From Macrostomum lignano (lineage: Eukaryota), in NCBI GenBank assembly GCA_002269645.1, contig NIVC01000928.1, positions 251,424 through 315,423 on the forward strand: a stretch of 64,000 nt of DNA, in the 5' to 3' direction. The notes under the pieces are model-generated. The model did no database searches. It saw only the letters and a list, made by a program, of their open reading frames with translations, and was not told the DNA's origin. Shown here in pieces: positions 1 to 64,000 of this stretch; the first letter of the stretch is position 1, and each line of letters begins with the position of its first letter. Position numbers and translations under genes: made by a program.

Positions 1-2229
1 GAGTGAGGTAGGGTGAGGTAGAGTGAGGCAGAGTGAGGTAGAGTGAGGTAGAAAGAGGTAGAGTGAGGTAGAGTGAGGTAGAGTGAGGTAGAGTGAGGTA
101 GGGTGAGGTAGAGTGAGGCAGAGTGAGGTAGAGTGAGGTAGAGTGAGGTAGGGTGAGGCAGGGTGAGGCAGAGGGAGGCAGAGTGAGGTCGGGTGAGGGA
201 GAGTGAGGCAGAGTGAGGCAGAGGGACGCAGAGTGAGGTAGAGTGAGGCAGAGTGAGGCAGAGGGAGGCAGAGTGAGGCAGAGTGAGGCAGAGTGAGGTA
301 GAGTGAGGCAGAGTGAGGCAGAGGGAGGCAGAGTGAGGCAGAGTGAGGCAGAGTGAGGCAGAGTGAGGTAGAGTGAGAAAGGGTGAGGTCGGGTGAGGCA
401 GAGTGAGGTAGAGTGAGGTAGGGTGAGGTAGAGTGAGGCAGAGTGAGGTAGAGTGAGGTAGAGTGAGGTAGGGTGAGGTAGAGTGAGGCAGAGTGAGGTA
501 GAGTGAGGTAGAGTGAGGTAGAGTGAGGTAGAGTGAGGTAGAGTGAGGTAGGGTGAGGTAGAGTGAGGCAGAGTGAGGTAGAGTGAGGTAGAGTGAGGTA
601 GGGTGAGGCAGGGTGAGGCAGAGGGAGGCAGAGTGAGGTCGGGTGAGGGAGAGTAAGGCAGAGTGAGGCAGAGGGACGCAGAGTGAGGTAGAGTGAGGCA
701 GAGTGAGGCAGAGGGAGGCAGAGGGAGGCAGAGTGAGGCAGAGTGAGGTAGAGTGAGGCAGAGTGAGGCAGAGGGAGGCAGAGTGAGGCAGAGTGAGGCA
801 GAGTGAGGCAGAGTGAGGCAGAGTGAGGCAGAGGGAGGCAGAGTGAGGCAGAGTGAGGCAGAGTGAGGCAGAGTGAGGCAGAGTGAGGTAGGGTGAGGTC
901 GGGTAAGGCAGAGTGAGGTAGAGTGAGGTAGGGTGAGGTCGAGTGAGGCAGAGTGAGGTAGAGTGAGAAAGGGTGAGGTCGGGTGAGGCAGAGTGAGGTA
1001 GAGTGAGGTAGGGTGAGGTAGAGTGAGGCAGAGTGAGGTAGAGTGAGGTAGAGTGAGGTAGGGTGAGGTAGGGTGAGGTAGAGTGAGGCAGGGTGAGGCA
1101 GAGGGAGGCAGAGTGAGGTAGAGTGAGGTAGAGTGAGGTAGGGTGAGGTAGAGTGAGGCAGAGTGAGGTAGAGTGAGGTAGAGTGAGGTAGGGTGAGGCA
1201 GGGTGAGGCAGAGGGAGGCAGAGTGAGGTCGGGTGAGGGAGAGTGAGGCAGAGTGAGGCAGAGGGAGGTAGAGTGAGGTAGAGTGAGGCAGAGTGAGGCA
1301 GAGTGAGGTAGAGTGAGGCAGAGTGAGGCAGAGGGAGGCAGAGGGAGGTAGAGTGAGGCAGGGTGAGGTAGAGTGAGGGAGAGTGAGGCAGGGTGAGGCA
1401 GAGGGAGGCAGAGTGAGGGAGAGTGAGGCAGAGTGAGGCAGGGTGAGGTAGAGTGAGGGAGAGTGAGGCAGGGTGAGGCAGAGGGAGGCAGAGTGAGGGA
1501 GAGTGAGGCAGAGTGAGGCAGGGTGAGGTAGAGTGAGGTAGGTGAGGTAGGGTGAGGTAGAGTGAGGCAGGGTGAGGCAGAGGGAGGCAGAGTGAGGGAG
1601 AGTGAGGCAGAGTGAGGCAGGGTGAGGTAGAGTGAGGTAGGTGAGGTAGGGTGAGGTAGAGTGAGGCAGGGTGAGGTAGAGTGAGGCAGAGTGAGGCAGA
1701 GGGAGGCAGGGTGAGGTAGAGTGAGGTCGGGTGAGGTCGGGTGAGGTAGAGTGAGGTCGGGTGAGGTCGGGTGAGGTAGAGTGAGGTCGGGTGACGTAGA
1801 GTGAGTTCGGGTGAGGTAGAGTGAGGTAGAGTGAGGTAGGTGAGGTAGAGTGAGGCAGGGCGACGTAGAGTGAGGTAGAGTGAGGTAGGTGAGGTAGGTG
1901 AGGTAGAGTGAGGTAGAGTGAGGTAGGTGAGGTAGAGTGAGGCAGGGCGAGGTAGAGTGAGGTAGAGTGAGGTAGAGTGAGGTAGGTGAGGTAGAGTGAG
2001 GTAGGTGAGGTAGAGTGAGGTAGGTGAGGTAGGTGAGGTAGAGTGAGGTAGAGTGAGGTAGGTGAGGTAGGTGAGGTAGGTGAGGTAGAGTGAGGTAGGT
2101 GAGGTAGAGTGAGGTAGAGTGAGGTAGGTGAGGTAGAGTGAGGTAGGTGAGGTAGAGTGAGGTAGGTGAGGAAGAGTGAGGTAGAGTGAGGTAGAGTGAG
2201 GTAGAGTGAGGTAGAGTGAAGTAGAGTGC
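1..2229. repeat. 10-bp satellite (GAGTGAGGTA / GAGTGAGGCA) with 9-bp GGTGAGGTA variants appearing after ~1540
   Basis: Uninterrupted tandem array from the window start; lies in the calbindin intron downstream of exon 6. Confidence 0.98.
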
Positions 2230-2453
2230 AGGCTCATAAAATGAGTCTAAAGTCAGGTAAACAGTAAACCTTAATTATCACGACAAAAGCCCCGAACTCG
2301 AGCCAGACCCCGCCCCTCGAGTTGAGTCGGCGATTGCTGAAAAAATCGTTTCTTACAAAAAGTGAAAGCGCGTGCCAGGGAACTCGCCTGACTCCTATCA
2401 CATTTCCTGACCAATCTGTGCTGCTTCTATTGCTGAGAATAATTTGTACTTGC

Positions 2454-2531
2454 CATGGTGTCCGTGTACTCAATCAGCTTGTCCTCCGTCACAGGCTTGT
2501 CAGCTGAATCCAGGATGCTCTTGAGAAAATC
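2454..2531 (-). CDS. Cbp53E: Calbindin-like exon 6 (DFLKSILDSADKPVTEDKLIEYTDTM)
   Basis: ccgcag acceptor, 78 bp, followed by a non-canonical GCAAGT donor. Confidence 0.9.
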
Positions 2532-5500
2532 CTGCGGGTGGAGTTGAATAAAATCGGTGCATTATTGACTAATTGATCAGATGGATTGCTAATCTAGCCA
2601 ATGATAAAGAATAAAGAGTTGAATGGATTGCTAATCTAGCCAATGTTAAATATTAAAGAGTGGAATGGATTGCTAATCTAGCCAATGTTAAAGATTGAAG
2701 AGTGGAATGGATTGCTAATCTAGCCAACGTTAAAGATTACAGAGTGGAATGGATTGCTAATCTAGCCAATGTTAAAGATTACAGAGTGGAATGGATTGCT
2801 AATCTAGCCAATGTTAAAGATTACAGAGTGGAATGGATTGCTAATCTAGCCAATGTTAAAGATTGAAGAGTGGAATGGATTGCTAATCTAGCCAATGTTA
2901 AAGATTGAAGAGTGGAATGGATTGCTAATCTAGCCAATGTTAAAGATTGAAGAGTGGAATGGATTGCTAATCTAGCCAATGTTAAAGATTACAGAGTGGA
3001 ATGGATTGCTAATCTAGCCAATGTTAAAGATTATAGAGTGGAATGGATTGCTAATCTAGCCAATGGTAAAGATTACAGAGTGGAATGGATTGCTAATCTA
3101 GCCAATGTTAAAGATTGAAGAGTGGAATGGATTGCTAATCTAGCCAACGTTAAAGATTACAGAGTGGAATGGATTGCTAATCTAGCCAATGTTAAAGATT
3201 ACAGAGTGGAATGGATTGCTAATCTAGCCAATGTTAAAGATTACAGAGTGGAATGGATTGCTAATCTAGCCAATGTTAAAGATTATAGAGTGGAATGGAT
3301 TGCTAATATAGCCAATGTTAAAGATTGAAGAGTGGAATGGATTGCTAATCTAGCCAATGTTAAAGAATGAAGAGTCGAATGGATTGCTAATCTAGCCAAT
3401 GTTAAAGATTATAGAGTGGAATGGATTGCTAATCTAGCCAATGGTAAAGATTACAGAGTGGAATGGATTGCTAATCTAGCCAATGTTAAAGATTACAGAG
3501 TGGAATGGATTGCTAATCTAGCCAATGTTAAAGATTAAAGAGTGGAATGGATTGCTAATCTAGCCAATGTTAAAGATTAAAGAGTGGAATGGATTGCTAA
3601 TCTAGCCAATGTTAAAGATTAAAGAGTGGAATGGATTGCTAATCTAGCCAGTGTTAAAGATTACAGAGTGGAATGGGTTGCTAATCTAGCCAATGTTAAA
3701 GATTAAAGAGTGGAATGGATTGCTAATCTAGCCAATGTTAAAGATTAAAGAGTGGAATGGATTGCTAATCTAGCCAATGTTAAAGATTAAAGAGTGGAAT
3801 GGATTGCTAATCTAGCCAATGATAAAGAATAAAGAGTGGAATGGATTGCTAATCTAGCCAATGATAAAGAATGAAGAGTGGAATGGATTGCTAATCTAGC
3901 CAATGATAAAGAATGAAGAGTGGAATGGATTGCTAATCTAGCCAATGATAAAGAATGAAGAGTGGAATGGATTGCTAATCTAGCCAACATGGATGAGGGG
4001 ATATATAGGCCTGGAGTAATTATTTACTTAAGTCATAAGAATCTAGAAGAGAAGACAGCACAGCACTTGGGCCCAAAGTCAGAAAAACTGTTCCATACCT
4101 TCAGTTCGTCAGCCTCAATGAAGCCAGAGTTGTCCTTGTCGAACTGTTTCCAGATCTGCAATTAAAACAAGCGACCAGTGCTGATAAAGAAGATTTTATT
4201 CTCAGAAAGCCGAGAGGCTTCTGTTTCCGACAGGTTCTGAAAAATTCCCCGTAAAGAACCGCTTTTAAGGCGATGCGCATTTTGGGAAATTTCACCAGAA
4301 GATTTCCAGCTCAGATCTGGTTAAACTATATTTAGAACTGAGAATTTTGCTTCCAATGAATTTGAACTACGCTAAAATAACAATTTTAAGCTGAGCTGAA
4401 GAACCATAATGGAAACACTCCGACCACGTCCATATTAAAGTACTTTTGCCTTAAGAAGTCAGGGGTTTAGAGCAAGTCTTGGGGCAGATTGGAGTTGCTT
4501 GATGAAAATAAAATGGGGTGTACAAGTAGAGTGAGGGGTAAGATGACTGGGGGTAAGAGGGCAGAGAGTGAGGGGCCGTTATTGGGGTAAGGTGTAAGAG
4601 GGGTAGAGGGGAAGAGAGTGAGGGGCCGTGATTGGGGTAAGGGGTGAGAGGGGTAGAGGGGCAGAGAGTGAGGGGCCGTGATTGGGGTAAGGGGAAAGAG
4701 GGGTAGAGGGGCAGAGAGTGAGGGGCCGTGATTGGGGTAAGGGGTAAGAGGGGTAGAGGGGCAGAGAGTGAGGGGCCGTGATTGGGGTAAGGGGTAAGAG
4801 GGGTAGAGGGGCAGAGAGTGAGGGGCCGTGATTGGGGTAAGGGGTAAGAGGGGTAGAGGGGCAGAGAGTGAGGGGCCGTGATTGGGGTAGGGTAAGAGGG
4901 GTAGAGGGGCAGAGAGTGAGGGCCGTGATTGGGGTAAGGGGTAAGAGGGGTAGAGGGGCAGAGAGTGAGGGGCCTTGATTGAGATAGAAAGGTTAAAAAG
5001 CAGTCAATTTCTATACCGAATCTCATGTAATGCACCTGATTTAATAAGACAACCCAGCCTACCTGAAAATACTTATGACCCGCCCACTTGCACGCCTATT
5101 TTATTTTATTTGCTTTTCTACAAACTTTTCTGCTCCATAGCAACGCGCAGACGGTTTATCCAGCTGATGCTCTGCTGAGAACTAGACTGCATTAAATTGA
5201 TGACCAAGTATGTAATTAATAGTCTGTGGTTGCATTCTTGACCGGGAACTGAGTAAGGGAGTTGCTAGGCGGACAGACACAACACGCAAAGCTGGCTGCA
5301 AAGTGATGTATGGAGCTGAGCACTGAATCAGCTAGGGCGATGGGGCGGCGGTGTAATGAGCTGATGCTGAGCTGCCCCAGCTGGGAGGCTGGTGAGACTT
5401 GGCTGCTGTGTAGTGCCATTTTCATGTGTGCGGCTTTGAGAGCGCATTCTGGGCTGAGGGATTGAATTCAAGCTTAGAGAGACTGTCTGTGAGTGGGTGG

Positions 5501-8500
5501 GGTGAGACAATGAGAAACATGGAGAAAGTAGTTGTAGTAGAAACAGAGAGATTGGAGAGAGGGGAGAGAGGATAGAGAGAGGGGAGAGGGGGAGAGGGGA
5601 GAGAGGGGAAGAGATGAGGAGAGAAAGGAAAGAGAGGGGAAGAGAGGGGAAGAGAGGGGAAGAGAGGGTAAGAGAGGGGAAGAGAGGGGAAGAGAGGAGA
5701 AGAGAGGGTAAGAGAGGGGAAGAGAGGGGAAGAGAGGGGAAGAGAGGGGAAGAGAGGGGAAGAGAGGGGAAGAGAGGGGAAGAGAGGGGAAGAGAGGGGA
5801 AGAGAGGGGAAGAGAGGGGAAGAGATGAGGAGAGAAAGGAAAGAGAGGGGAAGAGAGGGGAAGAGAGGGGAAGAGAGGGGAAGAGAGGGGAAGAGAGGGG
5901 AAGAGAGGGTAAGAGAGGGGAAGAGAGGGGAAGAGAGGGGAAGAGAGGGGAAGAGAGGGGAAGAGAGGGGAAGAGAGGGGAAGAGAGAGGAAGAGAGGGG
6001 AGAGACGCGGTAGCGGGTGCAAGACAGGGGAGACAGGAGAGGAGGAGCAGGCTGATGAGGCTGTGCAGAAAAAAGCATTTGCAAGTCACTGAGTGAACTG
6101 GCGAGGAAGTTGCGGGCACCTCAATTTAGATGGCAGGGAAAATGAGAAAACTTGTCGCCTGTCCGACCCCTCAGTTTCAGCCAGCATGCAGACACACGCG
6201 GCGGGGTGCCCTGGGGAACAAAGGGATGCCCCGCTCCCAGAAAGTTTTCCCAGATGCTCTGGTGGTCTCAAGTGTGCATCTGGTTGTTTATGCTGGCCAG
6301 AATTGCTGAGACAGGAGCTGCGGCAGTACTTGATGCTGGGAACTTGGAGGCAGAGGGTGAATTCCCGGCATAACCCCGGCTCCGGAAGCCGCTACCAGCT
6401 GCAGGGGGGGGGGGCAACAATGCTTCTGTTGTGAAGGCGTGACGGGGTTTGACACAATCTGAGCTGAGGCCAGCAAGCTTTGCCTGAACTGGCTGGCTCT
6501 CAGGAAGCCTTGGAGGCCGGCCGTTGTGGAAGTTTTGAACTTTTCTGTCAATAATGTGGTTATGATGCATGCTTGGAACGAGAGGCTCTCTGGGTTTCCC
6601 GTTTTAACAAGGGCTCAGACTGCACTTCTAGCTGCTTTGTATAACTTGCTGAACACTTTAAAGAACTTGAAATTCATATTTACTTTTTATGCATTACCCG
6701 CACGTAACACCCAAGCATAACACCTCAAACACCAAGCATAACGCCTCGAACACCCAAGCATAACACCTCAAACACCAAGCATAACACCCCGAAAACCCAA
6801 GCATAACACCTCAAACACCAAGCATAACACCCCGAAAACCCAAGCATAACACCTCAAACACCAAGTATAACACCCCGAAAACCCAAGCATAACACCTCAA
6901 ACACCAAGCAAAACACCCCGAAAACCCAAGCATAACACCTCAAACACCAAGCATAACACCCCGAAAACCCAAGCATAACACCCCGAAAACCCAAGCATAA
7001 CACCTCAAACACCAAGCATAACACCTCGAACACCCAAGCATAACACATCGAACACCCAAGCATAACACCTCGAACACCCAAGCATAACACCTCGAACACC
7101 CAAGCATAACACCTCGAACACCCAAGCATAACACCTCGAACACCCAAGCATAACACCTCGAACACCCAAGCATAACACCTCGAACACTTACGCGCATGAA
7201 CTCCACGCTGGAATCCACAGGATTGTTGCGTCGGAACAGAAGCAGAAAGTTTTCTTCAGTTGGCAGAATTTGGGAAAGCTTGAAAATTAGAATAAAGTGG
7301 CAAATTAATATTATAAGTAGATAAGCTATCATAGCAGTTAATTTAGTTCAAGAACTCATGCTGTCTCACTTCTCCAATCTCGATCTTGCCGTCAAGGTTT
7401 TCATCGAAGGCCTCCATAAAGTCCTTCTTCATCTGGGCCATGGCTGTCTCAGAAACCACCTGTTTAAAAGTTATTTTTATCAGGTGCTACTTCAGAATTC
7501 ACCTAGTAGGTAGTATTAAACTTGTGCTTTTACAGCCTTTATATGAATAGTATCAAGATTTGCAGTATCCCATGAGGGCCAAAGCTTCCCATGAGGGCCA
7601 GTGTGAGCGTCATAAGCTTGCAGCAGGAGCCACAGTCTCTGGTCTGAACGTCTGGGGTTAGGGCCATAGACACTAACTTCTGCTGCTAATTCTTAAGAGC
7701 AGCAGAAGCTACAGTCTATGGTCTGAACCCCGGGGTTTGGGCCATAGACACCAGCTACTGCTGCTAATTCTTAAGAGCAGCTGAAACTACAGTCTCTGGT
7801 CTGAACCCCGGGGTTTGGGCCATAGACACCAGCTGCTGCTGCTAATTCTTAAGAGCAGCTGAAACTACAGTCTCTGGTCTGAACCCCGGGGTTTGGGCCA
7901 TAGACACCAGCTGCTGCTGCTAATTCTTAAGAGCAGCTGAAGCTACAGTCTCTGGTCTGAACCCCGGGGTTTGGGCCATAGACACCAGCCGCTGCTGCTA
8001 ATGCCCATCTATGTGACTAAGAAAAACCCAGTGTCGCGTCTTTCTGCTTCAGCTGTTCATGGTGAGTGCAGTGGAAGTTTCCACCAATTCAAAGAACTGA
8101 AACATCTGTGTGACAGTCGCTCACCTCATTGCCAGCATCCTCAGACACCACGGAGGAAATGAACTCGTGAAGGAACTCGTCCAGTTCAGCGCCCTCGATG
8201 AAGCCGTTGCCTGAGCAGGGCGGGAGGGCAGTTTCACAGCAATTGAGAGCTCGGACGCCCATAATGGTTATGGCTGGTAATTTATTCATCAATGAAGATT
8301 GACGCATGAACTCCTCCCTGTCTCAGGGATAACAATGGAGCTCAACTTCCTTTAGCGTTATAGAGATGCAGGTTAGGGGCTCAATGTGAGAATTGGGCTG
8401 GATTATGCTGCATTGGGATTAATTCATGCTTCTCAGCTCAGGACAGGCGCTCCCTTATCAGCATGGAAGGGAATTCTCTCGAATGTCAAGAGACTGTGGG

Positions 8501-11500
8501 TTGCATCGTAAAATGCAAATCCAACTGTGGCAGCTGGGCAACCCCCGCCCCAGACGCCAGTGAATTGTAAATTTCCCCATTCTGCATTCTCCCATCTGAA
8601 ATTTTATTCTGTAAAACTGAATCCAAGACAGGAGAGTCGCAACAGCTGAACTTTCGAAAAGTTCATCGGGTGCACTTTTTCGCTCCTTGCACTGCGGTAG
8701 CCTGTACAAGAAAATTGCACTATCAATCAAGCTCGGTCTCAGAGACCCTGTGCACCATTTCACTTCTTTGAAGTTTCTTTTCACCCTATAAAAGATTTTC
8801 CAAGCAGCGACAAGCTGCAATTCTGAAAATTTGAATGCGGAATTCCACCTGGGCATCCGGGAAATGAAATAAATGTCAGCATGCGAACATTTGCTTCTTA
8901 ATGTCTTGCAGTCTCCATCGGGATGAAGGATGCGATGAACTTGAAGGAGTGGGTCAGACAGCATCCTGTGCATCCGGTATTCGTTTTGCCCCCTCGGCTG
9001 GCCTGACACTGCAGACGGGACGGCAGCTGCACTTCTGCCTCTCTGTGTGCTCCCGTGCCGCAATGAAGATAATGTTAGATGAGATTAGATGAGATTAGAT
9101 AAGATTAGATAGGACTAGATCAGATCAGATTAGATTAGATTAGATTAGATTAGATTAGATTAGATAGGACTAGATCAGATCAGATTAGATTAGATTAGAT
9201 TAGATTAGATTAGATTAGATTAGATTAGATAGGACTAGATCAGATCAGATTAGATTAGATTAGATTAGATTAGATAGGACTAGATCAGATCAGATTAGAT
9301 TAGATTAGATAAGAAGAGATATGACAGGATGAGATGAGATTAGATTAGATGAGATTAGGCGGGACTAGATCAGATTAGATTAGATTAGATAAAATAAGAT
9401 TATATGAGATTATATGAGATAAGACAGGATGAGATTAGATAAGATAAGATTAGATCAGACTAGATCAGATCAGATAAGACAATATACAATAGACAATAGA
9501 TTGGATTAGATGAGATTATATGAGATTAGATGAGATAAGATTAGATCAGACTAGATCAGATCAGATAAGACAATATACAATAGATTGGATTAGATGAGAT
9601 TAGATGATATAAGACAGGATGAGATTAGATGAGACTAGAACGTAGATTCGCAGGGCGAGTTGCTGGGGAACCGGGACCTTAACGCCCCCCCCCCCCGCCA
9701 GACCAATTTGCCCATCGACCCGGCCGCAATCAACTTGTTGCTTGTTGCAAAGCAGAGATCGGGGAGATCAATAAATTTGAGAGAGACTCGCGACACTCGA
9801 TCGATCGATAATTTGGAGGCTCTCTGCGATTTGAAATATTCATGCTGCAGCCATTTCAGGCGATGCTTCTGCGGAGAGATTGAGGAACTTATCTGCTTTT
9901 TAGATAAACAGCTAGAGTGAAAAAGCAACAGGATTTCCTGAGCTGTGATGACTTCAATTCGATAGAATTTTTTGGTGCGTTCCTATTTCTGTAGCCTTGA
10001 TTTGCTCGGACCCCAACTGGCCACTGCCAAATTGTTTCTGGGGAGAGGGAGTCTGGGGAGAGCTCCATCTTCCTCTTAATCAATCTCCATCACCCTCTCT
10101 CCCTCTCCTTCTCTCTTCCCCTCTCCCCCTCTCCCCCTCTCTCCCCTCTCTCCCTCTCCTTCTCTCTCCCCCTCTCCCCCTCTCCTTCTCTCCCCCCTCT
10201 CCCCCTCTCCCCCTCTCCCCCTCTCCCCCTCTCCTTCTCTCTCCTTCTCTCTCCCCCTCTCCCCCCTTTCCCTCTCCCCTCTCCTTCTCTCTCCTCCTCT
10301 CTCCCTCTCCCTTCTCCCTTTCTCTGCCTCTCTCCCCGTCTCTATTTTATTTTTTATTAGAGGCAGGGGGGTTGTGTGCACCCTGGCGCACTTTAAGCGA
10401 CATAGGCACACAACCGGCGAGAGGCATTACTGCCCATTCCGCCGACTCCCCTGAGCAGGCAGACAAGCGCGCGGATACGTACGCAGGCACACACTCACAC
10501 AGGAGTGTACAGCGGCCCTAACTTTATATTATCGTTAGGCATGTACACTTCACTGCGCCTTGGGGGGGGGGGTTGGCTCTCAAGGCCGCTACTTGCACGA
10601 GCAGAGCCAAGCCGAGATTCCAATTCAGCCCCAAATTAATGTGACTGCACTTGGAATCGAGCCTGGGTCGCTGGCACACCAGAGCAGCTGCGCTACCGCT
10701 GGGCTACGGCCCCCCCTCCTCGTCTCTCTCTCCTCCTCCATCCTCCATCTCCCTCTACCTCTCCCTCTACCTCTACTTCTCTCTCCTCACTTTCTCCACT
10801 CTTTTCCTTTCATTTCATTCCCCACCCTCATCTCCCCAGGCACTTCAATCTCCCAGCTTCTTCCGCATCCACAAAATCCGACCTCCATCTAATCTCATTC
10901 CCGCTTTTCCTCAAACGGCCGCACTTCTCTCCCACTCTCTTATCTCTGAGCCCCGCCAGCTCAACAAGATAAATCCTGAGCAGCCATGCCATGTAGGAAT
11001 CTTTTTCTCAGCCCACGGCAGCTGTCAGAAAGTGAAGCCTCCACAGCCCTGTGCCGCCTGATATTTGCAGCACGGGATGTTTTCATTGCTGCAACAGCTG
11101 GCGTCTTCTTCTCCCGCGCACTCTTTGACAGTTTGGCCGTGCGAAAAAGCACTTCACTTTAACTTTTTCGATATCCGACTGCTGCGGACTGCCCGGGGAC
11201 CTCGGCAAATGTCAAGCCGCTAGCTGTGTGCCTCAAAGCACGGCCCGCCTGTCTGCCCAGACAGACCCATTGTGTATTAAATTCGAGGGACAAAAATTTG
11301 CACCTGTCATTTCGGATGCGAAGGCAATGGTGGGTGCTGCTTGATGGCGACGGCAAGTTTACTGTGCATTTTAAAAAAGTTTAGTATTTTTTTCGGTCAG
11401 GTAACAGAGTTACTGTGAAGCATGCAGACAGACAAAAATCCGGGTTCCAGACCTCATGGGGTCTGTCACAAAATCCCACATTTAATTCTCATGCGTGCAC

Positions 11501-14500
11501 CGCAGATCCAGATAACTGCTTCTTGTGCAAACCTCAACAGACCCCAGCAGACCACAGCAGACCCCAGAAGACACCAGCAGACCCCAGCAGATATCAGCAG
11601 ACCCCAGCAGACATCAGCAGACCCCAACAGACCCCAATAGACCCAATAGCCCCCAGCAGACCCCAGCAGACCCTAAAAGACTCCAGCAGATCCTAGCAGA
11701 CCCCAGCAGACCCCAACAGACCCCAACAGACCCCAGCAAACCTCAGCAGACCCAACAGACCCCAAAATACTCCAGTAGACCCCAGCAGACCCTAAAAGAC
11801 TCCAGCAGATCCTAGCAGACCCCAACAGACCCCAACAGACCCCAACAGACCCCAGCAAACCTCAGCAGACCCAACAGACCCCAAAATACTCCAGTAGACC
11901 CCAGCAGACCCCAGCAGACCCCAGCAGACCCCAACAGACCCCAACAGACCCCAGAAGACCCCAACAGACCCCAGCCAGACCCCAACAGACCCCAGCAGGC
12001 CTTAGCAGACCCAAACAGACCCCAGCAGGCTTTAGCAGACCCAAACAGACCCAGCAGACCCCAACAGACCCCAACAGACCCCAACAGACCCCAGCAGACC
12101 CCAACAGACCCCAGCAGGCCTTAGCAGACCCAAACGGACCCCAGCAGGCTTTAGCAGACCCAAACAGACCCAGCAGACCCCAACAGACCCCAACAGACCC
12201 CAACAGACCCCAGCAGACCCCAGCAGACCCAGCAGGCCTTAGCAGACCCAAACAGACTCCAACAGACCCCAGCAGACCCCAGCAGACCCCAACAGACCCC
12301 AGCAGACCCCAGCAGACCCCAGCCAGCAGACCTCAGCAGACCCAGCAGACCTCAGCAGACCCAACAGACCCCAGCAGACCCCAAACAGACTCCAGCAGAC
12401 CCCAAACAGACCCCAGCAGACCCCAGCAGACCCCAAACAGACCCCAGCAGACCCCAGCAGACCCCAACAGACCCCAGCAGACCCCAGCCAGCAGACCCCA
12501 GCAGACCCAGCGGGTCTGTGAAATTTGCTAGCAGGAAATCTGCTAGCCGAAGTTTGCTAGCGAGAAATTTGCTTGCCGAAATCTGCTAGCCGAAGTTTGC
12601 TAGCCGAAATGTGCTAGCCGAAATCTGCTAGCCGAAATGTGCTAGCCGAAATCTGCTAGCCGAAATCTGCTAGCTGAAGTTTGCCAGCCGAAATCTGCTA
12701 GCCGAAATCTGCTAGCGGAAATCTGCTAGCCGAAGTTTGCTAGCAGGAATTTTGCTAGCGATAATCTAACCAAAACCGGCGAACAGCAATTTACGAAGTT
12801 GTAATTTGCTAGAGATATTTTTTCTTGTCCAATTTCGCAAGAAACTTTGCAGGACTTATCATGCAGGACAAATAAATTTGCGTTTTTCGCTCTAATGACT
12901 CTCTTTGTCGTGCTTATTAGCAGTGATCTGCAAATTGCAATATATAATAATAATTGCAGCCTGCATTGTTGTATCGTAATATAATGCAATTAGAAATTAC
13001 TAAATCAGAAATTTCTTTGTAGCTAGCACTCGTACGACAAGAATCTGAATGTAATTTGTATACAAAATGTGCTTGTTAATTTTATTCTTCAAGTTTGTTG
13101 GCTCTGTTGTTTTGTTTGCCCGCTCTCGGTAGTCAGAGTAAATTAAGAAGGCAATCTGTTGTGGGGACGACTTAATCTGGACGACTTAATCTGGACGACT
13201 TAATCTGGACGGCTTAATCTGCCACCTAGCCTTCGCCGTGGGTTCTCGTACATGTACGTGTTAAAACGCAATCAGTAGATGACGTCATAGACAAAAAGAA
13301 AATAAGATTTAGGTTTTAACGTAGGTGGGTTGAAAAGTTCATATACAAGCTATTGAATAAAGAAAATATATAACATCCATGATCACAGGGTAAGAGCTTG
13401 TGGGCCACACCTGCATAGAGTTTTTGCTTGTACACAGTGCCGTAAGCGATGGAAAATATCTATACATTAACAATACATATAGCTATAGTAAATTGTACCT
13501 TGGACATACATGTATCTAGCTATAGATACTGTACACCAACATGTGTGTTACTGTATGCTAAAGTACTGTATATGCAAAACTGCACTTGGAAATCGTCAAA
13601 ATCATTTATAATTTTTTGTCCTTTTTTACTTGTAGACATTTGATAATGTTTTAGCATTATCAGCTGTAAGGCCGTAGTTCAGGTAGCTCAGGCAGCTGTA
13701 GTTCAGGTAGTTAATTTTAAACTTATCTATACACACAACTTTCAGTCTTAATGGCTGGTAGTGGCAGTATATGCATGGTATATAAGTTATATATTTACTC
13801 GTACGAATCAAAGTAGCTCAAATCGGAATCAAAACACAGCAAATAACATGCAACAGCTACGAGAGCAAGGCAGCTAGCAAAATCCTTGCTAGCAAAATTC
13901 CTGCTAGCAGATTTCGGTTAGCAAAATCCTCGCTAGCAAAATTCCTGCTAGCAAACTTCGGCTAGCAGATTTCGGCTAGCAAACTTCGGCTAGCAGATTT
14001 CGGCAAGCAAATTTCTCGCTAGCAAACTTCGGCTAGCAGATTTCCTGCTAGCAAATCTCGTACTCCCGACCCAGCAGACCTCAGCAGACCCAACAGACCC
14101 CAGCAGACCCCAAACAGACCCCAGCAGACCCCAGCCAGCAGACCCCAGCAGACCCAGCAGACCTCAGCAGACCCAACAGACCCCAGCAGACCCCAAACAG
14201 ACCCCAGCAGACCCCAGCCAGCAGACCCCAGCAGACCCCAGCCAGCAGACCCCAGCAGACCCAGCAGACCTCAGCAGACCCAACAGACCCCAGCAGACCC
14301 CAAACAGACCCCAGCAGACCCCAGCCAGCAGACCCCAGCAGACCCAGCAGACCTCAGCAGACCCAACAGACCCCAGCAGACCCCAGCCAGCAGACCCCAG
14401 CAGACCCAGCAGACCTCAGCAGACCCAACAGACCCCAGCAGACCCCAAACAGACCCCAGCAGACCCCAAACAGACCCCAGCAGACCCCAGCCAGCAGACC

Positions 14501-14775
14501 CCAGCAGACCCAGCAGACCCCAGCAGACCCCAAACAGACCCCAGCAGACCCCAGCCAGCAGACCCCAGCAGACCCAGCAGACCTCAGCAGACCCAACAGA
14601 CCCCAAACAGACCCTAGCAGACCCCAGCAGATCCCAGCCAGCAGACCCCCAGCTCACCATCCTGATCGTAGTGACTCCACACCTCTGCAAACTGAGTGGC
14701 GGTGAAGTTCTTCAGCTTCTTGGTGCCCTGGTCCCGGAACTGACTGAGGAAGTTCTTCTGCTTGCCGTGGCTCAT
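2454..14775 (-). CDS. Cbp53E: Calbindin-32/calretinin-family EF-hand protein (Drosophila Cbp53E-like), coding exons 1-6; 3' end lies outside the window
   Basis: Six phase-consistent exons join to MSHGKQKNFLSQFRDQGTKKLKNFTATQFAEVWSHYDQDGNGFIEGAELDEFLHEF...[92 protein letters not shown]. This shows EF-hand loops and motifs ([25 protein letters not shown]) that I recognise from Cbp53E/calretinin. Confidence 0.93.
2580..3990. repeat. 42-bp minisatellite (GAGTGGAATGGATTGCTAATCTAGCCAATGTTAAAGATTACA), ~33 copies
   Basis: Directly visible; fills most of calbindin intron 5. Confidence 0.97.
4099..4155 (-). CDS. Cbp53E: Calbindin-like exon 5 ([19 protein letters not shown])
   Basis: AG/GT bounded, 57 bp, canonical EF-hand loop. 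Confidence 0.93.
4530..4975. repeat. 50-bp G-rich minisatellite
   Basis: aggggccgtg recurs at 4621, 4671 and 4721. Confidence 0.95.
5560..6003. repeat. GA-rich 10-bp repeat (AGAGAGGGGA)n
   Basis: Directly visible polypurine tract. Confidence 0.95.
6706..7187. repeat. 20/21-bp minisatellite (CAAGCATAACACCTCGAACACC)
   Basis: Tandem array abutting the exon 4 donor at 7191. Confidence 0.95.
7192..7278 (-). CDS. Cbp53E: Calbindin-like exon 4 ([29 protein letters not shown])
   Basis: AG/GT bounded, 87 bp, family linker motif. Confidence 0.93.
7370..7459 (-). CDS. Cbp53E: Calbindin-like exon 3 ([30 protein letters not shown])
   Basis: AG/GT bounded, 90 bp, EF-hand loop [12 protein letters not shown]. 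Confidence 0.93.
7631..8002. repeat. 78-bp tandem repeat with internal palindrome AACCCCGGGGTT
   Basis: gccatagac recurs at 7741, 7819, 7897 and 7975. Confidence 0.93.
8125..8210 (-). CDS. Cbp53E: Calbindin-like exon 2 (GNGFIEGAELDEFLHEFISSVVSEDAGNE)
   Basis: AG/GT bounded, 86 bp; completes the phase-1 Gly of EF-hand 1. Confidence 0.93.
9075..9635. repeat. (ATTAG)n / (GATCA)n pentamer microsatellite
   Basis: Directly visible. Confidence 0.95.
10081..10340. repeat. CT-rich low-complexity tract
   Basis: Polypyrimidine tract flanking SINE copy 1. Confidence 0.9.
10345..10715 (-). mobile_element. tRNA-derived SINE, copy 1 (~370 bp)
   Basis: Near-identical reverse complement of 39460-39821. 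Has a tRNA head (A-box variant TAGCCCAGCGG, B-box GGCTCGATTCC), an A-rich tail and an imperfect flanking duplication AGAGACG(A/G)GGA. Confidence 0.88.
11540..12511. repeat. CAGACCC(C)AG/AA 9-10-bp satellite, left block
   Basis: Tandem array interrupted by the element at 12512. Confidence 0.95.
12512..14067. mobile_element. Non-autonomous foldback-type DNA transposon (1556 bp); TIRs built of 14-bp GCTAGC-containing repeats; 8-bp TSD GACCCAGC
   Basis: Both ends begin GGG and then match for ~95 bp as inverted repeats, including a diagnostic GCTTGCC unit. GACCCAGC is at 12504-12511 and 14068-14075. No transposase ORF inside. Confidence 0.85.
14068..14650. repeat. CAGACCC(C)AG satellite, right block
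   Basis: Continues the 11540-12511 array; abuts the calbindin exon 1 donor. Confidence 0.95.
14658..14775 (-). CDS. Cbp53E: Calbindin-like exon 1 (MSHGKQKNF...WSHYDQD-G)
   Basis: ATG lies 1 nt after a ttttacag acceptor; ends at a gtgag donor in phase 1. Confidence 0.9.
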
Positions 14776-15270
14776 GCTGTAAAATTTGTCTGGGGTTGCT
14801 CTAAGAGAAAGAATTCGCTACAAGTGGAGCGGCAAAGGTTGCGGACACTCTCGAACTGCTGTTCAAACAAATCCTAGTGATTGGGATATTCGGGATCCGT
14901 GTTGCAGAGCTGGGACTGAAAGCAGAGAGCCAAGCAGCCGCCAGCTCCCTGGCATATCACCCCCTGCTCACGCCCTCCCCCATCCTCCGCGCCTCAGCCA
15001 CACTCTGCAGTGCATTGGGGAGCGCCGCCCTGATCCAATCAGGTGTGGCAGAAAGTTGCTGCTAGCGGATCAGAGCAGGGTGCGCAGTTCATTATTTGGT
15101 CAGGAATGCACAGCTGACCCCAACAGAGCTCAAAATGCGTTTGAGTCTGCCTTCATCTGGGGTTGCTGGGAATTTGTATTGACTCTGGTGATTGCAGTGA
15201 ATATTGGATAATTGAATATTCCGACTAACGGAATGTACTCTCGTAGATGTATATCGTGTAGGCTGGCTTT

Positions 15271-16025
15271 GCTGTACGAGTCTGTATTAGTCTGTACGAG
15301 AGACTGTAATGATGCTGTATTAGTCTGTACGAGAGACTGTAATGATGCTGTATTAGTCTGTACGAGAGACTGTAATGATGCTGTATTAGTCTGTACGAGA
15401 GACTGTAATGATGCTGTATTAGTCTGTACGAGAGACTGTAATGATGCTGTATTAGTCTGTACGAGAGACTGTAATGATGCTGTATTAGTCTGTACGAGAG
15501 ACTGTAATGACGCTGTATTAGTTTGTACGAGAGACTGTAATGATGCTGTATTAGTCTGTACGAGAGACTGTAATGATGCTGTATTAGTCTGTACGAGAGA
15601 CTGTAATGATGCTGTATTAGTCTGTACGAGAGACTGTAATGATGCTGTATTAGTCTGTACAAGAGTATGTAATGATGCTGTATTAGTCTGTACGAGAGAC
15701 TGTAATGATGCTGTATTAGTCTGTACGAGAGACTGTAATGATGCTGTATTACGATAGTCTGTAATGATGCTGTATTAGTCTGTTCGAGAGTCTGTAATGA
15801 TGCTGTATTAGTCTGTACGAGAGTCTGTAATGATGCTATATTAGTCTGTACGAGAGTCTGTAATGATGCTGTATTAGTCTGCACGAGAGTCTGTAATGAT
15901 GCTATATTAGTCTGTACGAGAGTCTGTAATGATGCTATATTAGTCTGCACGAGAGTCTGTAATGATGCTATATTAGTCTACAAGATAGTCTGTAATGATG
16001 CTGTATTCGTCTGTACGAGAGTCTG
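15271..16025. repeat. 33-bp minisatellite (GATGCTGTATTAGTCTGTACGAGAGACTGTAAT)
   Basis: Tandem array between the WSC gene and the calbindin start. Confidence 0.96.
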
Positions 16026-16449
16026 TTTGAGTTTATATGAGACTGTGTGGGTCTGTATGAATCTAAGCTAGAGTCTGTGCGAGTCTGTGTGAGCCTTGTG
16101 ATCTGTAATAGAGTATTTGAGAGCCTGCAATACGAAAGACATGCACTTAATCATGATAAACAACATTAAATATTGAATTATGATTTCTTAGGACCCATTA
16201 GAGTACCGTGCCAATTACAAACAAATAGCGCCTACCTGACGAAAATTGTGAAATTGAAGATGTTCGTCTAAAAGAAGATTTAAACAAAAATGGGCAGAAA
16301 AATAGGAGAGGACATTTGTTGAGAGCATTGCGGCTCTCGCGGCTCTTCCCACGAGGCGAACAAACAAATCACTGACTATAATGAATAGCTGAGTTCTTGA
16401 GAGCGCGCGGACTTCAATAATACAGACTTAATCCTTTTTGTTTCAAGCG

Positions 16450-16455
16450 TTTATT
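16450..16455 (-). terminator. Candidate polyadenylation signal AATAAA for the WSC gene
   Basis: tttatt on +, ~130 nt past the stop codon. Confidence 0.45.
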
Positions 16456-16583
16456 CTCGAATGTCTGGAGTGAAAAAATAAACCTGTAAAAACAGTCTCA
16501 GTTATACTACTATAGAAATGTGCAGTAGTAGTTTAGTTCGAATGAAAGTGCCTAATATTGTTGAAAGAAAGTATCGATAAAGT

Positions 16584-17751
16584 CTAAGTGATTTTGTAGA
16601 CATTGTTGTGCATCGGGCCGCCGCACGTGATCTCTGGCTGACCGTTGCACGGCAGTGAGCAATCGGAGTTCGGCAGCTTCTCACCGTGATTGCCGTGGCT
16701 CTGGCCGCACCAGCAGGCGTTGCCGCCCTGCAGGCCAAGAAATTTGGTGTCCCAGGCTACGCAGGTTTTCAAACAGGCTGCCAGAGTCATCTCGGTGCTG
16801 CGCTTTCCCATGATCGGCAGGTCGCGGGCGTGGGGCCGGTCCGGATAGCAACCGACCAGCTCGGTGTTGTGGGTCTTGACCTTTTTGAAGAACTTCTTGA
16901 TTCCTGTAAGAGGGAGTTTATACACCTTTTAACGGTCTTTTGAGGGTGTTTGACTGGGGTTGGCGGAGTGGGGTGGGGTGCCGGAGTTTATGAGGGTGTT
17001 TGACTGGGGTTGGCGGAGTGGGGTGGGGTGCCGGAGTTTATGAGGGTGTTTGACTGGGGTTGGCGGAGTGGGGTGGGGTGCCGGAGTTTATGAGGGTGTT
17101 TGACTGGGGTTGGCGGAGTGGGGTGGGGTGCCGGAGTTTATGAGGGTGTTTGACTGGGGTTGGCGGAGTGGGGTGGGGGTGCCGGAGTTTATGAGGATGT
17201 CTGACAGGGATTGGCGGATGGGGTGGGGGTGCCGGAGTTTATGAGGGTGTCTGACTGGGATTGGCAGAGTGGGGTGGGGTGTATGAGCTAGGGTGTTTTA
17301 CTGGGATTGGTGGAGTGGGATGGTGTATGAGCTAGGGTGTTTTACTGGGATTGGCGGAGTGGGGTGGGGTGCATGAGCTAGGGTGTTTTACTTTGGATTG
17401 GCGGAGTGGGGTGGGGTGTATGAGCTAGGGTGTTTTACTTGGATTGGCGGAGTGGGGTGGGGTGTATGAGCTAGGGTGTTTTACTACTGAGATTGGCGGA
17501 GTGGGTTGGGTGCCGGATTTTTTAGGGTGTTTGTTTGATGTTTGGCGGAAGGGAGCCACAGTTCTTGAGTCATTGATCCTTTTTCAAACTCACGAGCTAA
17601 ATGTACATGTATAGCTACTTAATAATCACAGCGCAGCTTCGTAAAACTTACTTTTAGGGCAGCAATCGACGTTAGTGATTAGCTGGCAGAACACTGCACA
17701 GAGCAAGCAAATCTTGGCGAATGTTTTCAATGAACCTAATTGCGATCGCAT
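16584..17751 (-). CDS. Secreted single WSC-domain protein, 139 aa, two exons (17652-17751 and 16584-16903)
   Basis: Exon 1 MRSQLGSLKTFAKICLLCAVFCQLITNVDCCPK is signal-peptide-like and ends at a phase-1 gtaag donor. Exon 2 completes the Arg codon and encodes GCYPD..RDLP..MT..CLKTC..LGLQGGNACWCG..CSLPCNG..TCGG..NVY, the canonical 8-Cys WSC pattern. Confidence 0.9.
16941..17520. repeat. 50-bp G-tract minisatellite in the WSC intron
   Basis: tgagggtgtt at 16941, 16991 and 17041; degenerates rightwards. Confidence 0.93.
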
Positions 17752-18301
17752 TTTGATTGCCGCAAATTTTATCCGCAAGTGACAGTAGGTGCAGCGATGT
17801 ACATCATTTACAAAGAAGGTATACCTACTATAGAAAGTGCAAGTAAGCTCTAATAGCTGGCAAGTTTCTATTTTGTGTATCAAACCACAAATTAAATAAA
17901 AAATCGTCTATGGCGTAATCAACTTTGGTTTCAATTGAACAAGTGAATACATACCGAATAAAAAACTCTGATTCGAGCTATTTTATCTACCTCAAGTAGA
18001 CAGTTCAGGTTCATCGGATATAATTTTTTCAAATAACTTTTCAAGTCGTAACAAAAAAATTCAGATTGTGGTTAACCAAAATATGATCTCCAGCAATGCT
18101 GCCGTTATGCAAAACGAAAAACCCACTGCAGAAAATGTTACGCAACTTTATTCTGTGTATTTTGCTGTTCTCAGATCAAGCGCAATAACTGGAATAAAAA
18201 ATAGACGAACACAATTATCTATAGGGGCTTCCAGCTACAACAGGTTGGGAAATTCGGTGCAAGCGATCGAACTGCGCTACTTACAGTAGTTTTGTGAGGT
18301 G

Positions 18302-18307
18302 TTTATT
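18302..18307 (-). terminator. Candidate polyadenylation signal AATAAA for the nesprin gene
   Basis: tttatt on +, ~620 nt past the KASH stop codon. Confidence 0.35.
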
Positions 18308-18930
18308 GTTTAAATTCCTAATAGAATAAATAACACAAATAACGGAAACACTGCAGCAGCAAAGAGAAAACTGAGGCTAAAGATGAGCCGAATGATTTTA
18401 CAGAGGCGTGGCAGACACAAAAATGAATGAGAAATTCACGCGGTACACAAATTTACCAGAAATTTGCTGTACATAAATACACACTTTGAAGTACTGTTCT
18501 ATATTCTTACTGTTACTTCTGTACACGTACATGCTATGCTAATTATAACTCACGCTAAAGTACATGGAAAAATATAAAATTTATGCACATGAATTCTCAT
18601 TTTTAGCAGTGTCTTAGAAATGGAATTTCAAGGTAAATATGGATAGATTTTGTCGATTGGAAATGGATTGAAATTTAACAAGCGCAAACAGATGATATTA
18701 AAGGGCAATAATATAATAAGTACTTTTGGCCGCTAATAATTTCCACTGAAGGCTGCTCATGTTTTGCTAGTTTCAGATTCTTCTGCTTATTTCATACTTA
18801 GGAATATTTCAAAACTTGACTATATTAATATTTACGCGACATGCAAAGTGCTTTGTCTCTTGCAAAAAAGTGCATCGAGTCCTTATTTGAATTGTAACAG
18901 ATGCGGACGGACAGATAGACTGTGACCTGT

Positions 18931-19138
18931 TCAATACGGCAGGCCCTGCGATTTAACGCTGAACATGTTGGGCCACTCGGAGCAGTCGGTCTCGCAGCCG
19001 GGCTTCAATAAATAGCCAATGCCGCACAGCAGGAGGAAGAATGCCTCAATAGGGAGGCTGAGCAGCATGCCGCGGTACAGGGTGTTCAGTAGGCTGCCAC
19101 GACGGCGACCGACTCCGCTAGAGGAAGCGACCCGCAAT
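18931..19138 (-). CDS. SYNE1: Nesprin terminal exon: transmembrane helix plus divergent KASH peptide (...LPIEAFFLLLCGIGYLLKPGCETDCSEWPNMFSVKSQGLPY*)
   Basis: ccgcag acceptor, phase 2 matching the preceding exon; basic patch, LP-x-x-hydrophobic TM, Cys-containing luminal tail and stop. Confidence 0.85.
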
Positions 19139-22100
19139 CTGCGGATAGAACGATAGACAAAACAATGTACAATATAATCTAGTAAGGTTATAAAGCTGAT
19201 AGTTTGACTGTGACTTTTTTAGTTAGTTGGGCCTGAAAAAGGCTGGGGGAGTTTTATGGGTTTAATTTGGGGTGGTGGGGCTGTTAAGTGTGCGCTAGAG
19301 GGAGTTTTATGGCTTTAACTTGGGGTGGTGGGTCTGTTAAGTGTGCGCTAGAGGGAGTTTTATGGGTTTAATTTGGGGTGGTGGGGCTGTTAAGTGTGCG
19401 CTAGAGGGAGTTTTATGGCTTTAGTTTGGGGTGGTGGGTCTGTTAAGTGTGCGCTAGAGGGAGTTTTATGGCTTTAACTTGGGGTGGTGGGTCTGTTAAG
19501 TGTGCGCTAGAGGGAGTTTTATGGCTTTAATTTGGGGTGGTGGGTCTGGTAAGTTAAATAAATTTGCTAGAATCGAAATATTTAAGTCTAATAGACGTAG
19601 ACAGGACAATGGGTGCTCACTAACTAGTAAAGTTCAGTGTGCCACAGTAAATTCAAGCCACAAATAGAATTAGCTGGCATTTTTTCGATGGATAGACGAT
19701 TATGATTAATTAGCAAGACAAAGGTGGATGTTAATTTAAATTCGCGCGAAAATCATACTTAGCAGCGGCAGCGGCGGCGGCGGCAGCAGTGGCAGCTGCG
19801 TAGCCTGGTTCGTCGTCATAATAATCAGCATCAGCATCTTCTACACGCGGAACAGAGGCGACAGCGTCAACAGAATCAAGCCGCTACAAAAGTAGAAAAG
19901 AAAGCATAAACAAAATAGAGAAATAGCTAGGAAACAAAATCAATAAAAGACTGGATTTGGTGCGCACAGTGCAGTAGGTGACACATCAATAGCAGTGGGG
20001 AATTTCAAATAAAGCTACAGAGCAAATTAATCGAAGAACTTACTAAGTCTACAGACTAATTATAATCGTGCGCGCTTTAAGCTCGAGTATTTATAACTCG
20101 GATCAAGTGTCAAGGTAATAGATAAAAAAAACAGATAGACAACAGGAATCTATTTTCGTAGCTACTCGAGATAAGTAGTAGCATTCTAAACGTTTCCAAT
20201 TGATTTTTTCATTGTTTCAGTAAAATATTAGCATTTAACTACTTAGCTAGTAGGGCAGTAACGAGTTTTACTCATATTTTTCTCTAAACTGTACAGAAAT
20301 GACGCAACTCACCTCGTACGACGATTCTCTAAGCGCCAGCTCTCGCTTCACCGCCCTCAACCGGCGGAGCGCATCAGCCAGCTCAGCTTCCAGCCTGGTC
20401 AGCTGACCGGCCACCTTGGCCATTTCTGGGCTGCCCGCCGCCGGCGCTGCTACAGAATCTCCGGCCGCAGCGCCATGATCAAAACTGTTGGCTGCCAGCA
20501 CCACGGCGGCGTAGCCGGCCCACTTTCGGACCAGCTCGGCCGCTTTGGCCACCCGAGCCTCGGCAGCCGCGGCCCCGGTGGCCTTGGCCGCCAGCTGGGC
20601 CGCCGTGTCCGACAGTCGCGGCCGGTTCTCCAGCGCCAGCTGCCGCGCCTCGGCCACGCCGCGCGAGATCTCGGCGAGGCGGTCGGACAGTTGGGCGCAG
20701 CCGGCGAACGACGACTGCAGCCGGCGATGCCGACGGCGCGCCTCGGCGTAGGCCTGGCGCCACAGCGACAAACAGTCGGCGATGCGGCCGCGCTGGCGCT
20801 CGGACAGGTCCGGCCGGCGGAGGCAGAGCTGCAGCGACATCGCGGCCGATTTGTGCCGCTCAAGCCGGTCAACGAGCTCTTTGAGTCGGCGAGCGGAGGC
20901 TTCGACATTGGCGAGGTCGCCGTCTTCTGCTGTGGATGACGGCACTGTCGGCTGCTGCTGAAGCTCGCGCAGGGTGGCCGCCAGCCACTCGGACATCCGC
21001 TCGGCCTCGTGCTCCAGGCTGGCCGCCGAGCCGCTGCGGGCCGCCAGCTGAGCATCGCGTTGCGTCGCTTCGGCCAGTAGGCGTCTCCAGCGCGCTATCA
21101 CGCGACCGGCGCGCGATTCCTCGTCGACGCCGTTTGTGGCGCCAGAATCGGCACCGGCCAAGCCTTCGGCGCTGGCCACTTCTCTTAATCGCCGTTCGAG
21201 CTCGCGAATCCGATCGATTTTCGAGCGGCAGGCGGTGAATAGGCGAGTCTGGGGGAATAGTTGGAAGAAGACAATCGATAGATAAGTTAGTTGCCGAATT
21301 GCACTACTGCCATGAGTAGGCAAGTAAAGCGAATCAATGTCGAAATTTGAAAAATTACATCGAAAAAAGTCGATTATTGGTGGGAAAATTTGCAAGCTCG
21401 GGTTGTGAATAAATGATGACAGCTCAGGTAGGAAATCAGATAGAACCGTGACAGATGCTTGCAGCAGATTTACATGAAGGCGCTTGTCACAAATTTTTAA
21501 TCGCTAGCATAGTAAGATAAGTAGTATATTCAGTGAAAGAATGTGCACATCTTAAAATACAGAGGTGGATCAAAGCTGCGCTTGTGCTCATTCTGGGCAC
21601 GAAGGTGCTCAAAAGGGCTTTATAACACAATGTGAATGGTGGGGTGGCGATTGGGCGAACCTGAACGGAAAAGTGCGACCGAACTGGAGACCGACTGGCA
21701 CTTCGACGATGCGGAGGAGGGCAGCGAAGAGTCTGCGTGCGGGCGGCCGAGTGAAAATTGTTATATCGAATAGTATTAACAAAGGCTCTATTTTATTCGA
21801 AATTGAGTAGTCTCAGTGAAAAAAAAATTGAACTAAAATTAAAAATAAATGCTGCGTGGATAAGTACTAAAATATGGGTATGATAAAACGAAAGTCAACT
21901 ACAAGAGCGGTATAAAAGTGAAAGTATATAAGTATTATAAAAGTACACGAGCACTCAAGAAGTACGCGAGTACTATAAAAGTACACGAGTACTATAAAAG
22001 TACACGAGTACTATAAAAGTACACGAGCACTAAAGAAGTACGCAAGTACTGAATAAGTACAAGAGTACTATAAAATTACGCGAGTACTAAGATTATATTC

Positions 22101-25100
22101 CAGAAATGAAAATTACTTTGAAACTTTAAAACTAAAAAAACGCATTAGTACTCAAAAGTATACGAACACTGTAAAGTACATAATCAAAGTAGTATTACAG
22201 TGATTAAGGCATAAATTTACAAATTTTAGCACTTAGAGAACGCCTTTGGTGACAAGAAATGAACAGGCAGGCACTCACGTAGGTGTCCGGCCCGACCAGT
22301 TCGGCCTCCTCTGCAGCTGTCGGTGTCGCCCTCAGCCTGGCCTCGCCAAATTCCAGATCGTTGTCCACTTCGTCCAGCAGACGCTCCAAATCGTTAACAA
22401 CGCGCTCAACGCGTTCCAGCTTGGCCTCGGAGCTCGAACTCGCGATTGCGCGAGCCCGGCCGCCGCGCTGCACGCTGCCGGTAGCCGCGGCCATCAGCAG
22501 ATCCTCGGTCTTGTCGCTGTAGACGCTGACATTGTCCGCGGCTGACATGGCGGTCGCTGTCGATGCGGCAGTGGCTGCTCGCATCGGCGCCGGCATCGGA
22601 GTTGGCGTCGGCGCTTCCCCGTCGCCGCTGCCACGTCGGCCGCGCATTCGCCCCATGAGATCGGCGGTCTCCCTAGCCACTCTGTCCAGCTCCTGGCCGA
22701 GGGCGGCCGGATCGCCGGACTCGGTGCCGGAGAGCAGAAAGCGACTAGCCTGTGGAAGTAAACAAGACGGAAAGTACTTTAAACGTACGAATGAACTTTT
22801 TAAAGTACACAAGACTTTCCAAGTACGCACATACTTTACTCTTTAAGTAGGCACGTACTCTTCAAAAGTATGCATGTTGTACTCTTAAAGTACGCGTGCA
22901 CTCTTAAAGTACGCGTGCACTTTTAAAGTACACATGCACTCTCAAAGTATGCATGTACTTACCTGTTCAACATACTCCAGCTTCTTCAGCTGTGTCTCCA
23001 GCCTGGCCCGAATCTCTCTCGACTGCTCGCCGCTTGTTGAATCGTCCAGAGCCCGGCGTAGCTGGCCGCGCAGCCGATCGACTCCTCGGCGAATATCGCC
23101 GGCACCGCGGCCGCGCCGTTGCCGCCCGGTCAACCGGCCGGCCAGCGAGTCCAGCCGGCGATCCAGCCGGTCCAGCTGGGCCCGGGATTCGCCCCGTGCG
23201 TCCGTCCGGCCCAGCCCGGCCAGCTGGCGGTGCTCGGCGGACAGCGCGGAGGCCTCAGCCGTCAGGGCGTCGAGGCGCTGTCGCAGCTCGTTCAGCTCCT
23301 CCTCCTGACTGTCGATGTCGTCGCCCCGCTCGTGCAGCGCCAGCAGGTCGGTCTCCAGGCCGGAAACGGCCGACTCCAACTGGCGAAGGGTGTCGCGCAT
23401 CTTCTGCCAGCAGCGCCAGGTGTCTTCGATCTCTAATCTGCGCTCCATAGCGCGCTGACAGATTCGGCGCCAGCGCTGCTCCAGACTGCGCATCGCGCGC
23501 TGAATGGCCAGGCGCTCCTGCTCGGTGGGGCAGGCGTCCCGCTCGTAAATCAGCAGCTCGCATAGGTTGATCACGGCCTGGATGCCCGCACTGCGCGACT
23601 CGATCTCCGACTGCAGCTTCTGCGGGGGGCCAGGGGGTCAGGTAAGCTGGTAGATTACTCAAACAACTGTAGGTAGATTACTCATACAACTGCAGGTAGA
23701 TTACTCAAACAACTGCAGGTAGATTACTCATACAACTGCAGGTAGATTACTCAAACAGCTGCAGGTAGATTACTCAAACAACTGCAGGTAGATTACTCAA
23801 ACAGCTGCAGGTAGATTACTCAAACAACTGCAGGTAGATTACTCAAACAGCTGCAGGTAGATTACTCAAACAACTGCAGGTAGATTACTCAAACAGCTGC
23901 AGGTAGATTACTCATACAACTGCAGGTAGATTACTCAAACAACTGCAGGCAGATCACGGTAACCTGTAACCATAAAGAACACCCAGATCGCCAATGCCCC
24001 CCCGCAAACCTGGTGAGCCAGAGTCTTCCGCTGTATCTCGGCAAAGTCGCAGGCCTCGTACACGAGCTTGGCCTGCAGCTCCCGCTCGGTGGCCAGCAGC
24101 CAGCCCCGCAGCTTCTGCATGCTGAGCTCGAGCTGGCGCACTGAGTCCAGAGTGTCCCGCAGCCGAGCCAGCCGATCGTCGGTTGCCAACTGCAGCGACT
24201 GCCACCGATCGTCCAGCCTCTGCAGCTTGAACTGGATGTCCCGGGATCGAACCTCGGAGCTGGCCGACAGCAGGGCGCGGCCGCACTCCAGCGTCTCATT
24301 GTAGGCCGACTGCATCGCGGCGATCTCGGCTTTGTACTCCTGGGGTGGGGTTGGGGATTTTCGCAGGTGAGGCAGAGAACTTTGCTTTATACTGAACTGT
24401 GCTTGAAGCCGGCAGGCCAGTTGATGGAATATTTAATTATAGGAGACCCTAGCAACCGCCGTAGCCAAGTCAATATAAGGCAGCTGAGAAGTTTGCTCAG
24501 CCTAGCTAGTGCTTTCTCTTGGCCGGCTGTTAAAGTTTGCTTTCTACTCTTTTAAACGCATCGTTAAGTTGGTGGTAAAATTTTTTTCAAAGTTTACTTT
24601 CGCTACATATCGGCTCAGATACGGCTCTGAAAGTTTTGGAGCAGATTTTCAGGTAGATTTGGGGTAGATTCATAGTAGTTTTGGAGCAGATTTTCAGGTA
24701 GATTGGGGGTAGATTCATAGTAGTTTTGGAGCAGATTTTCAGGTAGATTTGGGGTAGATTCATAGTAGTTTCGGAGCAGATTTTCAGGTAGATTTGGGGT
24801 AGATTCATAGTAGTTTTGGAGCAGATTTTCAGGTAGATTGGGGGTAGATTCATAGTAGTTTTGGAGCAGATTTTCAGGTAGATTTGGGGTAGATTCATAG
24901 TAGTTTTGGAGCAGATTTTCAGGTAGATTTGGGGTAGATTCATAGTAGTCTTGGAGCAGATTTTCAGGTAGATTTGGGGTAGATTCATAGTAGTTTTGGA
25001 GCAGATTTTCAGGTAGATTTGGGGTAGATTCATAGTAGTTTCGGAGCAGATTTTCAGGTAGATTTGGGGTAGATTCATAGTAGTTTCGGAGCAGATTTTC

Positions 25101-28100
25101 AGGTAGATTTGGGGTAGATTCATAGTAGTCTTGGAGCAGATTTTCAGGTAGATTTGGGGTAGATTCATAGTAGTTTTGGAGCAGATTTTCAGGTAGATTT
25201 GGGGTAGATTCATAGTAGTTTCGGAGCAGATTTTCAGGTAGATTTGGGGTAGATTCATAGTAGTTTTGGAGCAGATTTTCAGGTAGATTTGGGGTAGATT
25301 CATAGTAGTATTGGAGCAGATTTTCAGGTAGATTTGGGGTAGATTCATAGTAGTTTTGGAGCAGATTTTCAGGTAGATTTGGGGTAGATTCATAGTAGTT
25401 TTGGAGCAGATTTGCAGGTAGATTTGGGGTAGATTCATAGTAGTTTTGGAGCAGATTTGCAGGTAGGTTTGGGGTAGATTCATAGTTTTGGAGCAGATTT
25501 GCAGGTAGATTTGGGGTAGATTCATAGTTTTGGAGCAGATTTGCAGGTAGATTTGGGGTAGATTCATAGTAGTTTTGGAGCAGATTTTCAGGTAGATTTG
25601 GGGTCGATTCAAAGTAGTTTTGGAGCAGATTTTCAGGTAGATTTGGGGTCGATTCAAAGTAGTTTCGGAGCAGACTTGGGGTGGATTAGTATTTTTGGAA
25701 GCAGAATAACCTGCGGATTTAAGGTAGATTTCTGAAGGCTGGACAGATAAACTATGAAGCTCATAGTTTACTCAAAAGTTATATTAGCTATCGATTGAAT
25801 TGCACTCACGCTGGCGATCCTGTCAATCAAGTCTTCCACCTGATAGTCCTGACTGACGCCAACCTTCGCCTCCATGCCGGTCAGCCACTCCATTAACCGG
25901 TCGTATCTGCGGGCGCAATATGAATTTAGCAATGGTGTAGCAGCTGTTCCTAACAAATTCCATAATAATCAAACAGCATTTCAAAAAAACAATAAACCAC
26001 AATAAACCTCAATAAACAAACAAACCTGTCGTTAAATTCACGCCACTCATTAACGCCGTGCTGCAGTCGGTCCTCTTTGAGCAGCAATCGATGATGAAGC
26101 TCGTCCCACAGTTTCTCCAGCAGCACAGTTCGCTGATGCAGCAGGTGAATGTCTTCAGCGCTGACCAGCTCCCTCAGCTGGCGCTCTTTGTCGCGCAGAC
26201 GGTCCCGAACGCCGCTAGTTGACTCGAATGTTTTCAGATAGTCCTAGAATATTTTTTAGAAAATATATAATAAAGTAATGTCCGATTATAACTACTGACA
26301 AAATTTTAATTTATAAAAGTAGCGTAATTAGCAATTTTCGTACGAATTTCACACAGCTTACAATTTTTATTATAGAATCACTCAGATGGGATAAAAAGCG
26401 GTAAAAAATTGAGAAAACTTTCGCATAGGGAAAAACAGAAAAGTAACAAAAATAGAATCTCAGCTAATACTTCGATATTCATTGGCTTCCACCTTGCTGA
26501 TATGCTTGAATCCACATTAGATACGGGGCAATTATCATGGCTGATTTTGTGACAATTCTCAAGCATTGACTAGAGCTAAGGTGTGTAGTAAAAGTACAAC
26601 ATAAAAATAAAACAAAAGCGATAAAAACAGAGGATAGAATTTTTCCGCGACAGATTCTTTTTGCTTTCATAAGCAGCGACTTACGTAGAGTTGATCGAGG
26701 AATTCCTTCTGTAGAAATGTCAAAAGACATTGGGTTGATAAAGTTTACTTTCGATACATATCGGAAGTTTAAATCATCATAAAAAATTCTATCTAAACTG
26801 CTTCCCAGCACTTTTAAAAGTTACATGTAAAAGTAGAAATCACAATACGTGTTCAAATCAGTATTAAAAAACTAACAAATTGAAAAAGATTCGAACCTAC
26901 AACCTTCCTATCCTACATAGAAATCAACTTTCGATACAAATCGGAGGTATTAGCTACTTGAATAATATTTCAAACTGCAAATTTTAAAATTCAAGTTATA
27001 GGTCTGAAAAGAGATAGATACAGACATTTTTAACTACGTGTATAATAAAGTCCCAAAAATCCCATCGAAGATTCGAACTCATGACCTTCCCGCCTCAAAA
27101 AACTCACCCGACATCGCTGAGCCTCCGCGTGCAACTCGTCGAACGCTGTCGGGGCCTCGCGCTCAGCAAACAGTCGAACCTCGCGCAGCCAGGCAAGACA
27201 GTCTCGGACACCTTCGTCCGCTTCCGTCCACAGCTGGCAGATGTTGTCCAGGCGGTTCAGCTGCTCAGTCAGTCCTCGATTAACCGCCTGCCAGCGAGCG
27301 TCCAACTCGGCTGTTCGTGCCTCCAGACCGGCTCGGACAGTCGGCTGTCCGGACATCTCGGCCAGCTGTTTAGCCATGTCGCGGCAGCGGGCGTGCGACT
27401 CGGCGCGCTCGCCAGCCGAAGCCTGGCACAGCCGGAGCTGCTCGGCCAGGATTCGAACCTGCGGACGGTTGAGACAGTGTTATTCGAATGTGTTGAGAAA
27501 AGAATACTATCGATACATATCGGGATAAAGAATACTATCGATACATTTCGGGATAAATAATACTATCGATACATATCGGGATAAAGAATACTATCGATAC
27601 ATTTCGGGATAAATAATACTAACGATACATATCGGGAAAATATTACTATCGATACATATCGGGAAAATATTACTATCGATACATATCGGGAAAATATTAC
27701 TATCGATACATACTGGGAAAATATTACTATCGATACATACTGGGAAAATATTACTATCGATACATATCGGGAAAATAATATCGTTACATATCGGGAAAAT
27801 ATTAATATCGATACATATCGGGATAAATAATACTATCGATACATATCGGGATAAAAAATACTATCAATACATATCGGGATAAATAATACTAACGATACAT
27901 ATCGGGAAAATATTACTATCGTTACATATCGAGAAAATAATATCGATACATATCGGGATAAATAATACTAACGATAAATATCGGGAAAATATTACTATCG
28001 ATACATATCGGGAAAATAATAACATCGTTACATATCGGGAAAATATTACTCGATAAATACTAGGAAAAAGATACTATCGTTACATATCGGGAGATATAGA

Positions 28101-31100
28101 ATCGACGGTAAATATCAAGAAATATAGTTTTCGATACATATCGGAAAGAAGTAACAAACCTTCTGCATGCTGGCCACACTGAAGCGGCACATATCCAATC
28201 GGTCCTCGGTGTCGGCCAGCCAATTCATGAGGCCCTCCAGCAGCGCCTGGTAGCTCTGCCACTGCGCCAGCCAAGCGTCAGTAGAGGCCTTCCGCTGCCT
28301 AGCCTGGCTGCACACGGCGTTCCACTGCTGCTCAAGCGACTCCAACTTCTCGGCTAGTTGAGCTCGAACGTCGGGATCGGCACATCGGCGCAGGTAGGCG
28401 CCGCCGTCGGCTAGCAGAGCTTGAAGCACCTGCTGCCGACTGACCAGCCGGTGTAGGAAGCTGTCCAGGGCCGCCTGCTGGCGCTGCAGGGCCGGCTCGC
28501 CACCGACCGGCGGCATGTCGGGCGCGCCGCTCGCTGATGGCGCCAGGTCGCGCTGGGCGGCGTCCAGGAATTGGCGCCATTCGGTCACCTTGTCCAGGAA
28601 GGTCTCCTGCGGTGTGAACGGTTCGAGAGCGGGTTTTCATTAGCAAAGGGGCAGAGGGCGGATTTTAATGGCTGATGTGAGTGGTTAGAAGGGCGGATTT
28701 AGGCGGTAGAGAGCGAATTTGAATAGTATAGGAGCGGATAGGAGTGGTAGAGAACGGTTAGAAAAGCCAGAGGGAGGATTTAGAGTGAGCGGATATTTTA
28801 GTAGGGAGCGGATAAGAGAAGTAGGGGGCGGATGAGTAGTAGAGAGCGGATATGAATACCTGAGGGTAGTCATATGAGTAGTAGAGAGCGGATATAAGAG
28901 GTAGAGGGCGGATATAAGCGGTAGAGGGCGAATATAAGCGGTAGAGGGCGGATATAGGCGGTAGAGGGCGGATATAGGCGGTAGAGGGCGGATATAGGCG
29001 GTAGAGGGCGGATATAAGCGGTAGAGGGCGGATATAAGCGGTAGAGGGCGGATATAAGCGGTAGAGGGCGGATATAGGCGGTAGAGGGCGGATTTAATCC
29101 ATAGACAGCGCACACAAAAGAGCAGAAGGCAACTTTCTCAAACTAACCTGCACAAGCACAGACGCCTGCAGGGCCCGGCTCCGGTCCAGGCACTGGGCCA
29201 TGAGGCGCTGCCACTGCTGGCTGAGCTGCCTCACCCTGGCCACGTCGGACTCGCCCAGCCAGCTGGCTTGGCACAGCTCCCCCAGCCTGTCAATCTGGTA
29301 CTGCCGCTGAGCGAACAGGTCGGTCAGACCCAGCAGCTCGCACAGTCGTTTCTGAGTGTCCTCGATTGAGTCGCCCGAGCCGGGCTCCGGGTCGGGCTGG
29401 GCCAGGCAGGACTCGGCGCTGTCCAGGAAGGCCTGCGCCGAGTTGAACATGTCGAAGAATCGCTTGCGCTGGGCGCTGCTGCGGTCCACCTGGGACGGCG
29501 GTTGGGGTCGGGCGATTGGGCTTTGAAGTTTTGAAATATCCCTTGCACTCTTCTCAACCTGTTTGCCCTCTCCTTCGCCCTCTCTGCCTTCTCCTTTACC
29601 CTCTATGCCTTCTCCTTTACCCTCTTTAACCTCTCCTTCCATTCCATGCCCTCTCCTTCACCCTCCATACCCTCTCCTTCCCCCTCCATGCCCTCTCCTT
29701 CACCCTCTCTGCCCTCTCCTTCCTCCTCCATACCCTCTCCTTCCTCCATACCCTCTCCTTCCCCCTCCATGCCCTCTCCTTCACCCTCTCTGCCCTCTCC
29801 TTCCTCCTCCATACCCTCTCCCCCCCTCCATACCCTCTCCTTTCTCCTCCATACCCTCTCCTCCCCCCTCCATACCCTCTCCTTCACCCTCCATACCCTC
29901 TCCTTCCCCCTCCATGCCCTCTCCTTCACCCTCTCTGCCCTCTCCTTCCTCCTCCATACCCTCTCCTTCCCCCTCCATGCCCTCTCCTTCACCCTCCATA
30001 CCCTCTCCTTCCCCCTCCATGCCCTCTCCTTCACCCTCTCTGCCCTCTCCTCCCCCTCCATGCCCTCTCCCCCCTCCATGCCCTCTCATCCCCCTTACAT
30101 GCCCTCTCCTTCCCCCTCCATGCCCTCTCCTCCCCCCTCCATGCCCTCTCCCTTCCGCAGCGCTCACCTCCATCTGGAACTTCTTCAGCACGGATCGCAG
30201 GGCCGACCGTCTCTGGTCGATGGCGGTCTCCGCAGCGGCCATCGCCGACAAGTTGGACGATTCCATTCGGCCTGACAGACCGCTGCCGCGGGCTTCGGCC
30301 AGCCGGCGCAGTCGGGCGGTCAGCGGAGCGTCTAGCTCGGAGTCCAGCACACGGCAACGGCTTAGCAACGCGGCCGGATCGAGCGGTTGAGTCGCCAAGC
30401 CTCCGCCGTCGCCTCGCATCAGGCGGTCGGCTGAGCGCTCCTGCAACAGGCAGGTGTGGAGTTGCTGATACTTAAAGTACTTTTGGGGGAATTAAAAGTA
30501 CTTAAAAGGTCATTCTTAGGACTGATAAGGCTCGAAAGGCACTTCAAGGTAGATTGACGAGTCTTACGCTCGTATGTTTTAAAGTTCTTTGAAAATGATC
30601 TTAAAAGTACTCTCTATGCAAGGTGATTCTTAAAAAGTACTTTAGTGAGACGATTTATCGATATCAAAATTCCGATGGCTCAAAAAAAAGATTATACGCT
30701 TGTAGAAGTCATTTTAAGGGCGATTCTAAGAAAATGTACACATAAATTACAAGAACATGTACTCAACCATTTAAAGTTGAGTAAAAACATTTGCAGGTGT
30801 TTGCCTTCGGCGAAAGCGTCCCACAAGGAAAGGATCCAAAAGTGGCCCAAACCAGATTTCATCCCAGATTTCAGATTTGCAAACGGAGGTTTCTCTCACC
30901 TGTTCGGCCAGAAACTTTTCGCATTCGTCCAGGGCGTCGTTGTACGCCTTCCACTGTCCGGCTGTCCGGGACAGCTCGGCCGCTCTTTCAGACGCTTCGC
31001 TGGCAGCCTGGCGCCACCTGGCGGCGAAATCCTTGCGAGAAGCTTCCAGACTCCGAGCTACGGCGGGCTCGCACAGGCGACTCAGAATGTCCGACGACCT

Positions 31101-34100
31101 GGCCAGCTCGCCCAGCTCGTCTCCGTCTGTCCGAAGATGCTCGGCCAGTTCGGACAGCCGTTCAACCGAGGCTACAAACTCGGGCAGCTCGCCGCCAGCC
31201 AGGCGATTTCTGTCTAGCAGGTAGGTGACCTCGGCCAGCAGCTGGGTGGCCGCCTGCTGCGCCCGGCTGTGCGACTCCCACTGGGCCAGGGCGTTGGCCA
31301 GGCGGGACTTCACCTGGGGGAGGGATCGGTACAGGGGCTCATGCCTTGATCAGGACTAACTAATGCTTCAAAAAAGGTCAACAGGTCATAGGTCAATGGG
31401 TCGATGGGTCAACTGTTCAATGGACAAGTAGATCATTGAATGGGTCAATAGGTCACAAAGTTGACTAAATAGGTCACTAAATAGGCAAACAGGTCACTGA
31501 ATAGATATGCAGGTCACTGAATGGGTCAATAGGTCACTGAATGGGTCAATAGATCACTTAATAGGTCAATAGGTCACTGAATTGGCAAATGGATTACTGA
31601 ATAGGTCAATAGGTCACTGAATGGGCAAATGGGTTACTGAATAAGCGGATGGTCACTGAATGGGTCAATGGTCAGTTAGCAGACGCATTAAGCGGATGAG
31701 TTAAAGGCTAATAGGTCAATGAGCTAACTCAGTGGGTCAGCAATCAGTCCACCTCAAACAGACACAAGCAAGCACACAGTCACAAGCACTGACTCACCTG
31801 TGTCAGCTGATTATTGACCAGCGCCAGTTCCTGAGCGAGCCGCTGCAGCAGTTCCCGCATACACTGGGGATTGACAATCAGCGAGTCGCAGCCCAGGCAG
31901 CCAGAAGCGCCGGCTTCCTCAGTCAGCAGACTGCGGGCCTCGGTCTCCAGGGCAGCCAGCTGCGGCTCCAGAGCCGCCAGATCAGCCGCGGTGGCCTCGG
32001 CTTCCCTGGCCGCGAACCTGGCGCCCTCCTCGTGCCCGATCTCGCCCAGACCGGCCACTCGAGCTTTCAGCTCGTTCAGTCGAGCCGTCAGAGCCGAGCC
32101 TCGGTCGTCCACGGCGGCCCAGCGCCGGGCGAAGGCCTCCAGGCTGGTGGCGATGCTGGCGACGGAGTCGCTGGCCCGGTCGAAGTCGGCGCCCAGCCGG
32201 GTCAGGGATTCGAACTCGCGAGCATCCGACTGGGCGAGGCGAAGCTCGGCGAAGGACTCGCGAACGAAGGCGAGGGTAGGGGAGCGGGTGGACAGCTCGA
32301 CTCGGAGCGACTGGAAGGACGGTGAAAAGGTTTTCAAGGATGTCAAGTATGAGTGTACGAACCCATTCTCACTCTATACAGAAAGCTAGGTCACTCTCAT
32401 ACAGTCAATTGTCACTATATGCACAAAGCTAGGTCACTCTCATACAGTCAATTGTCACTATTGCACAAAGCTAGGTCACTCCCATACAGTCAATTGTCAC
32501 TATATGCACAAAGCTAGGTCACTCCCATACAGTCAATTGTCACTATATGCACAAAGCTAGGTCACTCCCATACAGTCAATTGTCACTATATGCACAAAGC
32601 TAGGTCACTCCCATACAGTCAATTGTCACTATATGCACAAAGCTAGGTCACTCCCATACAGCCAATTGTCACTATATGCACAAAGCTAGGTCACTCCCAT
32701 ACAGTCAATTGTCACTCTATACACAAAGCAGGTCACTCCCATATAGTCAATTGTCACTCTATACACAAAGCTAGGTCACTCCCATATAGTCAATTGTCAC
32801 TCTATACACAAAGCTAGGTCAATCCCATACAGAAAACCGTCACTCTATACACAAAGCAGGTCACTCCCATATAGTCAATTGTCACTCTATACACAAAGCT
32901 AGGTCACTCCCATACAGCCAATTGTCACTATATGCACAAAGCTAGGTCACTCCCCATACAGTAAGCTGTCACTCTTTACAATAAGATAGGTCACTCCCCA
33001 TACAGTAAATTGTCCCTCTTTACAGAAAGCTAGGTCACTCCCCATACAGTAAACTGTCATTCTATCTACAAGGCTAGGGTCACTCCCTAGCTGGGTAAAA
33101 GTACAGCAGAACGGTAAGCCCATCAATTCATAGATTTTTGACAAGCCAGCCATCGAAGCCTCACCTGGAACTCGGCGGCCAGCGCCTCAGTCTCGGCCCG
33201 GCTGTGCAGAGTCCGCCTGCTCGCGCTCGCCAGCCGGGACTCGAACCCGGACAGCCAGTCGCGCAGTCCCAGCAGGGCCTCGTGGCTGGGCGTCAGCTCG
33301 CGTTCCCGGCGCTGCAGCCGAGTCTCCAACGCCCGCCAGCGCCGCTCCAGACCGACCCAGGCCGCTTCGACCTCCTCGGCTCGTCGACGTCGAGATGTCG
33401 TTGAAGCCAATGCCGACGGTGAGCCGGCAGCCAGGTCCTGAAGTAGCCGACGCTCGCGCTGGCGAGACTCCAGCAGCTGGGCCACGGTGCACAACCGCTC
33501 CAGGCCGGCCCGGACGCCTTCTAGCGAGGCCTCCTCCGCTGCCGCTGCTCCCGAGGCCGCAGTCGCCGACTCCAGTTCGACCTCCGCCCGCTGCAAGCAG
33601 TCGCTAACATCAGCCAGGTGTTGGGCGAATTCTTCGCCAACTCGGCGACGATCTTCGGCTACGGAGAGTTGATCTTCCACCGAGTCGGTCAGCTGCACCC
33701 AGCGCTCGGCCAGGTCGGACAAGGCGGTCTCCAGGCGGGGACAGGCCACCCAGCCGAGCAGCAGGCGGCCCCGGTCCACCAGCTGGAACACTGCTGAGCG
33801 GCGGCCGCGGAGCGAGCTGGCCAGCTCTTGCAGGCCGGAGAGGCGGCGCTCCTCTGCCGCTTCATCAGCTGCTGGTGGCTGCGACTGCAGCAGTGCACGG
33901 GATGGCGGGGCTGTTTCAGATCCCCAGAACTCTGATCCCTATTCTCCAAAAAATTCTTATTTATTTCAGATCCCCGATTCTCCTGTTTATTTCAGATCCC
34001 CGATTCTCCCGTTTATTTCAGATCCCCATTCTCCCGTTTATTTCAGATCCCCATTCTCCCGTTTATTTCAGATCCCCATTCTCCCGTTTATTTCAGATCC

Positions 34101-37100
34101 CCGTTTTCCCCTTATTTCAGATCCCCATTCTCCCCTTATTTCATATCCTCATCATCCCCTTGTTTCAGATCCCCATTCTTCCCTTATTTCAGATCCCCAT
34201 TCTTTCCCATTATGTCAGATCTGAATTCTCCCCTTACTTCCAATCCTCATTCTCCCCTTCAGATCCCCACCCTTCCCTTATTTCAGATCCTCATTCTCCC
34301 CTCGATCTCCTTGACCTTCAAAACTCACCCGAATCTCGGCCAGCCTGTCGGCCGCCCCGGCCACCCAGGCATCAAGCTGAGCCAGCCGGTCGTCCAGCTC
34401 AGCCCAGTCCTGAGCGAGGGTCTCCATCTGGTTAGTTCGCTGAGCAGCTGCCAGCTTCACTGCCCGAGCCACCTGGCCCAAGCGGGCGTGCTGAACGGAG
34501 TGCCGGGCCGCCTCGCGCGGGTCTAAGCGACGCCGAGCCTTGATGAAGGAGGTCGATAGTATCTTAGACATGTTTGGAATCCCTTGATTAGAATTCTTCA
34601 AACCAAAATCGCCCCTGATTAGAATCCTTCAAAATCGCCCCTGATTAGAATCCTTCAAAATCGCCCCTGATTAGAATCCTTCAAACCGAAATCGCCTGAT
34701 TAGAATCCTTCAAACCAAAATCGCCCCTGATTAGAATCCTTCAAAATCGCCCCTGATTAGAATCCTTCAAAATCGCCCCTGATTAGAATCCTTCAAACCA
34801 AAATCGCCCCTGATTAGATTCCTTCAAACCAAAATCGCCCCTGATTAGATTCCTTCAAACCAAAATCGCCCCTGATTAGATTCCTTCAAACCAAAATCGC
34901 CCCTGATTAGATTCCTTCAAACCAAAATCGCCCCTGATTAGATTCCTTCAAACCAAAATCGCCCGATTAGAATCCTTAAAAATCGCCCCTGATTAGAATC
35001 CTTCAAAATCGCCCCTGATTAGATTCCTTCAAACCAAAATCGCCCGATTAGAATCCTTAAAAATCGCCCCTGATTAGAATCCTTAAAAATCGCCCCTGAT
35101 TAGAATCCTTAAAAATCGCCCCTGATTAGAATCCTTAAAAATCGCCCCTGATTAGAATCCTTCAAACCAAAATCGCCCGATTAGAATCCTTAAAAATCGC
35201 CCCTGATTAGAATCCTTCAAAATCGCCCCTGATTAGAATCCTTCAAACCAAAATCGCCCGATTAGAATCCTTAAAAATCGCCCCTGATTAGAATCCTTCA
35301 AACCAAAATCGCCCGATTAGAATCCTTAAAAATCGCCCCTGATTAGAATCCTTCAAACCAAAATCGCCCCTGATTAGAATCCTTCAAACCAAAATCGCCC
35401 CTGATTAGAATCCTTCAAACCAAAATCGCCCCTGATTAGAATCCTTCAAACCAAAATTGTCCGATTAGAATCCTTCAAAATCGCCCTGAGTACTCTCGAA
35501 AGCAGTCAATGCCTGACATCTACCTGCTCAAGCGTTGCCTCGTGAGTCTCCAGGCCCTCAAAGAAGGCCCGATGCTGCTGCTGCTGCCGCCGAACGTCGG
35601 CCGAATCAGCGGCAGTCAGGGAAGCCTCGGCCAGCTTGGATTCGGCAGTCTCCAGGTACTCAGCCCAGCTGTGCAGCATCTGCTCGTACTGAGCCTGGCT
35701 GGTCTGGATTCTGTGCAGCTCCTGGCGCCGCTCAGTCACCCGGACTCGAAGCTCCTCCCAGTCGATGCGCAGGCTCTGCAGCTCGCCAGATCTGTCCGCT
35801 TCGCTGAACTGCGGCGCCCGTTCCAGGATGCGGCCGCCTTTGCGAGTGAGCTCGGCCAGCTTGGCCTCGTACTGCCGGATGGTGGCCTCCAGCAGCTGCA
35901 GGTGTGTGGGATTTGAATGGGGGATTTTACTGGGGAAGTTGAGGCTATGTTAACGAGTCGATTTCGGCAGGTTAATTTGATAACTTGGAATTGGCAGTTG
36001 AAGCGCTGTTGGATGGTAGCTGAGTGGTATCTGAGAGGTAGTTGAGGGTAGCTGAGTAGTATCGGAGGGGTAGTTGAGTGGTAGTTGAAGGGTAGCTGAG
36101 GGGTAGTTGAGGAGTAGTTTAGTGGTAGTTGAAGGGTGCTGAAGGGTAGCTGAGAGATAGTTGAGGAGTAGTTAAGTGGTAGTTGAAGGGTAGCTGAGGG
36201 GTAGTTGAGGAGTAGTTTAGTGGTAGTTGAAGGGTAGCTGAGGGGTAGTTGAGGAGTAGTTTAGTGGTAGTTGAAGGGTAGCTGAAGGGTAGCTGAGAGA
36301 TAGTTGAGGAGTAGTTAAGTGGTAGTTGAATGGTAGCTGAGGGGTAGTTGAAGAGTAGTTGAGTAGTAGTTGAATGGTAGCTGAGGGGTAGCTGAGTGCT
36401 AGTTTAGCAGGTATTTGAGAGGTAGCTGAGGAGAAGTTGAAGCATTAGCAAATATTACCGATGGAGGGTTTGGTGACAGGCAATACCTAGCTATTTGAAA
36501 ATACAAAACCGATCCAATCAAGTCGCTCACCTGACTGTCCCGCATCTGCTGCTCAACTGGAGCTGAGGAGTCTCTCGAAGCTTCGTACTGCCTCCGGCTG
36601 GCCTCCAGCTGCGCCCGAACCCGGGCGATCTCGTCTTTGAAGCCGCGCCACTCGCGCTGGCACTCGTTCAGTCGGGCCTGCCTCCGCTGGGCGCACTGCT
36701 CAAGCAGACTCAGCCTACCGTCCAGGTCCGCCACCGACTCCATGGCCAGGTCGGCCGCGCGTTCCCCGCCCGCCAGGCTGCCCACAACAGCCGGCGTGGC
36801 GTCGGACAGACGCTGGGATTGGTCGCAAATTCTTGACAGCTCTTCTAGTAGGATCTGCGAGAGTTTGAGAGTTTTTTGGGAGAATCGATTCGATTGGTCA
36901 GTAGCGGTCATTTGAGGACAACAGTTGGGTTAAAGTCGGTGACTTGTTGTTCAGGACCAATGTCAATGTCTTGGAACACGGGTGCTGAAAATACCATAGA
37001 CTTAGGTCATCTGAGGACACAAGTGTTAAAAATACCACAGACTTAGGTCATCTGAGGACACGAGTGTTAAACATACCATAGACTTAGGTCATCTGAGGAC

Positions 37101-40100
37101 ACAAGTGTTGAACATACCATAGACTTAGGTCATCTGAGGACACAAGTGTTTAAAATACCATAGACTTAGGTCATCTGAGGACACAAGTGTTAAAAATACC
37201 ATAGACTTAGGTCATCTGAGGACACAAGTGTTAAAAATACCATAGACTTAGGTCATCTGAGGACACAAGTGTTAAAAATACCATAGACTGGGGTCATCTG
37301 AGGAAACGAGTGTTAAAAATACCATAGACTGGGGTCATCTGAGGACGAGTGTTAAAAATACCATAGACTTAGGTCATCTGAGGACACAAGTGTTAAAAAT
37401 ACCATAGACTGGGGTCATCTGAGGAAACGAGTGTTAATACCATAGACTGGGGTCATCTGAGGACGAGTGTTAAAAATACCATAGACTTAGGTCATCTAGC
37501 TGAGGACACAAGTGTTAAAAATACCATAGACTGGGGTCATCTAAGGACGAGTGTTAAAAATACCATAGACTGGGGTCATCTGAGGACGAGTGTTAAAAAT
37601 ACCATAGACTGGGGTCATCTGAGGAAACGAGTGTTAATACCATAGACTGGGGTCATCTGAGGACGAGTGTTAAAAATACCATAGACTTAGGTCATCTAGC
37701 TGAGGACACAAGTGTTAAAAATACCATAGACTGGGGTCATCTGAGGACGAGTGTTAAAAATACCATAGACTGGGGTCATCTGAGGACGAGTGTTAAAAAT
37801 ACCATAGACTGGGGTCATCTGAGGAAACGAGTGTTAAAAATACCAGACTGGAGTCATCTGAGGACGAGTGTTAAAAATACCATAGACTGGGGTCATCTGA
37901 GGAAACGAGTGTTAAAAATACCAGACTGGAGTCATCTGAGGACGAGTGTTAAAAATACCATAGACTTAGGTCATCTAGCTGAGGACACAAGTGTTAAAAA
38001 TACCATAGACTGGGGTCATCTGAGGAAAAGTGTTAATACCATAGACTGGGGTCATCTGAGGACGAGTGTTAAAAATACCATAGACTTAGGTCATCTAGCT
38101 GAGGACACAAGTGTTAAAAATACCATAGACTGGGGTCATCTGAGGACGAGTGTTAAAAATACCATAGACTGGGGTCATCTGAGGACGAGTGTTAAAAATA
38201 CCATAGACTGGGGTCATCTGAGGACGAGTGTTAAAAATACCATAGACTGGGGTCATCTGAGGACGAGTGTTAAAAATACCATAGACTGGGGTCATCTGAG
38301 GAAACGAGTGTTAAAAATACCAGACTGGAGTCATCTGAGGACGAGTGTTAAAAATACCATAGAAGGGGGTCATCTGAGGATACGACACGAGTGCAGGTAA
38401 GAGCCTAGACTGAGGTCATCTGAGGACACGCGTGGACGTATACTGGAAGACGTTTAAGAATGAGAACGAGGCCATACCAAAGTTCATTTGAGGACAAAGG
38501 GAGAACATACGCAGGCAGAATGGAGGTCATTTAAAAGCTTAATCGTGTCTTGAATACTCATTTCGTGAACAGCATGTACAGAAGTTTGCAAAGTGAATTG
38601 TGAATAAATGTAGAGTATCGTATCGTAGCTCAAGCGAATTTTAAGCTCTCGGTTAGATGATACAAATATAACCTAGTTAATTTACCTGAAATCTGTATAA
38701 GAATTGAAATGATGACTGCAAGTTGTTGCAAAAATGAAACGCTTGATTAAATGCTCAATATGGTGGACATATTTCAAAGTTAAACAGTTAAATAAAAGAC
38801 AATTACTCACATCTAAAGCGGGTCCACTCTCGGTTGAGTCAGTCTGGGAACGGAACAGACGCGATTCAACACCGTCCAGAGCTGATGAGACGGCAAGCAG
38901 AGCAGCCTGATAGCGGCGCTGCTGCTCTTGACGACCCTGTGATTGAATCTGTTGACTCTCGGTGGCTGACTGACGGCTCAGTCTAGTCATAGCTGCTGAC
39001 AATTGCGATAGGGCGTTATTGAGCTCAAGGCTGGCTTTAGTTGGCGACTCTGATGGATCTACAGCTTGTAGAGACGCTGGCCGAGTCTGAAAAAAAACAA
39101 ATAATAAATAATTGACAATGCTTTCATTACCGGACGAAATGCCTTTAAAAACGTCAAAATTCTGATGACAAGCAGAACGAATCCGATTGCGCAAGACATT
39201 CAACTTTCAGGTTTCAGCGATGCATAAACAATAATCATATTCATTAGTAAGTTGTAAAGGGACATACATGCGATATATAAAGACATTAAAAAACATACTA
39301 ATATGCACTTTCAGCTTGATTTCCGCGCAATTCGTTGATGCTAAACCTAATTGTACATTGCTAAATTTAATCAAGTTTTTTACAATCAAAGCTCTACATT
39401 TGTACATTTGATTTAATTTTAACACTTCCTCCGACTAGATAAGGCAAGCCTCGATTATAAGGGGGGCCGTAGCTCAGCGGTAGCGCAGCTGCTCTGGTGT
39501 GCCAGCGACCCAGGCTCGATTCCAAGTGCAGTCACATTAATTTGGGGCTGAATTGGAATCTCGGCTTGGCTCTGCTCGTGCAATTAACGGCCTTGAGAGC
39601 CAACCCCCCAAGGCGCAGTGAAGTGTACATGCCTAACGATAATATAAAGTTAGGGCCGCTGTACACTCCTGTGTGAGTGTGTGCCTGCGTACGTATCCGC
39701 ACGCTTGTATGCCTGCTCAGGGGAGTCGGCGGAATGGGCAGTAATGCCTCTCGCCGGTTGTGTGCCTATGTCGCTTAAAGTGCGCCAGGGTGCACACAAC
39801 CCCCCTGCCTCTAATAAAAAAAAGCCTCGATTATATAGCGCCGGCCGGGGTGTGGGAGAAGATTGAAAAACAGGCAATAAAATTCGCGACGGGGTGCCTG
39901 ATCTTGTTTTTGTCTACTAGGGTTAGGCTAAGGTTGATCGATAGTTCAGCCGCGTCGTCTCTCTATCCCCCATTCCCCCTCCAATGTATGTACACCGAAG
40001 GCACTAGCCACAAATAGTGGAATGTACATTAAATATCAAACCACATCACACTGAATGTCACAGCAGCACAGCATAATCACCGATCACTCAGCTCACTCAT

Positions 40101-43100
40101 GCAGTGCCTTACAATCGGGAAAAATATAAAGAGCCTTCGTTTCTGCTCGTTTTCGAGCAGAAAAGATCATGCAAGAAAAACATTGGGTTCGATATCACAT
40201 CAGCAGCAAGCTCGATTCAACTTGGCTAATCTAAGCACACTATAGCTATTCTGCACTTATCAAGACCTAAAGGCATTGCGTTGTACTTTTCCAAACAAGC
40301 TAATCGTTTAGTCAGTAGACAGATCTCGGCGGCAACAGTCGGTAAACGGTGAGCAGACAGTCGGCCGATAAGAACATACAAGTGAGCAGAATGAATGGTA
40401 GAAGGACCAAAAGAAGCAGCAGCTGAAAATTGATAGTTAAAAACAACAATAGTTGTTCTTCAGACTCTATACGGTTACGTTCGTCATCTCGATTTAGGAA
40501 AATGTTTACAGCCGAAAATTCGATACTCAAATGCAACACGGTCGTTCATGCCAAACACGAAACAACACTTACGACAAGCAATAGGACTGCCAATTTTCTA
40601 AGAATATTAGATTTATTGGCATTAGTACTTTCGTCCTAAATGGGAAATTAACAAAATGGTGGACACGAAAATGTTTTTTTGATGTCGTGTGATTTTCAGG
40701 TAGACAAAAGAACCTCTGCATAGCTTTTGCTTACCCCAGAATCAACAGCCTGAACAGTTTCATCGCGCCGCCTTCTAATATGCCGAGAAATGTTGCTAAG
40801 CTGCTCGTCCAGTTGAGCTTGCAATTCGTCAGAATCGTCGTACACTGGCTCGTCAGAGAGTTCCAGACGTTCGAAATCGTTGCCGAGACTCTGTATCAGA
40901 CTGTGATGATCTTGGATGCCGCTTTGAAGACGCTGCAAATTTAGATCGATTTCAATGTCAAATATTGATATTGATTCGATATCGCTTGCTTCTATCGTAG
41001 AAGCTTCCTGTATAGCATTGTTATTGTTGGCGTCGTGTTCCATAAATACTGGGAGCAGGTTTAATACGGTGAACACACAGGGAGATTGATCCCTTGGCTT
41101 TGAATAACGGGTCAACGGGAGGCCTGCGGACGACCCGACTTTTAACCGCGTGTTTGCAGCTAAGAAGCGCGGCAGGGGGTCTTCTAACCACCCCCAAAAC
41201 TTGCGCCAAGTTGGATTTCCAACGTACAATGAAGTGGGGGAATGGGGGAGCTAGCTGGGTAGAAGTTTTTGGAGCTAATGTACATTGGGCAATAAAATAG
41301 GTTGCGTACATTCAAATCATCCGACTTGACCAATCCCTTTAAAAATGGTTGGGCTGGGTGGGTCTGGCGCAGTTTGTGATTTTTTATTTAAACATTATTT
41401 AACAGCCTAAACAGTTTTTTACACAGCTATAAAAGTCTACAAGTGTACAGTGAATGTACACTATTAAAACGGCTTGAGTTTAAACCAGCCAAGTACATGA
41501 GCGATGATAAATAATCTTGTACAGTTTTCTATTGTAGTTTTGCACTTTATTGGTGACGCAAAAGAACTTACTAATAGATTAAGCTTGAATTTTAATTTCT
41601 CAAATTTCAAACCTTTCAGAGAACTTTCAGGCAAGCAGTAGACGATTTTGAATTACAACAACAACAAAATAAATTGTCAGCCAGCCAGGCGTGAGGCGTG
41701 AATGACAAGAATAGAGCATCAAAAACATACATAACAGCACTCACCATAGCCAAGCCCTCCTCAGCGGCTCGTCTTTGTCGGCCAATCTCGGCGGCCTCCG
41801 CGTGCTGCTGTTGTCGCCGAACTCGGTACTCGGTGCTGTCAACCGATTCGGCATCCGCTGCAGCATCTGCTCCAGCTGGCGCGGCAGGTGGCGCTCGTTC
41901 TGCAGCTTTGGCCGCTTCCCTTAGCGCCACCTGACGCTCAATACAGTCATTCTTCAACGCCTCCATCGCTTCTTGCAACGCGTGCAACCTGTTCTCAATT
42001 GGCCGGCGCTCGTCCGGCGACTCAAACTCGCACAGCTGATTATAGTGCACCTGGGCATCGCTGAGCTCCTGCAGTCGGCTATTGAGCTCCGAGTTGATCG
42101 ACCGACAGGCTTCAATGGCTGCGTCTGGATCAGCGGCACTGCTCACAGACTGCGCTAGTCGAGTCTCAGCCTGGCTAGTCCAGGCTTCAAGTCGGCCAGT
42201 GTCATCCAACAGGCGCGTCCGAGCATTCTGATGACGCTCCCGATCGCGCGCCGTCTGCAGAATCTTTTTCTTCTTCTGTTCGGCCAGATCTTTCAAGGAT
42301 TTCTCTTTTTTCTGCAGCGCAGTCAAGCTCTTCTGCATGGCCTCTTCGTCGTCTTTGCTGGACGACTCGCACAGCTCGAGACCGAGTCGCACCAGCGAAT
42401 CAATCTCCTGACTGATCACCTCGACTTCGATCATCAGATTCTCGTGCTCAGTTGTGCACTCATCTAACGAAGCGGCGTTGCGCGGATCGAGACTGTCCAG
42501 ACTCTGCTTAGTAGAGTCCATCCTCATGGCCACCGTGCGCAGACGCTCGTTGAACTCTTCTTGACGCGTTAGCGTGCGCTTCAGTTCCGCTTCTTTGGCG
42601 CGTAACTGGGTGGCAGAGAATTAAACTGATGTCTGGAGTTAACTGATTACAACTTTATCAGCGAGAGGCGGAGTGGGGTGGGCTTTTTTGTCAATGTACA
42701 TTGGCTGCAGCGACTGGAGCGGGGAAAGAGGGTCCCTGACTGGATGTACAGAGAGGGTCCCCGACTGGATGTACAGAGAGGGTCTCCGGCTGGATGTACA
42801 GAGGGTCCCCGACTGGATGTACAGAGAGGGCCCCCGGCTGAATGTACAGAGGGTCCCCGACTGGATGTACAGAGAGGGTCCCCGGCTGAATGTACAGAGA
42901 GGGTCCCCGGCTGAATGTACAGAGAGGGTCCCCGGCTGAATGTACATATCACGGCTTAAGCGGGGGGAGAGAGGGTCCCCGACTGAATGTAGAGAGAGGG
43001 TCCCCGACTGGATGTACAGAGAGGGTCCCCGGCTGAATGTACATATCATGGCTTAAGCGGGGCAGAGAGGATCCCCGACTGAATGTACAGAGAGGGTCCC

Positions 43101-46100
43101 CGGCTGAATGTACATATCACGGCTTAAGCGGGGCAGAGAGGATCCCCGACTGAATGTACAGAGAGGGTCCCCGGCTGAATGTACATATCACGGCTTAAGC
43201 GGGAGAGAGGATCCTCGACTGAATGTACAGAGAGGGTCCCTGGCTGAATATACCAGTACAGAGAGGGTCCCCGGCTGAATGTACACTTGTTAAAAGTTCA
43301 AGAAATGCAGGTAAAAATGCTGGAAGATGTTGAAAGTCAAAAAAGGTTCAGCAGGATAGTGGACTGGATTGAAAAATTTATACACTCGTAGGAAAAGTAG
43401 GTTCACACTCCTCCAAGGCTCGTAAATGAGCTTAATAATAATACCGATAAAATATGTACGAAATAATTACCATAATACTTGTCACAGGTTTTTATGGAAT
43501 CCAAATGAAGATGGCGATGGCGAGATTTCAAATTAGAAAATCAAAAATTAGGAGTAATGAAGCGAAGAGGCGGAATACTTCAAGTATGAATGAACGAATT
43601 AATTCTTAAATGCAAGGCGCTCTATAAAGAAAGCAGAACCCTCATTGATATTAATAAGCTTTATAGCAGTCATACATCGTGAACATTGCAGCCTGCACAA
43701 CAAGTGTACCAGAATCTGTGCTAAATTTACAAGTCAGGCTAATGGTGTGTTTATTCCAACTGCCGGAGAGAGACAGTTGAAATCGGTTGTGGCGCGTGCA
43801 GACAGCCACAAATTGTGGGTAGGATGTAGAGAGCGGTTGCCCCGAGGTTTTGCGCAGCTAGACGTGTAGAGTCAGTCGAATTCAGGCATCAACAGTAAAC
43901 TAAGGACAGGAAGTGAGATATAGTTATGAATGGTCTGCGAGCCGGTATTGAACTCACCTTGCCGTGCATGCTGGTCACCCGCTCATCGATCTGCTCCTCG
44001 GTTAGAGCTCTGGCCTCCTCAGCTGGCACAGCATCGATTGTGGTGCTGCTGGCGGCCATTTCGGACGACCTCTCAGCTGTAGCTGACGAGTCTGACCTGA
44101 CGGGCCGGTCCTGCGTATTCCAGAACACAACAACCTCGCCGTCGGCAAGAGACTGCGTAGCGCCTTGCAGGCTGTAGGTCTCGCCCTCGCCAAGGTACAT
44201 CGCGTCGCCAGCTCGAAGCAGTCGCGACCGGAAGTTCACAGTGACAACGGTCTCCCGGTCGAGCGGAACCGCCATGGCCCGACGACACCGATGGAAGTCC
44301 AGCGGCACCAGCAGCCTCGGCTGTTGGCCAGTCGGTCTGGCAGACTGCTCGGCGCTGTTCACGAAGCTGACCCGATCGGCCGGCTGCAGGCGCACCGGCT
44401 CGCCTGGCTGCACAGTCACTGGCAATTCGTTCACTAGCACAGTCTCGTACGGGTCCACCCACACAACTTGCTGCCTCTGCTGCTCGGCCAGCGAGTACAC
44501 GCAGATGACCTGATCGGCCGGGCTGTAGCACAGGCTGGACCCAACTTTGGCCTCCTGCATCGGCCCGATCAGGTGCAGCTCATTGGCGACTACCGGAGTC
44601 GCTTCTCCGTCGCGCACGATCGGAGTTTCGGCGTCCACACGACACCAGGATCGGCGAAGACGGCTCCAGCTGCTGGCGGCCCCGGGCCTCGTCGCTGCCA
44701 CTGCGGTCGCGGCGCAGGAAGCGAATCTCGTTTGGCCTGGCCGAGGGCTGCCGTTCGCCGTCCAGCTGGATGGAGTCTCCGGGTTTCAGCATCGAGAGTG
44801 TCGCCGAATCATCGTCAGGCGGTTGATCGTTGATGAGCACTGCTTGGCGATCGGGATTGACGGTCAGGATCGAGACAGTCTCGTGGCTGATGCTGAGGGC
44901 ATCGTCGGGCGTGCAGAATCTCTGGGCCCGGGTGGCGCGGGTGCAGCAGAAGACTGCGACGGCTGAGGCGGCGGCGGCATCGCTTCGAGACGATGGAACG
45001 CAGCGTCGAGTTCGTTGGCGCCGCGGCTGGAGACAGCGAGATGCGGTCTGACCGGCTCCTCGTCTGGTGCCGCTGGCGACTGCTACGGTGGTTTTTTTAA
45101 AGATGAGAGACGGATTTTAAAACAAATTCCACAGCTTCCGGCTTTGAATATAAGCACATTGGGTTTGCTCAAGCACAGAGGTTCGCCTTCTGCTTCTGGT
45201 CTTTAACCTACTCGTACTGCTCGCTGGGTTGGTCTGAAACTATTCGCTTCTACCTCTGTCTGTCTCTCTCTCTCTATGCGCACAGTCGGGGGCATTTATT
45301 AATTCTTGGCTTATTTATTGTTCATTCTCAAATTCGTCTGCATTATTGTCCGCAGCTCCTAACGAAAAACCCATGCAGTTTTAATTTATTCTACTACTCG
45401 ACCGCATCTTCATTCAGTCGGTTTGAAGTAAAAAAAGCTGCTATTTGAGTCAAGGCGTGTCTCACGTTCTATTTGCAGTGATGAGGTGGTGGCGGTCTGC
45501 TGGACAGAGACGCACACGAGCCTTTAGAGAAATAGAACACCCCAGGGTGTGCAGTTTGCGCACTATGTCGGCACCGAATACAGAGTACAATAAACAACAG
45601 ATCTTACATCAATTAGAAATTCCATACAGACTACCGAACTAAGTAGTAAGTAAAGAAGATAAAGCTCGTAGTTACCTGAGCGGCGCTGCGAGCCTCTAGC
45701 TGGGCCAGTTCGGCAGCCAGTCTCTCGTACTCGGGGTCCGACTCGGACAAGCCGCCAGTTGTTCGCAGCGTCTCCAATTCGTAGCGCAGAGTTTTCACGT
45801 TGCGCGCGAGTTCGAGCGACTCACGCTCGGCGGCTGCTGCGGCCACGCCTGCCCGGCTGGAGGCGCCGCTGCCGCGACCGCGGCCGGCCTTCAACGCCGC
45901 GAGATCGTCGACGTCGGCCGCTGGGTACTGGGACTTTTTAGGAGACTCGCTAGCACTTCCTGCTGATACTGACTCGGACTCTGATGCCTCCTTAGCTGGC
46001 GACCCTTCCACACTTCTTACTGGAGAGGCCTCGAAACTCTGAGATTCTTTCGTAGGCGACGCGTCCGCGCTAGTAAGTGCCCTCGGTGGCGAAGCTTCGG

Positions 46101-49100
46101 CACTGACAAAGCTTGTGGCGGGTGAAGCTTCGAAACTTGGCGGCGCATCTCCTGTTTGTTGCGCTTCGATTGTTAAAGCGTCTCTGATCGGCGCTGCTTC
46201 AGCACTCGGTACCTCTCTTGTCGGCGATGCTTCAGCACTCGGTACCTCTCTTGTCGGCGATGCTTCAGCACTCGGTACCTCTCTTGTCGGTGACACTTCA
46301 GCACTCAGTACCTCTCTTGTCGGTGACACTTCAGCACTCAGTACCTCTCTTGTCGGCGATGCTTCAGCACTCGGTACCTCTCTTGTCGGCGATGCTTCAG
46401 CACTCAGTACCTCTCTTGTCGGTGACACTTCAGCACTCAGTACCTCTCTTGTCGGCGATGCTTCAGCACTCGGTACCTCTCTTGTCGGCGATGCTTCAGC
46501 ACTCGGTACCTCTCTTGTCGGCGATGCTTCAGCACTCAGTACCTCTCTTGTCGGCGATGCTTCAGCACTCGGTAACTCTCTTATCGGCGATGCTTCAGCA
46601 CTCGGTACCTCTCTTGTCGGCGATGCTTTAGCACTCAGTACCTCTCTTGTCGGCGATGCTTCAGCACTCGGTACCTCTCTTGTCGGCGATGCTTCAGCAC
46701 TCGGTACCTCTCTTGTCGGCGATGCTTCAGCACTCAGTACCTCTCTTGTCGGCGATGCTTCAGCACTCGGTAACTCTCTTATCGGCGATGCTTCAGCACT
46801 CGGTACCTCTCTTGTCGGCGATGCTTCAGCACTCAGTACCTCTCTTGTCGGCGATGCTTCAGCACTCGGTACCTCTCTTGTCGGCGATGCTTCAGCACTC
46901 GGTACCTCTCTTGTCGGCGATGCTTCAGCACTCAGTACCTCTCTTGTCGGTGACACTTCAGCACTCGGTACCTCTCTTGTCGGCGATGCTTCAGCACTCA
47001 GTACCTCTCTTGTCGGTGACACTTCAGCACTCGGTACCTCTCTTGTCGGCGATGCTTCAGCACTCAGTACCTCTCTTGTCGGCGATGCTTCAGCACTCGG
47101 TACCTCTCTTGTCGGCGATGCTTCAGCACTCAGTACCTCTCTTGTCGGCGATGCTTCAGCACTCAGTACCTCTCTTGTCGGCGATGCTTCAGCACTCGGT
47201 ACCTCTTTTTTCGGTGATGCTTCAGCACTCGGTACCTCTCTTGTCGGTGATATTTCAGCACTCAGTACCTCTCTTGTCAAAGAAACATCAGCACTCGGTA
47301 CCTCTCTTGTCAAAGAAACATCAGCACTCGGTACCTCTCTTGTCGGCGATGCTTCAGCACTCAGTACCTCTCTTGTCGGTGACACTTCAGCACTCAGTAC
47401 CTCTCTTGTCGGTGACACTTCAGCACTCAGTACCTCTCTTGTCGGTGACACTTCAGCACTCAGTACCTCTCTTGTCGGCGATGCTTCAGCACTCGGTACC
47501 TCTCTTGTCGGTGACACTTCAGCACTCAGTACCTCTCTTGTCGGTGATGCTTCAGCACTCGGTACCTCTCTTGTCGGCGATGCTTCAGCACTCGGTACCT
47601 CTCTTGTCAAAGAAACATCAGCACTCGGTACCTCTCTTGTCGGCGATGCTTCAGCACTCAGTACCTCTCTTGTCGGCGATGCTTCAGCACTCAGTACCTC
47701 TCTTGTCGGTGACACTTCAGCACTCGGTACCTCTCTTGTCGGCGATGCTTCAGCACTCGGTACCTCTCTTGTCGGTGACACTTCAGCACTCAGTACCTCT
47801 CTTGTCGGTGATGCTTCAGCACTCGGTACCTCTCTTGTCGGCGATGCTTCAGCACTCGGTACCTCTCTTGTCAAAGAAACATCAGCACTCGGTACCTCTC
47901 TTGTCGGCGATGCTTCAGCACTCAGTACCTCTCTTGTCGGCGATGCTTCAGCACTCGGTACCTCTCTTGTCGGCGATGCTTCAGCACTCAGTACCTCTCT
48001 TGTCGGCGATGCTTCAGCACTCAGTACCTCTCTTGTCGGTGACACTTCAGCACTCAGTACCTCTCTTGTCGGCGATGCTTCAGCACTCAGTACCTCTCTT
48101 GTCGGCGATGCTTCAGCACTCAGTACCTCTCTTGTCGGCGATGCTTCAGCACTCGGTACCTCTCTTGTCGGTGACACTTCAGCACTCAGTACCTCTCTTG
48201 TCGGCGATGCTTCAGCACTCGGTACCTCTCTTGTCGGTGACACTTCAGCACTCAGTACCTCTCTTGTCGGTGATGCTTCAGCACTCGGTACCTCTCTTGT
48301 CGGCGATGCTTCAGCACTCGGTACCTCTCTTGTCAAAGAAACATCAGCACTCGGTACCTCTCTTGTCGGCGATGCTTCAGCACTCAGTACCTCTCTTGTC
48401 GGCGATGCTTCAGCACTCGGTACCTCTCTTGTCGGCGATGCTTCAGCACTCGGTACCTCTCTTGTCGGCGATGCTTCAGCACTCGGTACCTCTCTTGTCG
48501 GCGATGCTTCAGCACTCAGTACCTCTCTTGTCGGCGATGCTTCAGCACTCGGTAACTCTCTTATCGGCGATGCTTCAGCACTCGGTACCTCTCTTGTCGG
48601 CGATGCTTCAGCACTCAGTACCTCTCTTGTCGGCGATGCTTCAGCACTCGGTACCTCTCTTGTCGGCGATGCTTCAGCACTCAGTACCTCTCTTGTCGGC
48701 GATGCTTCAGCACTCGGTACCTCTCTTGGCGGTGACACTTCAGCAGTCGGTACCTCTCTTGTCGGTGACACTTCAGCACTCGGTACCTCTCTTCTCGGTG
48801 ATGCTTCAACACTCGGTACCTCTCTTGTCGGCGATGCTTCAGCACTCAGTACCTCTCTTGTCGGCGATGCTTCAGCACTCGGTACCTCTCTTGGCGGTGA
48901 CACTTCAGCAGTCGGTACCTCTCTTGGCGGTGACACTTCAGCAGTCGGTACCTCTCTTGTCGGTGACACTTCAGCACTCGGTACCTCTCTTCTCGGTGAT
49001 GCTTCAACACTCGGTACATCTCTTGTCAAAGAAACATCAGCACTCGGTACTTCTCTTGCTGGTGATGCTTCAGCACTCGGTACCTCTCTTGTCGGTGATG

Positions 49101-52100
49101 CCTCAGCACTCGGAACACTTCTGGCTGGAGAAGCTTCAGCACTCGGTACATCTTTTGAAGGCGAGGCTTCAGCACTCGGTACATCTCTTGAAGGCGATGC
49201 TTCAGCTGTAAAAGTAGATGCAGCTGATAAAAACTCTCCACTGGAAGCCGATTTGCTTCGTGCTGTTGAGGCTTCAAAACTAGTAGCATCCTTGATTTGC
49301 GAATATCTAGCGGTTGTCACTTCATCACTGGGGCCGCTCGTCGCTGGTGACGCTTCAGCATATGGGCCTTCCACTGTAGGCTCACTCGCAGCTGCTGAAA
49401 ACTCAACACTTGCAACGCTTTTAGCTGGTGAAGATTCGACACTGCGTATGTCTCCAGCAGATGGCGCTTCGGTGCGTGGATTATCACCAGTTGTCGAGGC
49501 TTCAGCTGTTGGAACTGACCTCTTCAGCGACAGTTCAATGCTTGAAGACGCTTCACCAATATCGCCTGTGGCGCTGGGCAGACTTCTGACTGGAGACCCT
49601 TCAACACTTTTGGCTGGAGAGGTGTCAACACTATGGACGGGTGACGTCTCAAAACTGGGTACAGGTCGACTACTGAACTCTTCGGTCACAACCTCATCAG
49701 CAGGTCTCACCTCAGCACTGCTTGAACTGTCGGCTGGCGCTTGCTGCTCACCGATACTGCCTTGTGCAAGCAAGCGCTTTGCTGCCGCTCTTCTTGCCAG
49801 AAGTTCGTCAGCGCTAGGAAAAGTGGACATGGAATGCAAAGAGGCATCCTTTGACGGTGACGATTCAGCACTTTGAACTGGAGATGCTTCGGCACTCTGA
49901 ACTGGAAGAGCTTCAGCTTTCTTTGACGGTGACGATTCAGCACTTTGAACTGGAGATGCTTCGGCGCTCTGAACTGGAGATGCTTCGGCACTATGAGCTG
50001 GAAGAGCTTCAGCTTTCTTTGACGGTGACGATTCAGCACTCTGAGCTGGAGATGCCTCAGGACGTTGTAATGAAAAAGCATCTGTATCCTGCATTTTCCC
50101 GAAAGTCTCCGCGCTTTTTAGCTGAGAATCTTTGGCCAAGAAATTAGAAGTTGAACTTTCAATGCTTTCAGTAAAAACAGTTGTAGTTGTCTGAATTCTT
50201 GTTTTGGTTTGCTGCATAGTGTTCTTTTCAGCACTCGGAGCACTTCTGGCTGGAGACGCTTCTGCTTCGGCACTTGGGACACTTCTGGCTGGAGACGCTT
50301 CAGTGCTCTGTCCCTCTTCAAATACTACTGCTTCAGCACTCGGAACACTTCTGGCTGGAGACGCTTCAGTGCTCTGTCCCTCTTCAATGACTACTGCTTC
50401 AGCACTCGGAACACTTCTGGCTGGAGACGCTTCAGTGCTCTGTCCCTCTTCAATGACTACTGCTTCAGCACTCGGAACACTTCTGGCTGGAGACGCTTCA
50501 GTGCTCTGTCCCTCTTCAATGACTACTGCTTCAGCACTCGGAACACTTCTGGCTGGAGACGCTTCAGCACTCGGAACACTTCTGGCTGGAGACGCTTCAG
50601 CACTCGGAACACTTCTGGCTGGAGACGCTTCAGTGCTCTGTCCCTCTTCAATGACCACTGCTTCAGCACTCGGAACACTTCTGGCTGGAGGCGCTTCAAC
50701 ACTCGGAACACTTCTGGCTGGAGATGCTTCAGCACTCGGAACACTTCTGGCTGGAGACGCTTCAGTGCTCTGTCCCTCTTCAATGACCACTGCTTCAGCA
50801 CTCGGGACACTTCTGGCTGGAGACGCTTCAGCACTCGGAACACTTCTGGCTGGAGATGCTTCAGCACTCGGAACACTTCTGGCTGGAGACGCTTCAGCAC
50901 TCGGAACACTTCTGGCTGGAGACGCTTCAGTGCTCTGTCCCTCTTCAATGACCACTGCTTCAGCACTCGGAACACTTCTGGCTGGAGGCGCTTCAACACT
51001 CGGAACACTTCTGGCTGGAGATGCTTCAGTGCTCTGTCCCTCTTCAATGACCACTGCTTCAGCACTCGGAACACTTCTGGCTGGAGGCGCTTCAACACTC
51101 GGAACACTTCTGGCTCGAGACGCTTCAGCACTCGGAACACTTCTGGCTGGAGACGCTTCAGCACTCGGAACACTTCTGGCTGGAGATGCTTCAGTGCTCT
51201 GTCCCTCTTCAATGACCACTGCTTCAGCACTCGGAACACTTCTGGCTGGAGGCGCTTCAGCACTCGGAACACTTCTGGCTGGAGACGCCTCAGCACTCGG
51301 AACACTTCTGGCTGGAGACGCGCTGGGAGCACTTGGGCCGGCCTCCGAGCTCAGGGCCTGGGGCCTTTGCTTGGCAGTAGCAGCAGTCTCAGAAACTTCA
51401 TAGGGCAACTCTTCAAGACTGGGCAGTCGTTTCTTAGAGCGAGGCGAGCCGTCGCTTTCTTGGGAAGCAGCAGAGTGCGGTCTAGCTGGGTGAACTCGGA
51501 CAGTCTGCGCCTCCTCAACCAGCACTGTCGGTTTCACCGAGCGAGTCGGCGATCCAGACGACGGTTGCGGCGGTCGAAGGTCGGCGGCATCAAACCGAGA
51601 GGACGCAACCACCGGAGACGTTCTCTGACGCACTGAAATTGCTGATGGCGTCGTCCTCGGACTCGACGGCGAGAACTGGCGCGGCGTCTTACGAGGACTC
51701 TTGGGACTCTCGCGACGCCGTTCCAGAGTGAGCCGGACCTCGATGTTGGGCGGCTCGTCCAAACTGTCATCGCCAGCACCGAGGCCGAGCTGCGGCGTTT
51801 CAATCGTCAGCTGGGGCTTCCGCCTGATGGCGGCGATCTCATCCTGCTGCGGCTCCTCTGGGGCGTTCGCGATGGCCGCTGCTGACTCCACCTCGGTCTC
51901 CAGGTCGGCCAGCTGGGACTCCAATCGGCCAAGTCGATCTCGCAGTTCGGCGGGCACCGAGCCGCCGCTGCCCCGGCCGGCCGGATAGCGAACGCTGACC
52001 TCCTCCACGATCTCCGTGACGCGACGGCGTTGAACCAGAACCTCCTGGCGGGCCAGCGCGCATCGAGCGGCTAGCGCCTCGGTTGGCGCGGCGTCAACGC

Positions 52101-55100
52101 CCGAAGCGGCCGCGCGCGCCTGGCCGAGGCCGAAGCGCTCATCCGGAGCCCGGCGCCGAGGCTGTCCAACCGGGCTGTCAGGTCCTGACGGTACTCCAGC
52201 TCCGAGTCGACGGCAGCCTCCGATTGATTGAGCCGATCCTGGGCTCTTGATGATGATGGAAGAATGAAATGGAATATGTATTGCGGCAATAACAAAATTT
52301 TCTATGACGTGACTAACCGTGGCTAACTTGGCTTAACTTTCAGCGCCTGAAACAAATGTGAAACCCCAGTCTAGTAGCGATTATTAATGACGAATAAATT
52401 CTTACTCGGAAAATCGCTGCTCAACATCTGTAGCGCTGCGGTCAGCCTCCAGCATCGCGGCCGCGTCCGAACTCGACTGGACAAACTGCCGGCTCTGGTC
52501 GCGAAATTCGGACAGCCGGTGCTCGGCGGCTCGGAGCTGCTTCTTGGAATTCTAAGAATGCCGAAAGAGCGATAGGGGTGTTGAACTTGAGACCATATTA
52601 CTGCTTGTTAATTAGTGCAAATGCACGTAAATACTTTGAAGTTTGAAACTGCATAGCAACTGAGATCCTGGGAGGCTGACCCAGCAACTGAGGATCTTCT
52701 GGGAGGTTGGCCCAGCAACTGAGGATCTGGGAGGCTGGCCCAGCAACTGAGGATCTGGGAGGCTGGCCCTGCAACTGAGGATCTGGGAGGCTGGCCCAGC
52801 AACTGAGGATCTGGGAGGCTGGCCCAGCAACTGAGGATCTGGAAGGCTGGCCCAGCAACTGAGGATCTTCTGGGAGGTTGGCCCAGGAACTGAGGATCTT
52901 GGAGGGTGGCGGTGGCCCAGTAACTGAGGAACTGGGAGGTTGTCATGTGGTCAAGTGATCATAACACTGAAAAATGCAAGCAAGTGCGCAGCGAAGTGCA
53001 TGAGTGCATTGAAAGTACATTACAGGTGTAAGTGCATTCTACACAACACCCCAATGAAACGGCAACTCTGCATAAGGGTGGCAAGGTAAGCAAAGGTGGA
53101 ACTTCCTGCCTAAAAGCAAAGGAACACTCTCTTTCCCTCACAGCATGGATCGTGCAAAGCTACCAGCAAAATAGCAAAGCATAAGTGCAATGAATCAAAA
53201 GTCGTTAGTTACTAAGGCTAAGATAAAAATTTGAAAATTTATACAAGACCAAAACTTACCTCGATACTTATTTCTTCGCTAATAGCATAGGTTGACTAGA
53301 AAAGGTTAGCAAAACAAAGCAAGTTAGGTGTTTGTTATATAGCTACAAAACTCATTTTAGCGTGTTTAAAACTACTTATTAGATGACGAGGCTAAACATG
53401 TTCTAGTTTTACTCGCCGTTTATCCAAACTGTTAATTGTAACGTTAAACTAATTAGAGTTAATTTAAACAAAAGTCAAACAAACGGACCTGAACTCTCCT
53501 GGCCCGCTCCTGAAGCTCCTGGCTGGACAGGCGCCCCAGGTCAGCCCCAGAGTCGCCGCCGGCCCCCGTAGCCGCCGAAGTCGCGGCTTCGATGGTTTCG
53601 TCCAGCGAATGTCGCCGATTGCGCAGGTCGCCGAGGCCGCCAGCCTCGCGGTGAAGCTGAGCGCGCTGGCGAACAACGGCCGACTGCAGATCGGCGAACC
53701 GGCTGAGCAGCTCCTCGGCCTGCTCGGAGACCCGCCGGCGGCTGGACAGGCCGCAGTGCCGCTGCAGCGAGTCGCCGGCCACCCGCAGATTATCCAGGCT
53801 GGCCTTCAGCGACTCGGTCTCGCGCAGCAGCGACTCAACGGAGTCGTCGTACGAGGCTGAGACCGAAGCGGAAGCGGAGGCTGTATCGCGCCATCTGCGC
53901 TCCGTCACCTCGAGGGTCTCCGTGACGCTGCGAACCACTCGCTGAAATTGTTGGGAGAAACAGAAGGAGATGAGAAGTGAATGGGGCTTCTCGGATGAAG
54001 CTTTGCGGCTGACGGAGATGGGAGGCTGGCCCAGCAGGCCAGCAACTGAGGATCTGGGAGGCTGGCCTAGCAACTGGGGATCTGAGAGGTTGGCCCAGCA
54101 ACTGGGGATCTGAGAGGCTGGCCCAGCAACTGAGGATCTGGGAGGCTGGTGGCTCAGCAACTGGGGATCTGGGAGGCTGGCCCAGCAACTGGGGATCTGG
54201 GAGGCTGGCCCAGCAACTGGGGATCTGGGAGGCTGGCCCAGCAACTGGGGATCTGGGAGGCTGGCCCAGCAACTGGGGATCTGGGAGGCTGGCCCAGCAA
54301 CTGAGGATCTGGGAGGCTGGCCCAGCAACTGGGGATCTGGGAGGCTGGCCCAGCAACTGGGGATCTAGGAGGCTGGCTCAGCAACTGGGGATCTGGGAGG
54401 CTGGCCCAGCAACTGGGGATCTGGGAGGCTGGCCCAGCAACTGGGGATCTGGGAGGCTGGCCCAGCAACTGGGGATCTGGGAGGTTGGCCCAGAAACTGG
54501 GGATCTGAGAGGTTCGCCCAGCAACTGGGGATCTGAGAAGTTGGCCCAGAAACTGGGGATCTGGGAGGTTCGCCGAGCAACTGGGGATCTGGGAGGCTGG
54601 CCCAGCAACTGAGGATCTGGGAGGCTGGTGGCTCAGCAACTGGGGATCTGGGAGGCTGGCTCAGCAACTTAGGATCTGGGAGGCTGGCTCAGCAACTTAG
54701 GATCTGGGAGGCTGGCCCAGCAACTGGGGATCTGGGAGGCTGGCTCAGCAACTGGGGATCTGGGAGGCTGGCCCAGCAACTGGGGATCTGGGAGGCTGGC
54801 CCAGCAACTGGGGATCTGGGAGGCTGGCCCAGCAATTGGGATCTGGGAGGCTGGCCCAGCAACTGGGGATCTGATAGGTTCGCCCAGCAACTGGGGATCT
54901 GAGAAGTTGGCCCAGAAACTGGGGATCTGGGAGGTTCGCCGAGCAACTGGGGATCTGGGAGGCTGGCCCAGCAACTGAGAATCTGGGAGGCTGGCTCAGC
55001 AACTGGGGATCTGGGAGGCTGGCTCAGCAACTTAGGATCTGGGAGGCTGGCTCAGCAACTTAGGATCTGGGAGGCTGGCTCAGCAACTGGGGATCTGGGA

Positions 55101-58100
55101 GGCTGGCCAAGCAACTGGGGATCTGGGAGGCTGGCTCAGCAACTGAGGATCTGGGAGGCTGGCCCAGCAACTGAAACTCTGGGAGGCTGGTGGCTCATCA
55201 ACTGGGGATCTGGGAGGCTGGCCCAGCAACTGAAACTCTGGGAGGCTGGCCCAGCAACTGAAACTCTGGGAGGCTGGTGGCTCATCAACTGGGGATCTGG
55301 GAGGCTGGCCCAGCAACTGAAACTCTGGGAGGCTGGTGGCTCATCAACTGGGGATCTGGGAGGCTGGCCTATCTGCAGAGTGAGCAGGGAGCAAACAAGG
55401 AGGCTACCGGAGAGTCTGTCTGCACTTTCACTGCATTCAAAGGCATTCAAATTGGAACGAAAAATGTGTGAAAGCTGAGTGGCACCGCCAACCCCCCCCC
55501 CCTTCCTTAAGAGCCGCTCCAGCAGAGCGACTGCGAGAGATATTGACAGAAAGACGCAAATGACAAAGGAAACTCCAGGCAGCCAGGTGTAACTATAAAA
55601 TATCCTTATCGACTTGAAGTTGTTAACCATGGCAACGGCACGCAATAGATCTTGTAATAAAGGAACTCACGGGGAGTTGCTACACTAAATTGCTTTACCT
55701 GGCAAACGATCCTTCTTCTTTTACACGGGCCTCGTTGCTGCTGCTGTTGCTCTTTCTGCTGCTGTTTGCGCTGCTGCTGATCATAGCTGGGTCCCAGCTG
55801 CGCCGCATGGCAACTAATCAGCTAACTAATTCGAACACCTGGCCTATCTAATTATCTACCTGGGAGAGTTATCTCCAGAATTGACAATGTAGCAATTTCT
55901 TCTGCCGGTGGCGCGGCTGCCGCAGCATCAGCAGCAGCAGCGGCAGGTGTTGCAGAATCTGCATTACCAAAGCCGCCGCATCAGCTCGGGACTCAATCGA
56001 GGCATTGGCAGACAGCCAGCAGGCTGAGAACAACAACAAGAAACACTTCTTTCCGAAAACTGTTGTTCTACTCTATCCTGCACTGGTTCTTCTGCTTTTG
56101 CTTCTCACGCAACTTGTGGCAGAGAAAAAATAATAAAACTCTTTTTCCTAAGTCTGCTTCTTTTAGTCTCTACATGTTAATAGTCTGCTGCTCTTGCAGA
56201 TTTTCTTCTTTGTATACTCCACAGCAGCAGGCGGGGAGGGGTTGCGCGCGCTGAGCCTGAGCGGTCTGGGAGGTTGGGGCGGCTGCTCCGATCTCTCCTC
56301 TCTGTGCCTACCCGCGCCTCTCGCCTCGCCCAGAGCAAACACAGAGCCCTCAGCCCCACAACCAGCTGCATTGCAGTGCAGTGCAGAGGCCCTCGCCAAT
56401 CTCTCTCTCCCTCTCCCTATCCCCTCCTGTCCGCTTCCCTCCCAGGGCTTGTCCTGCAGTTCCTCCCTGCCGCCCCCCCTCACCGTTACGGCGTACTTGG
56501 CAAGCTGGGAGATTTCTGTGGGCTGAAGGGGAACTGAGGATACAGGGCGAAGCCAGGCGAGTCGTGGCGCATGCGTGGGAGTGCGCGATGGGGATTCTGG
56601 ATCCCCTACAGACCCCAACTCTCTTCCCTCCCTCCCTCTTTCTCTCCCCCCTTTCTTAGATGACGCTGACTGGCCGTCAGTGAGTCACGCGGAGGTAAGG
56701 AAGTCGAAAAGCAGAATTAAATCTGGGCCCAGCAAAAAAACAGCTGGCAAAATCGAGATTTCTAGTCACAGATGTTGCGTAATAAAAAGCGCATGTGCTA
56801 TTTAACTGACTCGGACTGCCGCTGTCTTCTTCTGTCGATTAGCCACGACAGAAGGATTTAAAACTTTCTGCTTTAAAAAAGTTGGTATTTCTATCATCAT
56901 CATTCTTACTAAATTAGGCGTAAAAAAGATGTCCCACCCTAATCTGGATACTTTTAGTGGTAGATAAAGGGCAGGATTTTTTTTACAGTTGCACGACAAT
57001 CCCCACTGGCGCAAAACAGCTCTGGACTTACGCTGAATTTCTCCTGCTCCTCAGTGACCAGCCGCTGCTCCTCAATCAGCCTCCGCCCAGTCGACATCAG
57101 CTCGTTGGCTCTCAGTTTCGCATCCTCAATCTGTCGTTGCATTTCAGCCAGACCCTCCGGCCCCAGACCGTCCTTGATGTTCTCGGCCAGAGCGGCCATG
57201 GTGTCCAGTCGGCTTCTGGCGACAGTCGCAGCCTCCGGGCCGAATATTCTACTCAGCCGAGTTGCCAGGCTGTCCAGCTCCATCAGGTCGAATCCTTCGG
57301 TGTCCAGCCTCCTGGCTAGCGGCTTCGCCTCGCCTATCCAGGACTCCAGCTCTGCTTTGGCGGACTCCAGCTGGTGCCGGTGCTGCAGCTCATCGCCGAG
57401 CACCTCCAGCCGGTCGGCAGCCGCCGCGGCGAGGTCGGCGCGGGCTTCGCGAACTGCTGCGCTGGATGGCGACGCCGTTGAGACGTCCTCGGCCGACGCT
57501 TTCTGCTCCTGCGGTGCGGGAGGGGCGGCGGCGGCATCAGCTGGTGACTCAGCGGACTCCTGCTGCTGTGACAGCAGCTGCTGGATGATGTAGGGAACCA
57601 GCAGCATGGGATAACTGAGGGCCTCAGACTCAGACAGCAGATATGAGACAGGGCCCAGCCCGCAACCCCAGCACACAAAAGCAATGAAAGAGCTTTTATC
57701 ATAGCGATTCCTCTGAAGTCCCCCCGTGTAGACCTCCAGCTGTCTCCTCCCCTCTCCCTCATCTCCCTCTCCCTCGCCATCAAAAGCAGCCAAGCAATAA
57801 CTCTGGTATACAGCCTCAGGTGCACAGCGCAGGTGCTTCTAAGCGTACTTTTGTCCTCGCCCGCTGCCTTCTCTCCATCTCTCCCCGCTTCCTTTCCCTT
57901 AGATTATTCATCCCACCCCACTGTTTCTCCCATTCTTTTACCTCCCAGGCTCCACAGACCGGGAGCTCAGGGACTGCAGGTGCAGCGGCAACCAATCAGA
58001 GCCATGCAGTCTGGCTGCACCCTGGGTTGCCGGCAGGGGACTTTTGCTTCGGCAACAAAAGGAAATGAGTTACACTGAAGAGAACTGGAGAGGTTGGGTG

Positions 58101-61100
58101 GCCGTTAAAAATGAACAGCGGGCTTTGCTTGAAGGCTTCTCTCAGATGCTTGTTGCACAGGATGGAGACTAATTAATTAATTATCAATGTGGCTGAGCTA
58201 GCAAGAAACAGAAACTTGGCGTTTTCGTGTTTGTAGAGAGAGAAATTTCTGTGCTAACTAGGCTATGGGTTTGACAGTATGCCATACTGTTTACCCCAAC
58301 TGTCTACTCTACTATCTACCCTGCATATTCCACTAAACTATCCCATATACCCCAATATCTACCGGTTGTCCTTTCTACACGGTCAGCTATTGTCTACCAT
58401 TCGGGCTACTACCTACTCAAATCCACTCTACTATCTACCTTATCTACTATTTCCTCTTTCCATTCTACTATCTACTTCATTTACCCTATCTACTCTATCT
58501 ACTCTACTATCTACTTTATCTACTCTACTATATACCTTATCTACTATACTATCTACCTTATCTAGTCTACTATCTACTCTATCTACTCTACTATCTACTC
58601 TATCTACTCTACTATATACCTTATCTACTATACTATCTACCTTATCTAGTCTACTATCTACTCTATCTACTCTACTATCTACTCCATCTACTCTACTATC
58701 TACTCCATCTACTCTACTATATACCTCATCTACTATACTATCTACCTTATCTAGTCTACTATCTACTCTATCTACTCTACTATCTACTCTATCTACTCTA
58801 CTATATACCTTATCTACTATACTATCTACCTTATCTAGTCTACTATCTACTCTATCTACTCTACTATCTACTCTATCTACTCTACTATATACCTTATCTA
58901 CTATACTATCTACCTTATCTAGTCTACTATCTACTCTATCTACTCTACTATCTACTCCATCTACTCTACTATCTACTCCATCTACTCTACTATATACCTC
59001 ATCTACTATACTATCTACCTTATCTAGTCTACTATCTACTCTATCTACTCTACTATCTACTCTATCTACTCTACTATATACCTTATCTACTATACTATCT
59101 ACCTTATCTAGTCTACTATCTACTATATATACTCTACTATCTACCTTTTCCTTTCAACTATCTACTCAACTTGGCTTATCTACTCCATTATCTACCCTTT
59201 GTACTCTACTATCGACTCTATTTACTTTACTTTCTATCCTATCTACTCTACTGTCTACTCTAATATCTACCCTATCTACTCTACTATCTACCCTGCCTAC
59301 TCAACCCGCCTCACCTTAGTCCACTGCACAATCCGCAGCAGCGCCTCCGACCTGAGCGGCAGGCCGCCTCGCTGCCGCATTTTCTCGGCCAGCCCGGCCA
59401 GCCGGTCCAACGCCCAGTCCGTCCGGTCTGCGTCGTCGTCGGCGACGGCATCCGCCACGCCGTTGGCGCTCGCGCCGACCTCCTGCCAGGCGGCGTCGAG
59501 TCGCTGCTGCAAAGATTCGACGTCCTCGCGCAGCCGATGGACCCCGGCGTGGACGGCCTCGCGGTCGCGGCCGACGCCCTCGCTGCCGATGAGCTGGGCG
59601 ACTCGCATCAGCTGCTCGACGCTGGCCCGGTCCTCGCCGAGGTGCTGGCGCTGGAGCTGAGTTGGGTGTCGCGCGGAGAGGCGGGGGATTTAATTATAGC
59701 GAAAAATGCCCTACTTGCTACTGACAGGTTTCGTTAGTAGGGAAAGAGAGTTAAAATTTCACTCATCTGCTTTGGAATCTTGTTAATCAGCTCAGCTACC
59801 AGCCCTCTGGTTCACTTAGGCACACTTGTATAAAATCTATTCAAACACTGAAGAGCCTATTTAGACATCCCCGAATCCACTCAGACACTCCATCATCCAC
59901 ACAGATATCTCTCAAAACCTACAAAGACACCTTAAAATCAGCTTAGATACCCCAGATCCAATTCAGACACCCAAAAAGCCACTAAGACACCCTGAACCCA
60001 CTCAGACACCCCAGAACCCCTTCAGACAACCCTGAACCCACTCAGACACCCCAAAACCCCTTCAGACAACCCTGAACCCACTCAGACACCCAGAACCCCT
60101 TCAGACAACCCTGAACCCACTCAGACACCCCAAAACCCTTCAGACAATCCTGAACCCACTCAGACACCCCAGAACCCACTCAGACACCCCAAAACCCACT
60201 CCGACACCCAGAACCCACTCCGACACCCAGAACCCACTCCGACACCCAGAACCCACTCCGACACCAGAACCCACTCCGACACCCAGAACCCACTCCGACA
60301 CCAGAACCCACTCCGACACCCAGAACCCACTCCGACACCCCAAAATACACTCAGACACCCAAGACCACACTCAGACACCGCAGAATCCACTCAGACACCC
60401 CAGAACCCACTCAGACACCCCAGAACCCAATTAGACACCCCAGAACCCACTTAGACACCCCAGAACCCACTCAAACACCCCAAAATACACTCAGACACCC
60501 AAGACCACACTCAGACACCCCAGAATCCACTCAGACACCCCAGAATCATTTCGGACACACCCAAAACCACTCAAACACCCCAAAAGCCACTAAGACACCC
60601 CAGAACCCACTCAGACACCCCAGAACCCACTCAGACACCCTAAAAGCCACTCAGACACCCAGAATCCACTCAAACACCCAGAACCCATTCAGACACCCAG
60701 AACCACTCAGACACCCCAGAATCATTTCGGACACACCCAAACCCACTCAAACACCCCAAAAGCCACTAAGACACCCCAGAACCCACTCCGATACCCAGAA
60801 CCCACTCCGACACCCAAAACCCACTCCGACACCCCAAAAGCCACTCAGACACCCAGAACCCACTCAGACACCCAAAAGCCACTCAGACACCCCAGAATCC
60901 ACTCAAACACCTCAGAATTCATTCAGACACCCCACACCACCTGGCAGCTGGCCAGCCCCTGCCGCTCAGTGGCGGCCAGCCCATCAGCCGTCATGCCCAG
61001 CAGCCGCTGCAAATCGACCTCAGCTTCATCCACTGACTCGCCCAGTCGCTGCAGTTCGGCCTCGAAGTCGCGTCTGATTCTCAGGCCCTGCTCCAGCCAG

Positions 61101-63600
61101 GGCAGCCGGGTGTCCAGGGTCGAACCGCTGTCGGACAGCTTTGCGGACATTGCGGCCAGGTCCTGATCGAGTTCCGGTCGCGAGACCGGCGGCGCTGACC
61201 TCGAGGTCGGCGAGTTCGGACGAGAGGTCGTCTAAGCGAGTGCGGAGGTCCTGTAGGCCAAAGCGTTGTTAGATATACTTAATGAGCTTAGCTGAGGTTG
61301 TAAATAGATGCGGTAGCTTCCAAAGTAGACAGACATTAACAGAGCAGATAGACAGCAGAGTAGATAGACACACTGCCAGGGCAGATAGACACACTGCCAG
61401 GGTAGGTAGACACACTGCCAGGGCAGATAGACACACTGCCAGGGCAGATAGACACACTGCCAGGGCAGATAGACACACTACTAGAGCAGATAGACACACC
61501 ACACTACTAGAGCAGATAGACACACTGCCAGGGCAGATAGACACACTGCCAGGACAGATAGACACACTGCCAGGGCAGATAGACACACTGCCAGGGCAGG
61601 TAGACCCAGCAACTCACCCGATGAGACTGGAGCGCATTCTCAGCATCCGCAGACCGATATCCACTGGCTGGCTGATCCTCATGAGCTCCAGGCCGCACTG
61701 GTCCACCCTGCGTGCTGCCTCCCACAGGCGCTGGCGCAGCTCCTGTCGAGACTCCAGCGCCGAGTCAGGCGCCTGACGCGATCCTTGAGAGCCGCGGCCA
61801 ATCTGAAATAATCCGAGCTGTTCAGTGCGGACTCCAGATCGTCCTGTGACTCATCCTGAGTCGGCATCACGTCGAAACACTTCAAGGATCTCAGAGCAGG
61901 CTATCAAGCCAAAACTGACATGAGTTCAGTTTTCTCCATTGAAGATCGCAAGCGCACAACAGTCGCAATTTTATTCTTCGGAAAACGACCCAGCCTGCCC
62001 CGTATTTTATTTCTTTATATTGTCTTAGACCTTGGCTGCGCTGCCAGCCACACCAGTTCAAGTGCTCAATGCCGCTAGCTGGACAGAGGCAGGTAGAGAA
62101 GTACTACAGTGAGCAGGCTTGAGGTGAAATGCCACAGGCTGAGTACACAGGACGAGAGAGAGAGAGATGATGATGGAGACAGAGAGGGCGGGTACGAAGT
62201 TTCGTGCCAGCCAGAGAACAATAAGACATTTAATTTCTTGCTTCATCGCCCTTTCTTTACAATTTTGAACAAACGAGATTGGAATTTCTAGCGCCAAAAA
62301 GGTAAGGATAAAAAGCTGTGTTTTTGTCGGTGCTCAGGTGTCTTTATGATGCCCCTCTCGACCTCAGCTGTGTAGGTGGACGCATTGTAATAAACGGAGC
62401 TAATTGCTCACCTCAAGTAATGCCCAGCGCTTAAATTCCATTTCTTAAGTACAATCGCCATCAAACTACTAAGAGTAGACATAAAAATCTGTTCATTCAA
62501 GTTTAAAATAGAAATTTCAGAAACAACATATATAACTACTTTTTAGTACTAAAAGTAGAAATGCGACCATTTTAGCAGCAAAAATTTAAGGAAAACAACA
62601 AAAAACTACTATGAGTAGAGCAAAAGCAAATTTTACAAAAACACAGCACAAAAATCTTACCTCTCAGTCGAAGGCGAAGATTCTGCACCTCCTCGCCCTG
62701 GCTGTTGCGCCGACTCCGTCCAGCAACGCGAACGCCGCGCCCAGCCGATTTCAGCTCGCGCATTCGTCGAAGAACTCGCTGCAACGTTGCAGTGTCCACT
62801 TCTTCCTTGAAATCTTTGTCGTCAAAGTAGTCTTTGTTGTTTGCCAGCTCGGATTCGGCCTCGGACAGCCAAGCGGCCGCTTTGTCGAGCGCTTCGCGAG
62901 TCACAGCGGCGTCCGCGCTGGCCTGTCTTAGTCTGGACCGGATGGCCACAGCCTGGTGGCCGAGACGGAGTGCCTGCGAACAGGTGGGGCCAAATGGAAA
63001 TCCGATGACTTTTTTCACCTGACAGTTTTTACACCAAACTACTTGAAAAAATCCAAGTCGCCCGCGTAAAAAACCAGTAAAAACGAGTTGACTAACCGCT
63101 CTTCCAGATCGATCAGCACCTTCTCAGTTGCCAGGTAGGCGTCGCTGCCGTCCGCCTCTGCTGGGTCATCGCCCGACGATCCGGCGCCAGAATCCTTCGT
63201 TGAAGGCTCTCGCAGCTCTGCCAGCTGGTCGGCCAACGATTTCACTTCGTCCAAAGCCTGACGAATCTTTGACGACTCGCCGTCAGCTGCGGTTTGTCGA
63301 TGACAAGAATTCGGCGAAAACGGCCTCCAACGAGCGAATCCGCTTGGAGCAGTCGGCCAGGCCCTGCTCAAATCGACGTCGAATGTCCAAAGCGGTGGCA
63401 AGTCGGCGCCCGCGCTCCGACGTTGCCGCCGATAGCGCCGACAGCAGCTGCTCAGCGTCGGAGCCGCGTCGACGAAGGGCGGCTCGTTCGGCCGACATGG
63501 CCGACGCTGACGGCGGCAGTCGCTGGACAATTCGGCGAGAGCGATCGGTCAGGCTGGCCAGGGACTGGCGGCAGGTGTCCATGAGGGCGACGGCTCTGGG
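18931..63600 (-). CDS. SYNE1: Giant nesprin-1/Msp300-like spectrin-repeat KASH protein; 31 exons in the window, 5' end outside the window
   Basis: Exons from 43 kb to 19 kb join in frame with AG/GT ends. Exons 26-27 (LRGWLLATERELQAKLVYEACDFAEIQRK; VINLCELLIYERDACPTEQERLAIQRAMRSLEQRWRRICQRAMERRLEIEDTWRCWQK) closely resemble the conserved C-terminal spectrin repeats of nesprin-1 as I recall them. The last exon is TM plus a KASH-like tail. Confidence 0.88.
19245..19550. repeat. 53-bp G/T-rich minisatellite
   Basis: gggagtttt recurs every 53 bp; last nesprin intron. Confidence 0.93.
19759..19883 (-). CDS. SYNE1: Nesprin exon 30 (RLDSVDAV...poly-Ala)
   Basis: ttgtag acceptor, gtatg donor in phase 2; bridges exons 29 and 31 in frame. 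Confidence 0.8.
20313..21248 (-). CDS. SYNE1: Nesprin exon 29 (spectrin repeats)
   Basis: 936 bp, phase 0/0, AG/GT. Confidence 0.88.
21930..22095. repeat. 19-bp repeat (GAGTACTATAAAAGTACAC)
   Basis: Short degenerate array. Confidence 0.85.
22279..22749 (-). CDS. SYNE1: Nesprin exon 28
   Basis: 471 bp, phase 0/0. Confidence 0.85.
22963..23619 (-). CDS. SYNE1: Nesprin exon 27 (most conserved nesprin-1-like spectrin repeats)
   Basis: 657 bp, phase 0/0; VINLCELL..DAC..RWRRIC..MERRLEIEDTW motif. Confidence 0.92.
23645..23945. repeat. 23-bp minisatellite (GCAGGTAGATTACTCAAACAACT)
   Basis: Fills most of a 390-bp intron. Confidence 0.95.
24010..24339 (-). CDS. SYNE1: Nesprin exon 26
   Basis: 330 bp, phase 0/0; spectrin repeat with LDDRW and LRGWL. 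Confidence 0.9.
24625..25680. repeat. 45-bp minisatellite (GGAGCAGATTTTCAGGTAGATTTGGGGTAGATTCATAGTAGTTTT)
   Basis: ~23 copies. Confidence 0.97.
25810..25906 (-). CDS. SYNE1: Nesprin exon 25
   Basis: 97 bp, phase 2/0; YDRLMEWLTGME. Confidence 0.85.
26026..26243 (-). CDS. SYNE1: Nesprin exon 24
   Basis: 218 bp, phase 0/2; DYLKTFE...WREFNDR. Not in the ORF track. Confidence 0.85.
27108..27458 (-). CDS. SYNE1: Nesprin exon 23
   Basis: 351 bp, phase 0/0; LDARWQAV..CLAWLREV. Confidence 0.87.
27495..28145. repeat. 27-bp AT-rich minisatellite (TACTATCGATACATATCGGGAAAATAT)
   Basis: Fills the intron between exons 22 and 23. Confidence 0.94.
28160..28606 (-). CDS. SYNE1: Nesprin exon 22
   Basis: 447 bp, phase 0/0; LEQQWNAV..LMNWLADTE. 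Confidence 0.88.
28690..29095. repeat. 20-bp minisatellite (GCGGTAGAGGGCGGATATAA)
   Basis: Directly visible; degenerate on the left. Confidence 0.92.
29148..29489 (-). CDS. SYNE1: Nesprin exon 21
   Basis: 342 bp, phase 0/0. Confidence 0.86.
29570..30155. repeat. 21-bp CT-rich minisatellite (CCCTCTCCTTCCCCCTCCATG)
   Basis: Abuts the exon 20 donor. Confidence 0.93.
30168..30440 (-). CDS. SYNE1: Nesprin exon 20
   Basis: 273 bp, phase 0/0. Confidence 0.82.
30900..31313 (-). CDS. SYNE1: Nesprin exon 19
   Basis: 414 bp, phase 0/0. Confidence 0.86.
31380..31700. repeat. ~20-bp degenerate repeat (AATAGGTCACTGAATGGGTC)
   Basis: Directly visible. Confidence 0.85.
31798..32310 (-). CDS. SYNE1: Nesprin exon 18
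   Basis: 513 bp, phase 0/0. Confidence 0.84.
32375..33090. repeat. 43-bp minisatellite (GCTAGGTCACTCCCATACAGTCAATTGTCACTATATGCACAAA)
   Basis: Directly visible. Confidence 0.95.
33165..33884 (-). CDS. SYNE1: Nesprin exon 17
   Basis: 720 bp, phase 0/0; acceptor could be 6 nt downstream. Confidence 0.84.
33915..34270. repeat. 25-bp minisatellite (ATTTCAGATCCCCATTCTCCCGTTT)
   Basis: gatcc recurs at 34021, 34046 and 34071. Confidence 0.9.
34329..34538 (-). CDS. SYNE1: Nesprin exon 16
   Basis: 210 bp, phase 0/0; DWAELDDRLAQLDAWV. Confidence 0.8.
34600..35490. repeat. 26/31-bp minisatellite (CCCCTGATTAGAATCCTTCAAA[CCAAA]ATCG)
   Basis: Fills the intron between exons 15 and 16. Confidence 0.95.
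35524..35895 (-). CDS. SYNE1: Nesprin exon 15
   Basis: 372 bp, phase 0/0; LRIDWEELR..LHSWAEYLETAE. Confidence 0.86.
36010..36410. repeat. Degenerate array of ~11-bp GGTAGTTGAAG subunits
   Basis: Directly visible. Confidence 0.88.
36531..36854 (-). CDS. SYNE1: Nesprin exon 14
   Basis: 324 bp, phase 0/0. Confidence 0.84.
36985..38430. repeat. 39/41-bp minisatellite (AAAAATACCATAGACTGGGGTCATCTGAGGACGAGTGTT)
   Basis: ~35 copies with small indel variants. Confidence 0.96.
38811..39086 (-). CDS. SYNE1: Nesprin exon 13
   Basis: 276 bp, phase 0/0, ttttcag acceptor and gtgag donor. Confidence 0.78.
39460..39821 (+). mobile_element. tRNA-derived SINE, copy 2, with a perfect 14-bp TSD
   Basis: A box TAGCTCAGCGG at 39470-39480, B box GGCTCGATTCC at 39513-39523, tail CTAATAAAAAAAA, TSD AAGCCTCGATTATA at 39446-39459 and 39822-39835. 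Confidence 0.92.
40312..40422 (-). CDS. Candidate alternative terminal exon: TM helix plus short tail (LLLLLVLLPFILLTCMFLSADCLLTVYRLLPPRSVY*)
   Basis: ttaac branch-like site and ttttcag acceptor in phase 0, matching the exon 12 donor; ~20 hydrophobic residues, then 16 aa and TGA. Confidence 0.5.
   Translation of the reverse strand: MLLLLVLLPFILLTCMFLSADCLLTVYRLLPPRSVY
40735..40932 (-). CDS. SYNE1: Nesprin exon 12 (alternative acceptor at 41007 possible)
   Basis: RLQSGIQDHHSLIQSLGNDFERL...VDSG, gtaag donor in phase 0. Confidence 0.7.
41745..42605 (-). CDS. SYNE1: Nesprin exon 11 (spectrin-like repeats)
   Basis: 861 bp, phase 0/0. Confidence 0.86.
42715..43290. repeat. 23-25-bp minisatellite (GAATGTACAGAGAGGGTCCCCGGCT) with longer higher-order units
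   Basis: Directly visible. Confidence 0.92.
43958..45082 (-). CDS. SYNE1: Nesprin exon 10: beta-rich FHA-like repeats; three apparent +1 frameshifts
   Basis: Start and end are in the same frame, but the middle switches frames near 44930, 44911 and 44640. Repeated motif V-x-V-N...L-x-P-G/A-D-x-I/V-x-L. Confidence 0.7.
45676..52245 (-). CDS. SYNE1: Nesprin exon 9: 6.57-kb exon with 33-bp coding tandem repeats (EVPSAEASPTR; RSVPSAEASPA)
   Basis: 2125-aa open frame; phase-2 acceptor at 52245 and phase-0 gtaac donor at 45675. One 1-nt deletion near 52150 is needed to reconcile the phases. Confidence 0.85.
46200..49200 (-). repeat. Coding 33-bp tandem array, ~90 units of 11 aa (V-P/L-S-A-E-A/V-S-P-T-R-E)
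   Basis: Variant units are spaced at multiples of 33 (198, 264, 462, 1980 bp). Confidence 0.97.
50200..51320 (-). repeat. Coding 33/66-bp tandem array (RSVPSAEASPA and RSVPSAEAVVIEEGQSTEASPA)
   Basis: Directly visible in DNA and translation. Confidence 0.95.
52406..52551 (-). CDS. SYNE1: Nesprin exon 8 (NSKKQLRAAEHRLSEF...EQRFS)
   Basis: ttcttag acceptor, gtaag donor in phase 2, 146 bp. Confidence 0.8.
52665..52935. repeat. 28-bp minisatellite (GGGAGGCTGGCCCAGCAACTGAGGATCT), short block
   Basis: Same family as 54015-55370. Confidence 0.92.
53489..53941 (-). CDS. SYNE1: Nesprin exon 7
   Basis: 453 bp, phase 0/0. Confidence 0.83.
54015..55370. repeat. 28-bp minisatellite (GGGAGGCTGGCCCAGCAACTGGGGATCT), long block
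   Basis: ~45 copies. Confidence 0.96.
57032..57580 (-). CDS. SYNE1: Nesprin exon 6
   Basis: 549 bp, phase 0/0; ELESWIGEAK. Confidence 0.84.
58430..59300. repeat. CTACT/CTATCT-based 21-bp minisatellite
   Basis: Abuts the exon 5 donor. Confidence 0.94.
59315..59656 (-). CDS. SYNE1: Nesprin exon 5
   Basis: 342 bp, phase 0/0. Confidence 0.83.
59925..60935. repeat. 20/21-bp minisatellite (CCCAGAACCCACTCAGACACC)
   Basis: Abuts the exon 4 donor. Confidence 0.94.
60941..61250 (-). CDS. SYNE1: Nesprin exon 4 (one apparent +1 frameshift near 61176)
   Basis: DLRTRLDDLSSEL... joins ELDQDLAAMSAKL...; length 310 = 3n+1. Confidence 0.72.
61345..61610. repeat. 21-bp minisatellite (AGATAGACACACTGCCAGGGC)
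   Basis: Fills most of the intron between exons 3 and 4. Confidence 0.93.
61618..61802 (-). CDS. SYNE1: Nesprin exon 3 (two apparent -1 frameshifts near 61766 and 61661)
   Basis: Restored reading LAAALKDRVRRLDSALESRQELRQRLWEAARRVDQCGLELMRISQPVGYRSADAENALQSHR. Confidence 0.62.
62661..62973 (-). CDS. SYNE1: Nesprin exon 2 in window (probable indels)
   Basis: ALDKAAAWLSEAESEL spectrin motif; AG/GT ends, but phases need indel correction. Confidence 0.65.
63097..63600 (-). CDS. SYNE1: Nesprin exon 1 in window (frameshift near 63300)
   Basis: tttgcag acceptor; ATALDIRRRFEQGLADC frame continues into the RQTAADGESSKIRQALDEV frame. Confidence 0.68.
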
Positions 63601-63774
63601 CTGCAAATTTTTGGCGACGAAAAATGTACTTCTAAAGTTTAAATGGCTTTTAAAATGTACTTTAAAAGCGAAAGTGCTTTATATTACGAGCGTAAGTGTA
63701 CACATAATTTAAACCCGATGTACTATAATGAATGTACTTTAAGCCCTAAGTACTATAGTGCCTGTACTTAGTGT

Positions 63775-64000
63775 CATGTAAACAATCATAGAAGCGTCAT
63801 GTAAAAAATCGTAGAAGCGTCATTTACAAAATCATAGAAGCGTCATGTAAACAATCATAGAAGCGTCATGTAAAAAATCGTAGAAGCGTCATTTAAAAAT
63901 CATAGAAGCGTCATGTAAACAATCATAGAAGCGTCATGTAAACAATCATAGAAGCGTCATATAAAAATCATAGAAGCGTCATGTAAACAATCATAGAAGC
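63775..64000. repeat. 23-bp minisatellite (TCATAGAAGCGTCATGTAAACAA)
   Basis: Runs off the window end. Confidence 0.93.

Follow-up and report, generated by a model that had tools for sequence, protein, structure and literature searches.

As judged from its sequence, intron 12 of a nesprin-like gene of Macrostomum lignano contains a set of candidate alternative last exons that are well formed but absent from the annotation. We consider it plausible, at about even odds (roughly 0.45-0.55), that these exons give rise to a short nesprin isoform held in the membrane by a C-terminal tail anchor, and not to a second KASH protein. An earlier note had proposed one locus with two anchors; the splice acceptor, its phase, the hydrophobic stretch and its rarity, the joining of exons 12 and 13 in a gene model and the precedent of Drosophila Msp300-PE speak for that proposal, whereas its KASH flavour had to be given up. 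From the sequence features and their rarity, reported below, we infer the use of the candidate exons, the topology of the product and its targeting.

Gene structure around intron 12

The window (the whole 64-kb stretch of DNA analysed) contains the head of the gene, the spectrin rod and a distal end, arranged as follows.

45634..52332, minus strand: giant head ORF, 2233 codons from stop to stop (ORF and repeat analysis; P0002 mapping)
41745..42605, minus strand: exon 11, with the sole Pfam Spectrin match in the head (PF00435, E = 7.5e-8, two stretches; P0002 mapping)
40735..40932, minus strand: exon 12, 66 codons (RLQSG...AVDSG), phase-0 end, donor GTAAGC at 40734
38811..39086, minus strand: exon 13, with which the spectrin rod starts; phase-0 acceptor ttttttttcAG
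18931..19138, minus strand: distal last exon, with a helix of moderate hydrophobicity and a 24-residue tail ending GLPY (the "distal KASH" of the earlier note)

The head ORF includes 92 tandem copies of a 33-nt coding repeat (11 residues) at 46181-49206, together with other repeat arrays. P0002, a UniProt gene model for another copy of the locus, maps to this region with its residues 1-180 (46215-45676, 99% identity), and its residues 793-859 are 94% identical to exon 12. Direct reading of exon 11 gave the acceptor cccAG/TTA and the donor ATG/GTGAGT. The first Met of exon 13 (38990) is the start of the GenBank-annotated rod protein (at least 2395 aa); the rod exons match Pfam Spectrin and Spectrin_SYNE1, and spectrin repeats are found on both sides of the exon 12/13 boundary. 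In P0002, exon 13 follows exon 12 directly and in frame; a single transcription unit that could end in either of two ways is therefore a reasonable view. The description "FHA domain-containing" for this locus is a UniRef name only; Pfam FHA is absent from the exons of the window (E <= 1) and from P0002 (E <= 0.1). By its position in the sequence, the candidate exon sits where the head, with its repeats, FHA-labelled region and pair of spectrin repeats, gives way to the spectrin rod.

Candidate last exons

The following features were found within intron 12.

40696..40734, minus strand: read-through of the exon-12 donor, VSKSYAEVLLST and then a stop; C-terminal end of P0001, an annotated protein of 115 aa
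40573..40635, minus strand: candidate micro-exon of 63 nt, phase 0 at both ends, DESTNANKSNILRKLAVLLLV, predicted from the sequence
40612..40617, minus strand: sole AATAAA of intron 12, inside the micro-exon and ~80 nt past the read-through stop
40436..40440, minus strand: TTAAC resembling a branch point, 12 nt ahead of the acceptor AG, read directly
40312..40422, minus strand: candidate alternative last coding exon of 36 codons plus TGA (read directly; Kyte-Doolittle scan; Markov null)

Rereading of the sequence bore out the exon as first described: a ttttcAG acceptor (AG at 40424-40423, minus strand), in phase 0 with the exon-12 donor, opens 36 codons that run to a stop. The ORF at 40422-40315 (minus strand) encodes LLLLLVLLPFILLTCMFLSADCLLTVYRLLPPRSVY, followed by TGA at 40314-40312. 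The transmembrane (TM)-length stretch, the D-C pair, the di-proline and the terminal Tyr pointed out in the earlier note were likewise confirmed by direct reading. The 19-residue Kyte-Doolittle (KD) mean reached 2.82 for the terminal exon alone and 3.46 when it was joined to the micro-exon. The tail after the helix has 16 residues (DCLLTVYRLLPPRSVY), with D/C at -15/-14, Pro-Pro at -5/-4 and a final Tyr (last residue = 0). GC content (0.50) and GC3 (0.61), against 0.35-0.40 in the flanks, form a coding-like composition step; the GC profile had no power to discriminate. We discarded the idea of an in-frame cassette, as direct reading found no suitable in-phase donor ahead of the stop.

The micro-exon, which the earlier note had missed, lies between exon 12 and the terminal exon, with the acceptor cccatttAG and a perfect GTAAGT donor. 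It would place an Arg-Lys beside the membrane and lengthen the helix by providing its N-terminal part. AF2 returned one continuous helix across the junction of the two candidate exons with pLDDT >90. The GC content of the micro-exon (0.33) is intron-like and counts against the anchor reading. Overall, the candidate splice sites of intron 12 fit the consensus equally well as the P0002-mapped sites of exons 11-13. Because of the micro-exon, the AATAAA within it and the annotated read-through ORF of exon 12, the exon model needs to be amended.

Chance or signal

We scanned both strands of the window (128 kb) for an acceptor-like AG followed by an ORF of 25-99 codons. Only 2 of the 260 acceptor-like ORFs had a 19-residue KD mean >=2.3; both are in intron 12, where they are adjacent, lie on the strand of the gene and join in frame. 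First-order Markov simulations of the intron (n = 5000) produced such an ORF with KD >=2.8 in 0.12% of cases (P = 0.0012) and with KD >=2.3 in 2.1%. After correction for an estimated ~25-30 introns the chance is ~0.03-0.04, with the micro-exon not yet counted. The region of the candidate exons is single-copy within the window. Two points count against a signal: looser hydrophobic ORF ends are common once the acceptor is no longer required (25 in the six frames of the window), and a CT-rich stretch beside an acceptor readily gives Leu/Phe runs on translation. We concluded that the combination of an acceptor with a strongly hydrophobic ORF is unlikely to arise by chance.

Homologue searches with the tail were negative. 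When exon 12, the micro-exon and the tail were compared with 1.84 billion representative proteins, only exon 12 was matched (by P0001 and P0002) and the tail had no match. A homologue search over 8000 candidates, probably swamped by low-complexity words, gave no match; a further search returned P0001, the window's own ORF, as the only match, and a search with the N-terminus of the rod returned none. No relatives were found in a metagenome scan, and locus look-ups found neither P0002 nor the genomic ORF of the terminal exon on record. Between the window and contig NIVC01000393.1, the one second copy compared, there are 0 differences from 41229 to 40106, introns included, which leaves no power for a selection test.

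The proximal and distal tails

If the candidate exon is used, the protein would end in one TM-grade helix followed by a short peptide. Canonical KASH proteins (PF10541: nesprin-1/2, Klarsicht, ANC-1) resemble this arrangement in that a C-terminal single TM helix and a short luminal peptide end a spectrin-repeat protein. The likeness stops there: the canonical luminal peptide has ~30 residues, a Cys near -23 and a terminal PPPX, whereas the flatworm tail has ~16 residues, its only luminal Cys at -14 and a PPRSVY end. Neither an extreme C-terminal PPPX nor a Cys ~23 residues from the end is present in the proximal tail, which ends LLPPRSVY. At E <= 1, Pfam KASH (PF10541) matched neither the distal tail nor the proximal one, whether the micro-exon was included or left off, and the KASH peptides in the PDB showed no sequence match to either tail.

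The distal tail (19138-18934, minus strand) ends ...KPGCETDCSEWPNMFSVKSQGLPY, and reading it upheld the D-C pair at -17/-16 and the final Tyr described previously. In the earlier note this tail was itself taken for a KASH domain; a rerun against PF10541 found no match at E <= 0.01 either, and no canonical PPPX exon was found farther downstream. The D-C pair and terminal Tyr common to both tails had been pointed out, but in a shuffle test the two tails were no more alike than chance (luminal p = 0.30). On the results of Pfam, the PDB sequence search and the shuffle test we rejected KASH identity for the proximal tail, and with it the KASH flavour first given to the hidden exon. We concluded from these sequence comparisons that the proximal anchor, if made, is a generic tail anchor and not a KASH domain.

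Proposed short isoform and alternative explanations

In the proposed short message, the exon-12 donor (40735) would splice in frame into the micro-exon (40635-40573), whose own donor would lead on to the terminal exon (40422-40312); a direct join from the exon-12 donor to 40422 would also be in frame. The message would stop ahead of the spectrin rod, and its product would begin with the head, made up of repeats, the FHA-labelled region and two spectrin repeats. A very hydrophobic helix, 20 residues long (~27 with the micro-exon), would come next, with 16 residues after it. In silico, the C-terminal segment has one hydrophobic helix within ~30 residues of the C-terminus, as expected of a tail anchor. 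Such a product would insert post-translationally into the ER and outer nuclear membrane and keep its head in the cytoplasm. Joining of the donor to exon 13 (39086) instead would yield the long, distally anchored rod, and the choice of isoform would be a competition of the proximal acceptors and 3'-end formation with the distal acceptor.

A different explanation, which we hold to be possible though the less probable one, is that the hydrophobic ORF is unused, a chance product of a pyrimidine-rich intron, and that the proximal end, if there is any, is an exon-12 read-through (...AVDSGVSKSYAEVLLST, stop) cleaved past the AATAAA at 40617 to give a soluble anchor-less form or mere unspliced precursor. 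The read-through is a possible anchor-less end: in the RNA-seq-based annotation of NIVC01000393.1 (PMC5730564), P0001 is the sole CDS in this region, none being annotated between 40696 and 38990, which speaks against the anchor exon. So does the position of the poly(A) signal, which follows the P0001 stop, whereas no AATAAA or ATTAAA is present within ~890 nt past the stop of the terminal exon. The tail without a homologue, the composition of the micro-exon and the frequency of hydrophobic ORF ends in the looser count also agree with an unused ORF. It accounts poorly for the rarity of an acceptor with a strongly hydrophobic ORF, and for two adjacent pieces with consensus splice sites whose in-frame join gives a longer helix after Arg-Lys. 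Moreover, the start of P0001 is a Met inside intron 11, and its transcript therefore looks like an unspliced fragment and not like a mature mRNA. The GenBank set left out repeat-overlapping transcripts, so that transcripts of the repeat-rich head would be removed from it. The poly(A) signal missing nearby would also suit an internal "poison" exon, in which the acceptor is used and a downstream donor (e.g., the plausible GTAAGG near 40120, ~190 nt past the stop) leads to exon 13, nonsense-mediated decay then setting the nesprin level. We regard this as very improbable, since it leaves both the TM-grade helix with its short tail and the in-frame micro-exon unexplained.

The head and the rod could also be separate genes that share a transcription unit, the upstream one ending in the tail-anchor exon and the rod being a separate mRNA, spliced-leader trans-spliced at the exon-13 acceptor and translated from Met 38990; there would then be no alternative anchors of one protein. 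The GenBank rod protein does start at this Met and is not joined to exon 12, and the junction of exons 12 and 13 comes from the UniProt gene model P0002 alone. In M. lignano, 39% of genes undergo trans-splicing, and ~7% of transcription units give a precursor that yields several trans-spliced mRNAs (PMC5730564). Because such polycistronic units are common in this flatworm, two genes are a less remote alternative than the earlier note supposed when it ranked tandem genes as less likely, a ranking that we nevertheless keep. Phase 0 is shared by the donor of exon 12 and the acceptor of exon 13, and 32 codons are open from that acceptor to the first Met; spectrin repeats flank the junction, P0002 is collinear over it, and Msp300 is one locus that yields both forms. 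On this evidence we consider separate genes improbable.

Comparison with known systems

The closest precedent for a tail-anchored short nesprin is Msp300-PE. One nesprin locus in Drosophila gives rise to KASH-bearing long isoforms and a KASH-less isoform. Msp300-PE consists of giant tandem repeats and two spectrin repeats, lacks KASH, ends in an alternative, predicted C-terminal TM helix with a short luminal tail, and has a role of its own at the nuclear surface, where it organises the microtubule-organising centre (PMC11230431). The flatworm order is the same (2233-codon repeat ORF, Spectrin match in two stretches, TM helix, short tail), and as in the fly a giant repeat exon (92 copies) and very few spectrin repeats (one Spectrin match) precede the candidate anchor. 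With respect to a rod and distal anchor at the same locus, P0002 joins exons 12 and 13, the RNA-seq-based annotation separates them, and the distal tail has no KASH match. The two systems differ in the repeat unit (11 residues in the flatworm, about 101-108 in the fly), the length of the tail (16 and 35 residues) and the phylum of the animal. Msp300-PE is backed by cDNA, RNA-seq and genetics, whereas the flatworm form is predicted here from genomic sequence.

Sarcolemmal membrane-associated protein (SLMAP) has two alternative tail anchors, TA1 and TA2 (PMC2712456; PMC11461071). It is a tail-anchored coiled-coil protein whose anchor, as proposed for the flatworm gene, is chosen via alternative 3' exons; SLMAP3 acts at the nuclear envelope and the microtubule-organising centre, and the flatworm head carries the UniProt label "FHA domain-containing". 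The domain order is different, SLMAP lacks both a spectrin rod and a distal anchor, and no homology can be detected; SLMAP identity was dropped for the flatworm gene because Pfam FHA is absent. In Klarsicht beta, an alternative 3' exon encodes a lipid-droplet (LD) domain in place of KASH (cited in PMC11230431). This is likewise a KASH-protein gene with an alternative 3' end that redirects the protein to another target. The LD domain is not known to be a C-terminal TM tail anchor.

Implications

If the short isoform is made, the annotation of M. lignano, in which these exons and most of the head lack annotation, would be corrected, and a transgenesis-capable flatworm would become available for testing whether such anchors need SUN proteins. 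By using the candidate exon, the flatworm nesprin locus would produce two proteins that differ in their membrane anchors and extend to very different lengths into the cytoplasm. By analogy, the flatworm case would plausibly join the kind of non-KASH-anchored nesprin isoform already known from Msp300-PE, as the second nesprin in which KASH is swapped for a plain tail anchor. We think it improbable that repeat-rich, spectrin-poor nesprin isoforms with a non-KASH tail anchor form an old and widespread bilaterian class common to flies and flatworms, a second tether of cytoskeletal organisers to the outer nuclear/ER membrane that would be SUN-independent or have another partner and be chosen via last exons just before the rod. 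A second, distant case would in itself suggest that the arrangement is ancient or has been repeatedly invented.

Candidate alternative last exons in intron 12

The earlier note had proposed that the nesprin-like gene (minus strand) holds a hidden terminal exon between exons 12 and 13, encoding a second membrane anchor. The relevant features are listed below.

40932-40735, minus strand: exon 12, 66 codons (RLQSG...AVDSG), ending in phase 0 and followed by GTAAGC
40635-40573, minus strand: candidate micro-exon, 63 nt, phase 0 at both ends, encoding DESTNANKSNILRKLAVLLLV
40422-40312, minus strand: candidate terminal exon (proximal tail), LLLLLVLLPFILLTCMFLSADCLLTVYRLLPPRSVY, then TGA at 40314-40312
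19138-18931, minus strand: distal tail, ending ...KPGCETDCSEWPNMFSVKSQGLPY (GLPY), then stop
46181-49206, minus strand: 92 tandem 33-nt units within the head ORF of 2233 codons

On the minus strand of intron 12, TTAAC (40440-40436) and the acceptor ttttcAG (AG at 40424-40423) are found 312 nt beyond exon 12. The details previously described for the proximal tail, i.e., its phase, 36 codons, D-C pair at -15/-14, di-proline and terminal Tyr, were all reproduced. The sequence observation was confirmed, but the 63-nt piece between exon 12 and the 40422 acceptor had been overlooked. In this candidate micro-exon the acceptor is cccatttAG, preceded at 13 nt by a separate TTAAT, and the donor is a perfect GTAAGT; the small introns that it implies would be 99 and 150 nt, and the frame is kept with or without it. 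With the micro-exon spliced in, the predicted C-terminus reads ...AVDSG-DESTNANKSNILRK-LAVLLLVLLLLLVLLPFILLTCMFLSA-DCLLTVYRLLPPRSVY, comprising a cytoplasmic-side basic pair, a helix of ∼27 residues and a 16-residue tail. AlphaFold2 (single sequence) modeled residues 34-116 as a continuous helix and gave pLDDT >90 over the micro-exon/terminal-exon junction, which is only a consistency check as such a helix is expected for this sequence. If the micro-exon donor is left unused (40573-40635 plus 40548-40572, minus strand), the frame runs through DESTNANKSNILRKLAVLLLVVSVVSCLA to a stop, giving a short hydrophobic C-terminus; this frame is one of the two hydrophobic acceptor ORFs of the window described below. 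The GC content of the candidate terminal exon is 0.50 (GC3 0.61) and that of its flanks 0.35-0.40; the micro-exon is intron-like (0.33), and a 50-nt GC profile was not discriminating. Within the window, the candidate region occurs only once.

Both strands of the window were scanned for acceptor-like ORFs, defined as AG with 8 or more pyrimidines among the 11 bases before it and an ORF of 25-99 codons after it. A 19-residue Kyte-Doolittle (KD) mean of ≥2.3 was reached by only 2 of 260 such ORFs, the micro-exon and the terminal exon. When the intron was simulated 5000 times with a first-order Markov model, such an ORF arose at KD ≥2.8 in 0.12% of runs and at KD ≥2.3 in 2.1%. We estimate the look-elsewhere chance for the ∼25-30 introns of the gene at a few per cent, and the coherent micro-exon pushes it lower still. 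Dropping the acceptor requirement yielded 25 looser hydrophobic ORF ends across the window's six reading frames; since such ends are common, the signal lies in the combination of features.

Comparison of the two tails with KASH

The distal tail was correctly described in its ending and its D-C pair at -17/-16; its helix is of moderate hydrophobicity only. The KASH profile Pfam PF10541 matched neither the proximal tail (both splice forms) nor the distal tail, and neither resembles the KASH peptides in PDB. Both tails lack a terminal PPPX, and the proximal tail also lacks a Cys near -23. The likeness between the tails pointed out in the earlier note did not exceed chance in a shuffle test (p = 0.30 for the luminal parts; p = 0.07 with helices included, reflecting the hydrophobic composition common to both). 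The D-C pair and terminal Tyr in both tails are therefore not evidence of relatedness. The earlier interpretation is supported in part: a second membrane anchor at this locus is plausible, but not as a second KASH. For the predicted proximal end, "generic tail anchor" is the most fitting term. The distal end is, at most, a very divergent KASH, as it would be if it binds SUN.

Head, rod and neighboring sequences

A query of exon 12, micro-exon and tail against 1.84 billion representative proteins returned two true matches, P0001 and P0002, both spanning exon 12 alone; the micro-exon plus tail had no match in this set. P0001 (115 aa), located on NIVC01000393.1 of GCA_002269645.1 (the Macrostomum lignano Mlig_3_7 assembly, NIVC01; PMC5730564), is identical to window 41043-40696 (minus strand). 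Its first Met lies in intron 11; the frame then reads past the exon-12 donor and stops after 12 codons of intron 12 (...AVDSGVSKSYAEVLLST, then stop). P0002, the 1338-aa M. lignano entry UniRef100_A0A1I8IHH1 ("FHA domain-containing protein"), runs collinear with the window, each exon being 85-100% identical, and joins exon 12 straight to exon 13 (...AVDSG-TRPASLQ...). The gene is thus of flatworm rather than insect origin.

Pfam did not recognize FHA in the head exons bearing this UniProt label. The 33-nt unit of the head encodes 11 residues resembling REVPSAEASPT, and further arrays of 66, 72, 165 and 264 nt lie upstream (also at 49849-51321); such short repeat units are unusual in the head of a nesprin. 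At 52600-55700 (minus strand), tandem repeats of ASLPDPQLLGQPPRSPVAGPASQIPSCW-like units, the "SPxR modules" of the earlier note, are open in all three frames. Exon 11 matched Pfam Spectrin in two stretches, and exons from 39086 to ∼20300 matched Spectrin, Spectrin_SYNE1 and, faintly, Spectrin_Anc-1_2. "Nesprin-like" is a fair name for the rod. The next gene downstream carries a WSC-domain ORF (16587-16928, minus strand; Pfam PF01822, E = 1.2e-17). The ORFs at ∼14617-14817 and 8092-8322 look EF-hand-like by eye, with no Pfam match at E ≤ 0.01.

Annotation, 3′ ends and the second copy

The NIVC01 GenBank annotation consists of RNA-seq transcription units cut at experimental trans-splice and poly(A) sites, with repeat-overlapping transcripts excluded (PMC5730564). 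On NIVC01000393.1 it calls P0001 and a rod protein, ≥2395 aa long, from Met 38990 inside exon 13, with no CDS between window positions 40696 and 38990. With its start in intron 11, P0001 resembles a fragment of unspliced RNA, and head transcripts would have been filtered as repeat-overlapping; the absence of the candidate exons from the annotation is thus weak evidence. The sole AATAAA of intron 12 (40617-40612, minus strand) lies inside the micro-exon, ∼80 nt past the P0001 stop. Together they could mark a third 3′ end that lacks an anchor, or a piece of unspliced precursor taken into the annotation. No poly(A) signal was found near the terminal-exon stop, the next ATTAAA being ∼890 nt on; as the distal tail likewise has no nearby AATAAA, this criterion is soft in M. 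lignano.

The second copy of the region (NIVC01000393.1:558793-579140, compared with window 30696-51043) is ∼97% identical overall, with indels. Divergence is patchy: ∼4% in intron 11, 0% over 41229-40106 including introns, and 5 differences over 40106-38740; the 33-nt array aligned ambiguously, with multiple offset matches. Because 41229-40106 is 100% identical, introns included, this copy is uninformative on selection. This pattern is consistent with another haplotype, with a duplicated block or with a different assembly of this hidden polyploid. Within intron 12, a GC-rich insertion (39450-39900, minus strand) partly resembles a tRNA-derived SINE (…GGCACACCAGAGCAGCTGCGCTACCGCTGAGCTACGG…), in which ARAGORN detected no tRNA; three of the few differences between the copies fall there.

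One gene or two

We favor one locus with alternative ends, at a probability of about 0.45. Two cistrons are an unlikely arrangement: polycistronic, spliced-leader-resolved units are frequent in M. lignano (∼7% of transcription units, while trans-splicing affects 39% of genes; PMC5730564) and the GenBank annotation splits the locus, whereas the exon-12 donor and exon-13 acceptor agree in phase, 32 codons are open between that acceptor and the first Met of exon 13, spectrin repeats stand on both sides of the 12/13 junction, and P0002 is collinear over it. Under either arrangement the tail-anchor exon would be real, for which we put the chances somewhat above even. That the hydrophobic ORF arose by chance and is unused has perhaps one chance in three; a role of the terminal exon as a poison exon is very improbable. 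A small remainder of the probability is assigned to none of these readings.

The favored reading, alternative ends at one locus, has a published counterpart. Drosophila Msp300-PE is a nesprin isoform built from giant tandem repeats plus a pair of spectrin repeats, lacking CH domains and KASH, with a predicted near-C-terminal transmembrane helix followed by 35 residues; the fat-body perinuclear microtubule-organizing center requires it, and its authors proposed that it forms a novel LINC-like complex (PMC11230431). The order of parts is the same in the flatworm candidate. A non-KASH nesprin anchor is therefore already published in kind, and the flatworm case would be a further putative member. 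Other parallels are the alternative tail anchors of SLMAP (PMC2712456) and, as cited in PMC11230431, a KASH-less Klarsicht isoform and the regulation of nuclear positioning by C. elegans ANC-1 independently of KASH and the LINC complex (PMC8139857). Should the exon be borne out by RNA reads and in congeners, the Msp300-PE architecture would extend beyond insects.
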